A stretch of 64,000 nucleotides of DNA from an uncultured Rikenellaceae bacterium (GTDB lineage: Bacteria; Bacteroidota; Bacteroidia; Bacteroidales; VadinHA17): assembly GCA_964514725.1 (NCBI GenBank), contig CAZEUL010000005.1, forward strand, positions 129,479 to 193,478. Reading direction: 5' to 3'. The notes under the pieces were generated by a model. The model searched no databases, was not told the origin of the DNA, and was given only the letters and a program-made list of their open reading frames with translations. Position 1 is the stretch's first letter; each line of letters opens with the position of its first letter. This document shows, piece by piece, positions 1-64,000 of this stretch. Made by a program: the position numbers and the translations under genes.

Positions 1-1
1 T

Positions 2-163
2 TATGAGTATATCTGGATGCTAAAGAACAAAGGAGCAGCTGATTTTGCAGATGAGATTGTGAAGAATATGGTTATCGACGTCAGTACATTCAGCCGTAAC
101 CTTGCTGAACTGTATCTGAGTCGGAAAGCAATGGCCATGAAACTGGAACAATTATCAAAATGA
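2..163 (+). CDS. 3' fragment of a DUF4091/GH123-like glycoside hydrolase (N-terminus outside window)
   Basis: The frame is open from the window edge to TGA at 161-163. The tail ...YEYIWMLKNKG... resembles the C-terminal (D/E)YE(Y/C)xxML motif of the full-length DUF4091-like ORFs here (DYEYLFML, DYECFLML, EYEYMRLL). The stop overlaps the next start as ATGA. Confidence 0.5.
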   Translation, partial: YEYIWMLKNKGAADFADEIVKNMVIDVSTFSRNLAELYLSRKAMAMKLEQLSK

Positions 164-1416
164 GAACAGGAAAAATCTTTCTGACCGGATTAATTATACT
201 TCTGGCCGGTCATATTAATCTGGGAGCGCAAACAGTATATAAGCCACCACAGAAAAAGTTGATTTTCTTTGGCTGGCATATGCCATATATCCAGCAATTC
301 ATTGAAAATATGAAAATTTATGAAAAACCTCCCTTTGACGGGATAAGTTTAAGGATCTCTAAAGAAGCAGGCAGCGGAAACATCTTTATGGTTAAAAACT
401 GGAAGGAAGTCAGTGAAAAGGCAAAGGAAGAAGAATTGATCCGGGCAGCAGCTGTTAAAGCCGGTGAAATACTTACAGATAATTTCATTGTACTTTATGG
501 AGCTTCCCAAATGGACTGGTTCAGTGATGAGGACTGGAAACTTGCCGAAGAACAGATTCGTTACGATCTTAAGCTGGCCAGGAAAGCAGGATGCAAGGGA
601 ATTGTCTGGGATCCGGAACCTTACAAACCCGGTAAAAATCCGTGGAGATATAATGAACAGGAGAAAACCTCGCTATATTCATTTGAACAATACAGCTCTC
701 AGGTAAGGAAGCGGGGCGCTCAATTTATTTCTGTTCTTCAGGATGAGTTTCCGGGAATAGTGATTTTCTCGTTGCGCGAACTGTCCGACTGGCAGAATGG
801 ATCGCCATTTTCGACTCCGTTGCTGCCGGTCAGCAACCGTGAAAAAACAATTGATGAGCTGAAAAATGCCTGGTGGGGGTTACACATTGCATTTTATGTG
901 GGTATGATCGAAGCAATTAAACCAGGAACCAAGTTCGTTGATGGCAATGAAGAAGCTTATTACTATACTTCACCGGGGGAATTCTATGAAGTCCGCAATA
1001 CACTAGCAGTTGATGCTAAAGCACTTATTCCACCTGAATTATGGGAGAAACACTCATGCTATAACCGGATCGGACATGCAATTGCTGCTGAGTATATAGC
1101 TGGTAACTGGCTTGGCATGGCTCCATTTCCATATCGCCTTACAGGACAGGGAGTTATGATGAGTGCTGAGGAAAAGGCAAAATGGCTCGAACATAATGCA
1201 TACTATGCCCTGAAGACGGCAGATGAATATACCTGGCTCTATACTGAAGGGATGAACTGGTGGACCGGGGAAAAAGTCCCGGAGGGATTTAACGAAGCTC
1301 TGGTTTCGGCCAAACGAAAAGTGGAAGGAGGGCAGCCTCTTGGCTATGAAATCGACCAGATGATCAAAAACGCTCAGAATAAAGCAGAGGAATTTTATAA
1401 AGACAAAAATAAGTAG
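160..1416 (+). CDS. Secreted hypothetical protein, possibly a glycan-active enzyme of unknown family
   Basis: 418-aa ORF with an N-terminal signal peptide (LIILLAGHINLGAQ). It is ATGA-coupled to the upstream DUF4091-like gene. I can assign no family motif. Confidence 0.55.
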   Translation: MRTGKIFLTGLIILLAGHINLGAQTVYKPPQKKLIFFGWHMPYIQQFIENMKIYEKPPFDGISLRISKEAGSGNIFMVKNWKEVSEKAKEEELIRAAAVKAGEILTDNFIVLYGASQMDWFSDEDWKLAEEQIRYDLKLARKAGCKGIVWDPEPYKPGKNPWRYNEQEKTSLYSFEQYSSQVRKRGAQFISVLQDEFPGIVIFSLRELSDWQNGSPFSTPLLPVSNREKTIDELKNAWWGLHIAFYVGMIEAIKPGTKFVDGNEEAYYYTSPGEFYEVRNTLAVDAKALIPPELWEKHSCYNRIGHAIAAEYIAGNWLGMAPFPYRLTGQGVMMSAEEKAKWLEHNAYYALKTADEYTWLYTEGMNWWTGEKVPEGFNEALVSAKRKVEGGQPLGYEIDQMIKNAQNKAEEFYKDKNK

Positions 1417-1439
1417 TTGTGCATATAATCAATTACACT

Positions 1440-4346
1440 ATGAAAAGTAAATTTTTATTATTAAGGAATTACATCACCATTTCAATCTTTGTCCTTGTTT
1501 CTTTACAGGCAAAACCACAGATAAACAAACCTCATTTACAGGTGCCGTTTATTAAATCATCACCGGTAATTGATGGTAAACTTTCAGAGGCTTCATGGCA
1601 GCAGGCTTCTGAATTGTCAGAATTTGTCAACTGGTCGCTTGACACTTATATTAAGGATCCGGTGAGTGTGTTCTTATATTATGATGAGAAGAATCTTTAT
1701 GTCGCTTTTCTTAATAGTGATCCCGAAGCAGAAACACTTTACAAAACTGTAAGCCCGAAAGGACCCAGAGACACCTTTCTGTGGGGCAGGAATCATGCAA
1801 TGGTCGGATTAGGTTATGCGGGCACTTCTTTACAACTCATGGCAGATCCGAAAGGAACCATGACTGACTGGAAGAACAACGATATAAGCTGGAACGGAAA
1901 CTGGCAGTATGGAGCTTCCATAAACAAGACTGACTGGACTGCAGAATTTTCAATCCCGTTGAGTGATCTTGGACTCGCTGAATTAGGATCAGGTAAGGAG
2001 TTAAATCTGTCTATTTCAAGAAGCTATCCGGGAGGGGAATCCTCAAGTTGGTCGGGAATCTGCACCCTCACTCCCATGAACAATATCAGGTGTGCTTACG
2101 GAAGGTGGCAGGATCCGGTTCCCGGCACTAATACATTGTCATTTAAAGCTTCAAACTTTGGTGATAATGCAACTGATCTGCAGTGCGAATTGAAGTTTTA
2201 TGCTTTGAATGAAAAACCTGAGTTCATTAATCAGACAGGTCAGGGAGCCTCTTCCGATCTCCAGATTGTCATAAACTCTGAACCGCTTGTTTACAGGTAT
2301 AAATTTTCTATACCTCCCGGTGGTTCCATTGACGAGAAGTTGCAGTATGATCTTCCTCGGGAAGGTTCCTATTTTGCATCAGCATCAGTTTTGTCATCAA
2401 CCGGAAATGTAATCCGACGGGGAGTTGACTATTGGTTTACAATCGAACCTAACAGAAAAAAGCTGGCTCAATTAAAAGGATTGATTGGAGAAGCAATAGC
2501 TTCAATGACACGGATTCCAGGATCAGCAGCGAATAGTATGAAACAGGAGGCCGACAGACTTTATTCGGAGGTCATCAGACAGGAAGAATCGGTTGAAAAT
2601 GAATGGAAATCAGGAGGATGGGACAGGTTGACAGCAAAAACGAAAAAGCTGGAAACCGATATATCAAGACATCTTAATAAGGTAAGATGGTATACACTAA
2701 AAAACTGGAGAGGTGATTGGGATTTTGGTATTGCACTTACCCATTCTGTAATTAAACTTAAAAAAGATGCTGTTTTCCCCCATCCTGTCAGTGATAAAAT
2801 TGAGATCTCTCTTGCAGGGAATGAATATGAATCATTCCAGATGGCTCTTCTTCCCTTTAAAGCTGACATCAATAATCTTAAACTTGAAGTCAGCGACCTG
2901 ACTGCTGAAAACGGAGGTATTATCAATAAGAAGAATATTGAAATATCACTCGTGGAATATAATAATATCGAATGGCAGGCTGATTATGTTGCCGAAAAGG
3001 GCTGGCATCCTGATCCTCTGATCCCATTTAAAAACGGGATCAATATTAAAGGAAATGACCTTTGCCGGCCTTTATGGATTACTGTTTATGCACCAGCAGG
3101 AACAAAGGCAGGTGAATATAAAGGCACCATAAAAATCAGCGCTGGCGGAATGAAAGATGTTACGGCATTTATAAACTGCAGAGTATGGGGATTTGATATT
3201 CCTGCCGTAAGTCACCTTAAAACACACTCATGGGACCAGATTGAGTACCTGGCTGATTTCTATAATCTTGAAGAATACCCGGTTGAATGGTATATGAATT
3301 ATTGCGGATTACTTCTTAAGAACAGATTCAATCCGGGATCTGCCGGCGTTAATTATGTTAGTGACAAACCAGTTAAAAAGGGGAAGTATGACTTCAGCAG
3401 GGTGGAAAAGGTACTTGCCTATTGTATTGAAAGAGGTCTTACACGCTTTTCCATGATCCAGATGAAAAAAGGTTTGTACACACCTAAAGAAGCTGAGGAT
3501 GCTTACAGGTTCATTGAAGCTTACAGCAAATTCCTCAAGGAGAGAGGATGGCTTGATGAAGCCCTGGTTGAACTGTGGGATGAGCCCACAGATCTGGAAT
3601 GGCCATATATAAAGGAAAGAGCTGAAAGGATAAAGAAGATTGATAAAGATATACGTCTTCAGTTGTTTGCCGAAGGCGGTCCTTATGAATTTTCAGATCC
3701 TGCCACAGATAAATATGGACTTAATGATTTAATAGATATCTGGGCACCGGTGAATATTATTGAATCGCCTGAAACACAGGCAAAGGGTGGTGAGATCTGG
3801 ACTTATTTCTGTACACTTGCCAGGGAATCGGCCCCGAATTTCTTCATTGATTGTCCGGCAATTTACCAGAGAAGTATTGCCTGGTATTGCTGGATGTATG
3901 GTGTGGATGGTTTCGAGCACTGGAGTTCAAACTATTTCTGGCGCAATGTTAAAAAGGGTGAACCTCTTGACCGTAAATGGCCTAATGTGCCTTGGGATTC
4001 AAGGACATACTATTACTACAACGGTGAAGGTCAGCTTGTCTATCCTGGGCCTGATGGTGCTACATATTCATCGGTCAGACTTGAGAACTTCCGCGACGGG
4101 ATGGAAGATTATGAATATCTTTTCATGTTGAGAGAGCTCCTTTCTGCTCCAGGTAATGATGCTGATAATCCTGAACTCAACGCTTACAGACAGCTGCTGA
4201 AACCTGAAGATTATCTTCTGATAAAGAATCCGAGGAAGATAAAGGTTACCCTTGAAAATACCCTGCGTTTTCCTGACCAGCCTGAATTGATACTTGAACG
4301 CAGAAACATGATAGCCAGTGCAATTGAAAAACTCCTTAAAAAATAA
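1440..4346 (+). CDS. CBM9-like domain plus DUF4091 (GH123-like) glycoside hydrolase
   Basis: The track ORF starts at GTG 1419, but the likely start is ATG 1440 (MKSKFLLL, signal peptide). The N-terminus (VIDGKLSEASWQQA...LYVAF) is CBM9-like. The C-terminus has the DUF4091-type motifs IAWYCWMYGVDGFEHW, GEGQLVYPG and RLENFRDGMEDYEYLFML. Confidence 0.7.
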   Translation: MKSKFLLLRNYITISIFVLVSLQAKPQINKPHLQVPFIKSSPVIDGKLSEASWQQASELSEFVNWSLDTYIKDPVSVFLYYDEKNLYVAFLNSDPEAETLYKTVSPKGPRDTFLWGRNHAMVGLGYAGTSLQLMADPKGTMTDWKNNDISWNGNWQYGASINKTDWTAEFSIPLSDLGLAELGSGKELNLSISRSYPGGESSSWSGICTLTPMNNIRCAYGRWQDPVPGTNTLSFKASNFGDNATDLQCELKFYALNEKPEFINQTGQGASSDLQIVINSEPLVYRYKFSIPPGGSIDEKLQYDLPREGSYFASASVLSSTGNVIRRGVDYWFTIEPNRKKLAQLKGLIGEAIASMTRIPGSAANSMKQEADRLYSEVIRQEESVENEWKSGGWDRLTAKTKKLETDISRHLNKVRWYTLKNWRGDWDFGIALTHSVIKLKKDAVFPHPVSDKIEISLAGNEYESFQMALLPFKADINNLKLEVSDLTAENGGIINKKNIEISLVEYNNIEWQADYVAEKGWHPDPLIPFKNGINIKGNDLCRPLWITVYAPAGTKAGEYKGTIKISAGGMKDVTAFINCRVWGFDIPAVSHLKTHSWDQIEYLADFYNLEEYPVEWYMNYCGLLLKNRFNPGSAGVNYVSDKPVKKGKYDFSRVEKVLAYCIERGLTRFSMIQMKKGLYTPKEAEDAYRFIEAYSKFLKERGWLDEALVELWDEPTDLEWPYIKERAERIKKIDKDIRLQLFAEGGPYEFSDPATDKYGLNDLIDIWAPVNIIESPETQAKGGEIWTYFCTLARESAPNFFIDCPAIYQRSIAWYCWMYGVDGFEHWSSNYFWRNVKKGEPLDRKWPNVPWDSRTYYYYNGEGQLVYPGPDGATYSSVRLENFRDGMEDYEYLFMLRELLSAPGNDADNPELNAYRQLLKPEDYLLIKNPRKIKVTLENTLRFPDQPELILERRNMIASAIEKLLKK

Positions 4347-4350
4347 AACC

Positions 4351-6318
4351 ATGAAGCTGACAACATTTGTATTTCTCATTCAGTTTAGCACCTGTAACCT
4401 TCTGTCACAGGTCTTTACCATTGGATCCGTCTATGATCTGGATCCGGTTTTTGAGGACGGATACAGGATGCCTGTAATGAACGATTCAGTAAATATCTTC
4501 GGGATAAGAGGAGAAATTGTCTCCGGGCAGTTCGTTGTCAGCGCAAAAAAACAACTTAATAATGTAACCGTACAACTGAGTGATTTTAACGAGATTACAT
4601 CGGGCGCAGCACTACCGGACGGTTCTGTAGAATGGAATTTCGTGGGTAGCATTCCTTTAACGAAAAATACTCCCAATCAGCCTGATAGAGAGCTTACCAG
4701 GAAGGCTCCTGCACGATATCCCGAGTACCTGATGGCTGAAAAAAGTGTGAATATGCCTCAAAAAACTTTCAGGGCGATCTGGCTTACTATATCCATACCT
4801 GAAAATTTAAGAGAAGGAACCTATGCAGGAAAAGCAACGGTAAAGTGCAGTCAGGGCGAACAGTCGATACCAGTTTGCATTAGGATATATCCGTTAACTC
4901 TTTCTTCCGAAAGGCATCTTAAGGTAACCGAATGGTACAACACAGGCGCTTTCAACCGCTTTCACGGAATAAACGAGAGGTATTCCGCAGAATGGTTTGC
5001 AATGCTTAGAAAATATGCGGAAAATATGGCTGCGCACAGACAGAATGTTTTTCAGGTCCCGATGAGTGCGGTGGAAATAAGCAGGAATAAAGACGGCAGA
5101 CTTGATTTTAATTTTACAAGATTTGACCAGATTGCTGAGGTTTTCTGGGATACAAAGAAGATGGATTATCTTGAGACCGGGGAAATTATGAGGTTTGGTG
5201 ATAATGCATGGTTCAGCACTTCTATTAAAGTTCAGGATTTCAAAGTAAAAAATGAAATAACCGGAACGGTTGAGACAATTCCGGGAGATGATGTTGCACC
5301 ATATCTGCTCCCTGAAATTGAAAATCATCTGAGAAAGAAAGGGTGGCTTGACAAAACCCTTTTTCATGTAAAAGATGAACCATCGATGCATAATGCTATG
5401 GCCTGGAGAGAAAAATCATCGTATATACACAGGCTGGCTCCTGACCTTAAAAGGCTCGACGCAATAGAAACTACAAACCTTCTGAATGATATAGAAATAG
5501 CAGTTCCCAAACTCGATGCACTCGGAACCTGGCACAGCTCTTTTGAAGAAGCACGAAGGAGGGGTGTGGAGTTATGGTTTTACACTGTCGGAATTTATCA
5601 GGGCAGCCTCTTCCCCAATAAGACAATTGACCTGCCTGTAATGAACAGCCGCATACTGCACTGGCTCAACTACAAATATGATGCAACAGGTTATCTTCAC
5701 TGGGGCTGGAACCAATGGGAAGAAGATCCGTTTAAAGATGTGGGAATGCATATTGGTGATGGATGGCATGTCTACCCTGCCAGGGATGGAGTCCTCAATT
5801 CACTGAGATGGGAACAGATGAGGAACGGGATACAGGATTATGAATGCTTCCTGATGCTTGAGAAAAAGATAAAGGCTCTCAGGGATTCGCTTGGAGCCAG
5901 GGCCTCGTGGATTATCCCTTCGCAGAGAGGCAAAGAGATCGCTTCAGAGATCGTTATGAGCTTTGATGAACATTCCGATGATCCGCGCTCACTATACAAA
6001 GCAAAGGAAAAACTTTTAAATGAACTGGTAAGTTTTAACAAACCTCCTGAAATATATATTCAGACTACACCGGCAGAGGGCGCCACAATAACATACCACT
6101 CTTCAGTTGAGCTATATGGATGGACTGTTCCTGGGACAAAAATTATTGCCAACGGGAAAGAACTTCCTGTAAGTGCTCAGGGATACTTCTTCGAACAATT
6201 CGGAGGAGAGGCACTTGATAATACAAAAATAGGCCTCTCTGACGGTTCAGTATATGTACAGGCTGTGAAAGACGGGAAAACGACTGAAATTGTAAGAAGA
6301 TTTATTATTAAACGATAA
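4351..6318 (+). CDS. DUF4091 (GH123-like) glycoside hydrolase
   Basis: The likely start is ATG 4351 (MKLTTFVFL), 4 nt after the upstream stop. Motifs present are ILHWLNYKYDATGYLHWGWNQW, GDGWHVYPA and RWEQMRNGIQDYECFLML. Confidence 0.7.
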   Translation: MKLTTFVFLIQFSTCNLLSQVFTIGSVYDLDPVFEDGYRMPVMNDSVNIFGIRGEIVSGQFVVSAKKQLNNVTVQLSDFNEITSGAALPDGSVEWNFVGSIPLTKNTPNQPDRELTRKAPARYPEYLMAEKSVNMPQKTFRAIWLTISIPENLREGTYAGKATVKCSQGEQSIPVCIRIYPLTLSSERHLKVTEWYNTGAFNRFHGINERYSAEWFAMLRKYAENMAAHRQNVFQVPMSAVEISRNKDGRLDFNFTRFDQIAEVFWDTKKMDYLETGEIMRFGDNAWFSTSIKVQDFKVKNEITGTVETIPGDDVAPYLLPEIENHLRKKGWLDKTLFHVKDEPSMHNAMAWREKSSYIHRLAPDLKRLDAIETTNLLNDIEIAVPKLDALGTWHSSFEEARRRGVELWFYTVGIYQGSLFPNKTIDLPVMNSRILHWLNYKYDATGYLHWGWNQWEEDPFKDVGMHIGDGWHVYPARDGVLNSLRWEQMRNGIQDYECFLMLEKKIKALRDSLGARASWIIPSQRGKEIASEIVMSFDEHSDDPRSLYKAKEKLLNELVSFNKPPEIYIQTTPAEGATITYHSSVELYGWTVPGTKIIANGKELPVSAQGYFFEQFGGEALDNTKIGLSDGSVYVQAVKDGKTTEIVRRFIIKR

Positions 6319-6455
6319 AAAGATCTATGAAAAATTAAGATTTTATGTTGAGAGACAGAAAGAAATTATGTAATGGATGATTAAGCCGTAAGATTGTTTC
6401 TGGATGTGCTAAACAAATCACTGTCGTGTAATATTTAAAAAAGTATTGATTATCT

Positions 6456-7925
6456 ATGACATATATTAAGCCAGACAGGAGAAAATTCATTATCCAAAGT
6501 ATTCTTGGAACGGCAGGTGCCGCATTAGGAGGATTTATACCCGGAAAAATCAATCCATTACCTCTTGATGGCGAAAAGGAAAATAATAAGTTTAAGTCAG
6601 GAGTTAAGGTAACGGTCCAGGCTGAAGAAGAGGTCTATAAGTATACACCGGCCGAAAATGGTGCAGGACCAATGTGGTGCCACGGCTCGACCTGCATTGT
6701 CCGTCACGGAGATAAAGTTTATGCATCGGGAATTGAAACAGTCCCGGTCTGGAAACCACTTAACAATTGTCGGTGGATGCTTTTCAGACGTTCAGAAAAA
6801 GGATGGGAACATGTAATGACAGATGAGAAAAACCGAACCCGCGAACCAAGTCCGCTCGCTGTTTTAAGTAATGGGCAGATTTACCTGTCGGCTAATCCGA
6901 CACTGACAGGTCCTGAAGAATACAATGGTCCTTCAAAACCAGAGTTCTTTGTTTTTGATTCCAATGATCCGAATTTAAGTTACAAGCAGGTCTTTCCCGA
7001 ATGGGCCGGAAATCCTCCATTCACAGAACATTCCTACAGAAGCCTGGCAGCAGATGGGCCGTCAAATGAACTTATTATTTTTCAAAATATTGGTTATACT
7101 CATGCTGAATGGTCGTTTCTGGATAAGCAAAACCGGTGGGCAGCACAGGGACGACTTGTCTGGCCATGGGGTTCTGAATACGAAGTACCCGAACCAATAA
7201 GGATATGCTATCCCAATGTAATGCTTAAAAATAAAGCTATCTATTTCTGCGGAGTAAGCGATATAATCGAACCCAAAAAAGCATGGAGGGAATTTAAACG
7301 ACAGTTGACAGGCAATGAATGGGATTATGACTTCAGGAGGCTGTTCTTTACTTGGACAGAAGACATAACCAAAAACGCTTTTCACGACTGGATTGAGATA
7401 GCCAGTCGTGAAGAGACCTGCGGATGGATTTACCCTGCCGATTTGTATGCGGAAGATGACGGGTCGGTCCATATCCTCTGGACAGAAAGGGCTATCGATG
7501 AAAGATTGCGTGAAAAATTCTTTCCTGGCGCAAAGCAATCTCATGCCCTGAATTATGCTTTGGTAAAAAACGGGAAAGTTATTGCCAGAAATATCCTTCA
7601 TCTTAATGAAGAGGGAGGAACAAACGGAATACCATCTGAAGCACGATTTCAGATACTGCCTGACCATAGGATATTTGTTGTTTACGCAGTAAGGGAAAAT
7701 GTTACTGCAGGTCAGACAACAGTTAAAAACTATGCCAGAGAAATCGATACCGGATCAAAAAACAGAAAACCGGTACTCATCCCGCTCAGATATCCCTTTT
7801 CAGGTTTCTTTACAGCTACAGTCCGGGCAGGGTCAGAACCTTCTTCCTTCCTGGATATTCTTGGCACAACCGGTGAAAAGAATACAATACGTTATGCAAA
7901 AGTGAATCTGGACTTTGCTATTTAA
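6456..7925 (+). CDS. Tat-signal periplasmic protein of unknown function
   Basis: 489-aa ORF with a twin-arginine motif (PDRRKFIIQSILGTAGAALGG). I recognise no catalytic motif. It sits directly upstream of a Tat-signal Gfo/Idh/MocA gene. Confidence 0.55.
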   Translation: MTYIKPDRRKFIIQSILGTAGAALGGFIPGKINPLPLDGEKENNKFKSGVKVTVQAEEEVYKYTPAENGAGPMWCHGSTCIVRHGDKVYASGIETVPVWKPLNNCRWMLFRRSEKGWEHVMTDEKNRTREPSPLAVLSNGQIYLSANPTLTGPEEYNGPSKPEFFVFDSNDPNLSYKQVFPEWAGNPPFTEHSYRSLAADGPSNELIIFQNIGYTHAEWSFLDKQNRWAAQGRLVWPWGSEYEVPEPIRICYPNVMLKNKAIYFCGVSDIIEPKKAWREFKRQLTGNEWDYDFRRLFFTWTEDITKNAFHDWIEIASREETCGWIYPADLYAEDDGSVHILWTERAIDERLREKFFPGAKQSHALNYALVKNGKVIARNILHLNEEGGTNGIPSEARFQILPDHRIFVVYAVRENVTAGQTTVKNYAREIDTGSKNRKPVLIPLRYPFSGFFTATVRAGSEPSSFLDILGTTGEKNTIRYAKVNLDFAI

Positions 7926-8038
7926 TTTTTTTTTTAATCTATAACAGTTTAAAATGAAAGGTTGTATCTTTTTAAAATGGATTTTAAGCTACCACAAGTA
8001 TTTTGGAGAATTTACTAACTAAATAATACACATGAAAA

Positions 8039-9331
8039 ATGAAAAGCACTAATATTTCAAGAAGGAAATTCGTCAAAGGATTGGCAGGCAGCGCTGCCGG
8101 ATTTGCAGCATTTGGAAACAATTTAGGCATGTCAGCAATAAGTTATTCGCGTATTATTGGTGCTAATGAAAGGATCAATATTGGTGTCATTGGATGCGGT
8201 GGAATGGCAGGCAGTCACATGGAAGCTCTGTTGAAAATGAGAGAATCTGACAACGTTGAGATCACTGCAGTATGTGATATTTATACAAAGAGACTGGAAA
8301 AGGCTAAAGAGCTGACAAAAGCTCAGGCTATAAAAAATTATCAGGAACTATTGCAAAATAAGGAAATTGATTATGTACTTATAGCCACGCCTGAACATTG
8401 GCATTATCAGATGACCCTGGATGCAATAAGCGCCGGAAAGCATATTTATGTTGAAAAGCCAATGACTCATACAATTGAACAAGCCAAAGATGTATGTGAT
8501 AAAATTGCCGCGTCAAAACTCAAAATGCAGGTCGGGGTACAGGGCATGTCAGATGATTCATATGAAACCGCACATAAAATGATTCAGGAAGGGGCGCTTG
8601 GGAAGGTTGTTATGGCTCATATCGATTACTCCAGGAATTATCCCGATGATTTCTGGGCATACCCAATTGATGCAGATGCCAAACCCGGGGTAAATCTGGA
8701 TTGGGAAGCATGGCTTGGTCCTGCACCAAAACGACCATGGGACCCTAGAAGATATTTTCAGTGGAGAAGATATTGGGATTACTCCGGAGGAATTGCAACA
8801 GATCTGTTTATTCACCGGGTGACCAGGATCATTAAATCGCTTGGATTAAGTTTCCCCGATTATGTTGTTGCCACAGGTGGCACATGGAATTTTGTAAACA
8901 GTGTGGCCGAGATACCCGATACCTTTAACATGATGTTGGACTATCCTGAAAAAACAACTGTTATGGTTGTTTCATCACTGGCAAATGACATGCCGATAAG
9001 GCATGTGATAAGAGGGCACAATGCAACACTGGAATTTACAATGGAAGGATTTACAATCACTCCTCAGGAGCAATCGGAAATGGCTAAAATAAGTGGTACT
9101 GGAGAAAAAGTAAAAGGGAAAAATATCTTTACCTATAAAAAATCAGGGGGTGAAGATGTAACTTTACACCACAGAAACCTGATTGCCGCAATAAGGAAAA
9201 ACGAACCATTAAAGTGCGATCAAAATCTTGGTTTTTATGGCGTTGTAGCTTGTATGATGGGAGTTGAATCATTTCGTAAAAGAAAATATCTGAAATGGGA
9301 CCAGCAATATCAGAAAATTGTTGAAAGTTAA
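8039..9331 (+). CDS. Gfo/Idh/MocA family oxidoreductase with Tat signal (periplasmic)
   Basis: It has a Tat motif ([21 protein letters not shown]), a Rossmann N-terminus ([15 protein letters not shown]) and the family EKP motif (HIYVEKPMT). Confidence 0.85.
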
Positions 9332-9500
9332 AAATTAAAGGTTGATTATCAGTGCCTTAATAAGGTTTTCAAACAAACGTTCTGAATAGCCTCATGATAT
9401 TTTAAAAACACGAACACAAAGAACCAGGAACACTGAAAAAACCTTATCTTGCTATTGAATCTTTTAGAAGCATTGCAAATAAGTAAAAAAGAATTTAACA

Positions 9501-10958
9501 ATGAATACGAAAACTCGACCAACACTTTCACGCTTTGTTCTGTTGCCTTTGTATTCAATATGTGTTTTTGCCTCTTTACTTTTTTTAATATCCTGCTCAG
9601 CAGATAGAAAATCAAAAGCACTCTCAACTTTACAAATAGGGATTGCTGAGCTTAACTACACTCCCGAAACAGGACTTGATCTGGTTGGAAATTACCGCGG
9701 TGATGATTATGCCTCTAGAGGGGTGCACGACTCACTGTATGCAAAAGCCCTGGTTGCTTCTGACAGCAAAGGTCAGAAAGTAGCAATACTTGCAATCGAT
9801 ATATGCCTTCTTCCGAAGGAACCGGTGAAATATATCCGTGATTATATTGCATCAAAAAGCGATATAAAGTCGGAGAACATTATGGTAATGGCCACTCACA
9901 CACATAGCGGTCCGCCATCCGATCTTGATGCTCCTAAGGCAAAGGAATATCTTCTTAAAGCGGCAAATGCTGTTCTGGAGGCTGACAGGAATCTGAAACC
10001 GACAGTGGTATCGGCAGGAAGAAGCTCCGAAAACAGAATATCGCATAACCGGCGGCTCAGATGCATCGATGGTACAACACATATGTGCTGGGAGAAGTTA
10101 GAACCGGGATACGTAATAGAACCATGGGGTTCGATTGATCCTGAGGTTATTACACTGACTTTTAAGCAGGACGGAAAAGAATCGGGTGTCCTTGTTAATT
10201 TCGGTTGCCATGCTACAACCCTTACAGGTAATAACTGGCTCTATTCCGCAGATTATCCGGGATATCTCGCTGAAGCAATAAAGAAAGTAAAAGGTAAAGA
10301 TTTCAAATCGATGTTTTGTAATGGTTGCTGCGGAAATGTTACCCAGGTCGATTACAGGGTTGGGTTTCCCGATACCTTTCAGGAATGCCAGCGTATCGGG
10401 TATATACTGGCAATTGCTGCACTGGAATCAATGAAAAACTCAAATGTTGTGCCGACAGATAAGATTGTTGTATCGCGTGAAATGGTGCCACTGAATAGAA
10501 TTGATATATCTGATGAACAGATAGCCTGGGCTAAAGAGATCATGAAAAAGGTTGAAAAAGAGGGAATGCCTCCTATTCAGGCAGATGGCATGCCAGATGC
10601 ATATTATGCAAAGGAATGGCTTGAAATGAGAAAGGTTCAGGACATAACAGACAGTGTTGAGGTTATGGTGATCAGGTTAGGTGATGTTGCGTTCGTCGGT
10701 TTGCCGGGTGAGATATTTAATGAGTTTGGAATTGATATAAAATCAAAATCACCCTGCAAGAACACAATTGTAACAAGTCTGACAAATGACAACAGAGCTT
10801 ATTTCCCTACTAGAATTTCTTTCACTCAGGGACCTGTAGGATTTACACCAATGATAACTGGTTATGAGACAACCCCGGGAACAACTCTTTATGAACCCGG
10901 ATCGGGGGAAAAACTCGCAGAGTCAGCAATAAGGCAGCTGAATAAGCTTTTTGAATAA
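9501..10958 (+). CDS. Neutral/alkaline ceramidase-like lipoprotein (putative amidase)
   Basis: It has a lipoprotein signal (LLFLISCS). The N-terminal pattern LQIGIAELNYTPETGLDLVGNYRGDDYASRGVHDSLYAKALVASD...VAILAIDICLL resembles the ceramidase N-terminal domain. Confidence 0.5.
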   Translation: MNTKTRPTLSRFVLLPLYSICVFASLLFLISCSADRKSKALSTLQIGIAELNYTPETGLDLVGNYRGDDYASRGVHDSLYAKALVASDSKGQKVAILAIDICLLPKEPVKYIRDYIASKSDIKSENIMVMATHTHSGPPSDLDAPKAKEYLLKAANAVLEADRNLKPTVVSAGRSSENRISHNRRLRCIDGTTHMCWEKLEPGYVIEPWGSIDPEVITLTFKQDGKESGVLVNFGCHATTLTGNNWLYSADYPGYLAEAIKKVKGKDFKSMFCNGCCGNVTQVDYRVGFPDTFQECQRIGYILAIAALESMKNSNVVPTDKIVVSREMVPLNRIDISDEQIAWAKEIMKKVEKEGMPPIQADGMPDAYYAKEWLEMRKVQDITDSVEVMVIRLGDVAFVGLPGEIFNEFGIDIKSKSPCKNTIVTSLTNDNRAYFPTRISFTQGPVGFTPMITGYETTPGTTLYEPGSGEKLAESAIRQLNKLFE

Positions 10959-11059
10959 TTATGGTTCCGTTTTTTCAAGAGGCATTTTGACTTTTTGTTA
11001 AAATTGCTCTTCAGCAGTAAATGTAACTTACCAGCTTCTTTCAAGGAAACATAAAAAAA

Positions 11060-11815
11060 ATGATGAAAATGAAAAAAATCATTGAAAAACTAAGTTTATT
11101 AGCACTTCTAAGTGTTATCTGTTCATTTTCAGGAGAATCACTCATGGAGAGCAAACCTGTATATTATGTCGGCAGACTGAAGAAATCAATGAAGATAGAC
11201 GCCAACTGGGAAAAGCCTCAATGGAAAGTTGTCCAATCCGTTGATATCAGGAATTTTATGGGCACTGTTCCGGCTTTTAAACCTGAAGCTGAGGTAAAGA
11301 TGGCATATGATAACGATAATATCTATGTTATCTTCCATGTTCATGATCGTTATGTAAGGTGTATAACCAGCCAGATTAACGGACCTGTTTGGCAGGACAG
11401 CGCTGTTGAATTTTTCTTTGCCCCTGACCCTGAATTACCACTTCAGTATTTCAATCTTGAAACAAACTGCGGCGGAACCCCTCTTATGCATTACAACCTT
11501 ATTCCAAGGAAAGAGTCGAAGAGTTTGTCAGAGGATGATATAAAGAGGATAGAAATAGCTTCAACCCTTCCAAAGGTAATTGATCCGGAAATGACGGGCC
11601 CCGTCATCTGGACACTTGAATACAGGATACCGCTGGATATTCTTGAGAAATACTCTGCTGTATCACGTCCGAAAAAAGGTGTTGAATGGAAGGCTAACTT
11701 TTACAAGATAGCGGAAAACAGCTCAAATCCACATTATATTACCTGGGCAGTGATTGAAAATGAAAAACCTGATTTTCATAAACCTGAGTTTTTCGGACGT
11801 CTGATATTTGAATGA
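11060..11815 (+). CDS. Stand-alone CBM9-like (carbohydrate-binding family 9-like) secreted protein
   Basis: It has a signal peptide. The pattern KIDANWEKPQW...MAYDNDNIYVIFHVHD...WQDSAVEFFFAPD is typical of CBM9-like modules. Confidence 0.6.
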   Translation: MMKMKKIIEKLSLLALLSVICSFSGESLMESKPVYYVGRLKKSMKIDANWEKPQWKVVQSVDIRNFMGTVPAFKPEAEVKMAYDNDNIYVIFHVHDRYVRCITSQINGPVWQDSAVEFFFAPDPELPLQYFNLETNCGGTPLMHYNLIPRKESKSLSEDDIKRIEIASTLPKVIDPEMTGPVIWTLEYRIPLDILEKYSAVSRPKKGVEWKANFYKIAENSSNPHYITWAVIENEKPDFHKPEFFGRLIFE

Positions 11816-13420
11816 TCAGGTTATTTTTCTATACCAGGGAAGTCGTTCAAGCGGCACCTCTATTGTGATTTTAGACGGCCCAGTAACAATAGTTCCGTCA
11901 TCTCCCTTCCATTTGCCCTCAGGAATGATGATTTCCCTTGATCTAGCTCCTTTTTGAATGACCGGAGCTACCATTATATTCTTTCCAAGCATAAACTGGT
12001 CTTTTACATTTTCGTAACCTTTGCCCGGAAACTCATATTCCAGATTACGTACCATAGGTTCACCTGATGCAGCGCACTCCTTTGCCAGGTCATAGATTTC
12101 ATTTCCCATAGCCTGGTGCAGGTTTGCCATCTCCCTGCAAATCTCCAGATTATCTTTGCCAAGGACCCTCCATGGTGCTACTGAAAACTGCATCATTGGC
12201 ATCAACGCATGGATCTCAGAGGACCTCACAATCAGTTCTTCGTCAAGGACACTTGTGTCCTGGAACGAGGTCCATTCTCCTCCTCCGATTAAATCGGGGC
12301 ATCCAAACTGGTGTCCTATAATACCAAGTCCGATCATATCCGGAATAAGCACCTGCAGGTCAGCCCATGTGTGACTTTTGTCACGCAGCCGTTGTGCCAG
12401 AGGTTTTCCTGCCATTTTCCAGCAGGCACGGTATTCATTTAATGGATATTTCAGACCAATTTTTGCAAATGATTCACAATGTTCATTTGGCCCGAAATCA
12501 CCATAAGAATAAGTTCCGGTATAGTATTCCGGATCCCCGGCATCAAGTTTAAAGCCATCAACACCATATTTCCTAACCAGATTATCCAGTTGTTCTCTGA
12601 ACCATGCATCCCCATCCGGATTTGAAAGATCAATTATGGCACTGGCACCGTTCCACCAATCCACAATTGCAGGAGTCGTTTTTTCCTTATCCCTGAAAAT
12701 CATAAGTTTTTTACCCTGCAGATCGCGGTAAACGGGCGAATCAGAACTTATAAAAGGACAAACCCAGAGCATTACCCTGAATCCCAGTTCGTGCAGTTTT
12801 TTCATCATTGTTGAAGGATCCGGAAATTTCTCACAGTCAAACTTCCAGGTCCCGTATCTGTCCTGCCAGTTGTCGTCAATCATCAAAACTCCTGGAGGAA
12901 AGCCGTTTTTAATTATGTCCTCCGCATATTTGATCACATCTTTTTCGTTCTGGTCATACTGGAGTTCAATCCATGTATTATATTGTGGATTTGTGAACAT
13001 CAGAGGATCCGGAGTCAATCCTGATGGCGGGAAAAATGTTTTGCTGCAATATAAAAAAGCATCTTTAAGAGTTTCTCCCGATTTGCCTGTAATGATTTCA
13101 GCTCCGCCTGCCTGTACTTTTATCTTATCTGAAGAAAAAGTGATTCTCAGTGGTTTTTCACTCCAGATGTATCTGCCTTTGTTTGAGAGGTAAAGTGGCT
13201 GGGCCTGATTACCTTTGCAATCACCATTCTGGTCGTATGTGAAATTTCCCCCGGAATAAGGAGAATTGCGCCCGTCAACCACCGCTCCTCCCCACCATTT
13301 TTCATTTTCAAGGAGGGATATTTCTTTTATTGGCATGTTGCTCCGATTGAATTTGCAGGATTCACTAACTGCAGAAAAAACAGAAGCTGCAAGTATCAGA
13401 ACGACGATAACATTTTTCAT
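11816..13420 (-). CDS. Glycoside hydrolase family 31-like enzyme
   Basis: The pattern IDDNWQ...FDCEKFPDP...GFRVMLWVCPFI...IDLSNPDGDAWF...GVDGFKLDAGD follows the GH31 catalytic-domain layout (compare the FKTDFGE type). A signal peptide is present. Confidence 0.7.
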   Translation of the reverse strand: MKNVIVVLILAASVFSAVSESCKFNRSNMPIKEISLLENEKWWGGAVVDGRNSPYSGGNFTYDQNGDCKGNQAQPLYLSNKGRYIWSEKPLRITFSSDKIKVQAGGAEIITGKSGETLKDAFLYCSKTFFPPSGLTPDPLMFTNPQYNTWIELQYDQNEKDVIKYAEDIIKNGFPPGVLMIDDNWQDRYGTWKFDCEKFPDPSTMMKKLHELGFRVMLWVCPFISSDSPVYRDLQGKKLMIFRDKEKTTPAIVDWWNGASAIIDLSNPDGDAWFREQLDNLVRKYGVDGFKLDAGDPEYYTGTYSYGDFGPNEHCESFAKIGLKYPLNEYRACWKMAGKPLAQRLRDKSHTWADLQVLIPDMIGLGIIGHQFGCPDLIGGGEWTSFQDTSVLDEELIVRSSEIHALMPMMQFSVAPWRVLGKDNLEICREMANLHQAMGNEIYDLAKECAASGEPMVRNLEYEFPGKGYENVKDQFMLGKNIMVAPVIQKGARSREIIIPEGKWKGDDGTIVTGPSKITIEVPLERLPWYRKIT

Positions 13421-13434
13421 TCAGTTTTATATTG

Positions 13435-14130
13435 TCATTTATCAAGTGTATTCAGAAAATCTGAAAGCTTAAGAATATCATCTGTTTTGTCAAATTTAAT
13501 TTTATTGGTTTTAAGGAATGCTTTTATCTTTGTTTCGTCTGAAGGAAACATATCAACCAGGCTTTTTCTTGAAAGAAGAACAAACTCTCTTCCCGGCATA
13601 GTCAGATAAAACTGTCTTACACGCTGAAATACCATGTCTTTGTTGGCGTTAAGCTTGTAAAAGTTACCATCAACCGGCATTGTTCCGAATGATGTTGTTG
13701 AAGAAGCAGAGCTGGATACACCGTAAGGGTCTTTGTTTTGCACTTCTTTAAGTTCAAATCGCTCTTTAAGTCCGATCACATGTTTACCTTTACTCATTTG
13801 TTTTATGTAACCTTTATCATAATAGAAAGTGTCCTGAGCTATTGCCACATATTTGATATCTTTTTTGTTGATTATTGTCAGAGTGTCACGCGACTGGATA
13901 AATTCCATCTCACCCAATAGAAAATTTAAGTTAAGACGCCTTTCAGAAAATATTCCGTTTTTAAAAACCACTTTACCGGTTTTAAATTCAGGGTAAATAT
14001 ATCGTAATTCAATTGGAAAAGAATCAAGGATTTTGGTGCCAGCCTTTACCGTTATAATTTCATTCTGCTGTCCTGTAAGAACTTGGTTAAAAAAATAAAT
14101 GGACAAAATAGTAAATAGGAATTTCTTCAT
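13435..14130 (-). CDS. Secreted hypothetical protein
   Basis: 231-aa ORF with a signal peptide (FTILSIYFFNQVLTGQ). I recognise no motif. Confidence 0.5.
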   Translation of the reverse strand: MKKFLFTILSIYFFNQVLTGQQNEIITVKAGTKILDSFPIELRYIYPEFKTGKVVFKNGIFSERRLNLNFLLGEMEFIQSRDTLTIINKKDIKYVAIAQDTFYYDKGYIKQMSKGKHVIGLKERFELKEVQNKDPYGVSSSASSTTSFGTMPVDGNFYKLNANKDMVFQRVRQFYLTMPGREFVLLSRKSLVDMFPSDETKIKAFLKTNKIKFDKTDDILKLSDFLNTLDK

Positions 14131-14286
14131 TTTGATACTATTAATTTATGTTGCTTAATCTAAGAATCATTGCTTTCAAGGTTTTGAATCATATTCAAAG
14201 AAAGCTCCTGCTTATTTATTATTGTTATTAAGAGATCGGCCACTTTTTATTGCGGCAAAGATTTCCAATGTGTCATAAAAATAAAA

Positions 14287-16077
14287 TTAATAAATATTTC
14301 TGTCAACAGGTTTACTTTTTAAAAATTCACCACGTATTTTGCCAAACTGAAGATAATACCAGAAAGTATTTCTTTCTTTCTTACTTAGGCTCTCCTCAAT
14401 TTTAACTTTGTCACCCCTTTTACTGTTAACATTTTGCACATAGGATCTGAATCTTTCATAAGTGTCAGGCGGCAGGACTAATCCTTTAATATCAGGAATT
14501 GAATCCGTGTAATTTCTGTATGCTGCCAATGCTTCACAAATATGTCGGGGAATTGAACTATATCCTTTTTTTTTCAAGTTTTTAGCTTCTTCAGCAATTC
14601 CAATTATGTCTTTTTCGAGCATCAGACGAGCCATCTTATATTCGAATGCTTTCCTGTTAAGCGGATTTGATCTGATAAGCAGATCAATATTCATAGCATC
14701 TTCTGTGTGAATGAAAAAATCCTCTCTTGGCATCAGGGTAGATTTTTCACCAAGCTCAGGATCTTTTTTCACCATCTCAGTGTTGGTCAGTAACTTTTCA
14801 AATCTGTGAGCCTCTGATCTATACCGGAACGTCCTTTTAAGAACATTGATATATCTCTCAGCGACTCTGTAGTTGCCGTTAATCAGTTCAGTTTTAATAA
14901 GCATTTTCAGATTTTCGGGTGTATACCCATAGTTAACCATCAGTTCAAAAGCAAGATGACGCGCTTCATTTACAAGACCAATTGCAAAATAATAATGCAT
15001 TATTCTCGAGGCCTGTTCTCTGTTTCCTCCAAGTGAAAGAGACATTGGACCTGCATCCTGCCTTCCAAAAAACATTCTGTCGCATAACCTGCCCTTTTCC
15101 GATAAGGCAAGGTTGTAGTAAAACTGCTCTACAATATTGGAAGAACCTCTCTGCTCATGTTCCGAAATGACCTTATCAAATTGATTGTTTAAGAAAAACT
15201 TTTCTATTTTCATTACTTTTTCGAAAACAGGATTATATTGTCTGAACAGGAAAAAAACCAAAGCAGAAAAAAGAATAACTACTAAACCGGGTTCAATTAT
15301 CTTCTTAAGCTTTCCGAAGAGACTCATCTGCGATATTTTGACTATCGCCGGGAAAATGATAGACATTATGTAAAGGCTTAACATTGGTATTGTTATTCTG
15401 CCATATTCATTGAAAACCAAAGGATAACCGGTTAAAGTCCTGATAGGTTTAAGAAAGACAACCTTACTGGATAAAACTATGGTAACCGCAAGTACGATCA
15501 TTTGTAATCCGGCAAACAGAAGAGTCTTTTTTCTATCTGTGGAAGTAATGGCATAAATCAGGTAAATACCTATATTTAATATGGCATAAGTACCTGATAT
15601 ATAGTAAAATAGTGGTAAAGATAATAAAAAAACAATCCTTAATGATCGGGTTATTGGTTTTATTGAGAAAAGAAACAATGAAAATGACATCAGTAAGCCA
15701 AGGGAATGTAAAATGTTGTATCGATAATCAGCCTGACAAATTATAATTCCAATAGGCAGAAGTAAAATCAGAGGCAGGATTAAAGTCTGAAAGTGGTATA
15801 CTCTCTTAACTATTGAATTCGACAACAAAGCGAGGCTCGTCACAGCCAGTGAATTTATAAAAGAGCCAAAGAAGTTTATGTAATAAAACTGAATTATAAA
15901 ATCAGCTGCATATTTAAGAAATCCTCCAGGTTTAGAAAGATTTTTCTCAAGATAATCCAGTGTGAAAATAAATAACGATTTATTTTCATGGTAAAAGAAA
16001 ATCCCTTTTCCGAACAATTGCAGATATAAGAAGGATACAGTAAATAGAATGAAATAAAAGATAATATTCTTTCTCAT
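14287..16077 (-). CDS. Polytopic membrane protein, DUF6057-like, with a soluble helical C-terminal domain
   Basis: The N-terminal ~330 aa contain many hydrophobic helices, and the C-terminal ~260 aa are hydrophilic and TPR-like. The track start is GTG 16089. ATG 16077 forms an ATGA overlap with the upstream gene's stop and is more likely the true start. Confidence 0.55.
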   Translation of the reverse strand: MRKNIIFYFILFTVSFLYLQLFGKGIFFYHENKSLFIFTLDYLEKNLSKPGGFLKYAADFIIQFYYINFFGSFINSLAVTSLALLSNSIVKRVYHFQTLILPLILLLPIGIIICQADYRYNILHSLGLLMSFSLFLFSIKPITRSLRIVFLLSLPLFYYISGTYAILNIGIYLIYAITSTDRKKTLLFAGLQMIVLAVTIVLSSKVVFLKPIRTLTGYPLVFNEYGRITIPMLSLYIMSIIFPAIVKISQMSLFGKLKKIIEPGLVVILFSALVFFLFRQYNPVFEKVMKIEKFFLNNQFDKVISEHEQRGSSNIVEQFYYNLALSEKGRLCDRMFFGRQDAGPMSLSLGGNREQASRIMHYYFAIGLVNEARHLAFELMVNYGYTPENLKMLIKTELINGNYRVAERYINVLKRTFRYRSEAHRFEKLLTNTEMVKKDPELGEKSTLMPREDFFIHTEDAMNIDLLIRSNPLNRKAFEYKMARLMLEKDIIGIAEEAKNLKKKGYSSIPRHICEALAAYRNYTDSIPDIKGLVLPPDTYERFRSYVQNVNSKRGDKVKIEESLSKKERNTFWYYLQFGKIRGEFLKSKPVDRNIY

Positions 16078-17555
16078 CTTTCTAACCACTTTGCTTTGAC
16101 AGGTTCATTAAGAGATGCTTTGAAAAAAGCCCGCGGGCCAATTTCAGGCTTTCCCGTAATTAGTTCGGGTCTGTTGAAAGTTTTTTCCATCCGTCTGTAT
16201 TTGTCCGGATCTTTTTGAGGAAGTATAAAAGGTTTTCCCGGATTGTCAGTACTTCCTATGTATGAAAAAAAGGGCCTTGCGGTCAGACCATCCAAACGTT
16301 TACTGCTGAATACCAGCCATTTGCTATTCGCAGACCAGGAATGATAACTTTCTGTCTCATCACTGTTCAGGTCCATCCTTTTACACTTCATCGTCTGAAG
16401 ATCAAGCATAAATAGATCCGCTTCCCTGTGCCAGATAGAAAATGTTCCATAGTTGTGAAGTGTGAAGACAAGAAATCTTCCATCGGGAGAAATGGAAGGA
16501 AATGATACAGATTTATCGATTTCAGATGCATTAAAAACCAATTCAGCCTCATCAAATTTCCCATTGACAGGATTGAAACGTCTTCTGTATAGATCATATT
16601 TAATCCTGCTGTAATCAAATTCCTCTGATACCTGAGGAGTCCTGCAGTAATAAAGAAACATCCCATCTGGAGACCAGAAAGGGTAGGTTTCCATAAATTT
16701 TATTGAATCTCTGTTGTTTGTATCAAACACAGCATTTTTCTCCAGATCATATAATATAAGTGAGGAATAAAGGTCTGTCACTTCAATGTTTTTTCCTCGT
16801 ATCATATGAAATGACTGAACAGTCCGATTTGATGAGAAGGCAACGTATCTGCCTGAGGGATGCCATGAAGGATAAACGACATTGGCTTTCATGTTTTCTG
16901 TCCTGAGTATCCTTCTTGTAAGACTGTTTCCGTCAAAAAAATATGTTCCTCCTTTTGATCCCCTTATATGAATAAGAAATTTTTCCGGCTTATTCTGATA
17001 AAAGGAATGGCAATTCATGCAGTTTCCGTCAAGAAGCTGGTTTTCAACAAATGGCATTTCCCTGAAGCTTTCAGTGGATCTCAGCATAATCTGCATTTCG
17101 GACCATGATTCATAACCCGGATAAAGAATGCGGTAACAGAGCCACGGATCTAATTTATCAGGTTTAACATACATCCTGAACGGATCATATTTTATAAGCT
17201 TGTTCCCTTTATCTTTCGATATTATTTCGAATTCCAAACTGCCATCTTTTGTCTGATAAAGCAGTTTCCTCCATAACCTCAGGGGGAATATTACTTTGCC
17301 GTCTGAAGATTTTAAGGTCTGGACAATTCCGCGCGAAGAGGTTATGTTTATAACAAAGTATTTCCCCTGCTCAGTAATTCTGAAATTCATTGGTGCGATG
17401 TTTTCCGGAATTGTTACGCCGGAATAGTCGGGTTCAATAACCGGTTCTCTACCGGCCAAATTGGCTTTTGAAATTTCAATTCTGTCACAGCCGGCTGTTA
17501 TCATTGCAGGAATCAGTAAAAGAAGTTTCCATCTTATGAGTGCACCCCTGTTCAT
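16074..17555 (-). CDS. Lipoprotein with one CXXCH haem motif and PD40/TolB-like beta-propeller repeats
   Basis: It has a lipobox (MITAGC), a single CMNCH motif, and repeats WHPSGRYVAFSS, WSPDGMFLYY, ISPDGRFLVFT and WSANSKWLVFSS. Confidence 0.55.
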   Translation of the reverse strand: MNRGALIRWKLLLLIPAMITAGCDRIEISKANLAGREPVIEPDYSGVTIPENIAPMNFRITEQGKYFVINITSSRGIVQTLKSSDGKVIFPLRLWRKLLYQTKDGSLEFEIISKDKGNKLIKYDPFRMYVKPDKLDPWLCYRILYPGYESWSEMQIMLRSTESFREMPFVENQLLDGNCMNCHSFYQNKPEKFLIHIRGSKGGTYFFDGNSLTRRILRTENMKANVVYPSWHPSGRYVAFSSNRTVQSFHMIRGKNIEVTDLYSSLILYDLEKNAVFDTNNRDSIKFMETYPFWSPDGMFLYYCRTPQVSEEFDYSRIKYDLYRRRFNPVNGKFDEAELVFNASEIDKSVSFPSISPDGRFLVFTLHNYGTFSIWHREADLFMLDLQTMKCKRMDLNSDETESYHSWSANSKWLVFSSKRLDGLTARPFFSYIGSTDNPGKPFILPQKDPDKYRRMEKTFNRPELITGKPEIGPRAFFKASLNEPVKAKWLER

Positions 17556-17655
17556 AATTGATTGTTTTGCAAGGTTATGAATTTACTGATCTGTTCTTTT
17601 ACATGGAAGTAAGTTAACCATTTGTTGAATAGAAGTTAATATTATGGTATCAAAT

Positions 17656-20037
17656 TTATTTTCGGAAAATTGAGCTTACAATATCTTCATCTGAAAGTTC
17701 GTCCCCCTTTGCAGGGCCATGCCAGACACCTCCTCCGAAAGTGATTATATAAATCTTACTTGAATCAACCAAATCCGGTTCAACCCTTTTTCCCCATTTG
17801 AAATTGTATCCTCTGATCCTGTTCCATGTTTCCCCTCTGTCCTCTGACCGGTATGCTGATCCGTTAAATCCGCAGGCATAATATGTTTCGTTTCTTTTAT
17901 CAAACGTAATATCATGAATATGCTGGTCTTTTCCAAGTGTCTGTTTCCACGATTTACCGTCATCAGTTGAAAGGAAGATGCCACCACCGGTATCGGAACG
18001 GTATTTTCCCGGAGATACTCTTCCCCAGGCTGAAAGTATTAGTCTTCCCGGTTTTTTATTATCAATTGAAATGTCCATTGGTCCGTTTGTTCCTTCCGGC
18101 AATTTCATTTTCACCCAGTTTTCAGCTCCGTCATCCGATCTGTAAAGTGCTCCATCAAGCTCATTACCTATTGAACCATCTTCGCTTTTTCTGCAAACAA
18201 TCAGAAACAGCTCCCCGTTTTTACTCATTGAAAGTCTCCAGGCAAATGGTTCACTTCCTTCAATTCCTGAGCTTTTATTTGTCCATGACCTGCCTCCGTC
18301 TAAGGATTTAAAAACACCCCTGCCAAAAGCACATGCGTATAAAGTCCTTGAATCTTTGCTGCTTTCAGGATCAATAAGGATATGCGTAATAGCTGCTTCT
18401 CCAATGTCGCGGCTCACAGGGTTCCAGGTTTTGCCTCCATCAGAGGAGTTAACTATGCCTCCCTTAAAAGTGTCCGGTCCTCTTCTTCTCCACATTTTCG
18501 GCCTTGGAAGGTCATGAATATCGCTCATTGCAGCCCATACTCTGCCTTTAATCTGATCGTCAAAAGCAAGCCAGTAAGTGCTGTTGACCCAGTTGCGGGG
18601 TATCCCGTTGTTATTGGTTGCACTCTCCCAGCTTTCTCCCCAGTCATTGCTCTCCATCAGTCCAATGTCTGTATTTGCAATAAAAACATGAGATTTTACA
18701 AATGGATCAAAAAAAATGTTATAACCAGTTGTTACATCCAGACCTCTTGAAATCCATCCGGCACCTTCTTTTCTCCTGGTGTAAACCTGCTGCCATTTTT
18801 CCCCGCCATCAGGTGTCCTGATTGTGCGTCCAAAATCTGTTGTAAAGCAAATGTCAGGGTCGCCTGGAGCAACAGCAATTGAAAACGGATTTTCTCCCCA
18901 TCCCGGACCAAAACGTTCATCAATCCATCCCTTCTCATAATTTGATGAGAAAATTCCGCCATTCCTTGTAAGGTTATCTTTCCAAACGAGCTTCCAGGTC
19001 ATACCGTAATCTTCGCTTTTTGCAACCCCTATCAAAATTGTATCAGATGATACATTCAATCCTGAATAAGAGACATAAGCAATCCGCGGATTAGTTGAAC
19101 ATGTCGCTATTGTTCTCCACTCCGGCATTTCTGACCCTGGCTGACAGAACCTTAAAATATCATCCTGACGGTTTTCCCATGTTTTGCCTTTATCCTCCGA
19201 GTAATATATTCCTGAGGGAGATGCTTCAGGGTTGAAATATGATTTCCCCGAGATGGCATATATTATCAACTTCTGTTTCAGACTGTCATAACCTGCCGCA
19301 TATTCATTAATAATATTTACCCCTGATGGTCCTCTGTTTTTAAACCAATTTCCATTTTCCTTCACAGAAATGTAGTTTTTACTTGTGATACAAATTGTTC
19401 TGTTATTGACAGGAGAGCCCTGGTCAATGAAAATATTCCTTGCGTCATTCTCCATTTCTAGTTCCTTTTTCCAGCTCTTCCCCTGATCGTCTGAAGTGAA
19501 GTAACCTGTTTTCCTGTCAATTGAAAAAACTGCATGAAGGTTCATTGAATTGGATGGGTCGACTGCAAAAGCAAGCACCATTCTTCTTGTGCTGTCAACT
19601 GTAACCAATTGTTCATCTGCATGATCACCCTTGGATATTATACTGATTATTTCTGATTCCTTAGGGTAAACAATGTTCCAGGTAATGCCGCAATCTGTGC
19701 TCTTAAACAATGCTATCGAATTAGCATAAATAATATCAGGATTTACAGGATCGAATGCAAAGAACCTGACAGGTCCTCTGAGGTTGAACATCCTCCATGA
19801 TTCTCCTCCGTTATAGGTAATGTATGATCCTGTCATGTCGCATGCAACACATACAATATCAGGATCATGAGGACTTATAGCTGGCCAGAACATCGCCCCA
19901 CCACCCCCTGGTCCGATCCTGCTCCATTCAGGTTCCTCCCGTCTGCTGTTATTTTCAACAGATCTGCCACCACATCCGTAAAGTATGGCTAAAAAGAAAA
20001 TCAATACTCTTATTATGTGCAATTTTGGTGTTCCCAT
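17656..20037 (-). CDS. BNR/Asp-box repeat lipoprotein (double beta-propeller, GH74/sortilin-like)
   Basis: It has a lipobox (ILYGCG). I count at least eleven SxDxGxTW-type Asp-boxes, including STDCGITW, SDDQGKSW, SEDKGKTW, SEDYGMTW, SSDGGKTW, SLDGGRSW, STDDGKSW and SEDRGETW. Confidence 0.75.
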   Translation of the reverse strand: MGTPKLHIIRVLIFFLAILYGCGGRSVENNSRREEPEWSRIGPGGGGAMFWPAISPHDPDIVCVACDMTGSYITYNGGESWRMFNLRGPVRFFAFDPVNPDIIYANSIALFKSTDCGITWNIVYPKESEIISIISKGDHADEQLVTVDSTRRMVLAFAVDPSNSMNLHAVFSIDRKTGYFTSDDQGKSWKKELEMENDARNIFIDQGSPVNNRTICITSKNYISVKENGNWFKNRGPSGVNIINEYAAGYDSLKQKLIIYAISGKSYFNPEASPSGIYYSEDKGKTWENRQDDILRFCQPGSEMPEWRTIATCSTNPRIAYVSYSGLNVSSDTILIGVAKSEDYGMTWKLVWKDNLTRNGGIFSSNYEKGWIDERFGPGWGENPFSIAVAPGDPDICFTTDFGRTIRTPDGGEKWQQVYTRRKEGAGWISRGLDVTTGYNIFFDPFVKSHVFIANTDIGLMESNDWGESWESATNNNGIPRNWVNSTYWLAFDDQIKGRVWAAMSDIHDLPRPKMWRRRGPDTFKGGIVNSSDGGKTWNPVSRDIGEAAITHILIDPESSKDSRTLYACAFGRGVFKSLDGGRSWTNKSSGIEGSEPFAWRLSMSKNGELFLIVCRKSEDGSIGNELDGALYRSDDGAENWVKMKLPEGTNGPMDISIDNKKPGRLILSAWGRVSPGKYRSDTGGGIFLSTDDGKSWKQTLGKDQHIHDITFDKRNETYYACGFNGSAYRSEDRGETWNRIRGYNFKWGKRVEPDLVDSSKIYIITFGGGVWHGPAKGDELSDEDIVSSIFRK

Positions 20038-20194
20038 TATACTTTAGTTATTTATCATTTAAAAAGAATGCCACCTGTTTAAATATAATATACCTGTCAG
20101 CCTTATATCATTATGTGCCGCAAAGGTTATTTGTTTTTTGTCTTACGATGATTAAATTGCATCAGAAATTCTATAAAGAATAGATTCCCATTAT

Positions 20195-21577
20195 ATGATT
20201 AATATTAACAAAAATATTAAAACCACTGATCTTTCAGGGAAACTTAAAAAATTTTGGCAGCTGTCTGGAGAGAAAATATTGCTTGTTGACAGAAATTATG
20301 ATGAATCAAATGGATCACCTGTATTCACCATTAACGGAAAGTATTCAACACGAGGATGGACGGAATGGACACAGGGATTTCAATACGGATCTGCCATTTT
20401 GCAATACGATGCCACGGGAGAAAATGAACATCTCATCTATGCGAAGAAAAAGGTACTTGAAAAAATGGCACCTCATTTAAGCCATACGGGAGTCCATGAC
20501 CACGGATTTAACAATGTCAGCACTTACGGTAACCTTCTGCGCCTTATGGTTGAAGGAAAAATTACTTTTAATGAATGGGAAAAGAATTTCTACGAACTTG
20601 CCCTGAAATTATCGGGCGCTGTACAGGCTTCCCGCTGGACAAAAACTAAAGATGGAGGATTCATACACTCCTTCAACGGACCTCATTCCCTTTTCGTTGA
20701 TACTATCCGTTCATGTCGTGCCCTTACCATCAGCCATATGCTGGGTCATAATCTTCAGGGGGAGGGAGATGTAAAGATCAGTCTGCTGGAACGGGCGCTT
20801 TTGCACATGAAAGCTACTGCAAAATATTCAATATTCTATGGCGAAGGCCGAGATATCTATGATGTTTGGGGAAGAACAGCCCATGAAAGCATTTTTAATA
20901 TAAAAGATGGAAATTTCCGTTGTTCAGGTACCCAACAGGGATATTCAGGGTTCAGTACTTGGACCAGAGGATTGGCATGGGCTATGTGTGGATTTGCTGA
21001 ACAGCTTGAATGGTTAGAAACTGTTGAAGACAATGAGCTTGAAGTATTTGGCGGAAAAGATCAGATTAGATCTGTATTCCTTAGGGCCGCGAGAGCAACA
21101 TGCGATTATTACATTGTCAACACCCCTGTTGATGGTATACCTTACTGGGACACTGGTGCACCCGGACTTCATCTGATAAATGATTATCTCGACAGACCTG
21201 CAGATCCATTTAATTCATATGAACCTGTTGACAGTTCGGCTGCAGCCATTGCATCCCAGGGATTGCTGCGACTGGGCAAATATCTCAGTGAGACCGGTTA
21301 TGACGTTGACGGAAAAAAATACTGGCAGGCAGGACTTGTAATAGTAAATACTTTACTTTCAGAACCATACCTTAGTGCAAATCCTGAACACCAGGGACTG
21401 CTTCTTCATACAGTTTATCATCGCCCCAATGGATGGGACTTTATTCCTGAAGGAAGTAGAACTCCTTACGGGGAATCATGTATGTGGGGAGACTATCATT
21501 TGAGAGAGATTTGTCTTTACCTCAGCAGGATTAACAGTAATAGCAGATATTATACCTATTTCAATTGCGTAAAATGA
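20195..21577 (+). CDS. Cytoplasmic (alpha/alpha)6-type hydrolase, GH88-like (unsaturated glucuronyl hydrolase-like)
   Basis: It has no signal peptide. The motifs GWTEWTQGFQYGS and GVHDHGFN are reminiscent of GH88/GH105-type enzymes. The family assignment is tentative. Confidence 0.45.
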   Translation: MININKNIKTTDLSGKLKKFWQLSGEKILLVDRNYDESNGSPVFTINGKYSTRGWTEWTQGFQYGSAILQYDATGENEHLIYAKKKVLEKMAPHLSHTGVHDHGFNNVSTYGNLLRLMVEGKITFNEWEKNFYELALKLSGAVQASRWTKTKDGGFIHSFNGPHSLFVDTIRSCRALTISHMLGHNLQGEGDVKISLLERALLHMKATAKYSIFYGEGRDIYDVWGRTAHESIFNIKDGNFRCSGTQQGYSGFSTWTRGLAWAMCGFAEQLEWLETVEDNELEVFGGKDQIRSVFLRAARATCDYYIVNTPVDGIPYWDTGAPGLHLINDYLDRPADPFNSYEPVDSSAAAIASQGLLRLGKYLSETGYDVDGKKYWQAGLVIVNTLLSEPYLSANPEHQGLLLHTVYHRPNGWDFIPEGSRTPYGESCMWGDYHLREICLYLSRINSNSRYYTYFNCVK

Positions 21578-22407
21578 GCATAGACCCAGTAAAAGACCTT
21601 AAACGTCTTTGCATACACACAATTACTACAAAACCGTGGAAAATAGAGGAAGCTGCAAAACATTATTCAAAATCAGGTGTGAAAGGAATAACAGTATGGC
21701 GAGATGCACTTAACGGAAGAAACATCAAGGAGATTGGCGATATGCTTCGTGACCGCGGAATGACAATTGTCTCTCTCTGCCGCGGAGGGTTTTTCCCTGC
21801 TACCAGTAAGAAAAAAAGACAGGCAGCAATTGATGATAACAGACTGGCAATCGAGGAAGCCTTTAAACTCGGAACCGATAAGATCGTTCTTGTATGCGGT
21901 GCAGATCCCGCACTGCCACTTAAGGATTCAAGAAAACAGATATTTGAAGGAATATGTTCTATTCTTGCAGATGCTGAGAAAGCCGGAGTTAAACTGGCAA
22001 TAGAACCTTTGCACCCAATGTATGCCGACACACGGTCAGCCATAAACACAATCGCCCAGGCAAACGATATGGCAGAATCAATTGGCAGTGAAAATGTCGG
22101 TGTTGCTGTTGACGTGTATCATCTGTGGTGGGATCCTGATCTGAAAAAGGAGATATTGAGATGCGGTAAAAACAACAAGATCTTTGCTTTCCATGTCTGC
22201 GACTGGAAATCACCTACGCTTGACATTCTCAACGACCGCGGACTGATGGGAGAGGGATGTATCCCGATAAGAGAAATAAGATCATGGGTGGAGGCGGCTG
22301 GTTTTAATGGATTTATTGAAGTTGAGATTTTCTCAAACATCTGGTGGAAAACCGATCAAACTGAATTTCTTGGAAAAATTATTGAGGCGTATAAGAAGTA
22401 TGTGTGA
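21574..22407 (+). CDS. Sugar phosphate isomerase/epimerase (xylose isomerase-like TIM barrel), cytoplasmic
   Basis: ATG 21574 overlaps the upstream stop as ATGA, whereas the track start is TTG 21565. Motifs KLAIEPLHP and VAVDVYHLWWD are typical of the AP-endonuclease-2/xylose-isomerase-like fold. Confidence 0.75.
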   Translation: MSIDPVKDLKRLCIHTITTKPWKIEEAAKHYSKSGVKGITVWRDALNGRNIKEIGDMLRDRGMTIVSLCRGGFFPATSKKKRQAAIDDNRLAIEEAFKLGTDKIVLVCGADPALPLKDSRKQIFEGICSILADAEKAGVKLAIEPLHPMYADTRSAINTIAQANDMAESIGSENVGVAVDVYHLWWDPDLKKEILRCGKNNKIFAFHVCDWKSPTLDILNDRGLMGEGCIPIREIRSWVEAAGFNGFIEVEIFSNIWWKTDQTEFLGKIIEAYKKYV

Positions 22408-22513
22408 CAAAAGTCCTGAAAATCATCGATCCCATTGGAACTCAAACTGCCACTTTTACAACTTCCCATGGCTAATTTAGGAGTATGAAGGAATAAAAAA
22501 TAAAAGATAAGAA

Positions 22514-23659
22514 ATGAAAAAGCATTCAGTCGGCATAATCATGAATGGCGTTACTGGAAGGATGGGAACAAACCAGCACCTTCTCCGTTCAATATGTGAA
22601 ATTATTAAACAGGGAGGAGTAAAAATCGGAACTTCCGGAACGATTATGCCTGATCCGGTACTGGTTGGACGTAATGAGGATAAACTTAAAATCCTATGTG
22701 AGATAAGCGGCATAAAAAAAATGACTACTGATCTTGATTCAGTTCTTGGGGATCCATCATTTACTGTATATTTTGATGCTCAGACAACGGGCAAAAGAGC
22801 TGATGCAGTAAAAAAAGCAATAAGGGCCGGGAAGCATATTTATTGCGAAAAACCCGTGGCCACAAATACCAGTGAGGCATTGGAATTATTCACCCTTTGC
22901 AAACAGTCAGGTCTGAAGAATGGCGTTGTTCAGGACAAGCTGTGGCTGCCTGGAATTATCAAACTAAAGAGACTTATTCAAGAAGGTTTTTTTGGTAAAA
23001 TACTTTCAGTAAGAGGTGAATTCGGTTATTGGGTTTTTGAGGGGGATGTAATACCTTCACAACGGCCATCATGGAATTACAGGAAGGAGGATGATGGAGG
23101 AATAATAAAGGATATGCTTTGTCACTGGCGTTATGTTCTTGACAATGTTTTCGGAAAGGTAAAGGCCGTGTCATGCATTGGTGCCACCCACATAGAAAGA
23201 AGAGTAGATGAAACAGGAAAAGAATACAAATGTACTGCTGATGATTCTGCTTATGTAACCTTTGAGCTTGAAAATGGCATTATTGCCCACTTCAATTCCT
23301 CATGGACAGTAAGGGTTCGACGCGACGACCTTCTGACACTTCAGGTTGATGGGACAAAAGGATCGGCAGTGGCGGGCCTCAGAGAGTGTTATATCCAGCA
23401 TTATGGGAATACACCACGACCGGTATGGAATCCTGACATTCCTCAACCAATAAACTTCTTCGATGGATGGTCAAAGGTGCCTGAACAGGAGATCTATGAG
23501 AATGCATTTAAAGTACAGTGGGAACTTTTTCTTAAACATATAGTGAATGATGACCCATTCCCATGGGATCTCCGTGAGGGAGCAAAAGGTGTTCAGCTTG
23601 CAGAGAAAGGGCTGGAAAGCTGGGCTAAACGATGTTGGATCGATATACCTGAACTTTAA
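22514..23659 (+). CDS. Gfo/Idh/MocA family oxidoreductase, cytoplasmic
   Basis: It has a Rossmann N-terminus (VGIIMNGVTGRMG) and the EKP motif (HIYCEKPVA). It has no signal peptide. Confidence 0.85.
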   Translation: MKKHSVGIIMNGVTGRMGTNQHLLRSICEIIKQGGVKIGTSGTIMPDPVLVGRNEDKLKILCEISGIKKMTTDLDSVLGDPSFTVYFDAQTTGKRADAVKKAIRAGKHIYCEKPVATNTSEALELFTLCKQSGLKNGVVQDKLWLPGIIKLKRLIQEGFFGKILSVRGEFGYWVFEGDVIPSQRPSWNYRKEDDGGIIKDMLCHWRYVLDNVFGKVKAVSCIGATHIERRVDETGKEYKCTADDSAYVTFELENGIIAHFNSSWTVRVRRDDLLTLQVDGTKGSAVAGLRECYIQHYGNTPRPVWNPDIPQPINFFDGWSKVPEQEIYENAFKVQWELFLKHIVNDDPFPWDLREGAKGVQLAEKGLESWAKRCWIDIPEL

Positions 23660-23765
23660 AATCTAAATAATCTGAAACCCGCATGTATTATAAACACAAA
23701 CAAAAATGAAAAAAACGACAACATGTGGGTTATATGTGACCTTTTAAAATCAAAATTATTTACAA

Positions 23766-24776
23766 ATGAAAACTACACGCAGAAATTTCATATCCAGGTC
23801 AGTGTTGACAGCTGCCGGTATTACAGCCGGAATCAACTCTACCCTTTTTGACATTCAAAGTATAACAGAATCCGGAACAATACCCGCGAATTTGCATACA
23901 TTGGATGACGATGCCTTCAAAATATCCATCTTCTCAAAACATCTCCATTGGCTTAATTACAGCGATATGGCCAAAGCACTGTCAGATATGGGATTTGACG
24001 GAGCTGACCTTACCGTTCGTCCGGGCGGACATGTTCTTCCGGAGAATGTCGAAATAGATCTGCCAAAAGCAGTAGAAGCCCTTGCAAGAAACGGCAAAAA
24101 AGTCTATATGATTACCACTTCAGTAATCGATGCAGAGGATCCGCTTTCAGCTAAAATATTGAAAACAGCCTCCTCTCTCGGAATTAAACATTACAGAACA
24201 GGTTACCTATTTTATAACGAAAAGAACCCTGTAAGCAGCGATCTGGCCAGATTTCAGCAACAACTTGAAAAACTTGCGATCCTGAATGCGAAATATTCAA
24301 TATCAGGCGAATATCAGAACCACTCCGGAAACTACGGTCAGGGAATCTATTTTGGCGCCCCAATCTGGGATCTTTCCGCAGCCCTTGAAAAAATCAATTC
24401 ACCATGGCTCGGTTCACAATATGATGTTTACCATGCTACTGTTGAAGGAGCTAATGCCTGGTCAGTCGGACTAAGACTTATTGGTAAATACATCAGATCG
24501 GGAGATATCAAGGACTTTAAATGGATGGAGAAAGATGGCAGAGTCAGATCTGTTACAGTACCACTGGGTGACGGCATGGTCGACTTTAAAACTTTTTTCA
24601 TTTTTCTAAGGGAAAATAAAATTGGCATTCCTCTTTCAATACATTATGAATATCCGCTTGGCGGCGCCGAAAATGGTAGTAGAGAGCTTACAATGAAGAA
24701 AGCAGATGTACTGGCAGCTATGAAAAGGGATCTTGAAACGCTTAAAAAATATCTGAAAGAAACTGGATTAGCATAA
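23766..24776 (+). CDS. Sugar phosphate isomerase/epimerase-type TIM barrel with Tat signal (periplasmic)
   Basis: It has a Tat motif (TTRRNFISRSVLTAAGITAG) and TIM-barrel motifs ISGEYQNHSG and QYDVYHATVEG. Confidence 0.75.
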   Translation: MKTTRRNFISRSVLTAAGITAGINSTLFDIQSITESGTIPANLHTLDDDAFKISIFSKHLHWLNYSDMAKALSDMGFDGADLTVRPGGHVLPENVEIDLPKAVEALARNGKKVYMITTSVIDAEDPLSAKILKTASSLGIKHYRTGYLFYNEKNPVSSDLARFQQQLEKLAILNAKYSISGEYQNHSGNYGQGIYFGAPIWDLSAALEKINSPWLGSQYDVYHATVEGANAWSVGLRLIGKYIRSGDIKDFKWMEKDGRVRSVTVPLGDGMVDFKTFFIFLRENKIGIPLSIHYEYPLGGAENGSRELTMKKADVLAAMKRDLETLKKYLKETGLA

Positions 24777-24939
24777 CAAAATTTGTTCTGTCATTTGGGC
24801 AAGCATCAAGAGAATAAGGTTAAAAATGTCTTTAAAACAAATACCTTATACATAGATCTTGAGCAAAAACCAACTGATAAGTGATCTTTAGATAAAGTGA
24901 TAAATAATTTTATGTCAGCGGGATATTAAATCCGGGAAT

Positions 24940-27216
24940 ATGAAAAATATGAAATATTGGGTATTGCATATTTTGCTTTTTCTTTCATTTATGTGCAATG
25001 CTTATGCACAGAAAAAAGCCTTTACCAGAGAAGATTTTGCCAAACCTCCTATACAGTATTGGCCCAGACCTTTATATTTCTGGAATAATATAACTGTCAG
25101 GCCAGAAGTATTAACCGATCAGATGCAAAAAATGCGCGATATATGCGGTTATGGAGGTTTCGGAGTTGTTCCGTTCGGGAAACATTTCAGTCCTGAATAT
25201 CTCTCAGAAGATTACCTTAATCTTTATGGGATCATGCTTGAAAAGGCAAAAGAACTCGGAATGGCTGTAAGTCTTTATGATGAGTTTGGATTCCCCAGCG
25301 GATCGGTTGGTGCATTTGATGAAGGAGACGGAACGCCTCGGTTTCAGATGAAATATCCTGATTATACAATTCAGAGACTTGACAAGTTTGAGGATGAAGT
25401 AACCGGACCATTATTTTATGAGAGGAAGATCCCCGAAGGTAAAATTATGGGTGTAGTGGCCATGAATATGGAAGATAAGAAAAGAATGGACCTTTCTTCA
25501 GATGTGAGAGATGGAATTCTGAAATATAATATTCCCCCTGGCCGATGGAAGATCATGTTCTTCAGTTGTTTAATTGACGGTAATCCGTTAACGGATTATC
25601 TTAATCCTGAAGCAGCTTATAATTTCACGAAAATGGTGCACGATGTTTATTACAACCGTTTTAAAAATTATTTCGGAAATGTCATTTACGGGACCTTTTT
25701 TGATGAACCTTCAATGTTCCATGCTCAATTCAGGATGTGGACACCGATGTTTAATGAAAAATTTATCAAAAAGTATGGATTCAGTCCGGCAACACTTTAT
25801 CCTGCCTTGTGGTATGATATCGGACCTGATACGCAATCTGCACGCAATTATTTGTTTGGTTTTCGTGCTGAATTGTATTCGGAAGGGTTTCACAAAGTGG
25901 TGAACGACTGGTCGGTGGCTCACGGGATAACTGCTACCGGACATACAGCTCCCGAAGAGGCAATTATACCTGCAAACGGTTCAGGCGACCTTATGAAATC
26001 ATTCAAATTCCTCGAGATACCTGGTATAGACAAGATAGGGGGATACCGCTACGCAGAAAGATTCTATAAAATTGTCAGTTCTTCCGCTTACAACTGGGAC
26101 AAGAAGCTGGTAATGTCTGAAACTTATGGTGCGATGCCTAATTACAATGAGCCGGGCGATCTGACATGGAATAATATCTGGGCTATTGCAAATGATCAAT
26201 ATTCTAAAGGAATAAATATGCTTATTCCCCATGCAGTCTGGTATGATAATACCAAAGTAACATACAAACCTGAACTTTCACACCGGAATCCTCTTTATGC
26301 CGACAGTTTGAAAACTTTTACGACCTATCTTGCACGACTGAATGTTATTTTGCAGGCTGGAGGAAGACATGTTGCGGATGTTGCGGTGCTTTATCCAATT
26401 AACTCTCTTCTTGGTGACCATTATTTCTATACTGAAAAAGGTCCGGCAAATGTTGACGGATGGGTGGATCCCAATAACAGCTTTTACAATGAAGCAGTTT
26501 CAGAAATAGACTATGTTAATCTCGGCGATTGGCTTATAAATGGTACAGGAACTGATTTTACTTTTATTCACCCGGAAGTACTTGATGAAAAATGCAAAGT
26601 TGAGCAAGGACGACTTGATTTGATGAATAATATTAATTATGAGAGTTATAAAGTGCTTTGCCTTCCTTCATGTTACATGATTTCTCTGAGCAATCTGAAA
26701 AAGATTACCGACTTTTATAATTCCGGAGGGTTGGTTTTATTTACCACACGTCTTCCACATAAATCATGTGAAGCAGGGCAGGACAGCGCAGTGGTAAGGA
26801 TGATAAAATCTATCTTTCCGTTAATGGAAGAAAATGCATATGATATGATAGAAAATGAGAAAGGAGGAAAAGCATTTTTCCTTCCCAGCCCTGATGCACT
26901 CGGAATATCGGAAGTTTTATATGGATCAGGATTGGATTTTGATGTCAGGTATCCATTAAATCCTAATTTGCAATATATTCATAAGATAGTTGAGGGCCGG
27001 AATGTATTTTTGTTTGCCAATACGGGAAAAACAGCAATTCAGACCGAAACAACTATTATTGGAAGGATTCCCTTAGAGGAATGGAACCCCCATACAGGTG
27101 CTGTAAGGGAATCGGATTTCAGATTTATTGAAAACAAAACTTCAGGTTTATATTCAACGGTTGTGAGTTTAAACCTGAAACCATATAATTCAGTTTTTTT
27201 AATCGAGAAAGAATAA
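24940..27216 (+). CDS. Secreted putative glycoside hydrolase (family uncertain)
   Basis: It has a signal peptide. The N-terminal FAKPPIQYWPRPLYFWNN pattern resembles the PPxxYRPxPFWxWN start of large Bacteroidota proteins annotated as glycosyl hydrolases. I cannot identify catalytic residues by eye. Confidence 0.4.
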   Translation: MKNMKYWVLHILLFLSFMCNAYAQKKAFTREDFAKPPIQYWPRPLYFWNNITVRPEVLTDQMQKMRDICGYGGFGVVPFGKHFSPEYLSEDYLNLYGIMLEKAKELGMAVSLYDEFGFPSGSVGAFDEGDGTPRFQMKYPDYTIQRLDKFEDEVTGPLFYERKIPEGKIMGVVAMNMEDKKRMDLSSDVRDGILKYNIPPGRWKIMFFSCLIDGNPLTDYLNPEAAYNFTKMVHDVYYNRFKNYFGNVIYGTFFDEPSMFHAQFRMWTPMFNEKFIKKYGFSPATLYPALWYDIGPDTQSARNYLFGFRAELYSEGFHKVVNDWSVAHGITATGHTAPEEAIIPANGSGDLMKSFKFLEIPGIDKIGGYRYAERFYKIVSSSAYNWDKKLVMSETYGAMPNYNEPGDLTWNNIWAIANDQYSKGINMLIPHAVWYDNTKVTYKPELSHRNPLYADSLKTFTTYLARLNVILQAGGRHVADVAVLYPINSLLGDHYFYTEKGPANVDGWVDPNNSFYNEAVSEIDYVNLGDWLINGTGTDFTFIHPEVLDEKCKVEQGRLDLMNNINYESYKVLCLPSCYMISLSNLKKITDFYNSGGLVLFTTRLPHKSCEAGQDSAVVRMIKSIFPLMEENAYDMIENEKGGKAFFLPSPDALGISEVLYGSGLDFDVRYPLNPNLQYIHKIVEGRNVFLFANTGKTAIQTETTIIGRIPLEEWNPHTGAVRESDFRFIENKTSGLYSTVVSLNLKPYNSVFLIEKE

Positions 27217-27448
27217 CTGTCTGATGTTTCTGATTGGAATCTGATTGTTAATCTTTCAACTTTTTTCCTCCTGATGCCATTCAGATTGCCATCCATAATT
27301 GCATTACTGAATGATAAATTGTGTTCTGTGAATCAACACAAGGATTAATAAGACCACAATTGAACATCAGCCAATTTCAAGGCTTTAAATATATTTTTCG
27401 AAAACCTGATGGGAGAAGCCAATGGATTGATTGGCAATAATTTCACCC

Positions 27449-28729
27449 TTACTGTTTATCGTAAACAATTTCCTTTAATCCTGAAACTTTGTTTCCTGAA
27501 GCGGTAACTCTTGAACTGTTTTTGCCAACACGTATGGCCGTAGTTTGTTTCCCTTTGCCTGTTGACCTGATAGTGTTATTTTTTATAATGATGTCGTGTG
27601 TGACCCCACCTATATAAAGGCCGCTGGCTTCCTCCTTCATGCCATTATTTTCTATTACGTTGTTAACAAAAGTATTGCGGTGTCCGGCATTCTGTTCATT
27701 CTCATCACGGAACAAAACTCCCTGATGGGCATTTTCATAAACATGATTGTTTTCAAAAACATTATCAGTATCCTTATGACCTATTGAAATTCCATTATCT
27801 TCATTGGCATATAATATATTGTTCCTGAAAATCCCATTCTGCACTCTCCAGCAGAGAAACAATCCGTCTCCCTTGTTGTGATGTGCAATACAGTTTTCAA
27901 CTACCGAATGGTCTGATCCTGTGCCTGGATGAAATCCAAGACCACCGCCATTTGATGCTTCAGAGCCTCTGATAGTTATTTTTTCGGTTATCTGCCAGCT
28001 GAAAGAATCCCCGTTAAATTCATTGACTTTCACATTCTCAACAAGACAGTTTTTTGACTTGTGAATATAGACACCTCCACCCCTGCATCCATTTATATAA
28101 TCATTTTTTGCCTTATTCCCTTCAATCACCAGATCTGCAATTCTGACATTCTGTACTCCAACAGCCTCAATGATTGAGCAGGCATTTGAGACAACACCAT
28201 TTTTCTCTGCTATATAATCGTTCACAGTGTTGTTGTCGAAATAGATGACATTATCAATGATATCTGTTATGACCGCTGTAGTCACTTCCCATCCCTGATT
28301 GTTGTCATCATCTGAAAGCTGTATTCCCATCCCTTTCCTGAATCCGCTGGCATCTTTGACGACAGCCTTAAGCATACCCCAGTCGGCATCAATGATGTAG
28401 CTGGTCCTGAAACCATCACATTTCCTGAGAATCGTAGATTTCCCTGATCCGACAAGTGAGATATTATCTGAAAGGCGAACGGGCCCGGTTATTTCATAAG
28501 TTCCGGGATTTAATCTTACAGTTCCTCCTCCTCTGGTCTTGATAGCATCCAGTGCTATCTGAATCGCTGATGAGGAATAGCCCGGTATGTCTGCCTCAGG
28601 TCCGCCGACCGTAATAATCTGTTCCGCCTTTTTTACATCAACCAGACCAATATTCTGCCCAATTGCAAAGATGCCTGTCAACAAGCATGTGATTAATGAT
28701 GTTGCAACTTTTTTAAATTCTCTTTTCAT
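27449..28729 (-). CDS. Right-handed parallel beta-helix repeat protein (pectate-lyase fold)
   Basis: The likely start is MKREFKK at 28729, whereas the track start 28771 overlaps the upstream gene. PbH1-like repeats are present (NNILYANEDNGI, NNHVYENAHQGV, NNVIENNG, NNTIRS). Confidence 0.65.
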   Translation of the reverse strand: MKREFKKVATSLITCLLTGIFAIGQNIGLVDVKKAEQIITVGGPEADIPGYSSSAIQIALDAIKTRGGGTVRLNPGTYEITGPVRLSDNISLVGSGKSTILRKCDGFRTSYIIDADWGMLKAVVKDASGFRKGMGIQLSDDDNNQGWEVTTAVITDIIDNVIYFDNNTVNDYIAEKNGVVSNACSIIEAVGVQNVRIADLVIEGNKAKNDYINGCRGGGVYIHKSKNCLVENVKVNEFNGDSFSWQITEKITIRGSEASNGGGLGFHPGTGSDHSVVENCIAHHNKGDGLFLCWRVQNGIFRNNILYANEDNGISIGHKDTDNVFENNHVYENAHQGVLFRDENEQNAGHRNTFVNNVIENNGMKEEASGLYIGGVTHDIIIKNNTIRSTGKGKQTTAIRVGKNSSRVTASGNKVSGLKEIVYDKQ

Positions 28730-28770
28730 TTCTAGATTTTTATGGTTTTGGAAATACAAGTTTATTTTCA

Positions 28771-30708
28771 TTATTTTTTATTGTTCTGCAATTTCTTTTC
28801 AATAAGATTCCCCATCATGATTCTCTGAAAATCCCATTTTTGAGCATCAAAGCTCCATACATCAAGATTCCCGATGGATTTAGGACCAAATGGGGCCTTA
28901 ATGATTTGATTGACAATAGAATCGGCCCGCATAGTATTGCCATCAGCCTCTGATAACAGCCTCATGTACTCATATTCCTGTACTCCATCACGCATGGCTT
29001 TCAGCCGGATAGAGGGACATGCACCATTTACATTGGGTACAACACCAGGAGCATAAATCAAAAGAGCATTGCCATTGATTTTTTTATACGTGAATTCAGC
29101 CTCAGATTCTGGTCTTGCCTTAGATGCGTCTTTCCATGTTTCCGGATCATACCATCCGCTTATCCAGCCTGCTCCGGCTCCCCAGCTTAACCATGAACGG
29201 GTCCTGTATTTCCAGCTGCTCCAGCTTATTGCACGGTCATTGACAAGCGGAAGATCCAGAAATGTAGAACTTCCTACCCAGCTGTTCACCTTGCTCTCGT
29301 AAAGCATCGGCCCGTACAGCCATACTTTAATGCCCATATCCTGATATTTCTTAACCGTTTCATAGTCATATTCAATGGTATGGGAAGCCCAGGAGTTAAT
29401 TGAATTCTTCACAACCTGAAGCGCTTCTTCGGTGTAGCCGCCATCAATCCGAAAATTTGCCTCAGGATATAATTCACGGAACATATCGCCATAATATACC
29501 ATACGGCTCCATGCCTCAGGGAAATATGATTCATCAAGCCCATTCAGATAAACAGTGATATCAGTTTTGGAGGTATCAATAAGTGATTTGAAATGCTCAC
29601 GAACCTGTTTAATACATTCAGTATATATTGTTCTGTTTGCAGGTTCTCTTTCAACATCAGGCTTACCGATATCAGGCCAGCCTTTAGTTCCGTGTTTTCC
29701 ATATACATCAAACGGCAGAACGAATGTTTCAATAGGTTCTCCATACCCCGGACCAAAATGATATCCGAATTCTTTTGTAAATGCCTTGCCTGTGAAATAT
29801 TTATTTAAACGATCATCAAAGGCCTTCCAGTCAATAATAACCTTTCCTGTCTCGCTTATTTTAAGCCCGGGCTCGTATGTCGGATCCAGCATGGTCACCC
29901 TGTTTCTTTTTAATAACTGATATATCTCCAGTTCCTGCTTCTCAGGCATGCTTTTCATAAATCCTTCATGTTGAAGGCCCGCCTTTAACTTATTCTCATT
30001 AGGCAGCTCAAAATCCCATATTGTGAGATTTACGGGAATTTTGCGTGTGAATCCTTTAATTGTTATCTTTAATTCTGATGAATAAACACCCGGAGCCGCT
30101 TCCTGCCTGCTGAAAGGAATAAACTGATCAAACCAGATAATTATAGATTTCTGATTATCAATCCGGTTGTTGAAATCAGGAAGCCATAAAGGATATATCC
30201 ACCGCCATTTTACCTGTGATGAATCATCCTGAATGTAAGAAAAAGGGATAAGGGCATCCGGGTACCATCCATTGCCAAGTGAAGCTTTGGGATATCCCGT
30301 GCTTGGAGTTTTAACTTCAACTGCCCATTCAAGAAAAGGTTCAGGCTTTACCGGAACTTCAATTTCTCCTTTTCTGAATGGAGCCATCTCAACTCTGATA
30401 TTATCCAGTGTCTCTTTAATCAAAGTGGTTATTACCAGCTGAAATGAAAGATATTCTCCTCTTGCGGCATGCAGTGTTACCAGATTACCATCATAAATCA
30501 GATTTTTCTTTAGCAGATCCCTGCCTGTCTCCTTATCATCTTTTAAGAGAACAAACCGGTTATCAATGATTTCATTGTTTGTCGGATCAAGCCTTACCGA
30601 AGATGGGATTACCGTAACCGTCCAGTCTGATCCTCCTCCGTTTTTTTTAGGGGCCGAGCAGCTGTATAATGTGTAAATAATCAATGAAATAATAAACAGA
30701 TTTCTCAT
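28771..30708 (-). CDS. DUF4091 (GH123-like) glycoside hydrolase lipoprotein
   Basis: It has a lipobox (LYSCS). Motifs AISWSSWKYRTRSWLSWGAG, ALLIYAPG and RLKAMRDGVQEYEYMRLL match the other DUF4091-like ORFs in this window. Confidence 0.7.
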   Translation of the reverse strand: MRNLFIISLIIYTLYSCSAPKKNGGGSDWTVTVIPSSVRLDPTNNEIIDNRFVLLKDDKETGRDLLKKNLIYDGNLVTLHAARGEYLSFQLVITTLIKETLDNIRVEMAPFRKGEIEVPVKPEPFLEWAVEVKTPSTGYPKASLGNGWYPDALIPFSYIQDDSSQVKWRWIYPLWLPDFNNRIDNQKSIIIWFDQFIPFSRQEAAPGVYSSELKITIKGFTRKIPVNLTIWDFELPNENKLKAGLQHEGFMKSMPEKQELEIYQLLKRNRVTMLDPTYEPGLKISETGKVIIDWKAFDDRLNKYFTGKAFTKEFGYHFGPGYGEPIETFVLPFDVYGKHGTKGWPDIGKPDVEREPANRTIYTECIKQVREHFKSLIDTSKTDITVYLNGLDESYFPEAWSRMVYYGDMFRELYPEANFRIDGGYTEEALQVVKNSINSWASHTIEYDYETVKKYQDMGIKVWLYGPMLYESKVNSWVGSSTFLDLPLVNDRAISWSSWKYRTRSWLSWGAGAGWISGWYDPETWKDASKARPESEAEFTYKKINGNALLIYAPGVVPNVNGACPSIRLKAMRDGVQEYEYMRLLSEADGNTMRADSIVNQIIKAPFGPKSIGNLDVWSFDAQKWDFQRIMMGNLIEKKLQNNKK

Positions 30709-31005
30709 ATTTTATGTATATGTATTTTCTAATAAATTTATCTCAATATTTTGGAATCCATTTCACACATTCCAATACCATTCCATCATTCTGCAATTTT
30801 CACGTTCCCCCATTATCCTCATACTGTTTTCCTTCGGCCGTGAAGTCAATAACTTTCCCAATTTATAAAAATGTTTAAATTATTAATGCAACAAATGAAA
30901 TTGTCATAACAGTTTTATTATCTTTTTACTTTAAAATTGAAAATATTTGATCCATATTTAATAAATACTATGATTATTGTCTTACATTAAGTTAATCAGG
31001 ATAAA

Positions 31006-31800
31006 ATGAAAAATACAGTTTTGTTTATTTTAGTGCTAAATATAATTGCATGCACCAGGGATGAAAAGGTGATGTACGCAGATCTTACACCTGCTGAATT
31101 TAAAGAAAGAATTGAGAAATGTCCTGTAGCTTATCTTCCATTGGGGACCCTTGAATGGCATGGCGATCATCTGCCTCTTGGTTCAGACGGACTGCAGGCA
31201 GAAGGATTTTTTAAGAAACTGGCAGAAAATTTTGGAGGCATCGTTTTACCAAAGCTTTTTGTTGGCCCTGATGGATATGATACACTAATAGCAGGCAGGG
31301 AGTATTATGGAATGGATTGCGGAAAGGTTTTCAGTAATCAGTGTAATTATGAGATACAGCAGCTGCCCGGTAGTGCCTACTGGGTTTCTGATTCAACCTT
31401 CGATATTCTTATGAACGGCATAATGAAACAGCTAAGCCGTGCCGGATTCAGGATTGTTGTTGCACATGGTCATGGACCATCGACTCAATATATAGGATCT
31501 CATGCACAGGAATTTTTGAAGCGTTATAATCTTGTTGTCATGAATTGCTGGGGCGGCGACAAGGATGACCTTTGCCTGATGTGCGATCATGCAGGTGCTA
31601 ACGAAACCTCTTTGATGATGTTTCTTCATCCTGATCTTGTAAAGATGCAAAACCTGCCATCTGATCCTGATGTCTGGCCTCTTGGGATGCTTGGCAAGGA
31701 TCCGAGGACTGATGCCACCAGCTCCAAAGGAAGAAAAATAGTAGAGTTTGAAATTGAAAAAATGAAATCGATTCTTCAGAAAGAACTTGAAAAACTCTGA
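31006..31800 (+). CDS. Creatininase-family amidohydrolase, lipoprotein
   Basis: It has a lipobox (LNIIAC) and the creatininase-type metal motif YLPLGTLEWHGDHLPLGSDG. Confidence 0.7.
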   Translation: MKNTVLFILVLNIIACTRDEKVMYADLTPAEFKERIEKCPVAYLPLGTLEWHGDHLPLGSDGLQAEGFFKKLAENFGGIVLPKLFVGPDGYDTLIAGREYYGMDCGKVFSNQCNYEIQQLPGSAYWVSDSTFDILMNGIMKQLSRAGFRIVVAHGHGPSTQYIGSHAQEFLKRYNLVVMNCWGGDKDDLCLMCDHAGANETSLMMFLHPDLVKMQNLPSDPDVWPLGMLGKDPRTDATSSKGRKIVEFEIEKMKSILQKELEKL

Positions 31801-31952
31801 TAACTAAAAGTATGTTAATGAATTCTGATTATAGCTGGTATTCTTTACATCCGGGAATATTTATATTTAATATTCCGAATATTTTCATATTGATCAATCC
31901 GGAAAAATTCGCATAGATAATTGGAATTAAATAAACTTTTACCCCACCAGGC

Positions 31953-34900
31953 ATGCGTATCACAACCTTATTCTTATTTTCATTAACGATTTCTTTATAC
32001 GGCCAGAAGGCAATTATCCGGGAAGTTGTGAGACCAGTTACAACATACCCATACTCTGACCCCGATCCTGTGCCAAAACCGGGAAGAACCTATCCGTATT
32101 TCAGATTTGATGGATATACTAATAAATCAGCTCCGGTCAACTGGAAAATGATTGAGCTTGAAAATGATTATATACGCCTTGCTGTTATGCCAGAAATAGG
32201 CGGGAAAGTATGGGAAGCCTATGAGAAATCAGAGAATTATCCATTTGTTTTTACAACAAAGGCGGTCAAATTCCGTGATATTGCCCTTCGCGGCCCATGG
32301 ACCACGGGAGGACTTGAATTTAATTTCGGTGATATCGGGCACGCTACTACCTGTTCAACTCCGGTGGATTACTTCACCAGACAAAATTCCGACGGAAGTG
32401 TAAGCTGCTTTATTGGTGCTACTGAATGGGCATCAAGAACTACCTGGAGGGTTGAGATCAGGCTTGAAGCCGACAAAGCATATTTTACAACCCGCTCATG
32501 GTATTATAACGGTACACCTGTTGAGCAGGAGCTATATCATTGGATAAATGCAGGCTTTAAGGCGTCAGGAAACCTTGAGTTCATCTTTCCGGGCACACAC
32601 CATGTCGGACATGGAGGAGAATACGGTAACTGGCCTCTGGATACCGTTGGGAGGGATCTCTCATTTTATGAGAATAATAATTTTGGCAGCTATAAATCAT
32701 ATCATATATTTGGTCGTCCATCAGATTTTTATGGGGGTTTCTGGCATGACGACAACATGGGATTTGGCCGCTTTTCACCCTATTATGAAAAGCTAGGTAA
32801 AAAAATATGGATTCTGGGACTTTCACAGGAAGGGACAAGATGGGAAAATCTTCTTGGCGATAACGACGGACTTAATGTAGAGCTACAGTCAGGCCGGTTG
32901 TTTACCCAGGCTTCGGAGTCAAGCATGTTTACTCCATTCAAACATGTAGGTTTTTCACCATTTGCAACTGACTCATGGTCAGATATGTGGTTCCCCGTGA
33001 AGCATACCCGTGGGATGACACAAGCCTGCTCCAAAGGGGCCCTTAACCTAAGGTCTGAAGACGGATGGCTTAAAATCGACTGGATGTCGCTTGGAAACCA
33101 GCATGATTCCCTTATAATACTTGACGGCCGGAAACCATTAATCTCAAGGTATTTAGACCTAAATCCATTAGGTTTGTTCCGCGATTCGTTGATATGGAAC
33201 GGCAATCCTGATATATTGAAGGTAAAAATAGGCAACTACCTGATTTCCGACGGTTCGGTCCAGTCAATAAACCGTCCGTTGCAAAGTCCTTCCAGCTTCA
33301 GATGGGATTCTGAATATGGTTTGTTACTGAGGGGTTCTGACCTGAGCAAACAAAAGAACTACAAGGAAGCTGAATCCTTCTTTCTTGAAGCATTGGATAA
33401 GAATCCATATTTTGTCCCAGCTCTCATCCAGATGTCAGAGATACGATTCAGACAGGGATTATATAATGAATCCCGCGAGTATGCAAAAAAAGCTCTTTCA
33501 ATTAATACTTATGATCCATGGGCAAATTATTTCTGGGGGCTTGCAAGCGACAAAGCAGGTTATTATGCAGATGCTGTTGATGGTTTTTCAGTTGCAACAA
33601 TTGATCCTTATGCCAGACCGGCCGCTTTATTGAACCTGACCCGTCTGTCAATAAGACAAAAGAATCTGATCAGAGCGAAAAGCCTTGTTGATAAATGTAT
33701 TGGTTCGAATCCTGAAAATGAAGATCCATTGATCCTTAAAGCCCTGATAACAAGACTTTCAGGAGAAAAGGATCTCTCTTTGAAATATCTGAGTGAGATT
33801 CTTGAAAGCAATCCCCTGTGCCATCAGGCCAGGTTTGAGAAATATCTGAATACTGAAAACATAGCTGACAAGAATGACTTCGTAAACATGATCAGGCAGG
33901 AAATGCCACATGAGACCTTCATTGAACTGGCTTTAAATTACTATAATCTTGGGCTGACCGGAGAGGCTTTAGAGTTACTTGGTATGGCACCCCGCAATCC
34001 AATGGTGGAGCTCTGGCAAGCTTTTCTTCTGAACAGGACCGGTAAAAAAGAAGATGCTGAAAGGTTACTTGATTCTGCTTCTTCAGCATCTCCTGAACTT
34101 GTTTTTCCATTCCGGACCGAAATGATCCCTCTTTTTTCATGGGCAAACAGTATAATACCTTCATGGAAATGGAGGTACTATGAAGCGCTTATACACTGGC
34201 AGAACCATTTAAATGATAGAGCAGGTAACTTGTTCATGGCATGCGGTGATGAACCTGATTTTGTGCCATTTTACATTGCAAAAGCCAGATTCTTCAGTGA
34301 CAACCCTGCAGTTGTAAAGGCTTCTCTTGAAAAAGCCGTGGAGATGGACCCTTTATTCTGGAGGACATCAATTGATCTTGCTAAATTCTATGCAGAATCA
34401 GGCGATACCAAAGGAGCTCTTAAAATTGCAGGTAAAAATTACAAAAATCACCCTGGAAGTTTCGTGATAGGACTTCAATATGCGCAGATGCAGACTCTCA
34501 ATCAGATGTATATTGAAGCCCTTGCTACTCTTAAAGGTCTGGAAATGCTCCCGGCCGAAGGTGATGTGAATGCACACACATTGTTCAGACAAACAAATAT
34601 TCTTCTTGCACTTGATCTTATTAAGGGAAAAAAATATCACAAAGCTGTTCATTATCTGCAAGAGGCTGAAAAATGGCCTGAAAATCTTTTTTCCGGGGAA
34701 CCCTATCTGGCTGATAACCGGGTAACACGCTTTATTACATCATATTGTATGGAGAAGCTAAACAGAAAGAAAGATGCAGAAGCTGGAATAAATTATATAA
34801 AGAATTACCGAAATCCTGATGGCAGAACCTTCAGGTCAGGTGATATACTGACTAAGTTACTACTCACTGGTAACCAGGAATTTAAGAATACCTTGAAGCT

Positions 34901-34967
34901 GGTCCTTGAAAACCTTGGTAGTGACAGGGATAAAGAAGTGCTTGTTAAGTTTCTGGAGTTGTTATAA
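31953..34967 (+). CDS. DUF5107-like N-terminal domain fused to a long TPR-repeat region
   Basis: 1004-aa ORF with a signal peptide. The N-terminal ~450 aa (YPYSDPDPVP...YPYFRFDGY) resemble DUF5107, and the C-terminal half is helical-repeat (TPR-like) sequence. Confidence 0.55.
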   Translation: MRITTLFLFSLTISLYGQKAIIREVVRPVTTYPYSDPDPVPKPGRTYPYFRFDGYTNKSAPVNWKMIELENDYIRLAVMPEIGGKVWEAYEKSENYPFVFTTKAVKFRDIALRGPWTTGGLEFNFGDIGHATTCSTPVDYFTRQNSDGSVSCFIGATEWASRTTWRVEIRLEADKAYFTTRSWYYNGTPVEQELYHWINAGFKASGNLEFIFPGTHHVGHGGEYGNWPLDTVGRDLSFYENNNFGSYKSYHIFGRPSDFYGGFWHDDNMGFGRFSPYYEKLGKKIWILGLSQEGTRWENLLGDNDGLNVELQSGRLFTQASESSMFTPFKHVGFSPFATDSWSDMWFPVKHTRGMTQACSKGALNLRSEDGWLKIDWMSLGNQHDSLIILDGRKPLISRYLDLNPLGLFRDSLIWNGNPDILKVKIGNYLISDGSVQSINRPLQSPSSFRWDSEYGLLLRGSDLSKQKNYKEAESFFLEALDKNPYFVPALIQMSEIRFRQGLYNESREYAKKALSINTYDPWANYFWGLASDKAGYYADAVDGFSVATIDPYARPAALLNLTRLSIRQKNLIRAKSLVDKCIGSNPENEDPLILKALITRLSGEKDLSLKYLSEILESNPLCHQARFEKYLNTENIADKNDFVNMIRQEMPHETFIELALNYYNLGLTGEALELLGMAPRNPMVELWQAFLLNRTGKKEDAERLLDSASSASPELVFPFRTEMIPLFSWANSIIPSWKWRYYEALIHWQNHLNDRAGNLFMACGDEPDFVPFYIAKARFFSDNPAVVKASLEKAVEMDPLFWRTSIDLAKFYAESGDTKGALKIAGKNYKNHPGSFVIGLQYAQMQTLNQMYIEALATLKGLEMLPAEGDVNAHTLFRQTNILLALDLIKGKKYHKAVHYLQEAEKWPENLFSGEPYLADNRVTRFITSYCMEKLNRKKDAEAGINYIKNYRNPDGRTFRSGDILTKLLLTGNQEFKNTLKLVLENLGSDRDKEVLVKFLELL

Positions 34968-35045
34968 AATTGGATGGAAAAATTATTTTGGCACCAATTC
35001 ATCCCGACTGCTATCAGGATGGCGACAATATGATGTTTACTTGTT

Positions 35046-36191
35046 TTAAGCTACTCCAAACCTTTCAAGTTTGTAAAACCTGAATGCATTATCCCAATAG
35101 ATTTTCTTCAATACTTCATCATCGAGTCCGATACCGTCTATTTTCCATTTTCCCTGGATAGGAGTAGGATGATCAAATTGTTTATCATTGGTCTGGAAAT
35201 AGCGCCAGTGGATATCATAAAAATGATGGTTTTCTTCCATTGTGAAATCCTTACAGGGGCCTGCCCCCTGAACTTCACACTCCTCCCATAATGCCATATC
35301 TGTTCCGAACATTATTCTGTCCTGATACTTTGTAAAAAAGTCATGGCCTTCCTGTGGATCATGTTTCCCAAGTTCCCCGATGCGAGCTGCAGTATCGATG
35401 TTAAGGTTAGGGAGCTGATCGAGCCAGGTGCTCACCATTTTAAGATTTTCCGAATAACCGGCTACATGAACTGCAACGAATTTTACATTTGGGAAAGTTC
35501 TGTAGACATTATTGACCTGTTCAAAAAGAGTTTCCAGAGCAGGGTATTTAGTGCGGTCTGCAAAAGACCATTCAGGATGGAGTTCGAGTTCCTCCCAGCG
35601 CTCATTCTGAGGATTCCATGGTTGAAAGAAAGCTACCGGATCTCCTGTGTGGAAAGCTACCGGTATACCAAGTTTCTCGGCCCTTTCCCATATAGGGTAC
35701 AGCCTCGGATCGTCGATGGCGATAAGCTTTCCATCCATATCCCTGGCAGTAAGTCCAAGGTCTTTAAGATTCTTGAGTGCAATGGCCCCTGCATCGACAG
35801 CTTTTTCAAGTATGTCTGGGGCTTTTATGAAAAATTCAGGATCGGTCTTAGCCAGATCCCAATCAAAGGTATAATGAAGGCCAAATCTGTTTCTGTATGG
35901 CTTTATGGCATTATTGATTTCATAAAATGCCCGGTCACCGACATACATATCTGAGTCGGAACCGGAAATTGAAGCTATCAGCACTGCGTATCTGATTAAA
36001 TTATCATCCAATATCCTGAGAGCTTTTTCAATTTTTCCGGGTGTCGCGTGCATGTGGGCATCGATCAGACGGCCCCCGGCCGGTTTTAACTTATCTGGTT
36101 TGCTTGCACTATTGCATTGATTCAATCCTGCTGCCGAAATTACTGCTGCACCCATAGATGAAAGTTTTATAAATTCTCTTCTGCTTATCAT
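35046..36191 (-). CDS. Amidohydrolase-family metallohydrolase with Tat signal
   Basis: It has a Tat motif (ISRREFIKLSSMGAAVISAAG), the HxH motif (LIDAHMHA) and a C-terminal FGTDM motif. Confidence 0.7.
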   Translation of the reverse strand: MISRREFIKLSSMGAAVISAAGLNQCNSASKPDKLKPAGGRLIDAHMHATPGKIEKALRILDDNLIRYAVLIASISGSDSDMYVGDRAFYEINNAIKPYRNRFGLHYTFDWDLAKTDPEFFIKAPDILEKAVDAGAIALKNLKDLGLTARDMDGKLIAIDDPRLYPIWERAEKLGIPVAFHTGDPVAFFQPWNPQNERWEELELHPEWSFADRTKYPALETLFEQVNNVYRTFPNVKFVAVHVAGYSENLKMVSTWLDQLPNLNIDTAARIGELGKHDPQEGHDFFTKYQDRIMFGTDMALWEECEVQGAGPCKDFTMEENHHFYDIHWRYFQTNDKQFDHPTPIQGKWKIDGIGLDDEVLKKIYWDNAFRFYKLERFGVA

Positions 36192-36203
36192 TTTATTCCG
36201 GAT

Positions 36204-37559
36204 TTATTTTGTCAAATCACCAAAAACATCTGACCGGCGATCCTTGCGCCATACAGTTTTCCACACCCCCAGCCCTGCGTTTCCTAGCCAGTACCATCGG
36301 GGGTTGTAATTCAGATCTACATCCGCCACCAGCAAACTGCCCTGGGTGGAGCTTTCCTGAAGCACTTCACCTGCAGGATTTACTATTACACTGTGACCGT
36401 CGAAAATGTTTGTCACAAAGTAGACTCCGTTGTCAACAGCCCTGGCTCTGGCGATGAGTTTCCACATATCAGGATCCCTGACATCTCCCCAGACCGGGCA
36501 GAATAAGATTTCAGCTCCGTTTATTGCAAGAATCCGGGAAATTTCAGGGAAAGCGCTGTCCCAACAGATCAGAATGCCAATTTTCCCAAAATCTGTAGTG
36601 AAAACAGGAAATTCATTTCCAGGTATTGCCCCGGCTTCGGTCTCCGAATCAGGTAGCTGCACCTTTTCATAAATTCCCTCTATATTCCCCTTACGACCGT
36701 AAAGCACAGCCACATTTTTCAATGTATCATCCTTCCAGCTGTAAAGACCCGAAACTATGTACATTCCATATTCCTTAGCCTTGCGTGACATCATAACAGA
36801 TGCACTACCCTCAAGCGTGTTGGCTTCTGTTTTCTGCATCCCTAGTCCGGTATTGCAGGTAGGCCAGCCCTCCGGGAGGCATACTATTGTACAGCCTGCT
36901 TTACCCGCCTTGTCAAGCATTTCACTCATTAAAGATACGTTCTTTTCAACTGTCGGACCCGGCGGGCGAAAATAAAAGGTCCCGACTTTTATTTTTCTGG
37001 GCTGCTCGGGTTCACACGATTCGAAAACAATGTCATCCCACCACACTGTACCAGTACTCCATCTGAACACCAGATTGATCTCAGCGGCTGTAGTCCCCGC
37101 TACAGATCTGATCTTGTCCGAGGCAAGTATCCAACCTCCATCCTCGTTCCTTTCGGTATAAATATAATTGTAACCAAGTTGTTCATCTTCCCTAAACCAT
37201 TTTACCCTTATCAAGACACTTTTATGAACCGATTTAATTCCACTCGTACGGTACCTGACACTTACCTGATAGGCCTGATCTCCTTTTACTGAAATTTTCT
37301 GGGCAGCTATCCCGTGGCAGTTGGGATTATTGCTTTCCATCCTCAAACCAGAATTCCCGCTGAAAAAAACCTTTTTGTCTAATGCAGTCAGAGGCTTCAT
37401 GGAAGGAACCGGACCGCTGATTTTCCAGTTTACTGCATCGGTTGAAGAGGCCTCAAATCCAGGATTTATTACCAGATTATCTGCAAATGAAATTCCTGAA
37501 AAGAGAATAAAGCTGACAATTGAAACCACCGCAGGCAGTATATTAGATTTTTCTTTCAT
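36204..37559 (-). CDS. Secreted carbon-nitrogen hydrolase (nitrilase superfamily) with an N-terminal CBM4/9-like jelly-roll domain
   Basis: It has a signal peptide and an N-terminal NLVINPGFEASS...WKISG CBM-like module. The E-K-C triad context is present (VCLPEGWP, YEKVQLP, ILICWDSAFPE). Confidence 0.75.
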   Translation of the reverse strand: MKEKSNILPAVVSIVSFILFSGISFADNLVINPGFEASSTDAVNWKISGPVPSMKPLTALDKKVFFSGNSGLRMESNNPNCHGIAAQKISVKGDQAYQVSVRYRTSGIKSVHKSVLIRVKWFREDEQLGYNYIYTERNEDGGWILASDKIRSVAGTTAAEINLVFRWSTGTVWWDDIVFESCEPEQPRKIKVGTFYFRPPGPTVEKNVSLMSEMLDKAGKAGCTIVCLPEGWPTCNTGLGMQKTEANTLEGSASVMMSRKAKEYGMYIVSGLYSWKDDTLKNVAVLYGRKGNIEGIYEKVQLPDSETEAGAIPGNEFPVFTTDFGKIGILICWDSAFPEISRILAINGAEILFCPVWGDVRDPDMWKLIARARAVDNGVYFVTNIFDGHSVIVNPAGEVLQESSTQGSLLVADVDLNYNPRWYWLGNAGLGVWKTVWRKDRRSDVFGDLTK

Positions 37560-37595
37560 GTGTTTAGACTGTTTATTTGTTAAACCTGGTTCCTT

Positions 37596-38525
37596 TTAGC
37601 CTTTGAACCATTTATAGGTACATCCCTGGTTGAAATGAATTACTTCAATCGAAGGATACCTGTCTTTTATTATCCTGTTCAGCGATCTTATCCCCATCTC
37701 TTCACTTACGCCATGATTAATGACAATAAGAGGATGTCCGGTATCCTCCGCGTAAACAGTCTGGATATGGGTCCGGATAACGTCATCTATAGCCACAAAT
37801 ACATCGGGTTTCAAATCAGCAAAATCCATCGGGTCACAGATCCAGCCGGTTCCCAGGCCCACACTCGAAACCATTCTTTGAGGATCACCGTAGAATGCAA
37901 CTCCGGGCTGCCCCAACTGCGACAGCTTGCCGGCAATCATTCCGGCAAAGCTTGAAGCAGTCATTTTATTAAATCTATAAACATTATAATAAGTACGAGA
38001 GGAAATTATATCATTTTTACCAAACCCGAGGAATTCTCCGAATGCAAAAGGAATACCTTTTTCCTGCAGCGCATCAATTGTGTCGTGGTTTCTTATTATC
38101 ACAAGCTGGTTTTCATTAATCCACTTTTTCTTCTTTTCGATCTGTAACAGGTATTGTTGCTTGGTGTAATCAGATGATCTATCAAGAAAGCTGGGAACCT
38201 CATCAAGATCCCAATGTGTATAAAATGTCGGCTCATGAGTAACAAGGACATTTACCCCTGAAGTAACGGCCTTTTTACATGTTTCCCATGTCGACATCCA
38301 GCACGTTCCTATCTTTTTAATTTTTACATCAGGATTGCCGATTATTATCCTGTCAACTGTCTTCTTAGGAAGATTTGTAAGCGAGACAAGATAATTCTGA
38401 AGCTCCTTAACGGTCAGGTCATCAGACATTTTGCCTTTTAACGGGTACCCTTCCGGTGAAAACCCGGAAATTCCAAAGTAACTGCCGGAAAGTGCTGTAA
38501 CTCTTATAAAATCTTTTCTATTCAT
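37596..38525 (-). CDS. NIF3-like (dinuclear metal centre) family protein with a Tat-like signal
   Basis: The pattern IKKIGTCWMSTWETCKKAVTSGVNVLVTHEPTFY follows the NIF3 N-terminal layout. The N-terminus MNRKDFIRVTALSG is Tat-like, with RK in place of RR. Confidence 0.5.
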   Translation of the reverse strand: MNRKDFIRVTALSGSYFGISGFSPEGYPLKGKMSDDLTVKELQNYLVSLTNLPKKTVDRIIIGNPDVKIKKIGTCWMSTWETCKKAVTSGVNVLVTHEPTFYTHWDLDEVPSFLDRSSDYTKQQYLLQIEKKKKWINENQLVIIRNHDTIDALQEKGIPFAFGEFLGFGKNDIISSRTYYNVYRFNKMTASSFAGMIAGKLSQLGQPGVAFYGDPQRMVSSVGLGTGWICDPMDFADLKPDVFVAIDDVIRTHIQTVYAEDTGHPLIVINHGVSEEMGIRSLNRIIKDRYPSIEVIHFNQGCTYKWFKG

Positions 38526-38742
38526 ACTGCTGAAAGAATTGTAATGTTGTGCCCTAAGTTATAAAATGAAATGATCATTTCGGAGATCATTATAAAAATT
38601 GTGGAACACCTGTAAATTAAGGAAATCTGAAAAAATGCGACTTAAGAAGTTTTACCAGATTTAAAAGCTTATTATAGAATATTTTTAATAAAGATTTTAC
38701 CTTTATTGGAGCTATGATGGGTTTTTTCCAAACAGTTATTTA

Positions 38743-39714
38743 ATGAAAAACGAAAAACATTTTTTGGAAGGAAGGGGTAAAACTTCTTCAAGAAGAAGAT
38801 TCCTTTCAATGGGAGCTGGAATTTTGACCGGAGCTTTTATCCGAAATATACCTTTAACAGAGAGTCAATATAGACCTGGGCATATTTCAAGGGATCCATT
38901 ATCCTGGCCGGATACCGGCCTTATTTTTGACTGCCACCTTCATTGTCCCTCAGAAAAAGGTGAAAGTTGGCAATGGTACAAGGTTACAAACACCTTTGAA
39001 GACTTTCTTAAATACCTTGACAAGACAGGTGTGCATAGAGGAATAATTAATTCACAGAGAAGCTATGGTGAGAGGCCGGAAGAATTCATAGCCGGTAATC
39101 GTGAAATCGCAAGATTTGTCGAAAAATACAAGGGGCGCTTTATAGGGGCATGTGTTGTCAATCCACTTTACATTGAAGAAGCACTTCGTGAGATTGAGTT
39201 TTGCCACAGGGAACTTGGTTTTATCTGGGTAGGTGAGTTATGCAATTACATGGTCCCATATGATTATTCAATAAAAGAATTCGAAACACTTGTAAATTAT
39301 GTTTCCGGCCGTGGAATGATTCTATCATTGCATACGGAACATGGTGAGATGGAATATATTGCTCAGAAATTTCCAAAAGCCACAATTGCTTTTGCTCATT
39401 TTGGAGATGATCATGAATATGAAGACATTTTTAAGAGAATTGACATTGTGGCTGCAAATCCGAATTATTATCTCGACACTTCCGGTTATGGTCACGATCG
39501 TGTTGGAGTACTTGAATATGCCGTGAAAAAAATTGGTCCCGACAGGATCCTGTTTGGCTCTGATTTTTCCATAAATGATCCATCGACCGTGATTGCAAGG
39601 ATTAAAAACTCTTTTCTGTCAGAGGAGGAAAAACAAAAAATACTTTCAGGGAATCTCTTAAAACTACTTGAGAAATCAGGAATTGAAGCCGGAGAAAATT
39701 TTTTGCCTGAATAA
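38743..39714 (+). CDS. Amidohydrolase-family metallohydrolase with Tat signal
   Basis: It has a Tat motif (SSRRRFLSMGAGILTGAF), the HxH motif (IFDCHLHCP) and a C-terminal LFGSDF motif. Confidence 0.7.
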   Translation: MKNEKHFLEGRGKTSSRRRFLSMGAGILTGAFIRNIPLTESQYRPGHISRDPLSWPDTGLIFDCHLHCPSEKGESWQWYKVTNTFEDFLKYLDKTGVHRGIINSQRSYGERPEEFIAGNREIARFVEKYKGRFIGACVVNPLYIEEALREIEFCHRELGFIWVGELCNYMVPYDYSIKEFETLVNYVSGRGMILSLHTEHGEMEYIAQKFPKATIAFAHFGDDHEYEDIFKRIDIVAANPNYYLDTSGYGHDRVGVLEYAVKKIGPDRILFGSDFSINDPSTVIARIKNSFLSEEEKQKILSGNLLKLLEKSGIEAGENFLPE

Positions 39715-39715
39715 A

Positions 39716-40570
39716 TTAATCTAAGCCTGGTTCCACATGTATAATTACATTCAGCTTCTCAAACTTTGATGAAAGTATCTCTTCAATGTGGTCACAATAA
39801 CTATGAGCGTTTTCAACTGACTGATCCTTCGGGATTTCAATATGAAGATCAATAAATCTGTAATTTCCTGATATTCTTGTTCTTAAGCCGTGGTAATTTA
39901 CTTCCATTTCATCAAGCATTTTTTCAAGCTTTTCAACCTCATCGTCCGACCAGGCTTCATCAAGCAAAGGTCTGAATGCTTTCCTGCTCAAAACCCATGC
40001 TTCTTTTATGATCAGACCAGCGACACAAATTGCAACCAAGGGATCAAGCCAGTAGATATCTGTCAGAATAATGAGACCAAGCCCGGCTGCCACGCCAAGT
40101 GAAGTATATACATCAGTCTTGAGGTGCAGTGCGTCTGCTTCAAGAGCAACTGAACCTGTCTGCTTTGCAACCTTGTAAAGTTGACGTGAAACAAAAGTGT
40201 TGACAACTGCAGAAACGACCATAACCAGAGAGCCAAGTCCCAGGGATTCAATAATTGTTTGTCCGCCAGTTATCTTTTTTATTGCCTCAATTATTATCCA
40301 TATAGCGGCAACAAATATCAGAAGAGCTTCAATGACTCCTGATATGTTTTCAACCTTTCCGTGACCGTATGGGTGACGTGTGTCGGGTGGATTATCGGAT
40401 ACTTTCACCGAAACGAAAGCAATTACTGATGCTATTAAATCCATTGATGAATGTATAGCCTCCGAAATAATACTTACCGATCCGCTGATAAGACCAACGG
40501 CCAGCTTAATAGCAATCAGAAAACTATTAGAAATTACTGATATCCTGGCAATTCGTATTTTGGGATTCAT
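39716..40570 (-). CDS. Cation diffusion facilitator (CDF) family metal efflux transporter
   Basis: It has six hydrophobic helices, the CDF HxxxD motifs (HSSMDLIAS, HLKTDVYTS) and a C-terminal cytoplasmic domain. Confidence 0.85.
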   Translation of the reverse strand: MNPKIRIARISVISNSFLIAIKLAVGLISGSVSIISEAIHSSMDLIASVIAFVSVKVSDNPPDTRHPYGHGKVENISGVIEALLIFVAAIWIIIEAIKKITGGQTIIESLGLGSLVMVVSAVVNTFVSRQLYKVAKQTGSVALEADALHLKTDVYTSLGVAAGLGLIILTDIYWLDPLVAICVAGLIIKEAWVLSRKAFRPLLDEAWSDDEVEKLEKMLDEMEVNYHGLRTRISGNYRFIDLHIEIPKDQSVENAHSYCDHIEEILSSKFEKLNVIIHVEPGLD

Positions 40571-40627
40571 TAAGTTTAGAAAAATTACAAAACTATATAC
40601 AGTGTTTTTAAATAACTTGGAAATTCT

Positions 40628-41500
40628 TTAAATACTTGAAATAAGGTCACGAACCTTCTCTATCAGCCATTCTGGAGTTGATGTTGCACCACAGACTCCG
40701 GCTGATTTTTTCCCTTTGAACCATGTTAAATCAATTTCTTCAAGAGATGAAACAAAATAAGTATCAGGATTTACATTCTTGCAGACCGAATAAAGTATTT
40801 TGCCATTTGAACTCTCTTTGCCGCTTACAAATATTATGATATCGTGCCTGCTGGCAAATTCTTTCAAGTAAGGTTCCCTGTTTGCTATTTGACCGCATAC
40901 TGTATTATGAATCCTTAGCAATTTGCTTGCATCTCCATTGTGTTTTGTTATTTTTTCTGAAATCAGATTTTTTATCTTCTGGTACTCTTTCATATCCATT
41001 GTTGTCTGAGAAAAAAGATGCACAGGCCTTTTAAAATCTATCTTATTCAGGTCGTCCGGGTCAGAGATAAGTATCCCTTCATTTTCAGTCTGACCAAGTA
41101 ATCCTATAACTTCAGCATGCCCGGGCTTCCCAAAAATGACTACCTGCCCGTTGTTATCCCTGGAGGCCTTCCAGGTATCTCTGATCTTTGATTGAAGTCG
41201 TTTAACAATAGGGCATGTGGCTTCTATTATCTCAATGTTGTTTTTCCTGGCTCTCTCATAAGTTTCCGGAGGTTCTCCGTGTGCTCTTATTAGTACCTTG
41301 CAGTCCTTATATCCCTTGAACTGATTATGGTCAATTGAAACAAGACCGAGATTTGAAAGACGCTCCACTTCTTTGTCATTATGTACTATTGGTCCAAGGG
41401 AAAAGACTTTTTCACCTTTAAGCAATGCTTTTTCTGCAATTTCAACTGCATTCCTGACACCAAAACAGAATCCTGATCGTTTATCTGTTTCAACCTTCAT
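40628..41500 (-). CDS. ispH: 4-hydroxy-3-methylbut-2-enyl diphosphate reductase
   Basis: It has GFCFGVRNAVEIAE, GPIVHN and TVCGQIANRE motifs and a length of ~290 aa. Confidence 0.9.
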   Translation of the reverse strand: MKVETDKRSGFCFGVRNAVEIAEKALLKGEKVFSLGPIVHNDKEVERLSNLGLVSIDHNQFKGYKDCKVLIRAHGEPPETYERARKNNIEIIEATCPIVKRLQSKIRDTWKASRDNNGQVVIFGKPGHAEVIGLLGQTENEGILISDPDDLNKIDFKRPVHLFSQTTMDMKEYQKIKNLISEKITKHNGDASKLLRIHNTVCGQIANREPYLKEFASRHDIIIFVSGKESSNGKILYSVCKNVNPDTYFVSSLEEIDLTWFKGKKSAGVCGATSTPEWLIEKVRDLISSI

Positions 41501-42191
41501 TAAACTTGTTTTTGATAATTTCCATTATCCATACCATCTGGTCATTTACTGTCATCCTGCTATTATCCAGAGTTATTGCGTCTTCTGCACGGCGCAATGG
41601 ACTTATGTCCCTGTTTTCATCAGCTATATCCCTGGCTATAATATTTCTTTTCACTGTCTCAAAATCAACATCGATGTTTTTACTTCTGAGTTCATCGAAT
41701 CTCCTTTTTGCCCTTATATCAACTGAGGCAGTCATGAATATTTTAAGCTCGGCATCAGGAAATACGACTGTTCCTATATCTCTGCCATCCATTACAATTC
41801 CCTTGAATACCCCGATTTCCCTCTGAAGCTCAACCATCCTCGATCGAACCTCCTGAATCTGACTTATCCTGCTTACATAGGAAGATACCTCTACTCCCCT
41901 TATTTCAGTTTCAACATTTTCTGAATTAAGATATGTCTCATATTCACCCTGATCGGGATTATAAACAAATCCGATATGAATATTTTTCAGATCAGAAATA
42001 ATTAAACCGGTTTTAATCACATCTTCTCCAATGTATCCTTTTCTTAAACAATAAAGAGTTACAGCCCTGTACATGGCTCCGCTGTCGATATAGATATAAT
42101 TCAATTCCTTTGCTATAGCCTTTGCAAAAGTGCTTTTACCGCAGGATGAATATCCGTCAATGGCGATTATCAGTTTTTTCTCCACAATCAA
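41490..42191 (-). CDS. cmk: Cytidylate kinase
   Basis: It has the P-loop IAIDGYSSCGKST and the DSGAMYR and MDGRDIGT motifs. It overlaps ispH by 11 nt. Confidence 0.9.
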   Translation of the reverse strand: MIVEKKLIIAIDGYSSCGKSTFAKAIAKELNYIYIDSGAMYRAVTLYCLRKGYIGEDVIKTGLIISDLKNIHIGFVYNPDQGEYETYLNSENVETEIRGVEVSSYVSRISQIQEVRSRMVELQREIGVFKGIVMDGRDIGTVVFPDAELKIFMTASVDIRAKRRFDELRSKNIDVDFETVKRNIIARDIADENRDISPLRRAEDAITLDNSRMTVNDQMVWIMEIIKNKFNEG

Positions 42192-42217
42192 AGTCTGTCA
42201 GATACAAATATGGCAAA

Positions 42218-43336
42218 TTAAAACACAAAATCTGTACTATTTTTTTTCGGTACCCTTTTTAATAAATTGTTCGGTCTGATAATGAGTGAAATATTATTTG
42301 AGGTCCCTGCCAGATGATAAGAAGCACGACCAAATCCAACACTAAGAATGGACGTATTTATACCAAAACCCCATGAAAAACCTACTCCAGCCATCCTCGA
42401 TTCAGTCTGAAGCTCTTTTCTTCTCTGATAGTTGTAACCGGCACTCAGATAAAAATTCCTGTGGGGGATCAGCTCAGCTCCAATTATGAAATGCCTCATT
42501 AAATTTTCCATGAATTCGGAAGATGAAGCGTCCAATTCTGATTTTTCATTTGTTCCATATTCATGTGTGAGATCAAACTTCTCAAGATGGCGTATTGTAA
42601 ATGAGAATCTGAAAGGGGCATGTGTCAGTTTGGCAGAAATTCCTGCTTGTATTTCGAATGGTGCAAAATGCCGTTTCTCTCCTGCATACGTCGTTATCTG
42701 ACCTCCTATGTTCCTTAAAACAATCCCGGCGGAAAAGAGTTCATCCTCTGATCTCCATCCTGCTCCTATATCGGCTGCCATTCCAAAAGATGTGTACCTT
42801 TCAAGATGCGACAATACTGGTTTGATATTTATGCCAAGTGAAAACAATGAATCTATTCTTAAAGAATAAATCAGGGAAAAAGAATATTCTGATGCTCCGA
42901 ATGAACCGGTAATATTTCCTGAAATATCCGCCCCGGTGATTTTTCCATAATCGAGACAGGTAAGCCCGGCAGCAATACTACCTATTTTTGGTACGGACAT
43001 TGAATAAATGGCCATCCCATAATTTATCCCAGCAAAGTAGTTCACATAATTAAGAGAAATGCTTTTATCCATCGAAGAAGAAAGAAGTGATGGATTGTTC
43101 AGGGCTAAAGCCGGGTCTTTTACAGGAAGTGAAACATTCATCCCGCCAAGTGAAGTAATAAGGCCTGATTGTGAGATATTCAGAAACTCATAAGCCCTTC
43201 CACCTCCTGTTTGGGCAGAAACTTCTTCTATAAGAATGAAAATAAAAATTATGCTTAAAGTTCTGTTCACCTTAATCGTATCTGAGTGTAAATATAAAAG
43301 ATTTAACAGGCAAATAAATACAATGGAGTCCCTCAA
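42218..43336 (-). CDS. porQ: Type IX secretion system PorQ-like outer-membrane beta-barrel protein
   Basis: After the signal peptide, the pattern AQTGGGRAYEFLNISQSGLITSLGG...NNPSLL...ISLNYVNYFAGINYG follows the PorQ/PorP-family N-terminal signature. The rest has beta-barrel-like alternating sequence. Confidence 0.6.
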   Translation of the reverse strand: MRDSIVFICLLNLLYLHSDTIKVNRTLSIIFIFILIEEVSAQTGGGRAYEFLNISQSGLITSLGGMNVSLPVKDPALALNNPSLLSSSMDKSISLNYVNYFAGINYGMAIYSMSVPKIGSIAAGLTCLDYGKITGADISGNITGSFGASEYSFSLIYSLRIDSLFSLGINIKPVLSHLERYTSFGMAADIGAGWRSEDELFSAGIVLRNIGGQITTYAGEKRHFAPFEIQAGISAKLTHAPFRFSFTIRHLEKFDLTHEYGTNEKSELDASSSEFMENLMRHFIIGAELIPHRNFYLSAGYNYQRRKELQTESRMAGVGFSWGFGINTSILSVGFGRASYHLAGTSNNISLIIRPNNLLKRVPKKNSTDFVF

Positions 43337-43363
43337 AGATTCAGAGGTTGTAAATTATGTTCT

Positions 43364-44287
43364 TTAAGCAGTTTTTCCTGTAAGAATCAGAGCTTCATCG
43401 CTTTTCTTTTTCCGGCCGTTTGTCTGCGACATAATTAGACCGCTTATGACTATCAGCATACCTGCAATGTTCTGAAAGGTCAGGCTATCTCCAAGTATCA
43501 GAAAAGAAAAAACTGCAGTAAAAACAGGGATAAAATTTGTAAATACATTAGCCTTTGATATACCAATATTCCTTACCGAAAAAGCAAACAGAATAAATGC
43601 ACCACATGATGCAAATATTGCCAAAGCAACAATGGGTATAAATGCTTTGACCGAAAAAGGTGAACTTATCAGCGGATTTAATTCGAAAGCAATAAAAACA
43701 GGAAAAAAAAGAATTGTTCCAATGAAGTTCTGGACATTCACAATAAACACCGGACTATAATTTCCAACCAGCCTGCTCAGTGTGAGATTGTAACCTGTTG
43801 CAGAAACAACCGCAAGCATAAGCAGACTTATACCCTTAATGTTAAATAATAAAACCCCTTCTTTATTGACAATGAAGATAACAACTCCAATAAAGGAAAT
43901 TACGATGCCTGCATAATTCACAAATCTGAGTTTTTCTTTGAAAAACACCCATGCTCCAATAGCTGCAATGACAGGAATTGTTGAGATCAGAACCGATCCG
44001 ACAGTTGCTGAAACATAAGTTAATCCGTAACTTTCACCCAGGAAATAAAGAAAAGGTTCAAAAAGGGCAAGCATCAAAAATAGCTTTAAATCTTCTCTTC
44101 TTATCTTCATAAATTTCTTCTTAAAGTAAAGGTAGGTGCTAAGAAGTATTAATGAAAGAACAAGTCTGAAAAACACAATTGTTATTGGCCTGAAAGACTC
44201 ATTTGCCATTTTAAACCATATAAATGAAAATGCCCAGAATATCATTGCAAGCATTACTGCTCCATAAACCCTGAACCTGATGTTCAT
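43364..44287 (-). CDS. EamA/DMT family transporter
   Basis: It has ten hydrophobic helices in a two-fold 5+5 layout typical of EamA-domain permeases. Confidence 0.8.
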   Translation of the reverse strand: MNIRFRVYGAVMLAMIFWAFSFIWFKMANESFRPITIVFFRLVLSLILLSTYLYFKKKFMKIRREDLKLFLMLALFEPFLYFLGESYGLTYVSATVGSVLISTIPVIAAIGAWVFFKEKLRFVNYAGIVISFIGVVIFIVNKEGVLLFNIKGISLLMLAVVSATGYNLTLSRLVGNYSPVFIVNVQNFIGTILFFPVFIAFELNPLISSPFSVKAFIPIVALAIFASCGAFILFAFSVRNIGISKANVFTNFIPVFTAVFSFLILGDSLTFQNIAGMLIVISGLIMSQTNGRKKKSDEALILTGKTA

Positions 44288-44517
44288 TTTTGAATAATCG
44301 TGTTTATATGGGGTGCGAATTTAATCTTTATAATCGAAACTGTTTGAAAACCTGAGGAATTTCTAAATTGTTTTGTTTCTGATATTTTCGACTGTATTAA
44401 TCAAAGTTCCCGAACATGTCAGTTAACATTCATAGGAATAATAAGTTAACTCCAGTATCAGTTTCGAACAACCTGTAAATTAAGAAATCTCAGATTTGTT
44501 TGTGAATCTTAAATTAT

Positions 44518-44525
44518 TATATTTG
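44518..44525 (+). promoter_or_regulatory. Candidate Bacteroidota -7 promoter element (TAnnTTTG) for the etf operon
   Basis: TATATTTG is an exact match to the TAnnTTTG consensus and lies 60 nt upstream of the etfB ATG. TTTG repeats sit ~20 nt further upstream (44495-44502). Confidence 0.4.
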
Positions 44526-44584
44526 CCGCCTCTAAACTTTACAAAACCTAAGGGAATTACTATTATCTAAAAAAATCATTACAA

Positions 44585-45334
44585 ATGAAAATTCTGGTTT
44601 GCATAAGTAATGTGCCTGATACAACGACTAAAATAAAATTCACTGGAGACAATAAAAGCCTTGATACCACTGGCATTCAATGGGTGATCAATCCATGGGA
44701 TGAACTGTCTCTTACGCGGGCCCTGGAACTTAAAGATGATCTTACTACCGGAGTAAAATCAGTTACAGTCGGTCATGTAGGATTAATCGGTTCGGAACCA
44801 ACAATAAGGAAGGCGCTCGCAATAGGTGCCGATGATGCATTCAGGGTCAATGCAGAACCTGTTGATGCTTATTTTGTGGCGGGCCAGATTGCAGAGGTAG
44901 TAAAGAAGGAGCAGTTCGATATAATTATGTGCGGTATTGAATCGAGTGATTTCAATGGTTCTGTTGTCGGCGGGATGATCTCTGAATTTCTCGGCGTCCC
45001 CTCTATTTCTTCAGTTTCGGCAATAAAAATTGAAAACGGTAAACCTGTTATTACAAGGGAAATTGACGGAGGGAAAGAAACAGTTCTCACTGAGGTTCCC
45101 TTTGTTGCAGTTGTTCAGAAAGGTATTGCAAAAGAACCCAGAATTGCCGCAATGAGAGGAATTATGGCTGCAAGAACAAAGCCCATAAGGATCTACGAAC
45201 CTGCAGCTTTTGAAATGCTTACCGAAGTCACTGGTTTTGAAAAACCAAAACAGCGCGCCGCCTGCAAATTCGTTGATCCAGAAAATCCCGCTTCTCTTAT
45301 TGATCTTCTACAGAATGAAGCAAAAGTAATTTAA
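44585..45334 (+). CDS. etfB: Electron transfer flavoprotein beta subunit
   Basis: The N-terminus is MKILVCISNVPDTTTKIKF. The length is ~250 aa and the gene lies directly upstream of etfA. Confidence 0.9.
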   Translation: MKILVCISNVPDTTTKIKFTGDNKSLDTTGIQWVINPWDELSLTRALELKDDLTTGVKSVTVGHVGLIGSEPTIRKALAIGADDAFRVNAEPVDAYFVAGQIAEVVKKEQFDIIMCGIESSDFNGSVVGGMISEFLGVPSISSVSAIKIENGKPVITREIDGGKETVLTEVPFVAVVQKGIAKEPRIAAMRGIMAARTKPIRIYEPAAFEMLTEVTGFEKPKQRAACKFVDPENPASLIDLLQNEAKVI

Positions 45335-45361
45335 AGTCAGAAACGAAATTTTTAATTGAAT

Positions 45362-46330
45362 ATGTCAGTTTTAGTTTATACAGAAAATTGGGATGGTAAA
45401 TTCAAGAAACTTTCATTTGAACTTGTCTCCTATGCAGCTAAAGTTGCAGAAATGCTTAAAACTAATGTTACATCTGTAACAATAGGGAAAGCTGATGCTG
45501 AAGAATTAAAAAAACTTTCTGAGTATGGAGCTGACAAGATACTTAATGTCACGGATTCAACCCTATTATCCCTCGATAATCAGGTCTATGCAAAGTTAAT
45601 TTCAGAAATTGCGAAAAATGAGAATTCGGAAGTTATTATATTCTCAAATAACAATAGCGGAAAAGCTATTGCGCCGCGTGTTTCAGTCAGACTCAAAGCC
45701 GGTCTTGCCTCGGGAGTAAGCAAATTGCCAATAAGCATTGATCCGTTTGTTGTATATAAAAGGGCATTCTCGGGCAATGCTTTTGCGTATATGAAAATTA
45801 ATTCGGCAATAAAGATTATTACCCTTGCCCAGAATTCCTACGAATTGATAAGGAAACCGACAGGCGCTTCCCCGGAAATAATTGTAGCAGAGATTGACCT
45901 TTCAACTATAAAGACAAAGATTTCAGAGGTCCAGAAACAAACGGGGAAAATTCTTCTGACAGATGCCGAGATAGTGGTTTCAGGAGGAAGAGGAATGAAA
46001 TCGCCGGATAACTGGGGTCCAATTGTTGAACTTGCTTCTTTGCTGGGAGGTGCCACTGCCTGCTCAAGACCTGTTTCAGATGAAGGATGGAGACCTCATG
46101 AAGAACATACCGGCCAGACCGGTAAAATAATTTCACCTAATCTTTATATTGCAGTTGGCATTTCTGGCGCAACACAGCATCTTGCCGGAATTAGTTCTTC
46201 CAAATATATTGTTGCTATTAATACTGATAAGGATGCACCTATATTTGAAGCTGCCCAATATGGTATCGTCGGCGATGCCCTGAAAGTGCTTCCAAAACTG
46301 GTTGAAGCAGTCAAAGGTATTAAGAAATGA
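45362..46330 (+). CDS. etfA: Electron transfer flavoprotein alpha subunit
   Basis: The start is ATG 45362 (MSVLVY). The C-terminal FAD-binding region is present (VVSGGRGM...PNLYIAVGISGATQHLAG). Confidence 0.9.
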   Translation: MSVLVYTENWDGKFKKLSFELVSYAAKVAEMLKTNVTSVTIGKADAEELKKLSEYGADKILNVTDSTLLSLDNQVYAKLISEIAKNENSEVIIFSNNNSGKAIAPRVSVRLKAGLASGVSKLPISIDPFVVYKRAFSGNAFAYMKINSAIKIITLAQNSYELIRKPTGASPEIIVAEIDLSTIKTKISEVQKQTGKILLTDAEIVVSGGRGMKSPDNWGPIVELASLLGGATACSRPVSDEGWRPHEEHTGQTGKIISPNLYIAVGISGATQHLAGISSSKYIVAINTDKDAPIFEAAQYGIVGDALKVLPKLVEAVKGIKK

Positions 46331-46562
46331 ATGATTAATTTCTCATTTTCCTTTCTATTGATGAGAACAAAATTCACTTATTTGATTTCAAGGGTAAAAA
46401 GTTTTAATCATGAAAAACAATCATGAAAAAAGATCTCAGTGTCCTTAATGAAAATTCTTTACAACTTTTGCGGTTAAATGATATAATTCTTTTTTTACCT
46501 CAGTTTAAGCTTTATTTAAAGATTGACTTAACTTCTACTGCAAAACAGACAATATCATACAA

Positions 46563-48665
46563 ATGATCAGACAAACAATATTTGCCATTGCCCTTTTAAT
46601 AACCCTGGGACTCTTTTTTTACACAATAAGACGTCTTATCAGGTTCTTCGGTTTTACCAGGCCTGCTTTTACTGTAAAGGATTATGGGAAACGATTTAAT
46701 ATTATGATGAAAGTGGCTTTGGGCCAGACAAAGATTTTCCGGAAACCTGTATTGGGCTTTTTTCATGCTTTGGTATTCTGGGGCTTTTGCGTAATACTTT
46801 TCGGCAGTATTGAAATGGTTATTGATGGCCTGGCAGGCACAAATCGGGCATTGAAATTTCTGGGGCCGGTTTATGATTTTTTAATGGCAACAGGTGACAT
46901 ATTCGCATTACTGGTTGCAATATCCATAATTGTTTTTCTCATCCGCCGGCTTTTTTTTCATATAAAGAGATTTGAAGGACCTGAGATGAAAAAAAAATCA
47001 CATCTCGATGCTAATGTCGCTCTTACCCTTATTCTTCTGCTGATGATCTCCCTTCTCACAATGAATACAGGGTATCTGGGCTACAACTTTTCATCAGGCG
47101 GTGAGGTTTACGGATCATTTCCTGTAAGTATTCTGCTGATGGATCTTTTTGACGGGTTTTCAAGGGAAGATTTTAGTTTAATGCACGAGATTTCATGGTG
47201 GACCCACATACTTCTCATTTTCTTTTTTGCCAACTATCTGCCTTACTCCAAGCATTTTCATGTTTTCATGTCTGTTCCTAATGTTTTTTTGTCACGGCTT
47301 GAGCCTCTGGGCAAACTTACAAATATGGACAACATAACCAGGGAAGTGAAACTGATGTTGAATCCCGATACAACTTTTTCGGCTGTATCGTCTGATTCTC
47401 CAGCAGAAAGATTTGGAATAAAGGATGCTGAAGATGCGACCTGGAAAAATTATTTTGATTCATTATCATGCACTGAGTGTGGAAGATGTACATCTGTTTG
47501 TCCGGCCAACCTTACAGGTAAAAAATTATCGCCGCGAAAAATAATGATGGACCTTCGGGCAAGAATGAAAGAAAAAGGTCCGGGAATGATAGCAAAAGGA
47601 AAGGATTTTAATGATAATCGCTCTCTTCTACGCAGCTATATTTCCGAAGAAGAATTATGGGCATGTACAACCTGCAATGCCTGCTCAAAGGAGTGTCCCA
47701 TCAACATCAACCAGCCGTCCTTAATTGTGGATATGCGGCGCTATTTGGTACTTGAGGAGGCATCTGCACCGGGAGAGCTTAAAAGCATGTTCAGCTATAT
47801 TGAAAACAACGGGGCTCCTTGGCAGTATTCTCCTGAAGACAGACTTAACTGGACCAGAGATCTTAACTTCAAAATCCCAATACTTTCTGAAATGGCCTCC
47901 AGAGGGGAAAAACCAGAATATCTATTCTGGGTAGGATGTGCCGGTGCTTATGATGACAGATATAAGAAGGTAGTCAGATCCTTTGCAAGTATTTTGAATC
48001 ATATTGGAATAAACTATGCTGTCCTGGGAAATGAGGAAACATGTACAGGAGATCCGGCAAGAAGAGCCGGAAATGAACTTCTTTACCAGATGCAGGCTTT
48101 TCAGGTAATAGATATCTTTAACAGATATGGTGTTAGAAAAATCATAACCACCTGCCCACATTGCTTTAATATTTTCAAAAATGAATACCCTGATCTTGGA
48201 GGCAATTTTGAGATTATCAATTATTTACAATTTCTCGATAATAAACATAAAGAAGGGGTATTGGATTTCTCCGTAGAAGCTTTGAAAGACGTAAAGATTA
48301 CCTATCATGATCCCTGTTATCTTGGAAGGGCAAATGACATTTATTCAGAACCCCGGACTCTTTTAAAAGCTGTTTCCGGAAAATATACAGAAATGAAAAG
48401 GCATAAAAGCTTTGCATTATGCTGCGGTGCAGGGGGATCTCAGATGTTCAAAGAAGCTGAAAAAGGAACCAGGGAGATTTTTATTGAAAGAACTGAAGAA
48501 GCCCTGGCAACAGAAGCCAAAATAATTGTAACAGCATGCCCTTTCTGTATGACAATGCTTACCGACGGACTTAAATACAAAAACAAAGAGGAAGAAATTA
48601 AAAATCTCGACATTGCCGAATTAATAGCATTATCACTTGAGAACCGGGAAAAAACAATCTCATAA
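46563..48665 (+). CDS. Membrane-anchored (Fe-S)-binding oxidoreductase with two CCG domains (HdrD/DsrK/GlpC-like; EtfD-like)
   Basis: The N-terminus has ~6 TM helices. There are two ferredoxin-type clusters (CTECGRCTSVCP, CTTCNACSKECP) and CCG-type cysteine motifs (CPHCFN, CCGAGG, ACPFC). Confidence 0.75.
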   Translation: MIRQTIFAIALLITLGLFFYTIRRLIRFFGFTRPAFTVKDYGKRFNIMMKVALGQTKIFRKPVLGFFHALVFWGFCVILFGSIEMVIDGLAGTNRALKFLGPVYDFLMATGDIFALLVAISIIVFLIRRLFFHIKRFEGPEMKKKSHLDANVALTLILLLMISLLTMNTGYLGYNFSSGGEVYGSFPVSILLMDLFDGFSREDFSLMHEISWWTHILLIFFFANYLPYSKHFHVFMSVPNVFLSRLEPLGKLTNMDNITREVKLMLNPDTTFSAVSSDSPAERFGIKDAEDATWKNYFDSLSCTECGRCTSVCPANLTGKKLSPRKIMMDLRARMKEKGPGMIAKGKDFNDNRSLLRSYISEEELWACTTCNACSKECPININQPSLIVDMRRYLVLEEASAPGELKSMFSYIENNGAPWQYSPEDRLNWTRDLNFKIPILSEMASRGEKPEYLFWVGCAGAYDDRYKKVVRSFASILNHIGINYAVLGNEETCTGDPARRAGNELLYQMQAFQVIDIFNRYGVRKIITTCPHCFNIFKNEYPDLGGNFEIINYLQFLDNKHKEGVLDFSVEALKDVKITYHDPCYLGRANDIYSEPRTLLKAVSGKYTEMKRHKSFALCCGAGGSQMFKEAEKGTREIFIERTEEALATEAKIIVTACPFCMTMLTDGLKYKNKEEEIKNLDIAELIALSLENREKTIS

Positions 48666-48675
48666 AAAATTAACT

Positions 48676-50454
48676 ATGGAAATCAGAAAAATTTTGAAAA
48701 GCGGAGAATTTCTTATAAGGGAAGTTGACTGCAAAGATGTATTCATACCGGAAGAATTCAGCGAAGAACAAAATATGATTGCCCAGACATGTAAGGATTT
48801 TCTTGAATCAGAGGTATATCCGAATTTGCAGGCAGTTGAAAAAGGCGACAGGGCCCTTATGAAGAGCATGTTAAAAAAATCGGGTGAACTTGGGCTCATG
48901 GGTATTTCAATTCCGGAAGAGTACGGTGGATTTGGACAGTCATTTGTCACCCAGATGCTTGTCGCCGAGACCACAGGAGCCGGATATTCATTCTCCGTCG
49001 CATATATGGCCCATTGCGGGATCGGAACACTTCCTATCATGTATTACGGGAACGAGGATCAACGACAAAGATATGTTACAAAACTTGCAACAGGCGAACT
49101 TCTGGGAGCTTATTGTCTTACCGAACCCGGCGCAGGAAGCGATGCTAATTCCGGAAAAACCTCTGCTAAACTCTCTTTAGATGGAAAATACTATATAATC
49201 AATGGCCAGAAAATGTGGATAACCAATGCCGGATTTGCTGATACCCTTGTCGTCTTTGCAAAAATTGATAATGACCGGGTATTGAGCGCTTTTATCGTTG
49301 AAACAGGCTATCCTGGAGTTGTAATTGGTCCTGATGAACATAAAATGGGAATAAAAGGATCATCAACTGCCCAGATTTATTTTAACGATGTAAAGGTACC
49401 TGTAGAAAACCTGCTGGGTAAAAGAGGCGAAGGATTCAGAATTGCACTCAGCATCCTTCATATGGGACGACTTAAACTTGGGGCCAATGTACTGGGTGCA
49501 GCAAAAAAAGCAATTACTGATTCAGTTAAATACGCGAACGAAAGAAAACAGTTTGGAGTCTTAATTTCAACATTCGGAGCAATAAAATATAAACTTGCAC
49601 AACAGGTCATAAGGCTTTTTGCATCAGAGTCGGCAGTATACAGAGTAAGTAAGGATATTGATGATCTTATGGACAGACTCAAATCTGAATGCGGTGATAA
49701 AGGCAGAGCAACTATAGAAGCCATAAGCCATTATGCCGTCGAAGCTGCGCTTTTGAAAGTTATTGGCTCGGAAATGCTCGATTATGTCGCGGATGAGGCC
49801 GTTCAGATCCATGGCGGAATGGGATATTCTTCTGAAATGGATGTGGAAAGAGGTTATCGTGATTCACGTATCAACAGAATTTTTGAAGGTACAAACGAAA
49901 TAAACCGGCTTCTGGTCTCAGATACTGTAATGAAAAGAGCAATGAAAGGTGACTTTGACCTTTTCGGTGAAGCTGAGAAACTTTTCGGAATCCTTGACAA
50001 TATTGAAGATGCCGGAAATAAAAATGAGAGTTATTTCCAGGAAAAATACAGATATATTAAAAACTTCAAGAAAATCATTCTGCTCTGTATGCATGCAGCG
50101 GTTAAACAATTCGATAAGAATCTGGTCAATGAACAGGAGGTCATGAATAATATTGCTGAAATGATTATGGAAACCTATCTGTCAGAATCACTTGCATTAC
50201 GAATTGAAAAGATTGAAATGATTAAAGGTTTTGTAACTGAATACAGAGATATACTTGACGTTAACATATATGACACTTCTGAAATAATCAGAAAATCAGC
50301 CCTCGATGCTGTTTATTCCACAGACTTTGAAAATAATACCGAAAAAATGGTAAGAGCAATTGAAATGCTTTCAAAAATCCGAGGAGTTAATGTTAAAAAT
50401 GCCAGAAGACGTATTGCTGATAAACTTATTGCAGATAACCATTATAAATTCTGA
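48676..50454 (+). CDS. Acyl-CoA dehydrogenase, long (VLCAD/ACAD9-like) form with an extra C-terminal domain
   Basis: The likely start is ATG 48676 (MEIRKIL). Motifs GAYCLTEPGAGSDA and YRDSRINRIFEGTNEINR are present, followed by ~180 extra C-terminal residues. Confidence 0.85.
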   Translation: MEIRKILKSGEFLIREVDCKDVFIPEEFSEEQNMIAQTCKDFLESEVYPNLQAVEKGDRALMKSMLKKSGELGLMGISIPEEYGGFGQSFVTQMLVAETTGAGYSFSVAYMAHCGIGTLPIMYYGNEDQRQRYVTKLATGELLGAYCLTEPGAGSDANSGKTSAKLSLDGKYYIINGQKMWITNAGFADTLVVFAKIDNDRVLSAFIVETGYPGVVIGPDEHKMGIKGSSTAQIYFNDVKVPVENLLGKRGEGFRIALSILHMGRLKLGANVLGAAKKAITDSVKYANERKQFGVLISTFGAIKYKLAQQVIRLFASESAVYRVSKDIDDLMDRLKSECGDKGRATIEAISHYAVEAALLKVIGSEMLDYVADEAVQIHGGMGYSSEMDVERGYRDSRINRIFEGTNEINRLLVSDTVMKRAMKGDFDLFGEAEKLFGILDNIEDAGNKNESYFQEKYRYIKNFKKIILLCMHAAVKQFDKNLVNEQEVMNNIAEMIMETYLSESLALRIEKIEMIKGFVTEYRDILDVNIYDTSEIIRKSALDAVYSTDFENNTEKMVRAIEMLSKIRGVNVKNARRRIADKLIADNHYKF

Positions 50455-50587
50455 TATGTCATGCTGAGTTCTAATCTTCAGATCCTGATTTGATTCCAGC
50501 CTTTTCTGATAATGACTTGCAGCTTTCGATCTGCATGAAATAAAAAATTCAGATGCTGACTAATATTGACAAATATTATCCAAATAA

Positions 50588-50601
50588 ATGATATATGTCA
50601 A
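50588..50601. promoter_or_regulatory. Crp/Fnr-type box (imperfect) upstream of the cytochrome operon
   Basis: ATGATATATGTCAA matches TTGAT-N4-ATCAA at 8 of 10 specified positions and lies 109 nt upstream of ATG 50710. It is embedded in a ~51-nt module paralogous to 57452-57502. Confidence 0.5.
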
Positions 50602-50677
50602 TTTATTTTGTGATAAAGAACATCTAAGAATCTTTAAAATTGCATACAGCAGTCTTAAGATACTATTTTTTCTCAGA

Positions 50678-50685
50678 TATCTTTG
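50678..50685 (+). promoter_or_regulatory. Candidate -7 promoter element (TAnnTTTG) for the cytochrome operon
   Basis: TATCTTTG is an exact consensus match and lies 25 nt upstream of ATG 50710. Confidence 0.35.
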
Positions 50686-50709
50686 TGAAAAACTTAACAA
50701 CAGACGGAA

Positions 50710-51087
50710 ATGAAAATAATAGCTAACAAATCACACCTTTTCTTGGTGACAATGATTATGCTGTTTGCTGCATTAGTGTTAGGATCATGCGAGAAATATA
50801 CTTATCAGGTGGAAGTTGTTGATCCCGGAGTCCCTGTCCTTTTTCAGACTCAGATTCAACCTATTTTTAATAATAACTGTATTGCATGTCATAAAGGTAC
50901 AAGAAATCCTGATTTAAGAGATGGGAATTCATATACCTCACTTACTACCGGCGGCTATGTAAATCTTCCGGCAGAATCAAGCAAACTTTACAGGCAGGTT
51001 ATTTCAGCCAGCCATGCCCCGTTTACACTTGATTCGGAGAAGCAGTTGATCCTAATGTGGATAAGTCAGGGGGCCAAGAATAATTAA
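50710..51087 (+). CDS. Monohaem c-type cytochrome lipoprotein (PSCyt1-like haem domain)
   Basis: It has a lipobox (LVLGSC) and a single CXXCH in the context IQPIFNNNCIACHKG. Confidence 0.65.
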   Translation: MKIIANKSHLFLVTMIMLFAALVLGSCEKYTYQVEVVDPGVPVLFQTQIQPIFNNNCIACHKGTRNPDLRDGNSYTSLTTGGYVNLPAESSKLYRQVISASHAPFTLDSEKQLILMWISQGAKNN

Positions 51088-51118
51088 GTGATTTTGTAAC
51101 CTAATAAACCAGAATAAA

Positions 51119-51982
51119 ATGAAAAAAACTTTGTTGTTTTTGTTTATATCCGCCCTAATGGTTTCATTGACAGCCCAGGAAGGGGATCAAACCAAAGAAA
51201 AATCTAAACCGGTCAGATTCACCTTTGGAACAGGGATACTTATTGATAATCAGACTGTAGAAACAACCTTCAAGGGAAGCCTTGAATTACAGATCCATCA
51301 CCGGTTCAGTCTCATTGAAAACTATCATAATCTATTTGGAATCTATGGAGCCGCAAATACACGACTTGGTTTGAATTATGGTGTAACTGACAGACTTATG
51401 ATAGGCGTCGGAACCACTAAGGATTATAAACTCCAGGATATCCAGTGGAAGTATCAGATACTGAGGCAGACAGAGGATAACAGCATTCCTTTATCACTTT
51501 CATATTATGGGAATTTCGTTATTGATCTCAGGAAAAAGGAAGCATTCGGACCGGTAGACAGATACAGAGATATTCACAGATTATCTTATTTTACCCAGCT
51601 TATTGCTGCCAGGAAATTCAATGATATCTTATCACTCCAGCTGGCACCGTCAGTTATTTATTTTAATGCTGTGCCGCAATATACAAATGACTCAAAATAT
51701 AAGAACCTTAATTTCGGCCTGTCTGCAGGTGCCAGGGCAAATGTTTCCGGGTCACACTCAATTATATTGGAATATGATCAACTGCTTACCAAACAGGACC
51801 TTGAAGAACAGCCAAAGCCAAACCTGTCCGTCGGATGGGAATTGGGAACCGCTACTCATACCTTCCAGCTGTTTGTTGCAAACTATTCCCAGGTTATTTA
51901 TCAGCGCAACCTGGTATTTAATACAAACGATTTCACGAATGGTGATTATCTGATTGGCTTTAACATAACAGTCAGGTTCTAA
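51119..51982 (+). CDS. Outer-membrane beta-barrel protein (DUF5777-like)
   Basis: It has a signal peptide (MVSLTAQ) and amphipathic beta-strand patterning throughout. The C-terminus ends in an aromatic residue (NITVRF), as in OM barrels. The early HHRF motif is as I recall for DUF5777. Confidence 0.6.
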   Translation: MKKTLLFLFISALMVSLTAQEGDQTKEKSKPVRFTFGTGILIDNQTVETTFKGSLELQIHHRFSLIENYHNLFGIYGAANTRLGLNYGVTDRLMIGVGTTKDYKLQDIQWKYQILRQTEDNSIPLSLSYYGNFVIDLRKKEAFGPVDRYRDIHRLSYFTQLIAARKFNDILSLQLAPSVIYFNAVPQYTNDSKYKNLNFGLSAGARANVSGSHSIILEYDQLLTKQDLEEQPKPNLSVGWELGTATHTFQLFVANYSQVIYQRNLVFNTNDFTNGDYLIGFNITVRF

Positions 51983-51989
51983 GTTCAAT

Positions 51990-53000
51990 ATGCAAAAAGT
52001 AATTAAACCTGGTGCAGTCTGGGCATTTATTCTGATTCTAATTTCACAATCGGTAAATGGAGTATTACAGAAAGATCCAAAACAAAATGGATCGCAGCCT
52101 GAAGTAACTGATACTCTCAAATACATTTCACCATTCTTTGAAGATAATGAGCGCTGTTTGAAGTGCCATGGGCAGAGGAGATACGAATACACCAATGAGG
52201 TCCTTGGGCGTCAGGTAAAATCTTTGATGTTTTCTGAAAGGATTATCGACAGGAACAAATTTTACCAGTCGAACCACAAAAGTTTCAGTTGTACAGATTG
52301 TCATTCTAAGGGCTATCTTACCTTCCCACATCCTGGTGAATTAAGGATGGAGCAAAAATTCAATTGTATGGATTGTCATGGCGGCGATGAAAACTTTGCT
52401 CAGTACCATTTTGAAGAAATTGAATCCGAATACCAGAAAAGTGTCCATTACAAGCTTGAGGAAGAAGGTTTTACATGCTGGAAATGTCACGGCCCGCATG
52501 ACTACAGAATAAGTATCCGAAATACTTCAAATCTTAAGGAAACCATACTTTATGATAATAATATCTGTCTGAACTGTCATTCAAACTACAATCACTTTAT
52601 GCTTCTGACAGAAAGAGAAGAGATGAATATTCTGAAGAAGCACGAATGGCTGCCTAACCAGGATGCACATTTTAAAAGCGTCAGGTGTATTGAATGCCAT
52701 GCCCAAACTAACGATACATTGCTTGTAGCACATTATATTAAACCAAAATCAGAAGCTGTAAAGAAATGCAATGAATGCCACTCCCGGAATTCAATTCTGA
52801 TGTCATCCTTGTATAAATTTCAATCTAAAGAACAAAGAAAAGATGGCTTCCTTAACGGGATTATCCTTAATGAGTCTTATGTTATAGGTGCAAACAGAAA
52901 TGAATATCTTAATCTGTTAAGCATTCTAATTTTCATATTTACTTTGGTTATTATCGGAGTTCATGTTTTTTTCAGAATTATTAAAGCAAAAAAGAACTGA
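51990..53000 (+). CDS. Heptahaem c-type cytochrome with a C-terminal membrane anchor
   Basis: It has a signal peptide and seven CXXCH motifs (CLKCH, CTDCH, CMDCH, CWKCH, CLNCH, CIECH, CNECH). A C-terminal TM helix (LLSILIFIFTLVIIGVHVFF) is present. Confidence 0.8.
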   Translation: MQKVIKPGAVWAFILILISQSVNGVLQKDPKQNGSQPEVTDTLKYISPFFEDNERCLKCHGQRRYEYTNEVLGRQVKSLMFSERIIDRNKFYQSNHKSFSCTDCHSKGYLTFPHPGELRMEQKFNCMDCHGGDENFAQYHFEEIESEYQKSVHYKLEEEGFTCWKCHGPHDYRISIRNTSNLKETILYDNNICLNCHSNYNHFMLLTEREEMNILKKHEWLPNQDAHFKSVRCIECHAQTNDTLLVAHYIKPKSEAVKKCNECHSRNSILMSSLYKFQSKEQRKDGFLNGIILNESYVIGANRNEYLNLLSILIFIFTLVIIGVHVFFRIIKAKKN

Positions 53001-53632
53001 TGGTTCATAAATTATACCTGTATCCAAAATGGGTTAGATTATGGCATATTGTTAATGCCATTCTTTTCATTATACTTATTGTTACCGGCCTGAGCATGCA
53101 ATACACCGACATTCAGAATGAAAATTTTTTCGTGGTCGGATTTGCCAGAGCTGTCAAGTGGCATAATTTTGCAGCAATATTATTGACATTCAATTATGTA
53201 TTTTTTGTTACCGGAAACATTATTACTAAAAACGGCAGGCATTACAGGATCTCTAAACAAAACTTCTGGACAGACCTTTGGTTACAGCTTAAATACTATT
53301 CCAAAGGTATGTTTAAAGGAGAAAAACACCCATTTCCGGTAACCGAGATGCGAAAATTCAATCCACTCCAGAAATTTACATATATTCTGGCAATGTATCT
53401 GGCAATGCCTTTATTAATAATTTCAGGTTTGGGTTTACTGTTTCCCGAAATTACCATTAAAAGATTTTTGGGGATGAGCGGCCTGATCCTGACCGATGTG
53501 CTTCATATTACAATGGGATTTTTATTATCAATATTCATGGTGATTCATATATATACGTGTACCCTTGGATCAAAACCCTCTTCTCTGTTTAAAGGAATTT
53601 TGACCGGTTATCATGAATCAGAAGAACATTAA
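53000..53632 (+). CDS. Membrane b-type cytochrome (PhsC/FdnI/HydC-like, cytochrome b561 family)
   Basis: The start overlaps the upstream stop as TGATG. The N-terminal WVRLWHIVNAILF signature is present, with four TM helices carrying His residues (WH, KWHN, VLHIT, MVIHIY). Confidence 0.7.
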   Translation: MVHKLYLYPKWVRLWHIVNAILFIILIVTGLSMQYTDIQNENFFVVGFARAVKWHNFAAILLTFNYVFFVTGNIITKNGRHYRISKQNFWTDLWLQLKYYSKGMFKGEKHPFPVTEMRKFNPLQKFTYILAMYLAMPLLIISGLGLLFPEITIKRFLGMSGLILTDVLHITMGFLLSIFMVIHIYTCTLGSKPSSLFKGILTGYHESEEH

Positions 53633-53697
53633 TCTTTTGACATCTCATAAAATTGCACGATTATTGTATCAAATAACCAAAACTTAAAAACATAATC

Positions 53698-54111
53698 ATG
53701 AAAACTATTAAGAAAACTTTGATTTATTCAGTAATGTTAATTGCCGTCATTTCATTTTTTTGTTTTACCGTAACTGCTCAACAACCCAAACCCTGGGATG
53801 TTCCTGCTGAATATAAAGACATGAAAAATCCTGTTGCAAAGGGCGATGAAAGTAACAAAGCAGGTTTGGCCCTCTATACTAAATATTGTGCATCATGCCA
53901 TGGCAAGACCGGTTTGGGTGATGGGGTAAAAGCAAGGATGCTTAAAGATTTCCCCGGGGATTTTTCAAAGGATTATTACCAAAACCAGACTGACGGAGAA
54001 CATTTTTATAAAACCAAATTTGGCAGGAATGATATGCCAAAATATGAAGGTAAGTTGAGTGACGAAAATATATGGAATATTGTAAACTATATGAGGACAT
54101 TTAAAAAATAG
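53698..54111 (+). CDS. Class I monohaem c-type cytochrome, periplasmic
   Basis: It has a signal peptide, CASCHG, and a distal Met candidate in GRNDMPKY. Confidence 0.75.
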   Translation: MKTIKKTLIYSVMLIAVISFFCFTVTAQQPKPWDVPAEYKDMKNPVAKGDESNKAGLALYTKYCASCHGKTGLGDGVKARMLKDFPGDFSKDYYQNQTDGEHFYKTKFGRNDMPKYEGKLSDENIWNIVNYMRTFKK

Positions 54112-54184
54112 ATATCCGTTTTAATAACTGGCTTTGGATTTCTTAAAGCCTGAACAGGATTTTTTAGGATCTTAAATCATTTGT

Positions 54185-54223
54185 GGGAATGAATGCCATT
54201 GGATTCATTCCCGTTTTTGTTTT
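54185..54223 (+). terminator. Rho-independent terminator ending the 50710-54111 operon
   Basis: A perfect 10-bp stem GGGAATGAAT / ATTCATTCCC with an 8-nt loop is followed by GTTTTTGTTTT. Confidence 0.8.
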
Positions 54224-54384
54224 AATGACATATTAATCATAAATGGAATTACAAATAAATATTATTCTTTAACTTTTAAAAATAATGTTAGTCTGTAACT
54301 ATTTTTTTGTAAGCAAGAATATCCAGAACTGACATAAAAATGCTTTTATTTTATCTGATAATAAACCTTAAATAACCGTTTACC

Positions 54385-55884
54385 ATGGAATTTAGATCTT
54401 TGGGAAGGAACTGGATAACCATTATTGGTACGTTGATCGCAGCAGTTAATCTGGTACTGATAATAGCTTTGTTCATTATATCAACACTGTTTGATAAAAG
54501 TTCCACCTACCTTGGTTTATTCATTTATATAATCCTTCCCGGTTTCATGCTGCTTGGATTAATAATGATTCCTGTAGGAATATTGATCTCCAGAAAAAAG
54601 GTAATATTATCTTCTCCTGAAGGTAAGAAGAGACTTCCTAATATTGATCTGAATAATCCTGCCCATAAAAAAGCTTTCATTGTTTTTTCAGTGGCAACAG
54701 TTATTATTCTTTTTCTTTCAACCTATGGAAGTTTTGAAGCTTATCATCTGACGGAATCGGTTGAATTCTGCGGAACTCTTTGCCACAAGGTTATGGAACC
54801 TGAATATACTGCGTATCAAAATTCTCCTCATGCCAATGTAGCGTGTGTTGACTGCCATGTTGGTTCCGGGGCCTCGTGGTATGTCAAATCCAAATTGTCA
54901 GGTTTGTACCAGGTGTACGCCACCATTACCAAAACCTATAAGGCACCTATTGAAACACCACTGCATGACCTGCGTCCCGCCAGGGAAACCTGCGAACGAT
55001 GCCACTGGCCTCAGAAATTTTACTCAAGAAAGATCTATACCGGCAAATACTTCCTGGCCGATTCGCTGAATTCTGAATGGGATATTATACTCCAGATGAA
55101 AACGGGTCCTGAATATGAAAATCTGGGTTTTACAGAAGGGATACACTGGCATATTAATCCTGATGTTAAAATTGAATATAAATCAGAAAATGACAAAAGG
55201 GAGATAATAAATTATGTAAAATACACTGATAAAGGAACTGGTGAGGAAATAGTTTACAAAAATTCTAATCTTGAAATATCTGACAGTGCTCTGGCAGCTG
55301 CTTCTGCCAGAACAATGGATTGCATAGATTGCCATAACAGGCCATCTCATAATTATAGTTCACCTCCGGTATATTTCGACCGGATTATGCTGACAGGTGG
55401 TGTATCTAAGGAGATCCCGTTCATTAAAAAAACATCTATGGGAATTCTGGCTGACACTTTCACTGATAAGGACACAGCAATGATGCAGATAAGAGATGGA
55501 ATCCTTAATTTCTATAAGTCAGATTTTGCAAACTTCTATTCATATAATAATGATAAAATTGAAAAATCAATTATTGCCGTTCAAAAAGCATTTTCGCAGA
55601 ATACTTTTCCTGCAATGGGGGTTAATTATAGCGTTTATCCGGATCATATAGGGCATCTCGAATCTGAGGGTTGTTTCAGGTGCCATAATGATACCTTTGT
55701 ATCTGAAACAGGGCGGAAAATCACTCGTGACTGCAACATCTGTCATACAATTGTGGGACAAGGCAGGCCGGGTTCAATGCAATTTTCCAATATCAGGGAA
55801 TCACTTGAATTTATGCACCCTGTTGATATAGGAACAGCCTGGAAAGAAGCCAACTGTTCCGATTGCCACAAGTTTCTTTACTAA
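54385..55884 (+). CDS. Inner-membrane NapC/NirT-family multihaem cytochrome (3 TM helices, 7 haem motifs; ImcH-like architecture)
   Basis: It has three N-terminal TM helices. The NapC/NirT signature is FCGTLCHKVMEPEYTAYQNSPHANVACVDCH. There are six CXXCH motifs (CVDCH, CERCH, CIDCH, CFRCH, CNICH, CSDCH) plus one CX3CH (CGTLCH, nt 54769-54786). Confidence 0.75.
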   Translation: MEFRSLGRNWITIIGTLIAAVNLVLIIALFIISTLFDKSSTYLGLFIYIILPGFMLLGLIMIPVGILISRKKVILSSPEGKKRLPNIDLNNPAHKKAFIVFSVATVIILFLSTYGSFEAYHLTESVEFCGTLCHKVMEPEYTAYQNSPHANVACVDCHVGSGASWYVKSKLSGLYQVYATITKTYKAPIETPLHDLRPARETCERCHWPQKFYSRKIYTGKYFLADSLNSEWDIILQMKTGPEYENLGFTEGIHWHINPDVKIEYKSENDKREIINYVKYTDKGTGEEIVYKNSNLEISDSALAAASARTMDCIDCHNRPSHNYSSPPVYFDRIMLTGGVSKEIPFIKKTSMGILADTFTDKDTAMMQIRDGILNFYKSDFANFYSYNNDKIEKSIIAVQKAFSQNTFPAMGVNYSVYPDHIGHLESEGCFRCHNDTFVSETGRKITRDCNICHTIVGQGRPGSMQFSNIRESLEFMHPVDIGTAWKEANCSDCHKFLY

Positions 55885-56112
55885 AGCAAAGACTTATAAG
55901 TTTAAAGGATCTTATTCCACTATCAAATATCCATAATTGAAAGAGACTGTGTTAAAAACCTTTAAATTGAGTTCATCATCCTTAATATCCTTCGCTCCAT
56001 CCTTTGTAATACGCTGCGGATCATTTATTTATTTCATGCCATAAAGAAATGTCAAGGTTTTCTCAAAGACAAAGGACTTTTAATTCAGCCTCTTTCTAAC
56101 AGGATTTAATAG

Positions 56113-57339
56113 CTATATGGCAGCTAAGGTGTTTTCCAGTAGTTTTTTGGCATACTTGTAGTTATGCACGCCCTTACTCTTATCTCTCAATATAAGCTGG
56201 AAATTAATCATTGCTCCAAATTGTGCATTTGTAAGTTGGGGCATTGCAGGTAAGGTATTGTTATAAGTTTTCTGATCATTTGTCCATCCTGTAGTCGATG
56301 GTGATTTATATTTACCACCGGGGTTTGATCCCGGATCATAAATATCAAAATATCCGGTATAACCACCTGTTTCAGCATCCTTGTTCATAATGCTTGGTGT
56401 TGCAATTAAATCAAGCTTGGCTCCCAATTCGTTGAGCTTTTCTGTTATATCGTTAGCAACTCCTGTAAAAGTAGGATTTGTTTCACTCATCGATGAATGA
56501 CATCCCGTCATATTACAACCATTAAAATTACCCGCAGAAATAAATGAATGTCCTCCCGTAAATCCTGAAGGAGTTGCCATATGGCAATCCACACAGGAAG
56601 CTCCTGCCGTGTGCGGTGAATTTGAATAACCAGTTCCGAATTCAATGCCTCCGATTCCAGCAAGCATTGCACCATGCGACCCATAATGGACGCCGGTCCT
56701 GTATGAGATCGAAGATAATGTATAAGTTGCAGTAGGTTCGGATACGAGTTTTGAGTAGTCAATCAGATTTCCTGATGCTGCAGTAATCGGCCGAGGTTGA
56801 TGACATTTTGCACATAAATTTCCTGTATTCTTGGCAAGATTAATGGTCTTGGATCCTCCCCACATAGTCATCGGAACAGCCGCAGTCGTTGTAAGTGGAA
56901 GAAACTCCGTTCCTGCATAATTTGTATGCAGTGAACTATGGCATGTAAAACAGCTGATTTCTCCGGGGAATGCCAGAACTGAAGCACTTGCCACATAATT
57001 GTTAATATACTTTGTAGGATCTGATGGATTAACCACAAAGGTTGCAGGGGTACTCTTCTTTACAACATCCAGGAAACCCTGGTGTGAATGACAGGGAGCA
57101 CAGTTATTCCTTGTTCCTTCCTCAAAAGCCTCACCAAGATAATGTAAGGAATGCTTATATTCATTTGCTTTGGCATCTACCGTTGAACTGTTATGGCATA
57201 GTTTGCAAGTCTCATTGGCATCTTTACCGTCCTTGCCATCGTTCCCATCAGCTCCGGCCGGCCCCATAGGACCTTCGCAGGCTGAAAAAAGGATTGAAGC
57301 GGCAAATAAAATACTGAATGATTTCAGAAGGTTTTTCAT
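56113..57339 (-). CDS. Multihaem c-type cytochrome lipoprotein with an N-terminal collagen-like tether
   Basis: The likely start is ATG 57339 (MKNLLKSF), and the lipobox is LFSAC. Six consecutive G-X-Y triplets (GPMGPAGADGNDGKDGKD, nt 57221-57274) follow the lipid-anchor Cys. There are five CXXCH motifs (CKLCH, CAPCH, CFTCH, CAKCH, CVDCH) plus CX4CH (CNMTGCH, nt 56497-56517). Confidence 0.75.
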   Translation of the reverse strand: MKNLLKSFSILFAASILFSACEGPMGPAGADGNDGKDGKDANETCKLCHNSSTVDAKANEYKHSLHYLGEAFEEGTRNNCAPCHSHQGFLDVVKKSTPATFVVNPSDPTKYINNYVASASVLAFPGEISCFTCHSSLHTNYAGTEFLPLTTTAAVPMTMWGGSKTINLAKNTGNLCAKCHQPRPITAASGNLIDYSKLVSEPTATYTLSSISYRTGVHYGSHGAMLAGIGGIEFGTGYSNSPHTAGASCVDCHMATPSGFTGGHSFISAGNFNGCNMTGCHSSMSETNPTFTGVANDITEKLNELGAKLDLIATPSIMNKDAETGGYTGYFDIYDPGSNPGGKYKSPSTTGWTNDQKTYNNTLPAMPQLTNAQFGAMINFQLILRDKSKGVHNYKYAKKLLENTLAAI

Positions 57340-57474
57340 AAAATGGATATTAGGTTTTTTCTTTACGCAATGTAACAATAACAAAATTTTAATTTATCAA
57401 CCGAAGCGGTGTTATTTGCAATATTTTTAATTGATAAATATTTATGTTATAATTGACAAATATTAATAAAATAG

Positions 57475-57488
57475 TTGATATATATCAA
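57475..57488. promoter_or_regulatory. Perfect Crp/Fnr-type palindrome TTGATATATATCAA in a divergent promoter
   Basis: It is an exact TTGAT-N4-ATCAA. It lies 78 nt upstream of the Crp/Fnr gene ATG (57566) and 136 nt upstream of the divergent cytochrome ATG (57339). Confidence 0.65.
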
Positions 57489-57565
57489 TTATTTATATGA
57501 TATTTGTTAATTCTTGTATTTATGATTAAACGAAAATTTAAATTAGAGACCTAAATATATAAAAG

Positions 57566-58261
57566 ATGTCAGAAAAGGAATCTTTAGAGACTGGTAAAAC
57601 AAATATTCCAAAGTGGAAAAACTTTCAGCACCTGTCAAAAACTGAAATGCAGCTGGTAAAAGATAATATTTTCGAAGCCTGGTTCAAAGCAGGGGAGATC
57701 ATTTTGAAGCAAGGATCACCTTCATCAAGTGTTCTGTTTCTTAATTCCGGAATTGCCAAAAGTTTTATTGAAGGGGAAAGAGGTAAAAACTTCATAATGG
57801 AGATTATTCAGCCTGGGACTCTCATGATGGGACCGGGTGCTTATGTAAACTCAAGGAATACGATCTCTGTAGCGGCAATAACTCCTGTTCATGCATCCTT
57901 CCTGGATTTTGGTATCTTCAGGCAGTTGGTTAAAACCAATAGTGCCTTTGCTGAAAGCCTTTTAGTTGATCTTTGTTCAAAATCACTTCAGTCTCATTTA
58001 AAAATAGTTAACCTTGCTCAGAAGAAAATGCCTGGACGTATTGCTGAAGCGCTTCTATATTTTGCAGATGAAGTTTATAATTCAGACGAATTTGAACTGT
58101 ATCTTACAAGGCTGGAACTGGGTGAAATGACAAATATGGCCAAAGAAAGTGTGGTAAGAATTCTTAAGGAAATGGATGAAGCCGGAGTTATAAGCGTGAA
58201 ATCTTCATTTATCAAAATTATTGATAAGGATAAATTACGTATCATATCCGAAAAAGGCTGA
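57566..58261 (+). CDS. Crp/Fnr family transcriptional regulator
   Basis: It has a cNMP-binding-like N-terminal domain and a C-terminal HTH whose recognition helix KESVVRILKEM is close to CRP RETVGRILKML. It has only one Cys, so it lacks an FNR-type Fe-S cluster. Confidence 0.85.
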   Translation: MSEKESLETGKTNIPKWKNFQHLSKTEMQLVKDNIFEAWFKAGEIILKQGSPSSSVLFLNSGIAKSFIEGERGKNFIMEIIQPGTLMMGPGAYVNSRNTISVAAITPVHASFLDFGIFRQLVKTNSAFAESLLVDLCSKSLQSHLKIVNLAQKKMPGRIAEALLYFADEVYNSDEFELYLTRLELGEMTNMAKESVVRILKEMDEAGVISVKSSFIKIIDKDKLRIISEKG

Positions 58262-58295
58262 AAAAACTGAAGCTGTTTATTCCCAAGTAAAATTG

Positions 58296-61200
58296 ATGAT
58301 GAAAATATTTAAATTCTTATTCTCTCCCGTTTTGATGGGAGTTCTTTTAATAATTTTTGCAGTTTCAATGGCTGCAGCAACTTTCATTGAAAACGATTTC
58401 GGTTCCCCCGCTGCATACAAATCAGTATATGATACAAGATGGTTTGAGTTGATATTGTTGCTGCTTGCTGTTAATCTTATCGGTCAGATGATTACCTTCA
58501 AACTGTTCAGAAGCTCAAAACTTACAGTGTCACTTTTTCATCTGTCATTCGTGGTGATGATTATCGGAGCAGCCATTACAAGGTATTTCGGATGGGAGGG
58601 TTCAATCCATATAAGAGAAGGTGAGGAAAAGGATATCTGTTATTCATCTGACAGGTATCTGGCATTCTCACTTAAAGATGAAGCAGGTAATATAATAAGC
58701 CAGAATCAGGAAAAATTTATCGTGGGGGCCGGACATTACAGGGAAAAAATGGTGATAAATGGTAAATGGCATGAACTCATACTTTCAAAAATAATTACAA
58801 ACGCTGTAGAGGTTGTGAACGATTCACGTAACGGAGAGGCTATAGTTTCTATGATTGCAGGTTATAATGAAACTAAGGAATCCATACATCTTAAAAAGGG
58901 GGATACAACCATTATGGATGGTATTTCAATTGGTTTTTACCCTGAAACAGAAACCGACCTTAAGATAACCTCCGACTCCGTTGCATTTTATATTCAGGGA
59001 AAGATTCCTTTCACCCTTATGAATATGATGACGCAGGAAAAAACTGCGGTTGATAACGGAAAGGTGGCCGAACTGAAAGAGATGCAGATAATAACGGCAG
59101 GAAATATAAGGCTTGTCACTCAGAAGCTTACAAGGAGCGGCACCCTGAATCCGGTTTCGGCTGACAAACAGATTCAGGCGACCGGGAAAAATGTTCTGGT
59201 TTTTGATTTGTTATCGGAAGGGAAGAGTGTGGCAACAGTTAATCTCTGGGATACCGGTAAGGAAATCAGATCTTCAGGAACAGCTGAAATAGCAGGTAAG
59301 TCTCTGGAGATTACTTATGGTCCGCTTGAGAAGAAACTTAATTTTTCACTTCGGCTTAACGATTTTATCCTTGAAAGGTATCCCGGTTCCAATAGTCCGT
59401 CAGGATATAAAAGTGATGTTGTTCTTTATGACAGGACGGCAGGAGTGGAAAAACCTTTTATCATCTTTATGAACAACATCTTAAAATACAAAGGATTCAG
59501 ATTTTATCAGTCATCTTATGATCCTGATGAAAAAGGTACCGTTTTATCAGTAAATCATGATCCGGTGGGTATGAATGTAACTTATACCGGCTATTCTTTA
59601 TTATTTATTTTTATAATTCTTTCACTATTAAACAATAAATCCGTTTTTAAAAGTATAAATGCTGGTTACTGGAGTTCTTCTTTAAGAAAAAAAGTACCTT
59701 TCATACTGTTTTTTATTGTCTTTAACGGAGTTGTAAATTTAAATGCCCAAAAGCTTATACCCGATAAAAGATCAGCAGAAGAATTTGGTCAAATACTTGT
59801 TCAGGATCAAAAAGGAAGGACAAAACCTTTGTTTACACTAAGTAACGATATCCTCCGAAAGGTGGCAAGGGAAAATTCATTGGACGGACTGACTCCCATG
59901 CAGGTTTACCTGGGCGTTTACCTCGATTTTGAAAAGTGGAAAGATGTACCTCTGATAAAAATTTCCAACAGAGAGCTGCAGAGAAGGATTGGGATAAGTG
60001 GTAATATGGCAGCATTTTCAGATATAGTTGATATCAGCAGAGGAGGAATCTATAAACTTTCAGATGATGTCAACAGAGTGTATTCATTACCTCCGGGTGA
60101 ACGTAATAAGTATGACAAGGAAATAATTAAGGCTGACGAACGGATTAACATTGTTTACATGATTTATACCGGTAGGTTCCTTAAGATTTTTCCGAGGAAA
60201 GACGGGCAGCACGACTGGGAATTTCCTGAAAATGCCCTTAAAACTGCTGTTAACAAAGAGGATTCTCTATACCTTGAGAACGTCATCCCGATGTTTGCAG
60301 ATGCAATCAGGTCAAAAAACCGGTCGGTGGCGAGTACGATCTCACAATCCATTATTGATTACCAGAAGAAATTTGCACGTTACGATCTTCCTCCTGAATC
60401 AAAATCGAGGGCTGAAATAATTTATTACAAACTAATGATCTTTGAAAGGCTTTTCCCTTTTTATGCGGGAATTGGATTAGTGATGCTTATCGGACTTTTG
60501 GTTATGGTTATAAGGGGAATTAAAACCAAATCCTTTTTTGTTAAAGTTTTGGGATGGCTCCTGTTTGCCGGATTTTTACTTCATACACTTGGCCTGGGAT
60601 TACGATGGTATATATCGGGTCATTCTCCCATGAGTAATGGCTATGAATCAATGATCTTTATTTCATGGGTCACGCTTCTTGCAGGATTTATCTTTAGCAG
60701 GAAATCGGCATTTGCACTTTCAGCTACAGCTGTGCTTGCTTCAATGACACTTATGGTAGCCCATCTGAGCTTTATGGATCCTGAAATAACCAACCTTGTT
60801 CCGGTGCTGAAATCATACTGGCTTACTCTTCATGTTTCAGTGATTACCGGCAGCTATGGATTTCTTGGCCTGGGTGCGATCCTCGGCTTAATTTCAATGA
60901 TACTTATTTCCCTCTCCAGTATTAAAAACAGGGAAAGAATTTCTGTTACAATCGACGAGCTGGTTGTTATTAATTACAGAACACTAACTCTCGGGTTGTA
61001 TTTACTAACAATAGGGACCTTCCTTGGAGCTGTTTGGGCTAATGAATCGTGGGGAAGATATTGGGGCTGGGATCCTAAGGAGACTTGGTCGCTGATTACA
61101 ATTATCGTCTATACTTTTATAACGCATTCAAAGAATATCCCGGGTCTCAAAGATATCTTTTCGTTCAACCTGTTTTCTCTCTTTGGCTTCTCTTCAGTCC

Positions 61201-61364
61201 TGATGACTTATTTTGGTGTAAACTATTATTTATCGGGCTTGCATTCATACGCGGGGGGAGATTCTGTTCCGATACCCGGATTTGTTTATTTTACTGTTTT
61301 GATTCTTGTGTCTTTGTCGTTTTTAGCTTATTCCAGATACAGGAAATGGGAAAAACAGACATAG
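58296..61364 (+). CDS. ccsBA: Fused system II cytochrome c biogenesis protein CcsBA (ResB-like + CcsA haem lyase)
   Basis: The likely start is ATG 58296 (MMKIFKF), whereas the track ORF starts earlier and overlaps the regulator gene. The N-terminal part is ResB-like with a large periplasmic domain. The C-terminal part is polytopic and carries the CcsA tryptophan-rich WWD motif (WGRYWGWDPKETWS). Confidence 0.85.
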   Translation: MMKIFKFLFSPVLMGVLLIIFAVSMAAATFIENDFGSPAAYKSVYDTRWFELILLLLAVNLIGQMITFKLFRSSKLTVSLFHLSFVVMIIGAAITRYFGWEGSIHIREGEEKDICYSSDRYLAFSLKDEAGNIISQNQEKFIVGAGHYREKMVINGKWHELILSKIITNAVEVVNDSRNGEAIVSMIAGYNETKESIHLKKGDTTIMDGISIGFYPETETDLKITSDSVAFYIQGKIPFTLMNMMTQEKTAVDNGKVAELKEMQIITAGNIRLVTQKLTRSGTLNPVSADKQIQATGKNVLVFDLLSEGKSVATVNLWDTGKEIRSSGTAEIAGKSLEITYGPLEKKLNFSLRLNDFILERYPGSNSPSGYKSDVVLYDRTAGVEKPFIIFMNNILKYKGFRFYQSSYDPDEKGTVLSVNHDPVGMNVTYTGYSLLFIFIILSLLNNKSVFKSINAGYWSSSLRKKVPFILFFIVFNGVVNLNAQKLIPDKRSAEEFGQILVQDQKGRTKPLFTLSNDILRKVARENSLDGLTPMQVYLGVYLDFEKWKDVPLIKISNRELQRRIGISGNMAAFSDIVDISRGGIYKLSDDVNRVYSLPPGERNKYDKEIIKADERINIVYMIYTGRFLKIFPRKDGQHDWEFPENALKTAVNKEDSLYLENVIPMFADAIRSKNRSVASTISQSIIDYQKKFARYDLPPESKSRAEIIYYKLMIFERLFPFYAGIGLVMLIGLLVMVIRGIKTKSFFVKVLGWLLFAGFLLHTLGLGLRWYISGHSPMSNGYESMIFISWVTLLAGFIFSRKSAFALSATAVLASMTLMVAHLSFMDPEITNLVPVLKSYWLTLHVSVITGSYGFLGLGAILGLISMILISLSSIKNRERISVTIDELVVINYRTLTLGLYLLTIGTFLGAVWANESWGRYWGWDPKETWSLITIIVYTFITHSKNIPGLKDIFSFNLFSLFGFSSVLMTYFGVNYYLSGLHSYAGGDSVPIPGFVYFTVLILVSLSFLAYSRYRKWEKQT

Positions 61365-61592
61365 CATTGCTAACCGCAAAAGACTATGCTGTAAATTCCT
61401 TTAAGCGGCTATTTAAGGAGCCATTGTATGCGCTCGTTCTATCCACATTGTCTTTCAGGGTTGGCAATAAATCCTTAAACCAAAGAATGTCAGAAAGTTA
61501 ACAAGTGAGGATCAGGGATATAAGATTCAAGTAATATGCTTTTATTACAGATTCTTGTTTTTAGTTTCGTTTATTAAAACAAGCTTTAAAAG

Positions 61593-61624
61593 CTCATCAA
61601 AAAAAGGCTGTCCAGCCTGATGAG
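61593..61624 (-). terminator. Nested hairpin with U-tract downstream of tRNA-His (possible terminator)
   Basis: Read on the minus strand the sequence is CTCATCA-GGCT-GGAC-AGCC-TTTTTT-TGATGAG. An inner 4-5 bp hairpin is followed by a T-run, and both are enclosed by a 7-bp outer stem (61593-61599 / 61618-61624). The inner stem is short, so confidence is low. Confidence 0.35.
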
Positions 61625-61639
61625 GAGAGCCTTTTCTGG

Positions 61640-61717
<78 letters not shown>

Positions 61718-61856
61718 GTTTACGGCTTGCAAAATAAGCCCAAAAATTCCATTTAGCAAAATTTTAAATTTATTTTCTGCAAAGTCTATTCAATTGCTAT
61801 CTTTGGGCCGGTCTATAAATTTATGGACCTTCCTGTAAAATTTTGTTCTGATAAAA

Positions 61857-63245
61857 ATGGTTTCAGGAAAAACTTTGAGCGCCCTGTTCTCAGGATTGGG
61901 GAAAATTAAACTGATAGACAATATTTCAGGGTTACAGCTTTTTCACCTGATGCGTTTTACTGTTTTCCTGATAATCAGCATTGTATTTACAAAAAGTCAC
62001 CTCACTAGAGCAGATATAGGTTCCTGGGAAATGTTCCTGTTTATTTCAGGACTTGTCAGTTTTTTCTGGGTCACAGGTATAATACAATCACTTCTGCCAC
62101 TTTATCACCGGAATAAAACTTACCATAAAATTGGCGACAATGGAGAAGGCAAATCTCCTGAAATATTTAATGCATTTATTTTGCTGTGCGTTTTCAGCCT
62201 TGTTTTTTTCGCACTTGGCCATTCAATTAAGAATAGCTTCTCTGTCTTCAAAATATCAGGAGATGTTCCATATATCAACCTGCTTCTGCTATATCTGCTT
62301 TTAAGCAATCCGGTCTGTCTCATTGAATACATTTATCTGCTTAACAATCGTTCCTACAGAATATTTCAGTACGGTATATACACATTTTCTCTACAGCTAA
62401 TACTTGTTATCAGTCCGATACTTTTTGGAAAGGACATCATTTGGTCTATTTATGGATTGCTGGCGGTAACAGGAGTGAGATGGATATGGTTGGTGATACT
62501 TTTGAGAAGATATACCGAAACGGAGATCTCGGTAAAATTCATGAAAGAACACCTCTATCTGGGAGTCCCTTTGATTCTTACATCTCTAATAAGCGGCTCA
62601 GCTCAGTACACTGATGGTGTAATAATATCAGCTGTCTATCGTGATCCTGGTATGTTCGCATGGTTCAGATATGGTGCCAAGGAATTCCCACTCGTCCTTT
62701 TACTTGCAAATGGGCTCAGCAATGCTATGCTTCCTGAATTCTCGACGAGAAGCAGAATGAAGGAAGCACTTGCAAAGATCAAATTCAAGTCACGGAAACT
62801 TATGCATTTATGTTTTCCTGCAACCATGATAATCATGCTTTTCGCAAGGTGGATCTATCCGCGTATCTTTACTCCCGAGTTTCAAAAAAGTGCAGATATC
62901 TTCCTGATCTATACTTTACTTGTTATCCCCAGGCTTATCTTTCCACAGACTGTAATTGTTGGCAGAAAAAAGACACACATTACCCTGATTGCCGCAACTC
63001 TTGAGCTTTTGCTTAATATCCCTCTGAGCCTGATGATGATTAAATGGGGATATAACATAGTAGGTGTGGCTCTTGCAACTTTTATTGTCTATACTTTCGG
63101 TAAACTGTTTCTTGCGGGATATCTCTGGATTAAGATGAAAATTAAACCTTCAGATTATATTCCATTGAAAGTTTATTTGATTTATTCCATCCTGCTTGCC
63201 TTGCTTTTCGTACTTATTGACCACAGGATAATAGATATTCATTAA
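61857..63245 (+). CDS. Polytopic membrane protein, MOP/oligosaccharide flippase-like (polysaccharide biosynthesis protein)
   Basis: 462-aa ORF with ~12-14 hydrophobic helices and a layout like Wzx/MurJ-type flippases. I could confirm no diagnostic motif. Confidence 0.5.
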   Translation: MVSGKTLSALFSGLGKIKLIDNISGLQLFHLMRFTVFLIISIVFTKSHLTRADIGSWEMFLFISGLVSFFWVTGIIQSLLPLYHRNKTYHKIGDNGEGKSPEIFNAFILLCVFSLVFFALGHSIKNSFSVFKISGDVPYINLLLLYLLLSNPVCLIEYIYLLNNRSYRIFQYGIYTFSLQLILVISPILFGKDIIWSIYGLLAVTGVRWIWLVILLRRYTETEISVKFMKEHLYLGVPLILTSLISGSAQYTDGVIISAVYRDPGMFAWFRYGAKEFPLVLLLANGLSNAMLPEFSTRSRMKEALAKIKFKSRKLMHLCFPATMIIMLFARWIYPRIFTPEFQKSADIFLIYTLLVIPRLIFPQTVIVGRKKTHITLIAATLELLLNIPLSLMMIKWGYNIVGVALATFIVYTFGKLFLAGYLWIKMKIKPSDYIPLKVYLIYSILLALLFVLIDHRIIDIH

Positions 63246-63314
63246 ATGAAATATCAACGACACATCCGTCTTTATCTGCCGGACTTCCGTAAGTTTGTAT
63301 TCTTAAATTCTTCT

Positions 63315-63322
63315 TATATTTG
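63315..63322 (+). promoter_or_regulatory. Candidate -7 promoter element (TAnnTTTG)
   Basis: TATATTTG is an exact consensus match and lies 73 nt upstream of ATG 63396. Confidence 0.35.
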
Positions 63323-63395
63323 CTTCGACAGTGCATTACGGAAAGATGCTTTAATGTCATTTTGTTTATAATAGAGACTGTTAGAAGCCACTTCT

Positions 63396-64000
63396 ATGCA
63401 ATTAATCCAGGTAACAACCAGGCAGGACAGAAAGGAATTTCTCAATTTCCCTAAAAGATTATATAAAGATGATCCATTCTGGGTATGCCAGCTGGATTCT
63501 GAGCTTGAGGCACTTTTCGATCCGGAGAAGAATTATTTACTCAGGCAGGGAGAAGCCATCAGATGGATACTTAAGGGAGATGATGGAAAAACTGTCGGAA
63601 GGATAGCTGCTTTTATTGATAAAGTAAGATCGGTTGTTTACAGTCAGCCTACAGGCGGAATAGGTTTCTTTGAGGTGGTGGAAAACAGAGATGCAGCCTT
63701 CATGCTCTTTGATGCAGGGAAAAACTGGCTTGCCTCAAAAGGGATGGAAGCGATGGATGGCCCTATTAATTTCGGAGAAAACGATAATAACTGGGGTTTG
63801 CTCGTTGAGGGATTCATGCAACAGGGATATGGAATGCCTTATCACAAGAAATATTACCGGAGATTTTTTGAAGAATATGGATTCCGTAACTATTTTGAAC
63901 AATATTCATATCACAGGGAGGTAAGAACAAAGGACAACAAAATAGTTGAGTTTCCGCCGCGAATAATGAAAATAGCCGAATGGTTGTCAAAACGCCCCGG
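63396..64000 (+). CDS. Conserved hypothetical, putative GNAT-type N-acetyltransferase (C-terminus outside window)
   Basis: This frame is absent from the supplied track because it runs off the window. I translated it by hand from ATG 63396 (MQLIQVTTRQDRKEFLNFPKRLYKDDPFW...GIGFFEVVEN...) and found no stop to position 64000. The function is recalled from similar Bacteroidota proteins and is tentative. Confidence 0.5.
   Translation, partial: MQLIQVTTRQDRKEFLNFPKRLYKDDPFWVCQLDSELEALFDPEKNYLLRQGEAIRWILKGDDGKTVGRIAAFIDKVRSVVYSQPTGGIGFFEVVENRDAAFMLFDAGKNWLASKGMEAMDGPINFGENDNNWGLLVEGFMQQGYGMPYHKKYYRRFFEEYGFRNYFEQYSYHREVRTKDNKIVEFPPRIMKIAEWLSKRP

Follow-up and report, generated by a model that had tools for sequence, protein, structure and literature searches.

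In the cycling of metals, nitrogen and sulfur, multihaem cytochromes carry electrons across the cell envelope. Those known so far owe their position to porins, to S-layer domains or to a simple lipid anchor. OcwA of Thermincola potens (6I5B) is a mixture of monomer and dimer, not a trimer; two of its haems are high-spin, and it can reduce both nitrite and hydroxylamine. PgcA is presented in its source as a triheme extracellular cytochrome built from three separate cytochrome domains. Little is understood of how uncultured Bacteroidales and Gemmatimonadota respire, or of any extracellular electron transfer that they may carry out.

Here we describe a gene in a 64-kb stretch of DNA (the window) whose product is, by its predicted layout, a lipid-anchored hexahaem c-type cytochrome consisting of an anchor, a G-X-Y stalk and a six-haem head. 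We observed its sequence anatomy, conservation, homology and synteny, and we assign a probability of roughly 0.55 to the reading that this stalked, lipid-anchored hexahaem cytochrome is the distal electron-transfer partner in a respiratory module under Crp/Fnr-type regulation.

Anatomy of the cytochrome gene

Read from the ATG at 57339, the N-terminus of the target is MKNLLKSFSILFAASILFSA-C21-E-GPM-GPA-GAD-GND-GKD-GKD-ANET-C45KLCH, with one Glu standing between Cys21 and the first G-X-Y triplet. This start is supported by every homologue N-terminus, and the TTG at 57384, entered as an alternative in the ORF list, was rejected because those N-termini favour the ATG. C21 is the predicted lipidation site; this cysteine and the six haem motifs were invariant among 40 diverse family members. 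A sequence-only reading of this DNA had placed six uninterrupted G-X-Y triplets beside the lipobox Cys. The tract stood, but the coordinates given for it (57221-57274) were one base off. The same reading had counted five CXXCH motifs and one CX4CH at 56497-56517, and these proved exact when we reread the sequence. The features of the locus are collected in Table 1.

Table 1. Positions of the target gene, its sequence features and its conserved neighbors within the window
Feature	Position	Strand	Remarks
Target cytochrome ORF	56113-57339	(-)	Signal peptide, lipobox Cys, Glu, six G-X-Y triplets, 5 CXXCH + 1 CX4CH
Signal peptide M1-A20, lipobox L-F-S-A before Cys21	57280..57339	(-)	Read from sequence
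Predicted lipid-anchor cysteine C21	57277..57279	(-)	Invariant in 40/40 diverse family members
Collagen-like stalk, GPM GPA GAD GND GKD GKD, residues 23-40	57220..57273	(-)	Sequence; in-phase conservation family-wide
Haem motif 1, C45-K-L-C-H49, four residues past the stalk	57193..57207	(-)	Invariant
Haem motif 2, C80-A-P-C-H84	57088..57102	(-)	Invariant
Haem motif 3, C130-F-T-C-H134	56938..56952	(-)	Invariant; weak alignment with an OcwA CXXCH
Haem motif 4, C176-A-K-C-H180, then conserved QPRP	56800..56814	(-)	Invariant
Haem motif 5, C249-V-D-C-H253-M	56581..56595	(-)	Aligns with CxDCHM of OcwA and G. lovleyi NrfA
Haem motif 6, C275-N-M-T-G-C-H281 (CX4CH)	56497..56517	(-)	Aligns with OcwA last CXXCH
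C-terminal helical region, residues 289-408, invariant G-V-H392-N-Y	56116..56475	(-)	Predicted helices and OcwA C-terminal helix match
FNR/CRP-type palindrome TTGATATATATCAA	57475..57488	.	Divergent promoter region; perfect TTGAT-N4-ATCAA
Crp/Fnr-family regulator	57566..58261	(+)	Pfam cNMP_binding and HTH_Crp_2; divergent
Fused ResB-CcsA (CcsBA), system II cytochrome c haem lyase	58296..61364	(+)	Probable ATG ~58296
Convergent partner set	50710..54111	(+)	Conserved downstream of target, 39-58/58 loci
Monohaem lipoprotein	50710-51087	(+)	Partner set
DUF5777 beta-barrel	51119-51982	(+)	Partner set
Heptahaem cytochrome, C-terminal TM helix	51990-53000	(+)	Partner set
Cytochrome b, Ni_hydr_CYTB family	53000-53632	(+)	Partner set
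Soluble monohaem cytochrome c	53698-54111	(+)	Partner set

The G-X-Y linker is conserved in phase across a large family

The linker is the hallmark of a large uncharacterised family, with at least 610 clusters at 50% identity, in uncultured Bacteroidales and Gemmatimonadota. We found 998 family matches in a 90%-clustered database; at 50% identity there were 1309 clusters at E<=1e-3 and 610 at E<=1e-10. A genome scan with the alignment of close homologues (A1) showed that the close branch comprises only uncultured Bacteroidales MAGs, with no cultured organism, while the high-GC branch is Gemmatimonadota/Longimicrobiales, some members of which are labeled "collagen-like protein" by NCBI.

Across the six frames of the window, the target tract was the only G-X-Y run of at least 5 triplets, and just one other run reached 4. 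About 115 of 120 close homologues keep the tract, as do nearly all of the distant ones. We then took stalk statistics from 227 lipoprotein members of the family. The whole linker from the anchor Cys to the first haem Cys is G-X-Y, beginning 1 or 3 residues past the one and stopping 1 or 4 residues before the other. Its length ranged from 0 to 16 triplets (at least 2 in all but two members), with a median of 6 in close homologues versus 8 in distant ones. Linker glycines were in phase in 1460 of 1473 cases (99%), Pro occupied 34-39% of X positions and Asp occupied 31-47% of Y positions. Tandem Repeats Finder detected no DNA tandem repeat over 57150-57340, and the periodicity is therefore kept at the protein level.

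The sequence-only reading had proposed a collagen-like stalk joining the anchor to the haem domain, and the in-phase conservation across the family bears this out: the stalk is real and selected. Conservation in close homologues had been suggested as a check. There the tract was never absent and changed only by whole triplets, but its length varied from 2 to 9 triplets, an outcome that the sequence-only reading had counted as weakening its idea. The target itself does not match PF01391 (Pfam Collagen), its six-triplet tract falling below Pfam detection. The relatives P0131, P0192, P0146 and P0124 match PF01391 above threshold, a match is precomputed for many Gemmatimonadota members, and the longer members match the Pfam Collagen, SclB and Lcl models. 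The stalk had also been called unusual for a cytochrome, and our literature search on collagen with multihaem cytochromes found no relevant paper linking the two; a further search on Bacteroidales lipoprotein cytochromes returned nothing relevant.

Some relatives, including P0131 and P0192, are not lipoproteins. They carry an N-domain like that of the Bdellovibrio mosaic adhesive trimer (MAT), followed by a long collagen region and then the same cytochrome. This N-domain matched Bdello_MAT_N with an E value of 7.7e-9 and 35.6 bits, which does not reach the NCBIfam cut-off of 60.

A conserved, putatively respiratory locus with a divergent Crp/Fnr gene

The target is transcribed divergently from a Crp/Fnr-family gene. 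An FNR-type palindrome lies between them, and its center is upstream of both start codons, by about 142 nt for the target ATG and about 85 nt for that of crp. The perfect TTGAT-N4-ATCAA sequence occurs once in the window, where about 0.3 copies are expected. Since 26 of 100 shuffled windows held at least one, the single box alone is weak evidence. The perfect box was absent from the first two related loci that we inspected, but a positional analysis tolerating mismatches found a conserved degenerate box: a copy with at most 1 mismatch was present in 41 of 64 related intergenic regions, versus about 1.8 expected from shuffles, and sat about 120 nt upstream of the target-family ATG. The divergent Crp/Fnr neighbor was itself present in 65 of 82 related loci. 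Both the arrangement and the FNR-type box that had been read from this one sequence are thus conserved in related loci. The regulator has 231 residues and one Cys. With a single Cys and no N-terminal Cys cluster, it was ruled out as an O2-sensing [4Fe-4S] FNR.

Beyond the regulator lies a cytochrome c maturation gene encoding a fused ResB-CcsA, whose ORF as listed begins at TTG 58221. Among the roughly 63 loci whose flank is long enough, 60 have this gene adjacent to the target-family gene, and it is also found beside the variant P0131. On the other side of the target, the genes for cytochrome c, cytochrome b, the heptahaem cytochrome and the DUF5777 protein were convergent with it in 48 to 58 of 58 loci. 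In two of three Gemmatimonadota loci, a multihaem cytochrome gene and a Ni_hydr_CYTB gene were nearby, and one locus also had a predicted barrel (DUF3187). Genes for ETF, an EMO-like protein and acyl-CoA dehydrogenase neighbor the module. A literature search on DUF5777 found nothing relevant.

Because the target gene is monocistronic and runs convergently toward its proposed partners, it is synteny that would tie it functionally to them. From this arrangement, menaquinol would be oxidised by the adjacent cytochrome b and heptahaem pair, which is CbcL-like. The monohaem cytochrome c would then relay electrons from this pair to the stalked hexahaem cytochrome, which would hand them to an acceptor. 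The target would be the distal cytochrome of the module, accepting or donating electrons.

A trimeric stalk or a monomeric tether

We envisage the stalk as a structural spacer, most likely a short collagen triple helix bundling three lipid-anchored chains. At about 0.29 nm per residue, its 18 residues would hold the haem heads about 5 nm off the membrane, with the first haem sitting right at the tip of the stalk. From the sequence, the chains could plausibly trimerise through a collagen triple helix. The suggestion of the sequence-only reading, a protein held off the membrane or trimerised, gains indirect support from relatives that pass PF01391, and from some that have an N-domain like that of the trimeric MAT fibre. 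Six triplets lacking hydroxyproline would not by themselves be expected to form a stable triple helix, and this would count against the trimer model, as do the monomer/dimer state of OcwA, the closest solved relative, and the pLDDT of <50 for the stalk in an AF2 monomer model. Some close homologues have only 2 triplets, and a triple helix is therefore not essential in every member.

In a different proposal, the target would be a monomeric periplasmic lipoprotein and the G-X-Y tract an extended tether of polyproline-II type with tunable length, requiring neither triple helix nor surface exposure. The tether would let the hexahaem head bridge the gap from the inner-membrane quinol dehydrogenase to further partners in the periplasm. 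We consider this possible but doubtful. It agrees with the shrinkage of the tract to 2 triplets in some homologues, with the nontrimeric state of OcwA, with the missing LES surface-export motif (see below), and with the identity of the partners, which include a cytochrome c that is soluble in the periplasm and a cytochrome b and heptahaem pair of the inner membrane. Repeat linkers also occur in other electron-transfer cytochromes such as PgcA, whose three cytochrome domains are reportedly joined by Pro-Thr repeats. A monomeric spacer, however, is not known to need Gly at every third residue, and yet 99% of the 1473 linker glycines have kept their phase, although the sequences have diverged widely and no DNA repeat would account for it. 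Relatives with bona fide collagen domains and an N-domain resembling that of a trimeric fibre likewise speak against it.

Extending the trimeric stalk to the whole family, we tentatively suggest that its members might be collagen-stalked "redox fibres", each with a triple helix, three six-haem heads and either a triple lipid anchor or a MAT-like base. The heads would stand about 2 to 15 nm from the membrane, farther in the MAT-like variants, and stalk length would be an evolvable ruler.

Membrane face

Acidic residues past the anchor Cys had been likened to the Bacteroidota lipoprotein surface-export signal (LES). Published definitions of the LES (C-X-K-(D/E)2, Q-A-(D/E)2 and CS(D/E)2) call for K, Q or S and then a pair of neighboring acidic residues at about +3 to +5. 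The target reads C-E-G-P-M-G and has its first Asp at +10, and the likeness was not upheld. The family consensus past the anchor Cys is C-E-G-P or C-T-K-E-G-P. Only four other lipoprotein candidates were found in the window, none with an LES.

We nevertheless weighed the surface-exposed terminal reductase suggested by the sequence-only reading. The target would be flipped to the cell surface, its stalk projecting away from the outer membrane, and would reduce acceptors outside the cell such as Fe(III), humics or partner cells. The mismatch with the LES consensus makes this rather unlikely, as do the absence of a T9SS C-terminal domain from the target, whose C-terminus is a conserved helical bundle, and the size of the DUF5777 barrel, which at about 250 residues is presumably much smaller than known porin-cytochrome barrels. 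Several observations point the other way. The closest solved structures, OcwA and the S-layer undecahaem cytochrome 6QVM, are surface terminal reductases of Gram-positive metal reducers. MtrC and OmcA, which are surface reductases of Gram-negative bacteria, are also lipoproteins. The cluster pairs a DUF5777 beta-barrel with a CbcL-like quinol oxidase, the variants carry this cytochrome as the tip of a MAT-like surface fibre, and the neighboring ETF, EMO-like protein and acyl-CoA dehydrogenase would feed quinol from fatty-acid oxidation.

The C-terminal part of the haem domain is distantly related to the OcwA/NrfA/MccA group

The best PDB sequence match to the target was OcwA (6I5B), with an E value of 1.6e-4 from the single sequence and 1.5e-6 from a profile; Geobacter lovleyi NrfA was also found. 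Alignments to 6I5B and 6V0A span the CVDCHM motif, the last haem motif and the G-V-H-N-Y helix, so that the similarity, which takes in the final two haems and the C-terminal helices, is confined to about the C-terminal 40% of the target. The PDB profile search did not extend homology beyond this module or map haems 1 to 4 onto those of NrfA and OcwA. A haem-free AF2 model (pLDDT 76.6; >90 for the predicted helices 289-310, 371-386 and 394-407) had OcwA as its top Foldseek match (probability 1.0, E 2.8e-3, TM-score 0.39), followed by 6QVM and then NrfA, ONR and MccA. Pfam matches were marginal for PF22113 (30.9 bits versus a threshold of 30) and below threshold for Cytochrom_C552 (PF02335; 12.8 versus 24.1). 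At the sequence level, the target thus shares distant homology with the OcwA/NrfA/MccA group in this C-terminal module.

Haem site 6 is spaced as CX4CH, CX3CH or CXXCH at the same position across the family. The sequence-only reading had taken CX4CH for a haem site; because it alternates with CXXCH or CX3CH in relatives, this predicted haem-binding position is probably genuine. Five non-motif His residues (H66, H138, H218, H264 and H392) are invariant for the six haems. At position 243, 4 of 40 members have A, N, S or M instead of His. H243 aligns with the His six residues before CxDCHM in G. lovleyi NrfA, which we take to be NrfA's catalytic His.

Such a pattern could mean that one five-coordinate haem makes the target an NrfA-like enzyme, reducing nitrite, hydroxylamine, NO or a sulfur oxyanion under Dnr/NnrR-like control. 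The shortfall of invariant His residues and the variability of H243 would suit that idea, as would the reduction of nitrite and hydroxylamine by OcwA with its high-spin haems and a regulator devoid of an Fe-S Cys cluster. We find it improbable. Neither the target nor its relatives have a CXXCK motif, none of the NrfA active-site Arg/Tyr/Ca site could be aligned in the target, Pfam C552 stays below threshold, and haem ligands assigned from sequence are unreliable. Finally, a functionless origin of the G-X-Y run by chance low complexity or recent slippage, to which its shortness, variable length and low AF2 monomer confidence might point, is effectively refuted by the lack of a DNA tandem repeat and by in-phase conservation spanning two phyla, besides its being the only run of at least 5 triplets in the six frames of the window.

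Implications

If the stalked-cytochrome reading is right, a family-wide collagen stalk joining anchor and haems would be a new way to space a redox protein and possibly to set its oligomeric state. It would also be a rare bacterial collagen with a function other than in adhesins or in the fibres of spores and phages. Redox fibres, if they exist, would be a previously unrecognised device by which the FCB group (Bacteroidota and Gemmatimonadota) bridges the periplasm or gains access to extracellular acceptors. Members of the family abound in Gemmatimonadota and in uncultured Bacteroidales from soil, sediment, fen and digester. The conserved tie of the family to genes for a CbcL-like quinol oxidase and for ETF and acyl-CoA dehydrogenase offers an electron-transport pathway that is concrete and can be tested. 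Protein engineers might also find a use for short natural collagen stalks on haem heads.

Comparison with known systems

Like the target, OcwA has a CxDCHM motif, then a final haem motif and a C-terminal helix with G-V-H-N-Y, and both are multihaem proteins attached (as predicted for the target) to the cell envelope. OcwA differs in having nine haems, all CXXCH, no lipid anchor, no collagen tract and a Gram-positive host. NrfA has a CXXCK catalytic haem, unlike the target. MtrC/OmcA and cytochromes of the Geobacter OmcB type are lipoprotein multihaem cytochromes, as is predicted for the target, and belong to extracellular electron-transfer clusters; the marginal PF22113 match is a further likeness. 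MtrC and OmcA are decahaem proteins of the outer surface, with their haems in a staggered cross, beta-barrel domains and an MtrAB-type partner. The target has six haems instead of ten or twelve and a fold closer to OcwA. At the target and related loci we found no MtrA/MtrB-like neighbors and no large porin partner of the MtrAB/OmbB type.

In tetrahaem cytochrome c3 of Desulfovibrio, CX4CH serves as a covalent haem-binding site. The target family shares this spacing, which it interchanges with CXXCH and CX3CH, but the folds are unrelated, and in the target CX4CH is the last site only, within an NrfA/OcwA-like C-terminal module. The spacer of PgcA, said to be Pro-Thr, differs from the G-X-Y spacer of the target.

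Among bacterial collagens, Scl1/Scl2 of Streptococcus and Lcl of Legionella resemble the target in their uninterrupted G-X-Y repeats with Pro-rich X positions and charged residues and without hydroxyproline. The target tract has only 6 triplets, below Pfam detection; it comes after a lipoprotein Cys rather than before an LPXTG or other anchor, and it carries a redox head rather than an adhesin head. The non-lipoprotein relatives follow the logic of Bdellovibrio MAT proteins, in which an N-terminal surface anchor leads into a trimeric shaft and a variable tip: they have an N-domain, a fibrous stalk and a swappable C-terminal tip. In these relatives, whose match to the MAT N-domain is below the cut-off, the shaft is collagen and not a beta-helix and the tip is a cytochrome, whereas the target itself has a predicted lipid anchor in place of the MAT-like N-domain.

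Anatomy of a cytochrome on a collagen-like stalk

The best reading of the protein encoded by the 56113-57339 ORF is a lipid-anchored hexahaem cytochrome carried on a conserved collagen-like stalk. Translation bore out the anatomy proposed in the sequence-only reading, namely a G-X-Y tract after the lipid-anchor cysteine, five CXXCH motifs and one CX4CH motif, with an N terminus of MKNLLKSFSILFAASILFSA-C21-E-GPM-GPA-GAD-GND-GKD-GKD-ANET-C45KLCH. The coordinates proposed for the CX4CH motif were exact; the tract was present as described, one base away from its proposed position. An upstream TTG start at 57384 was rejected, as all homologues begin at the Met equivalent to the 57339 ATG. A scan of all six frames found this tract to be the sole G-X-Y run of at least five triplets in the window.

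Features of the cytochrome locus (window positions; residue numbers for the CXXCH motifs)
Feature	Position	Strand	Remarks
ETF beta and alpha, 700-residue Fer4 + CCG-domain protein, long acyl-CoA dehydrogenase	44585-50454	+	Adjoin cytochrome cluster
Monohaem lipoprotein, DUF5777 beta-barrel, heptahaem cytochrome with C-terminal TM helix, Ni_hydr_CYTB cytochrome b	50710-53632	+	Conserved four-gene set
NrfH/NapC-like membrane-anchored cytochrome	54385-55884	+	499 residues; extra C-terminal c3/c7-like domain; convergent with stalked cytochrome
Stalked cytochrome ORF	ATG 57339 to stop 56113-56115	-	408 residues, from translation
CX4CH motif (one)	56497-56517	-	C275-NMTG-C-H281, from translation
CXXCH motifs (five)	C45, C80, C130, C176, C249	-	From translation
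G-X-Y tract	57220-57273	-	Six triplets, from translation
Perfect box TTGATATATATCAA	57475-57488		
Crp/Fnr-family regulator	57566-58261	+	Crp/Fnr domains by Pfam
Fused ResB-CcsA haem lyase	58221-61364	+	Adjoins stalked cytochrome side with Crp/Fnr

The stalk is conserved throughout the family

A homologue search of 5.8 billion proteins yielded 998 relatives, the best 120 of which (the protein's own cluster excepted) were 52 to 79% identical to it. Those of the 120 with a taxon label were all Bacteroidales, one being from Tenuifilaceae; none had a functional name in database annotation, and nearly all combined lipobox-C-E-G-P-(M/A)-G-P with more G-X-Y triplets and D-A-N-E-(T/S)-C-x-x-C-H. When 1.84 billion 50%-identity representatives were searched exhaustively with a profile, 1309 clusters reached E ≤ 1e-3 and 610 reached E ≤ 1e-10, and the architecture was common to almost all full-length representatives found.

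We measured the stalk in 227 lipoprotein members. The tract had a median of 6 triplets in close homologues (range, 2 to 9) and 8 in the 50% representatives (range, 0 to 16). It was separated from the anchor Cys by 1 residue (E) or 3 (T-K-E) and from the first haem Cys by 1 or 4 residues. Pro filled 34 to 39% of X positions and Asp 31 to 47% of Y positions, and 1460 of 1473 linker glycines (99.1%) were in phase, so that the proposed stalk proved to be a family-wide trait in the homologues checked. The stalk DNA (57150-57340) contained no tandem repeat, ruling out recent slippage as the origin of the periodicity, which is therefore kept by selection at the protein level.

A collagen triple helix sterically requires strict Gly at every third residue, a point that draws on established structural knowledge and our own inference. 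In our best reading the stalk probably adopts a short triple-helical form, and we put the probability of trimerization at roughly 0.5 to 0.6. The heads would then be held about 5 nm from the membrane (18 stalk residues × ~0.29 nm). The stalk might instead be a monomeric periplasmic tether, which we regard as the less probable arrangement; simple extended linkers, to our knowledge, need no Gly at every third residue.

Some relatives resemble trimeric surface fibres

The best indirect support for trimerization, and for a head held away from the membrane, comes from relatives that place the cytochrome head in settings where a trimeric, fibrous form is expected. The Pfam Collagen gathering score was passed by the longer-stalked relatives P0192 (113.6 bits), P0131, P0146 and P0124. 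Five of the 150 best representatives (P0131, P0145, P0146, P0151 and P0192) are not lipoproteins; they have a Sec signal, an N-domain of ~140 residues, 8 to more than 50 triplets and the same hexahaem domain. Their N-domain matched NCBIfam Bdello_MAT_N (E = 7.7e-9; 35.6 bits, under the 60-bit cut-off), the model for the N-terminal domain of mosaic adhesive trimer (MAT) fibres in Bdellovibrio. MAT proteins form trimeric surface fibres with swappable C-terminal tips and an N-domain thought to lie at the cell surface (PMC10769870).

The P0131 locus (L083, 8001-9929) has an upstream neighbour with a weak T9SS Por_Secre_tail match, and a ResB-CcsA gene (11180-14332) adjoins it in an otherwise different neighbourhood. 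The high-GC branch of the family belongs to Gemmatimonadota/Longimicrobiales, and some of its members are named "collagen-like protein" at NCBI. At its loci L085 to L087, a SnoaL_3-domain gene always lies 3' of the homologue and a divergent gene of ~225 to 240 residues (GerE-type in one) precedes it, a unit unlike the Bacteroidales arrangement. A few close homologues also lie on short contigs assigned to Methylococcaceae, Bacillota, Chitinophaga or Chloroflexota MAGs (L022, L027, L035 and L040); their 58 to 64% identity to the Bacteroidales proteins suggests mis-binned contigs rather than lateral transfer.

Genomic context and regulation

Across 82 related loci, a Crp/Fnr gene was divergent from the cytochrome in 65 (median gap, 248 nt), and beyond it lay a fused ResB-CcsA gene in 60 of the ~63 with enough upstream flank. 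The convergent side, counted in the 58 loci with enough flank, held a monohaem cytochrome c (58/58), a Ni_hydr_CYTB cytochrome b (50/58), a DUF5777 beta-barrel (49/58), a heptahaem cytochrome with a C-terminal TM helix (48/58) and a small monohaem lipoprotein (39/58). Farther out were an acyl-CoA dehydrogenase (32/58) and a CCG/Fer4 protein with ETF subunits. Of three Gemmatimonadota loci, two had a multihaem cytochrome and a cytochrome b nearby, and one of these also had a DUF3187 protein. The NrfH/NapC-like gene occurred in just 14 of the 82 loci and is therefore accessory.

Menaquinol would give up electrons to cytochrome b and the heptahaem cytochrome, from which they would reach cytochrome c and finally the stalked cytochrome, which would be the distal member of a Crp/Fnr-controlled quinol-oxidizing chain. 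The adjoining ETF and acyl-CoA dehydrogenase genes, the latter recurrent in related loci, suggest that fatty-acid oxidation feeds this chain; the Fer4 + CCG-domain protein resembles the ETF:menaquinone oxidoreductase of syntrophs. In domain content the cytochrome b-multihaem pair is similar to Geobacter CbcL. The window's small lipoprotein (125 residues, CIACH, weakly matching the LIC11213 lipoprotein family) could make up, with the DUF5777 barrel, a split porin-cytochrome of Cyc2-like type; DUF5777 itself is mentioned in no searchable paper. ResB-CcsA may be reserved for this family, perhaps for its CX4CH site, like Wolinella NrfI or CcsA1, or could equally be the organism's sole haem lyase.

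About 0.3 perfect boxes are expected by chance per window, so the box alone is weak evidence. The best box in each of 64 related intergenic regions had 0 mismatches in 9, 1 in 32 and 2 in 23, versus 0.25, 1.55 and 17.75 in shuffles, nearly always ~120 to 125 nt upstream of the cytochrome ATG. The proposed divergent arrangement across the box recurs in related loci, and the box is a conserved, putative FNR/CRP-type site. The regulator has one Cys and no N-terminal Cys cluster; an FNR-type [4Fe-4S] oxygen sensor was rejected on its single Cys.

The haem domain and its known relatives

All six haem motifs and C21 were invariant in 40 of 40 diverse members, as were five non-motif histidines (H66, H138, H218, H264 and H392); H243 was kept in 36. 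Site 6 was CX4CH in 114 of 118 close homologues and, in the wider family, CXXCH in 88 members, CX4CH in ~40 and CX3CH in 2 to 4. This alternation at one alignment position points to a true haem site whose Cys spacing varies. The CX4CH spacing is known from tetrahaem cytochrome c3.

Database labels for the family are "hypothetical" or "collagen-like", and no searchable paper links collagen repeats to multihaem cytochromes. We regard these proteins as a new family of cytochromes, defined by a collagen stalk, a feature not yet described in redox proteins.

Pfam and NCBIfam gave weak generic cytochrome matches and nothing stronger. The best PDB sequence match was OcwA (6I5B; E = 1.6e-4 with the single sequence, 1.5e-6 with the profile), followed by Geobacter lovleyi NrfA; matches span CVDCHM, the last haem motif and the C-terminal G-V-H-N-Y helix. 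Alternatively, the protein may be a surface terminal reductase, a reading we consider less probable. The Bacteroidota lipoprotein export signal requires two adjacent acidic residues at ~+3 to +5, with K, Q or S before them and position critical (PMC5080379, PMC6222051). The suggested likeness to it fell away, as neither C-E-G-P-M-G nor the family consensus (C-E-G-P or C-T-K-E-G-P) reproduces that pattern, and no T9SS C-terminal domain was found in the protein. An NrfA-like enzyme is less likely still; NrfA itself was rejected, CXXCK being absent and the PF02335 score below threshold. A Foldseek search with the AF2 model (pLDDT 76.6 overall, below 50 in the stalk, above 90 in the C-terminal third) likewise ranked OcwA highest (probability 1.0; TM-score 0.39), followed by an S-layer undecahaem cytochrome and then NrfA, ONR and MccA. 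We file the stalked cytochrome as a distant relative of the OcwA/NrfA/ONR/MccA group, its closest solved match being OcwA, a terminal reductase at the cell surface of Thermincola potens.
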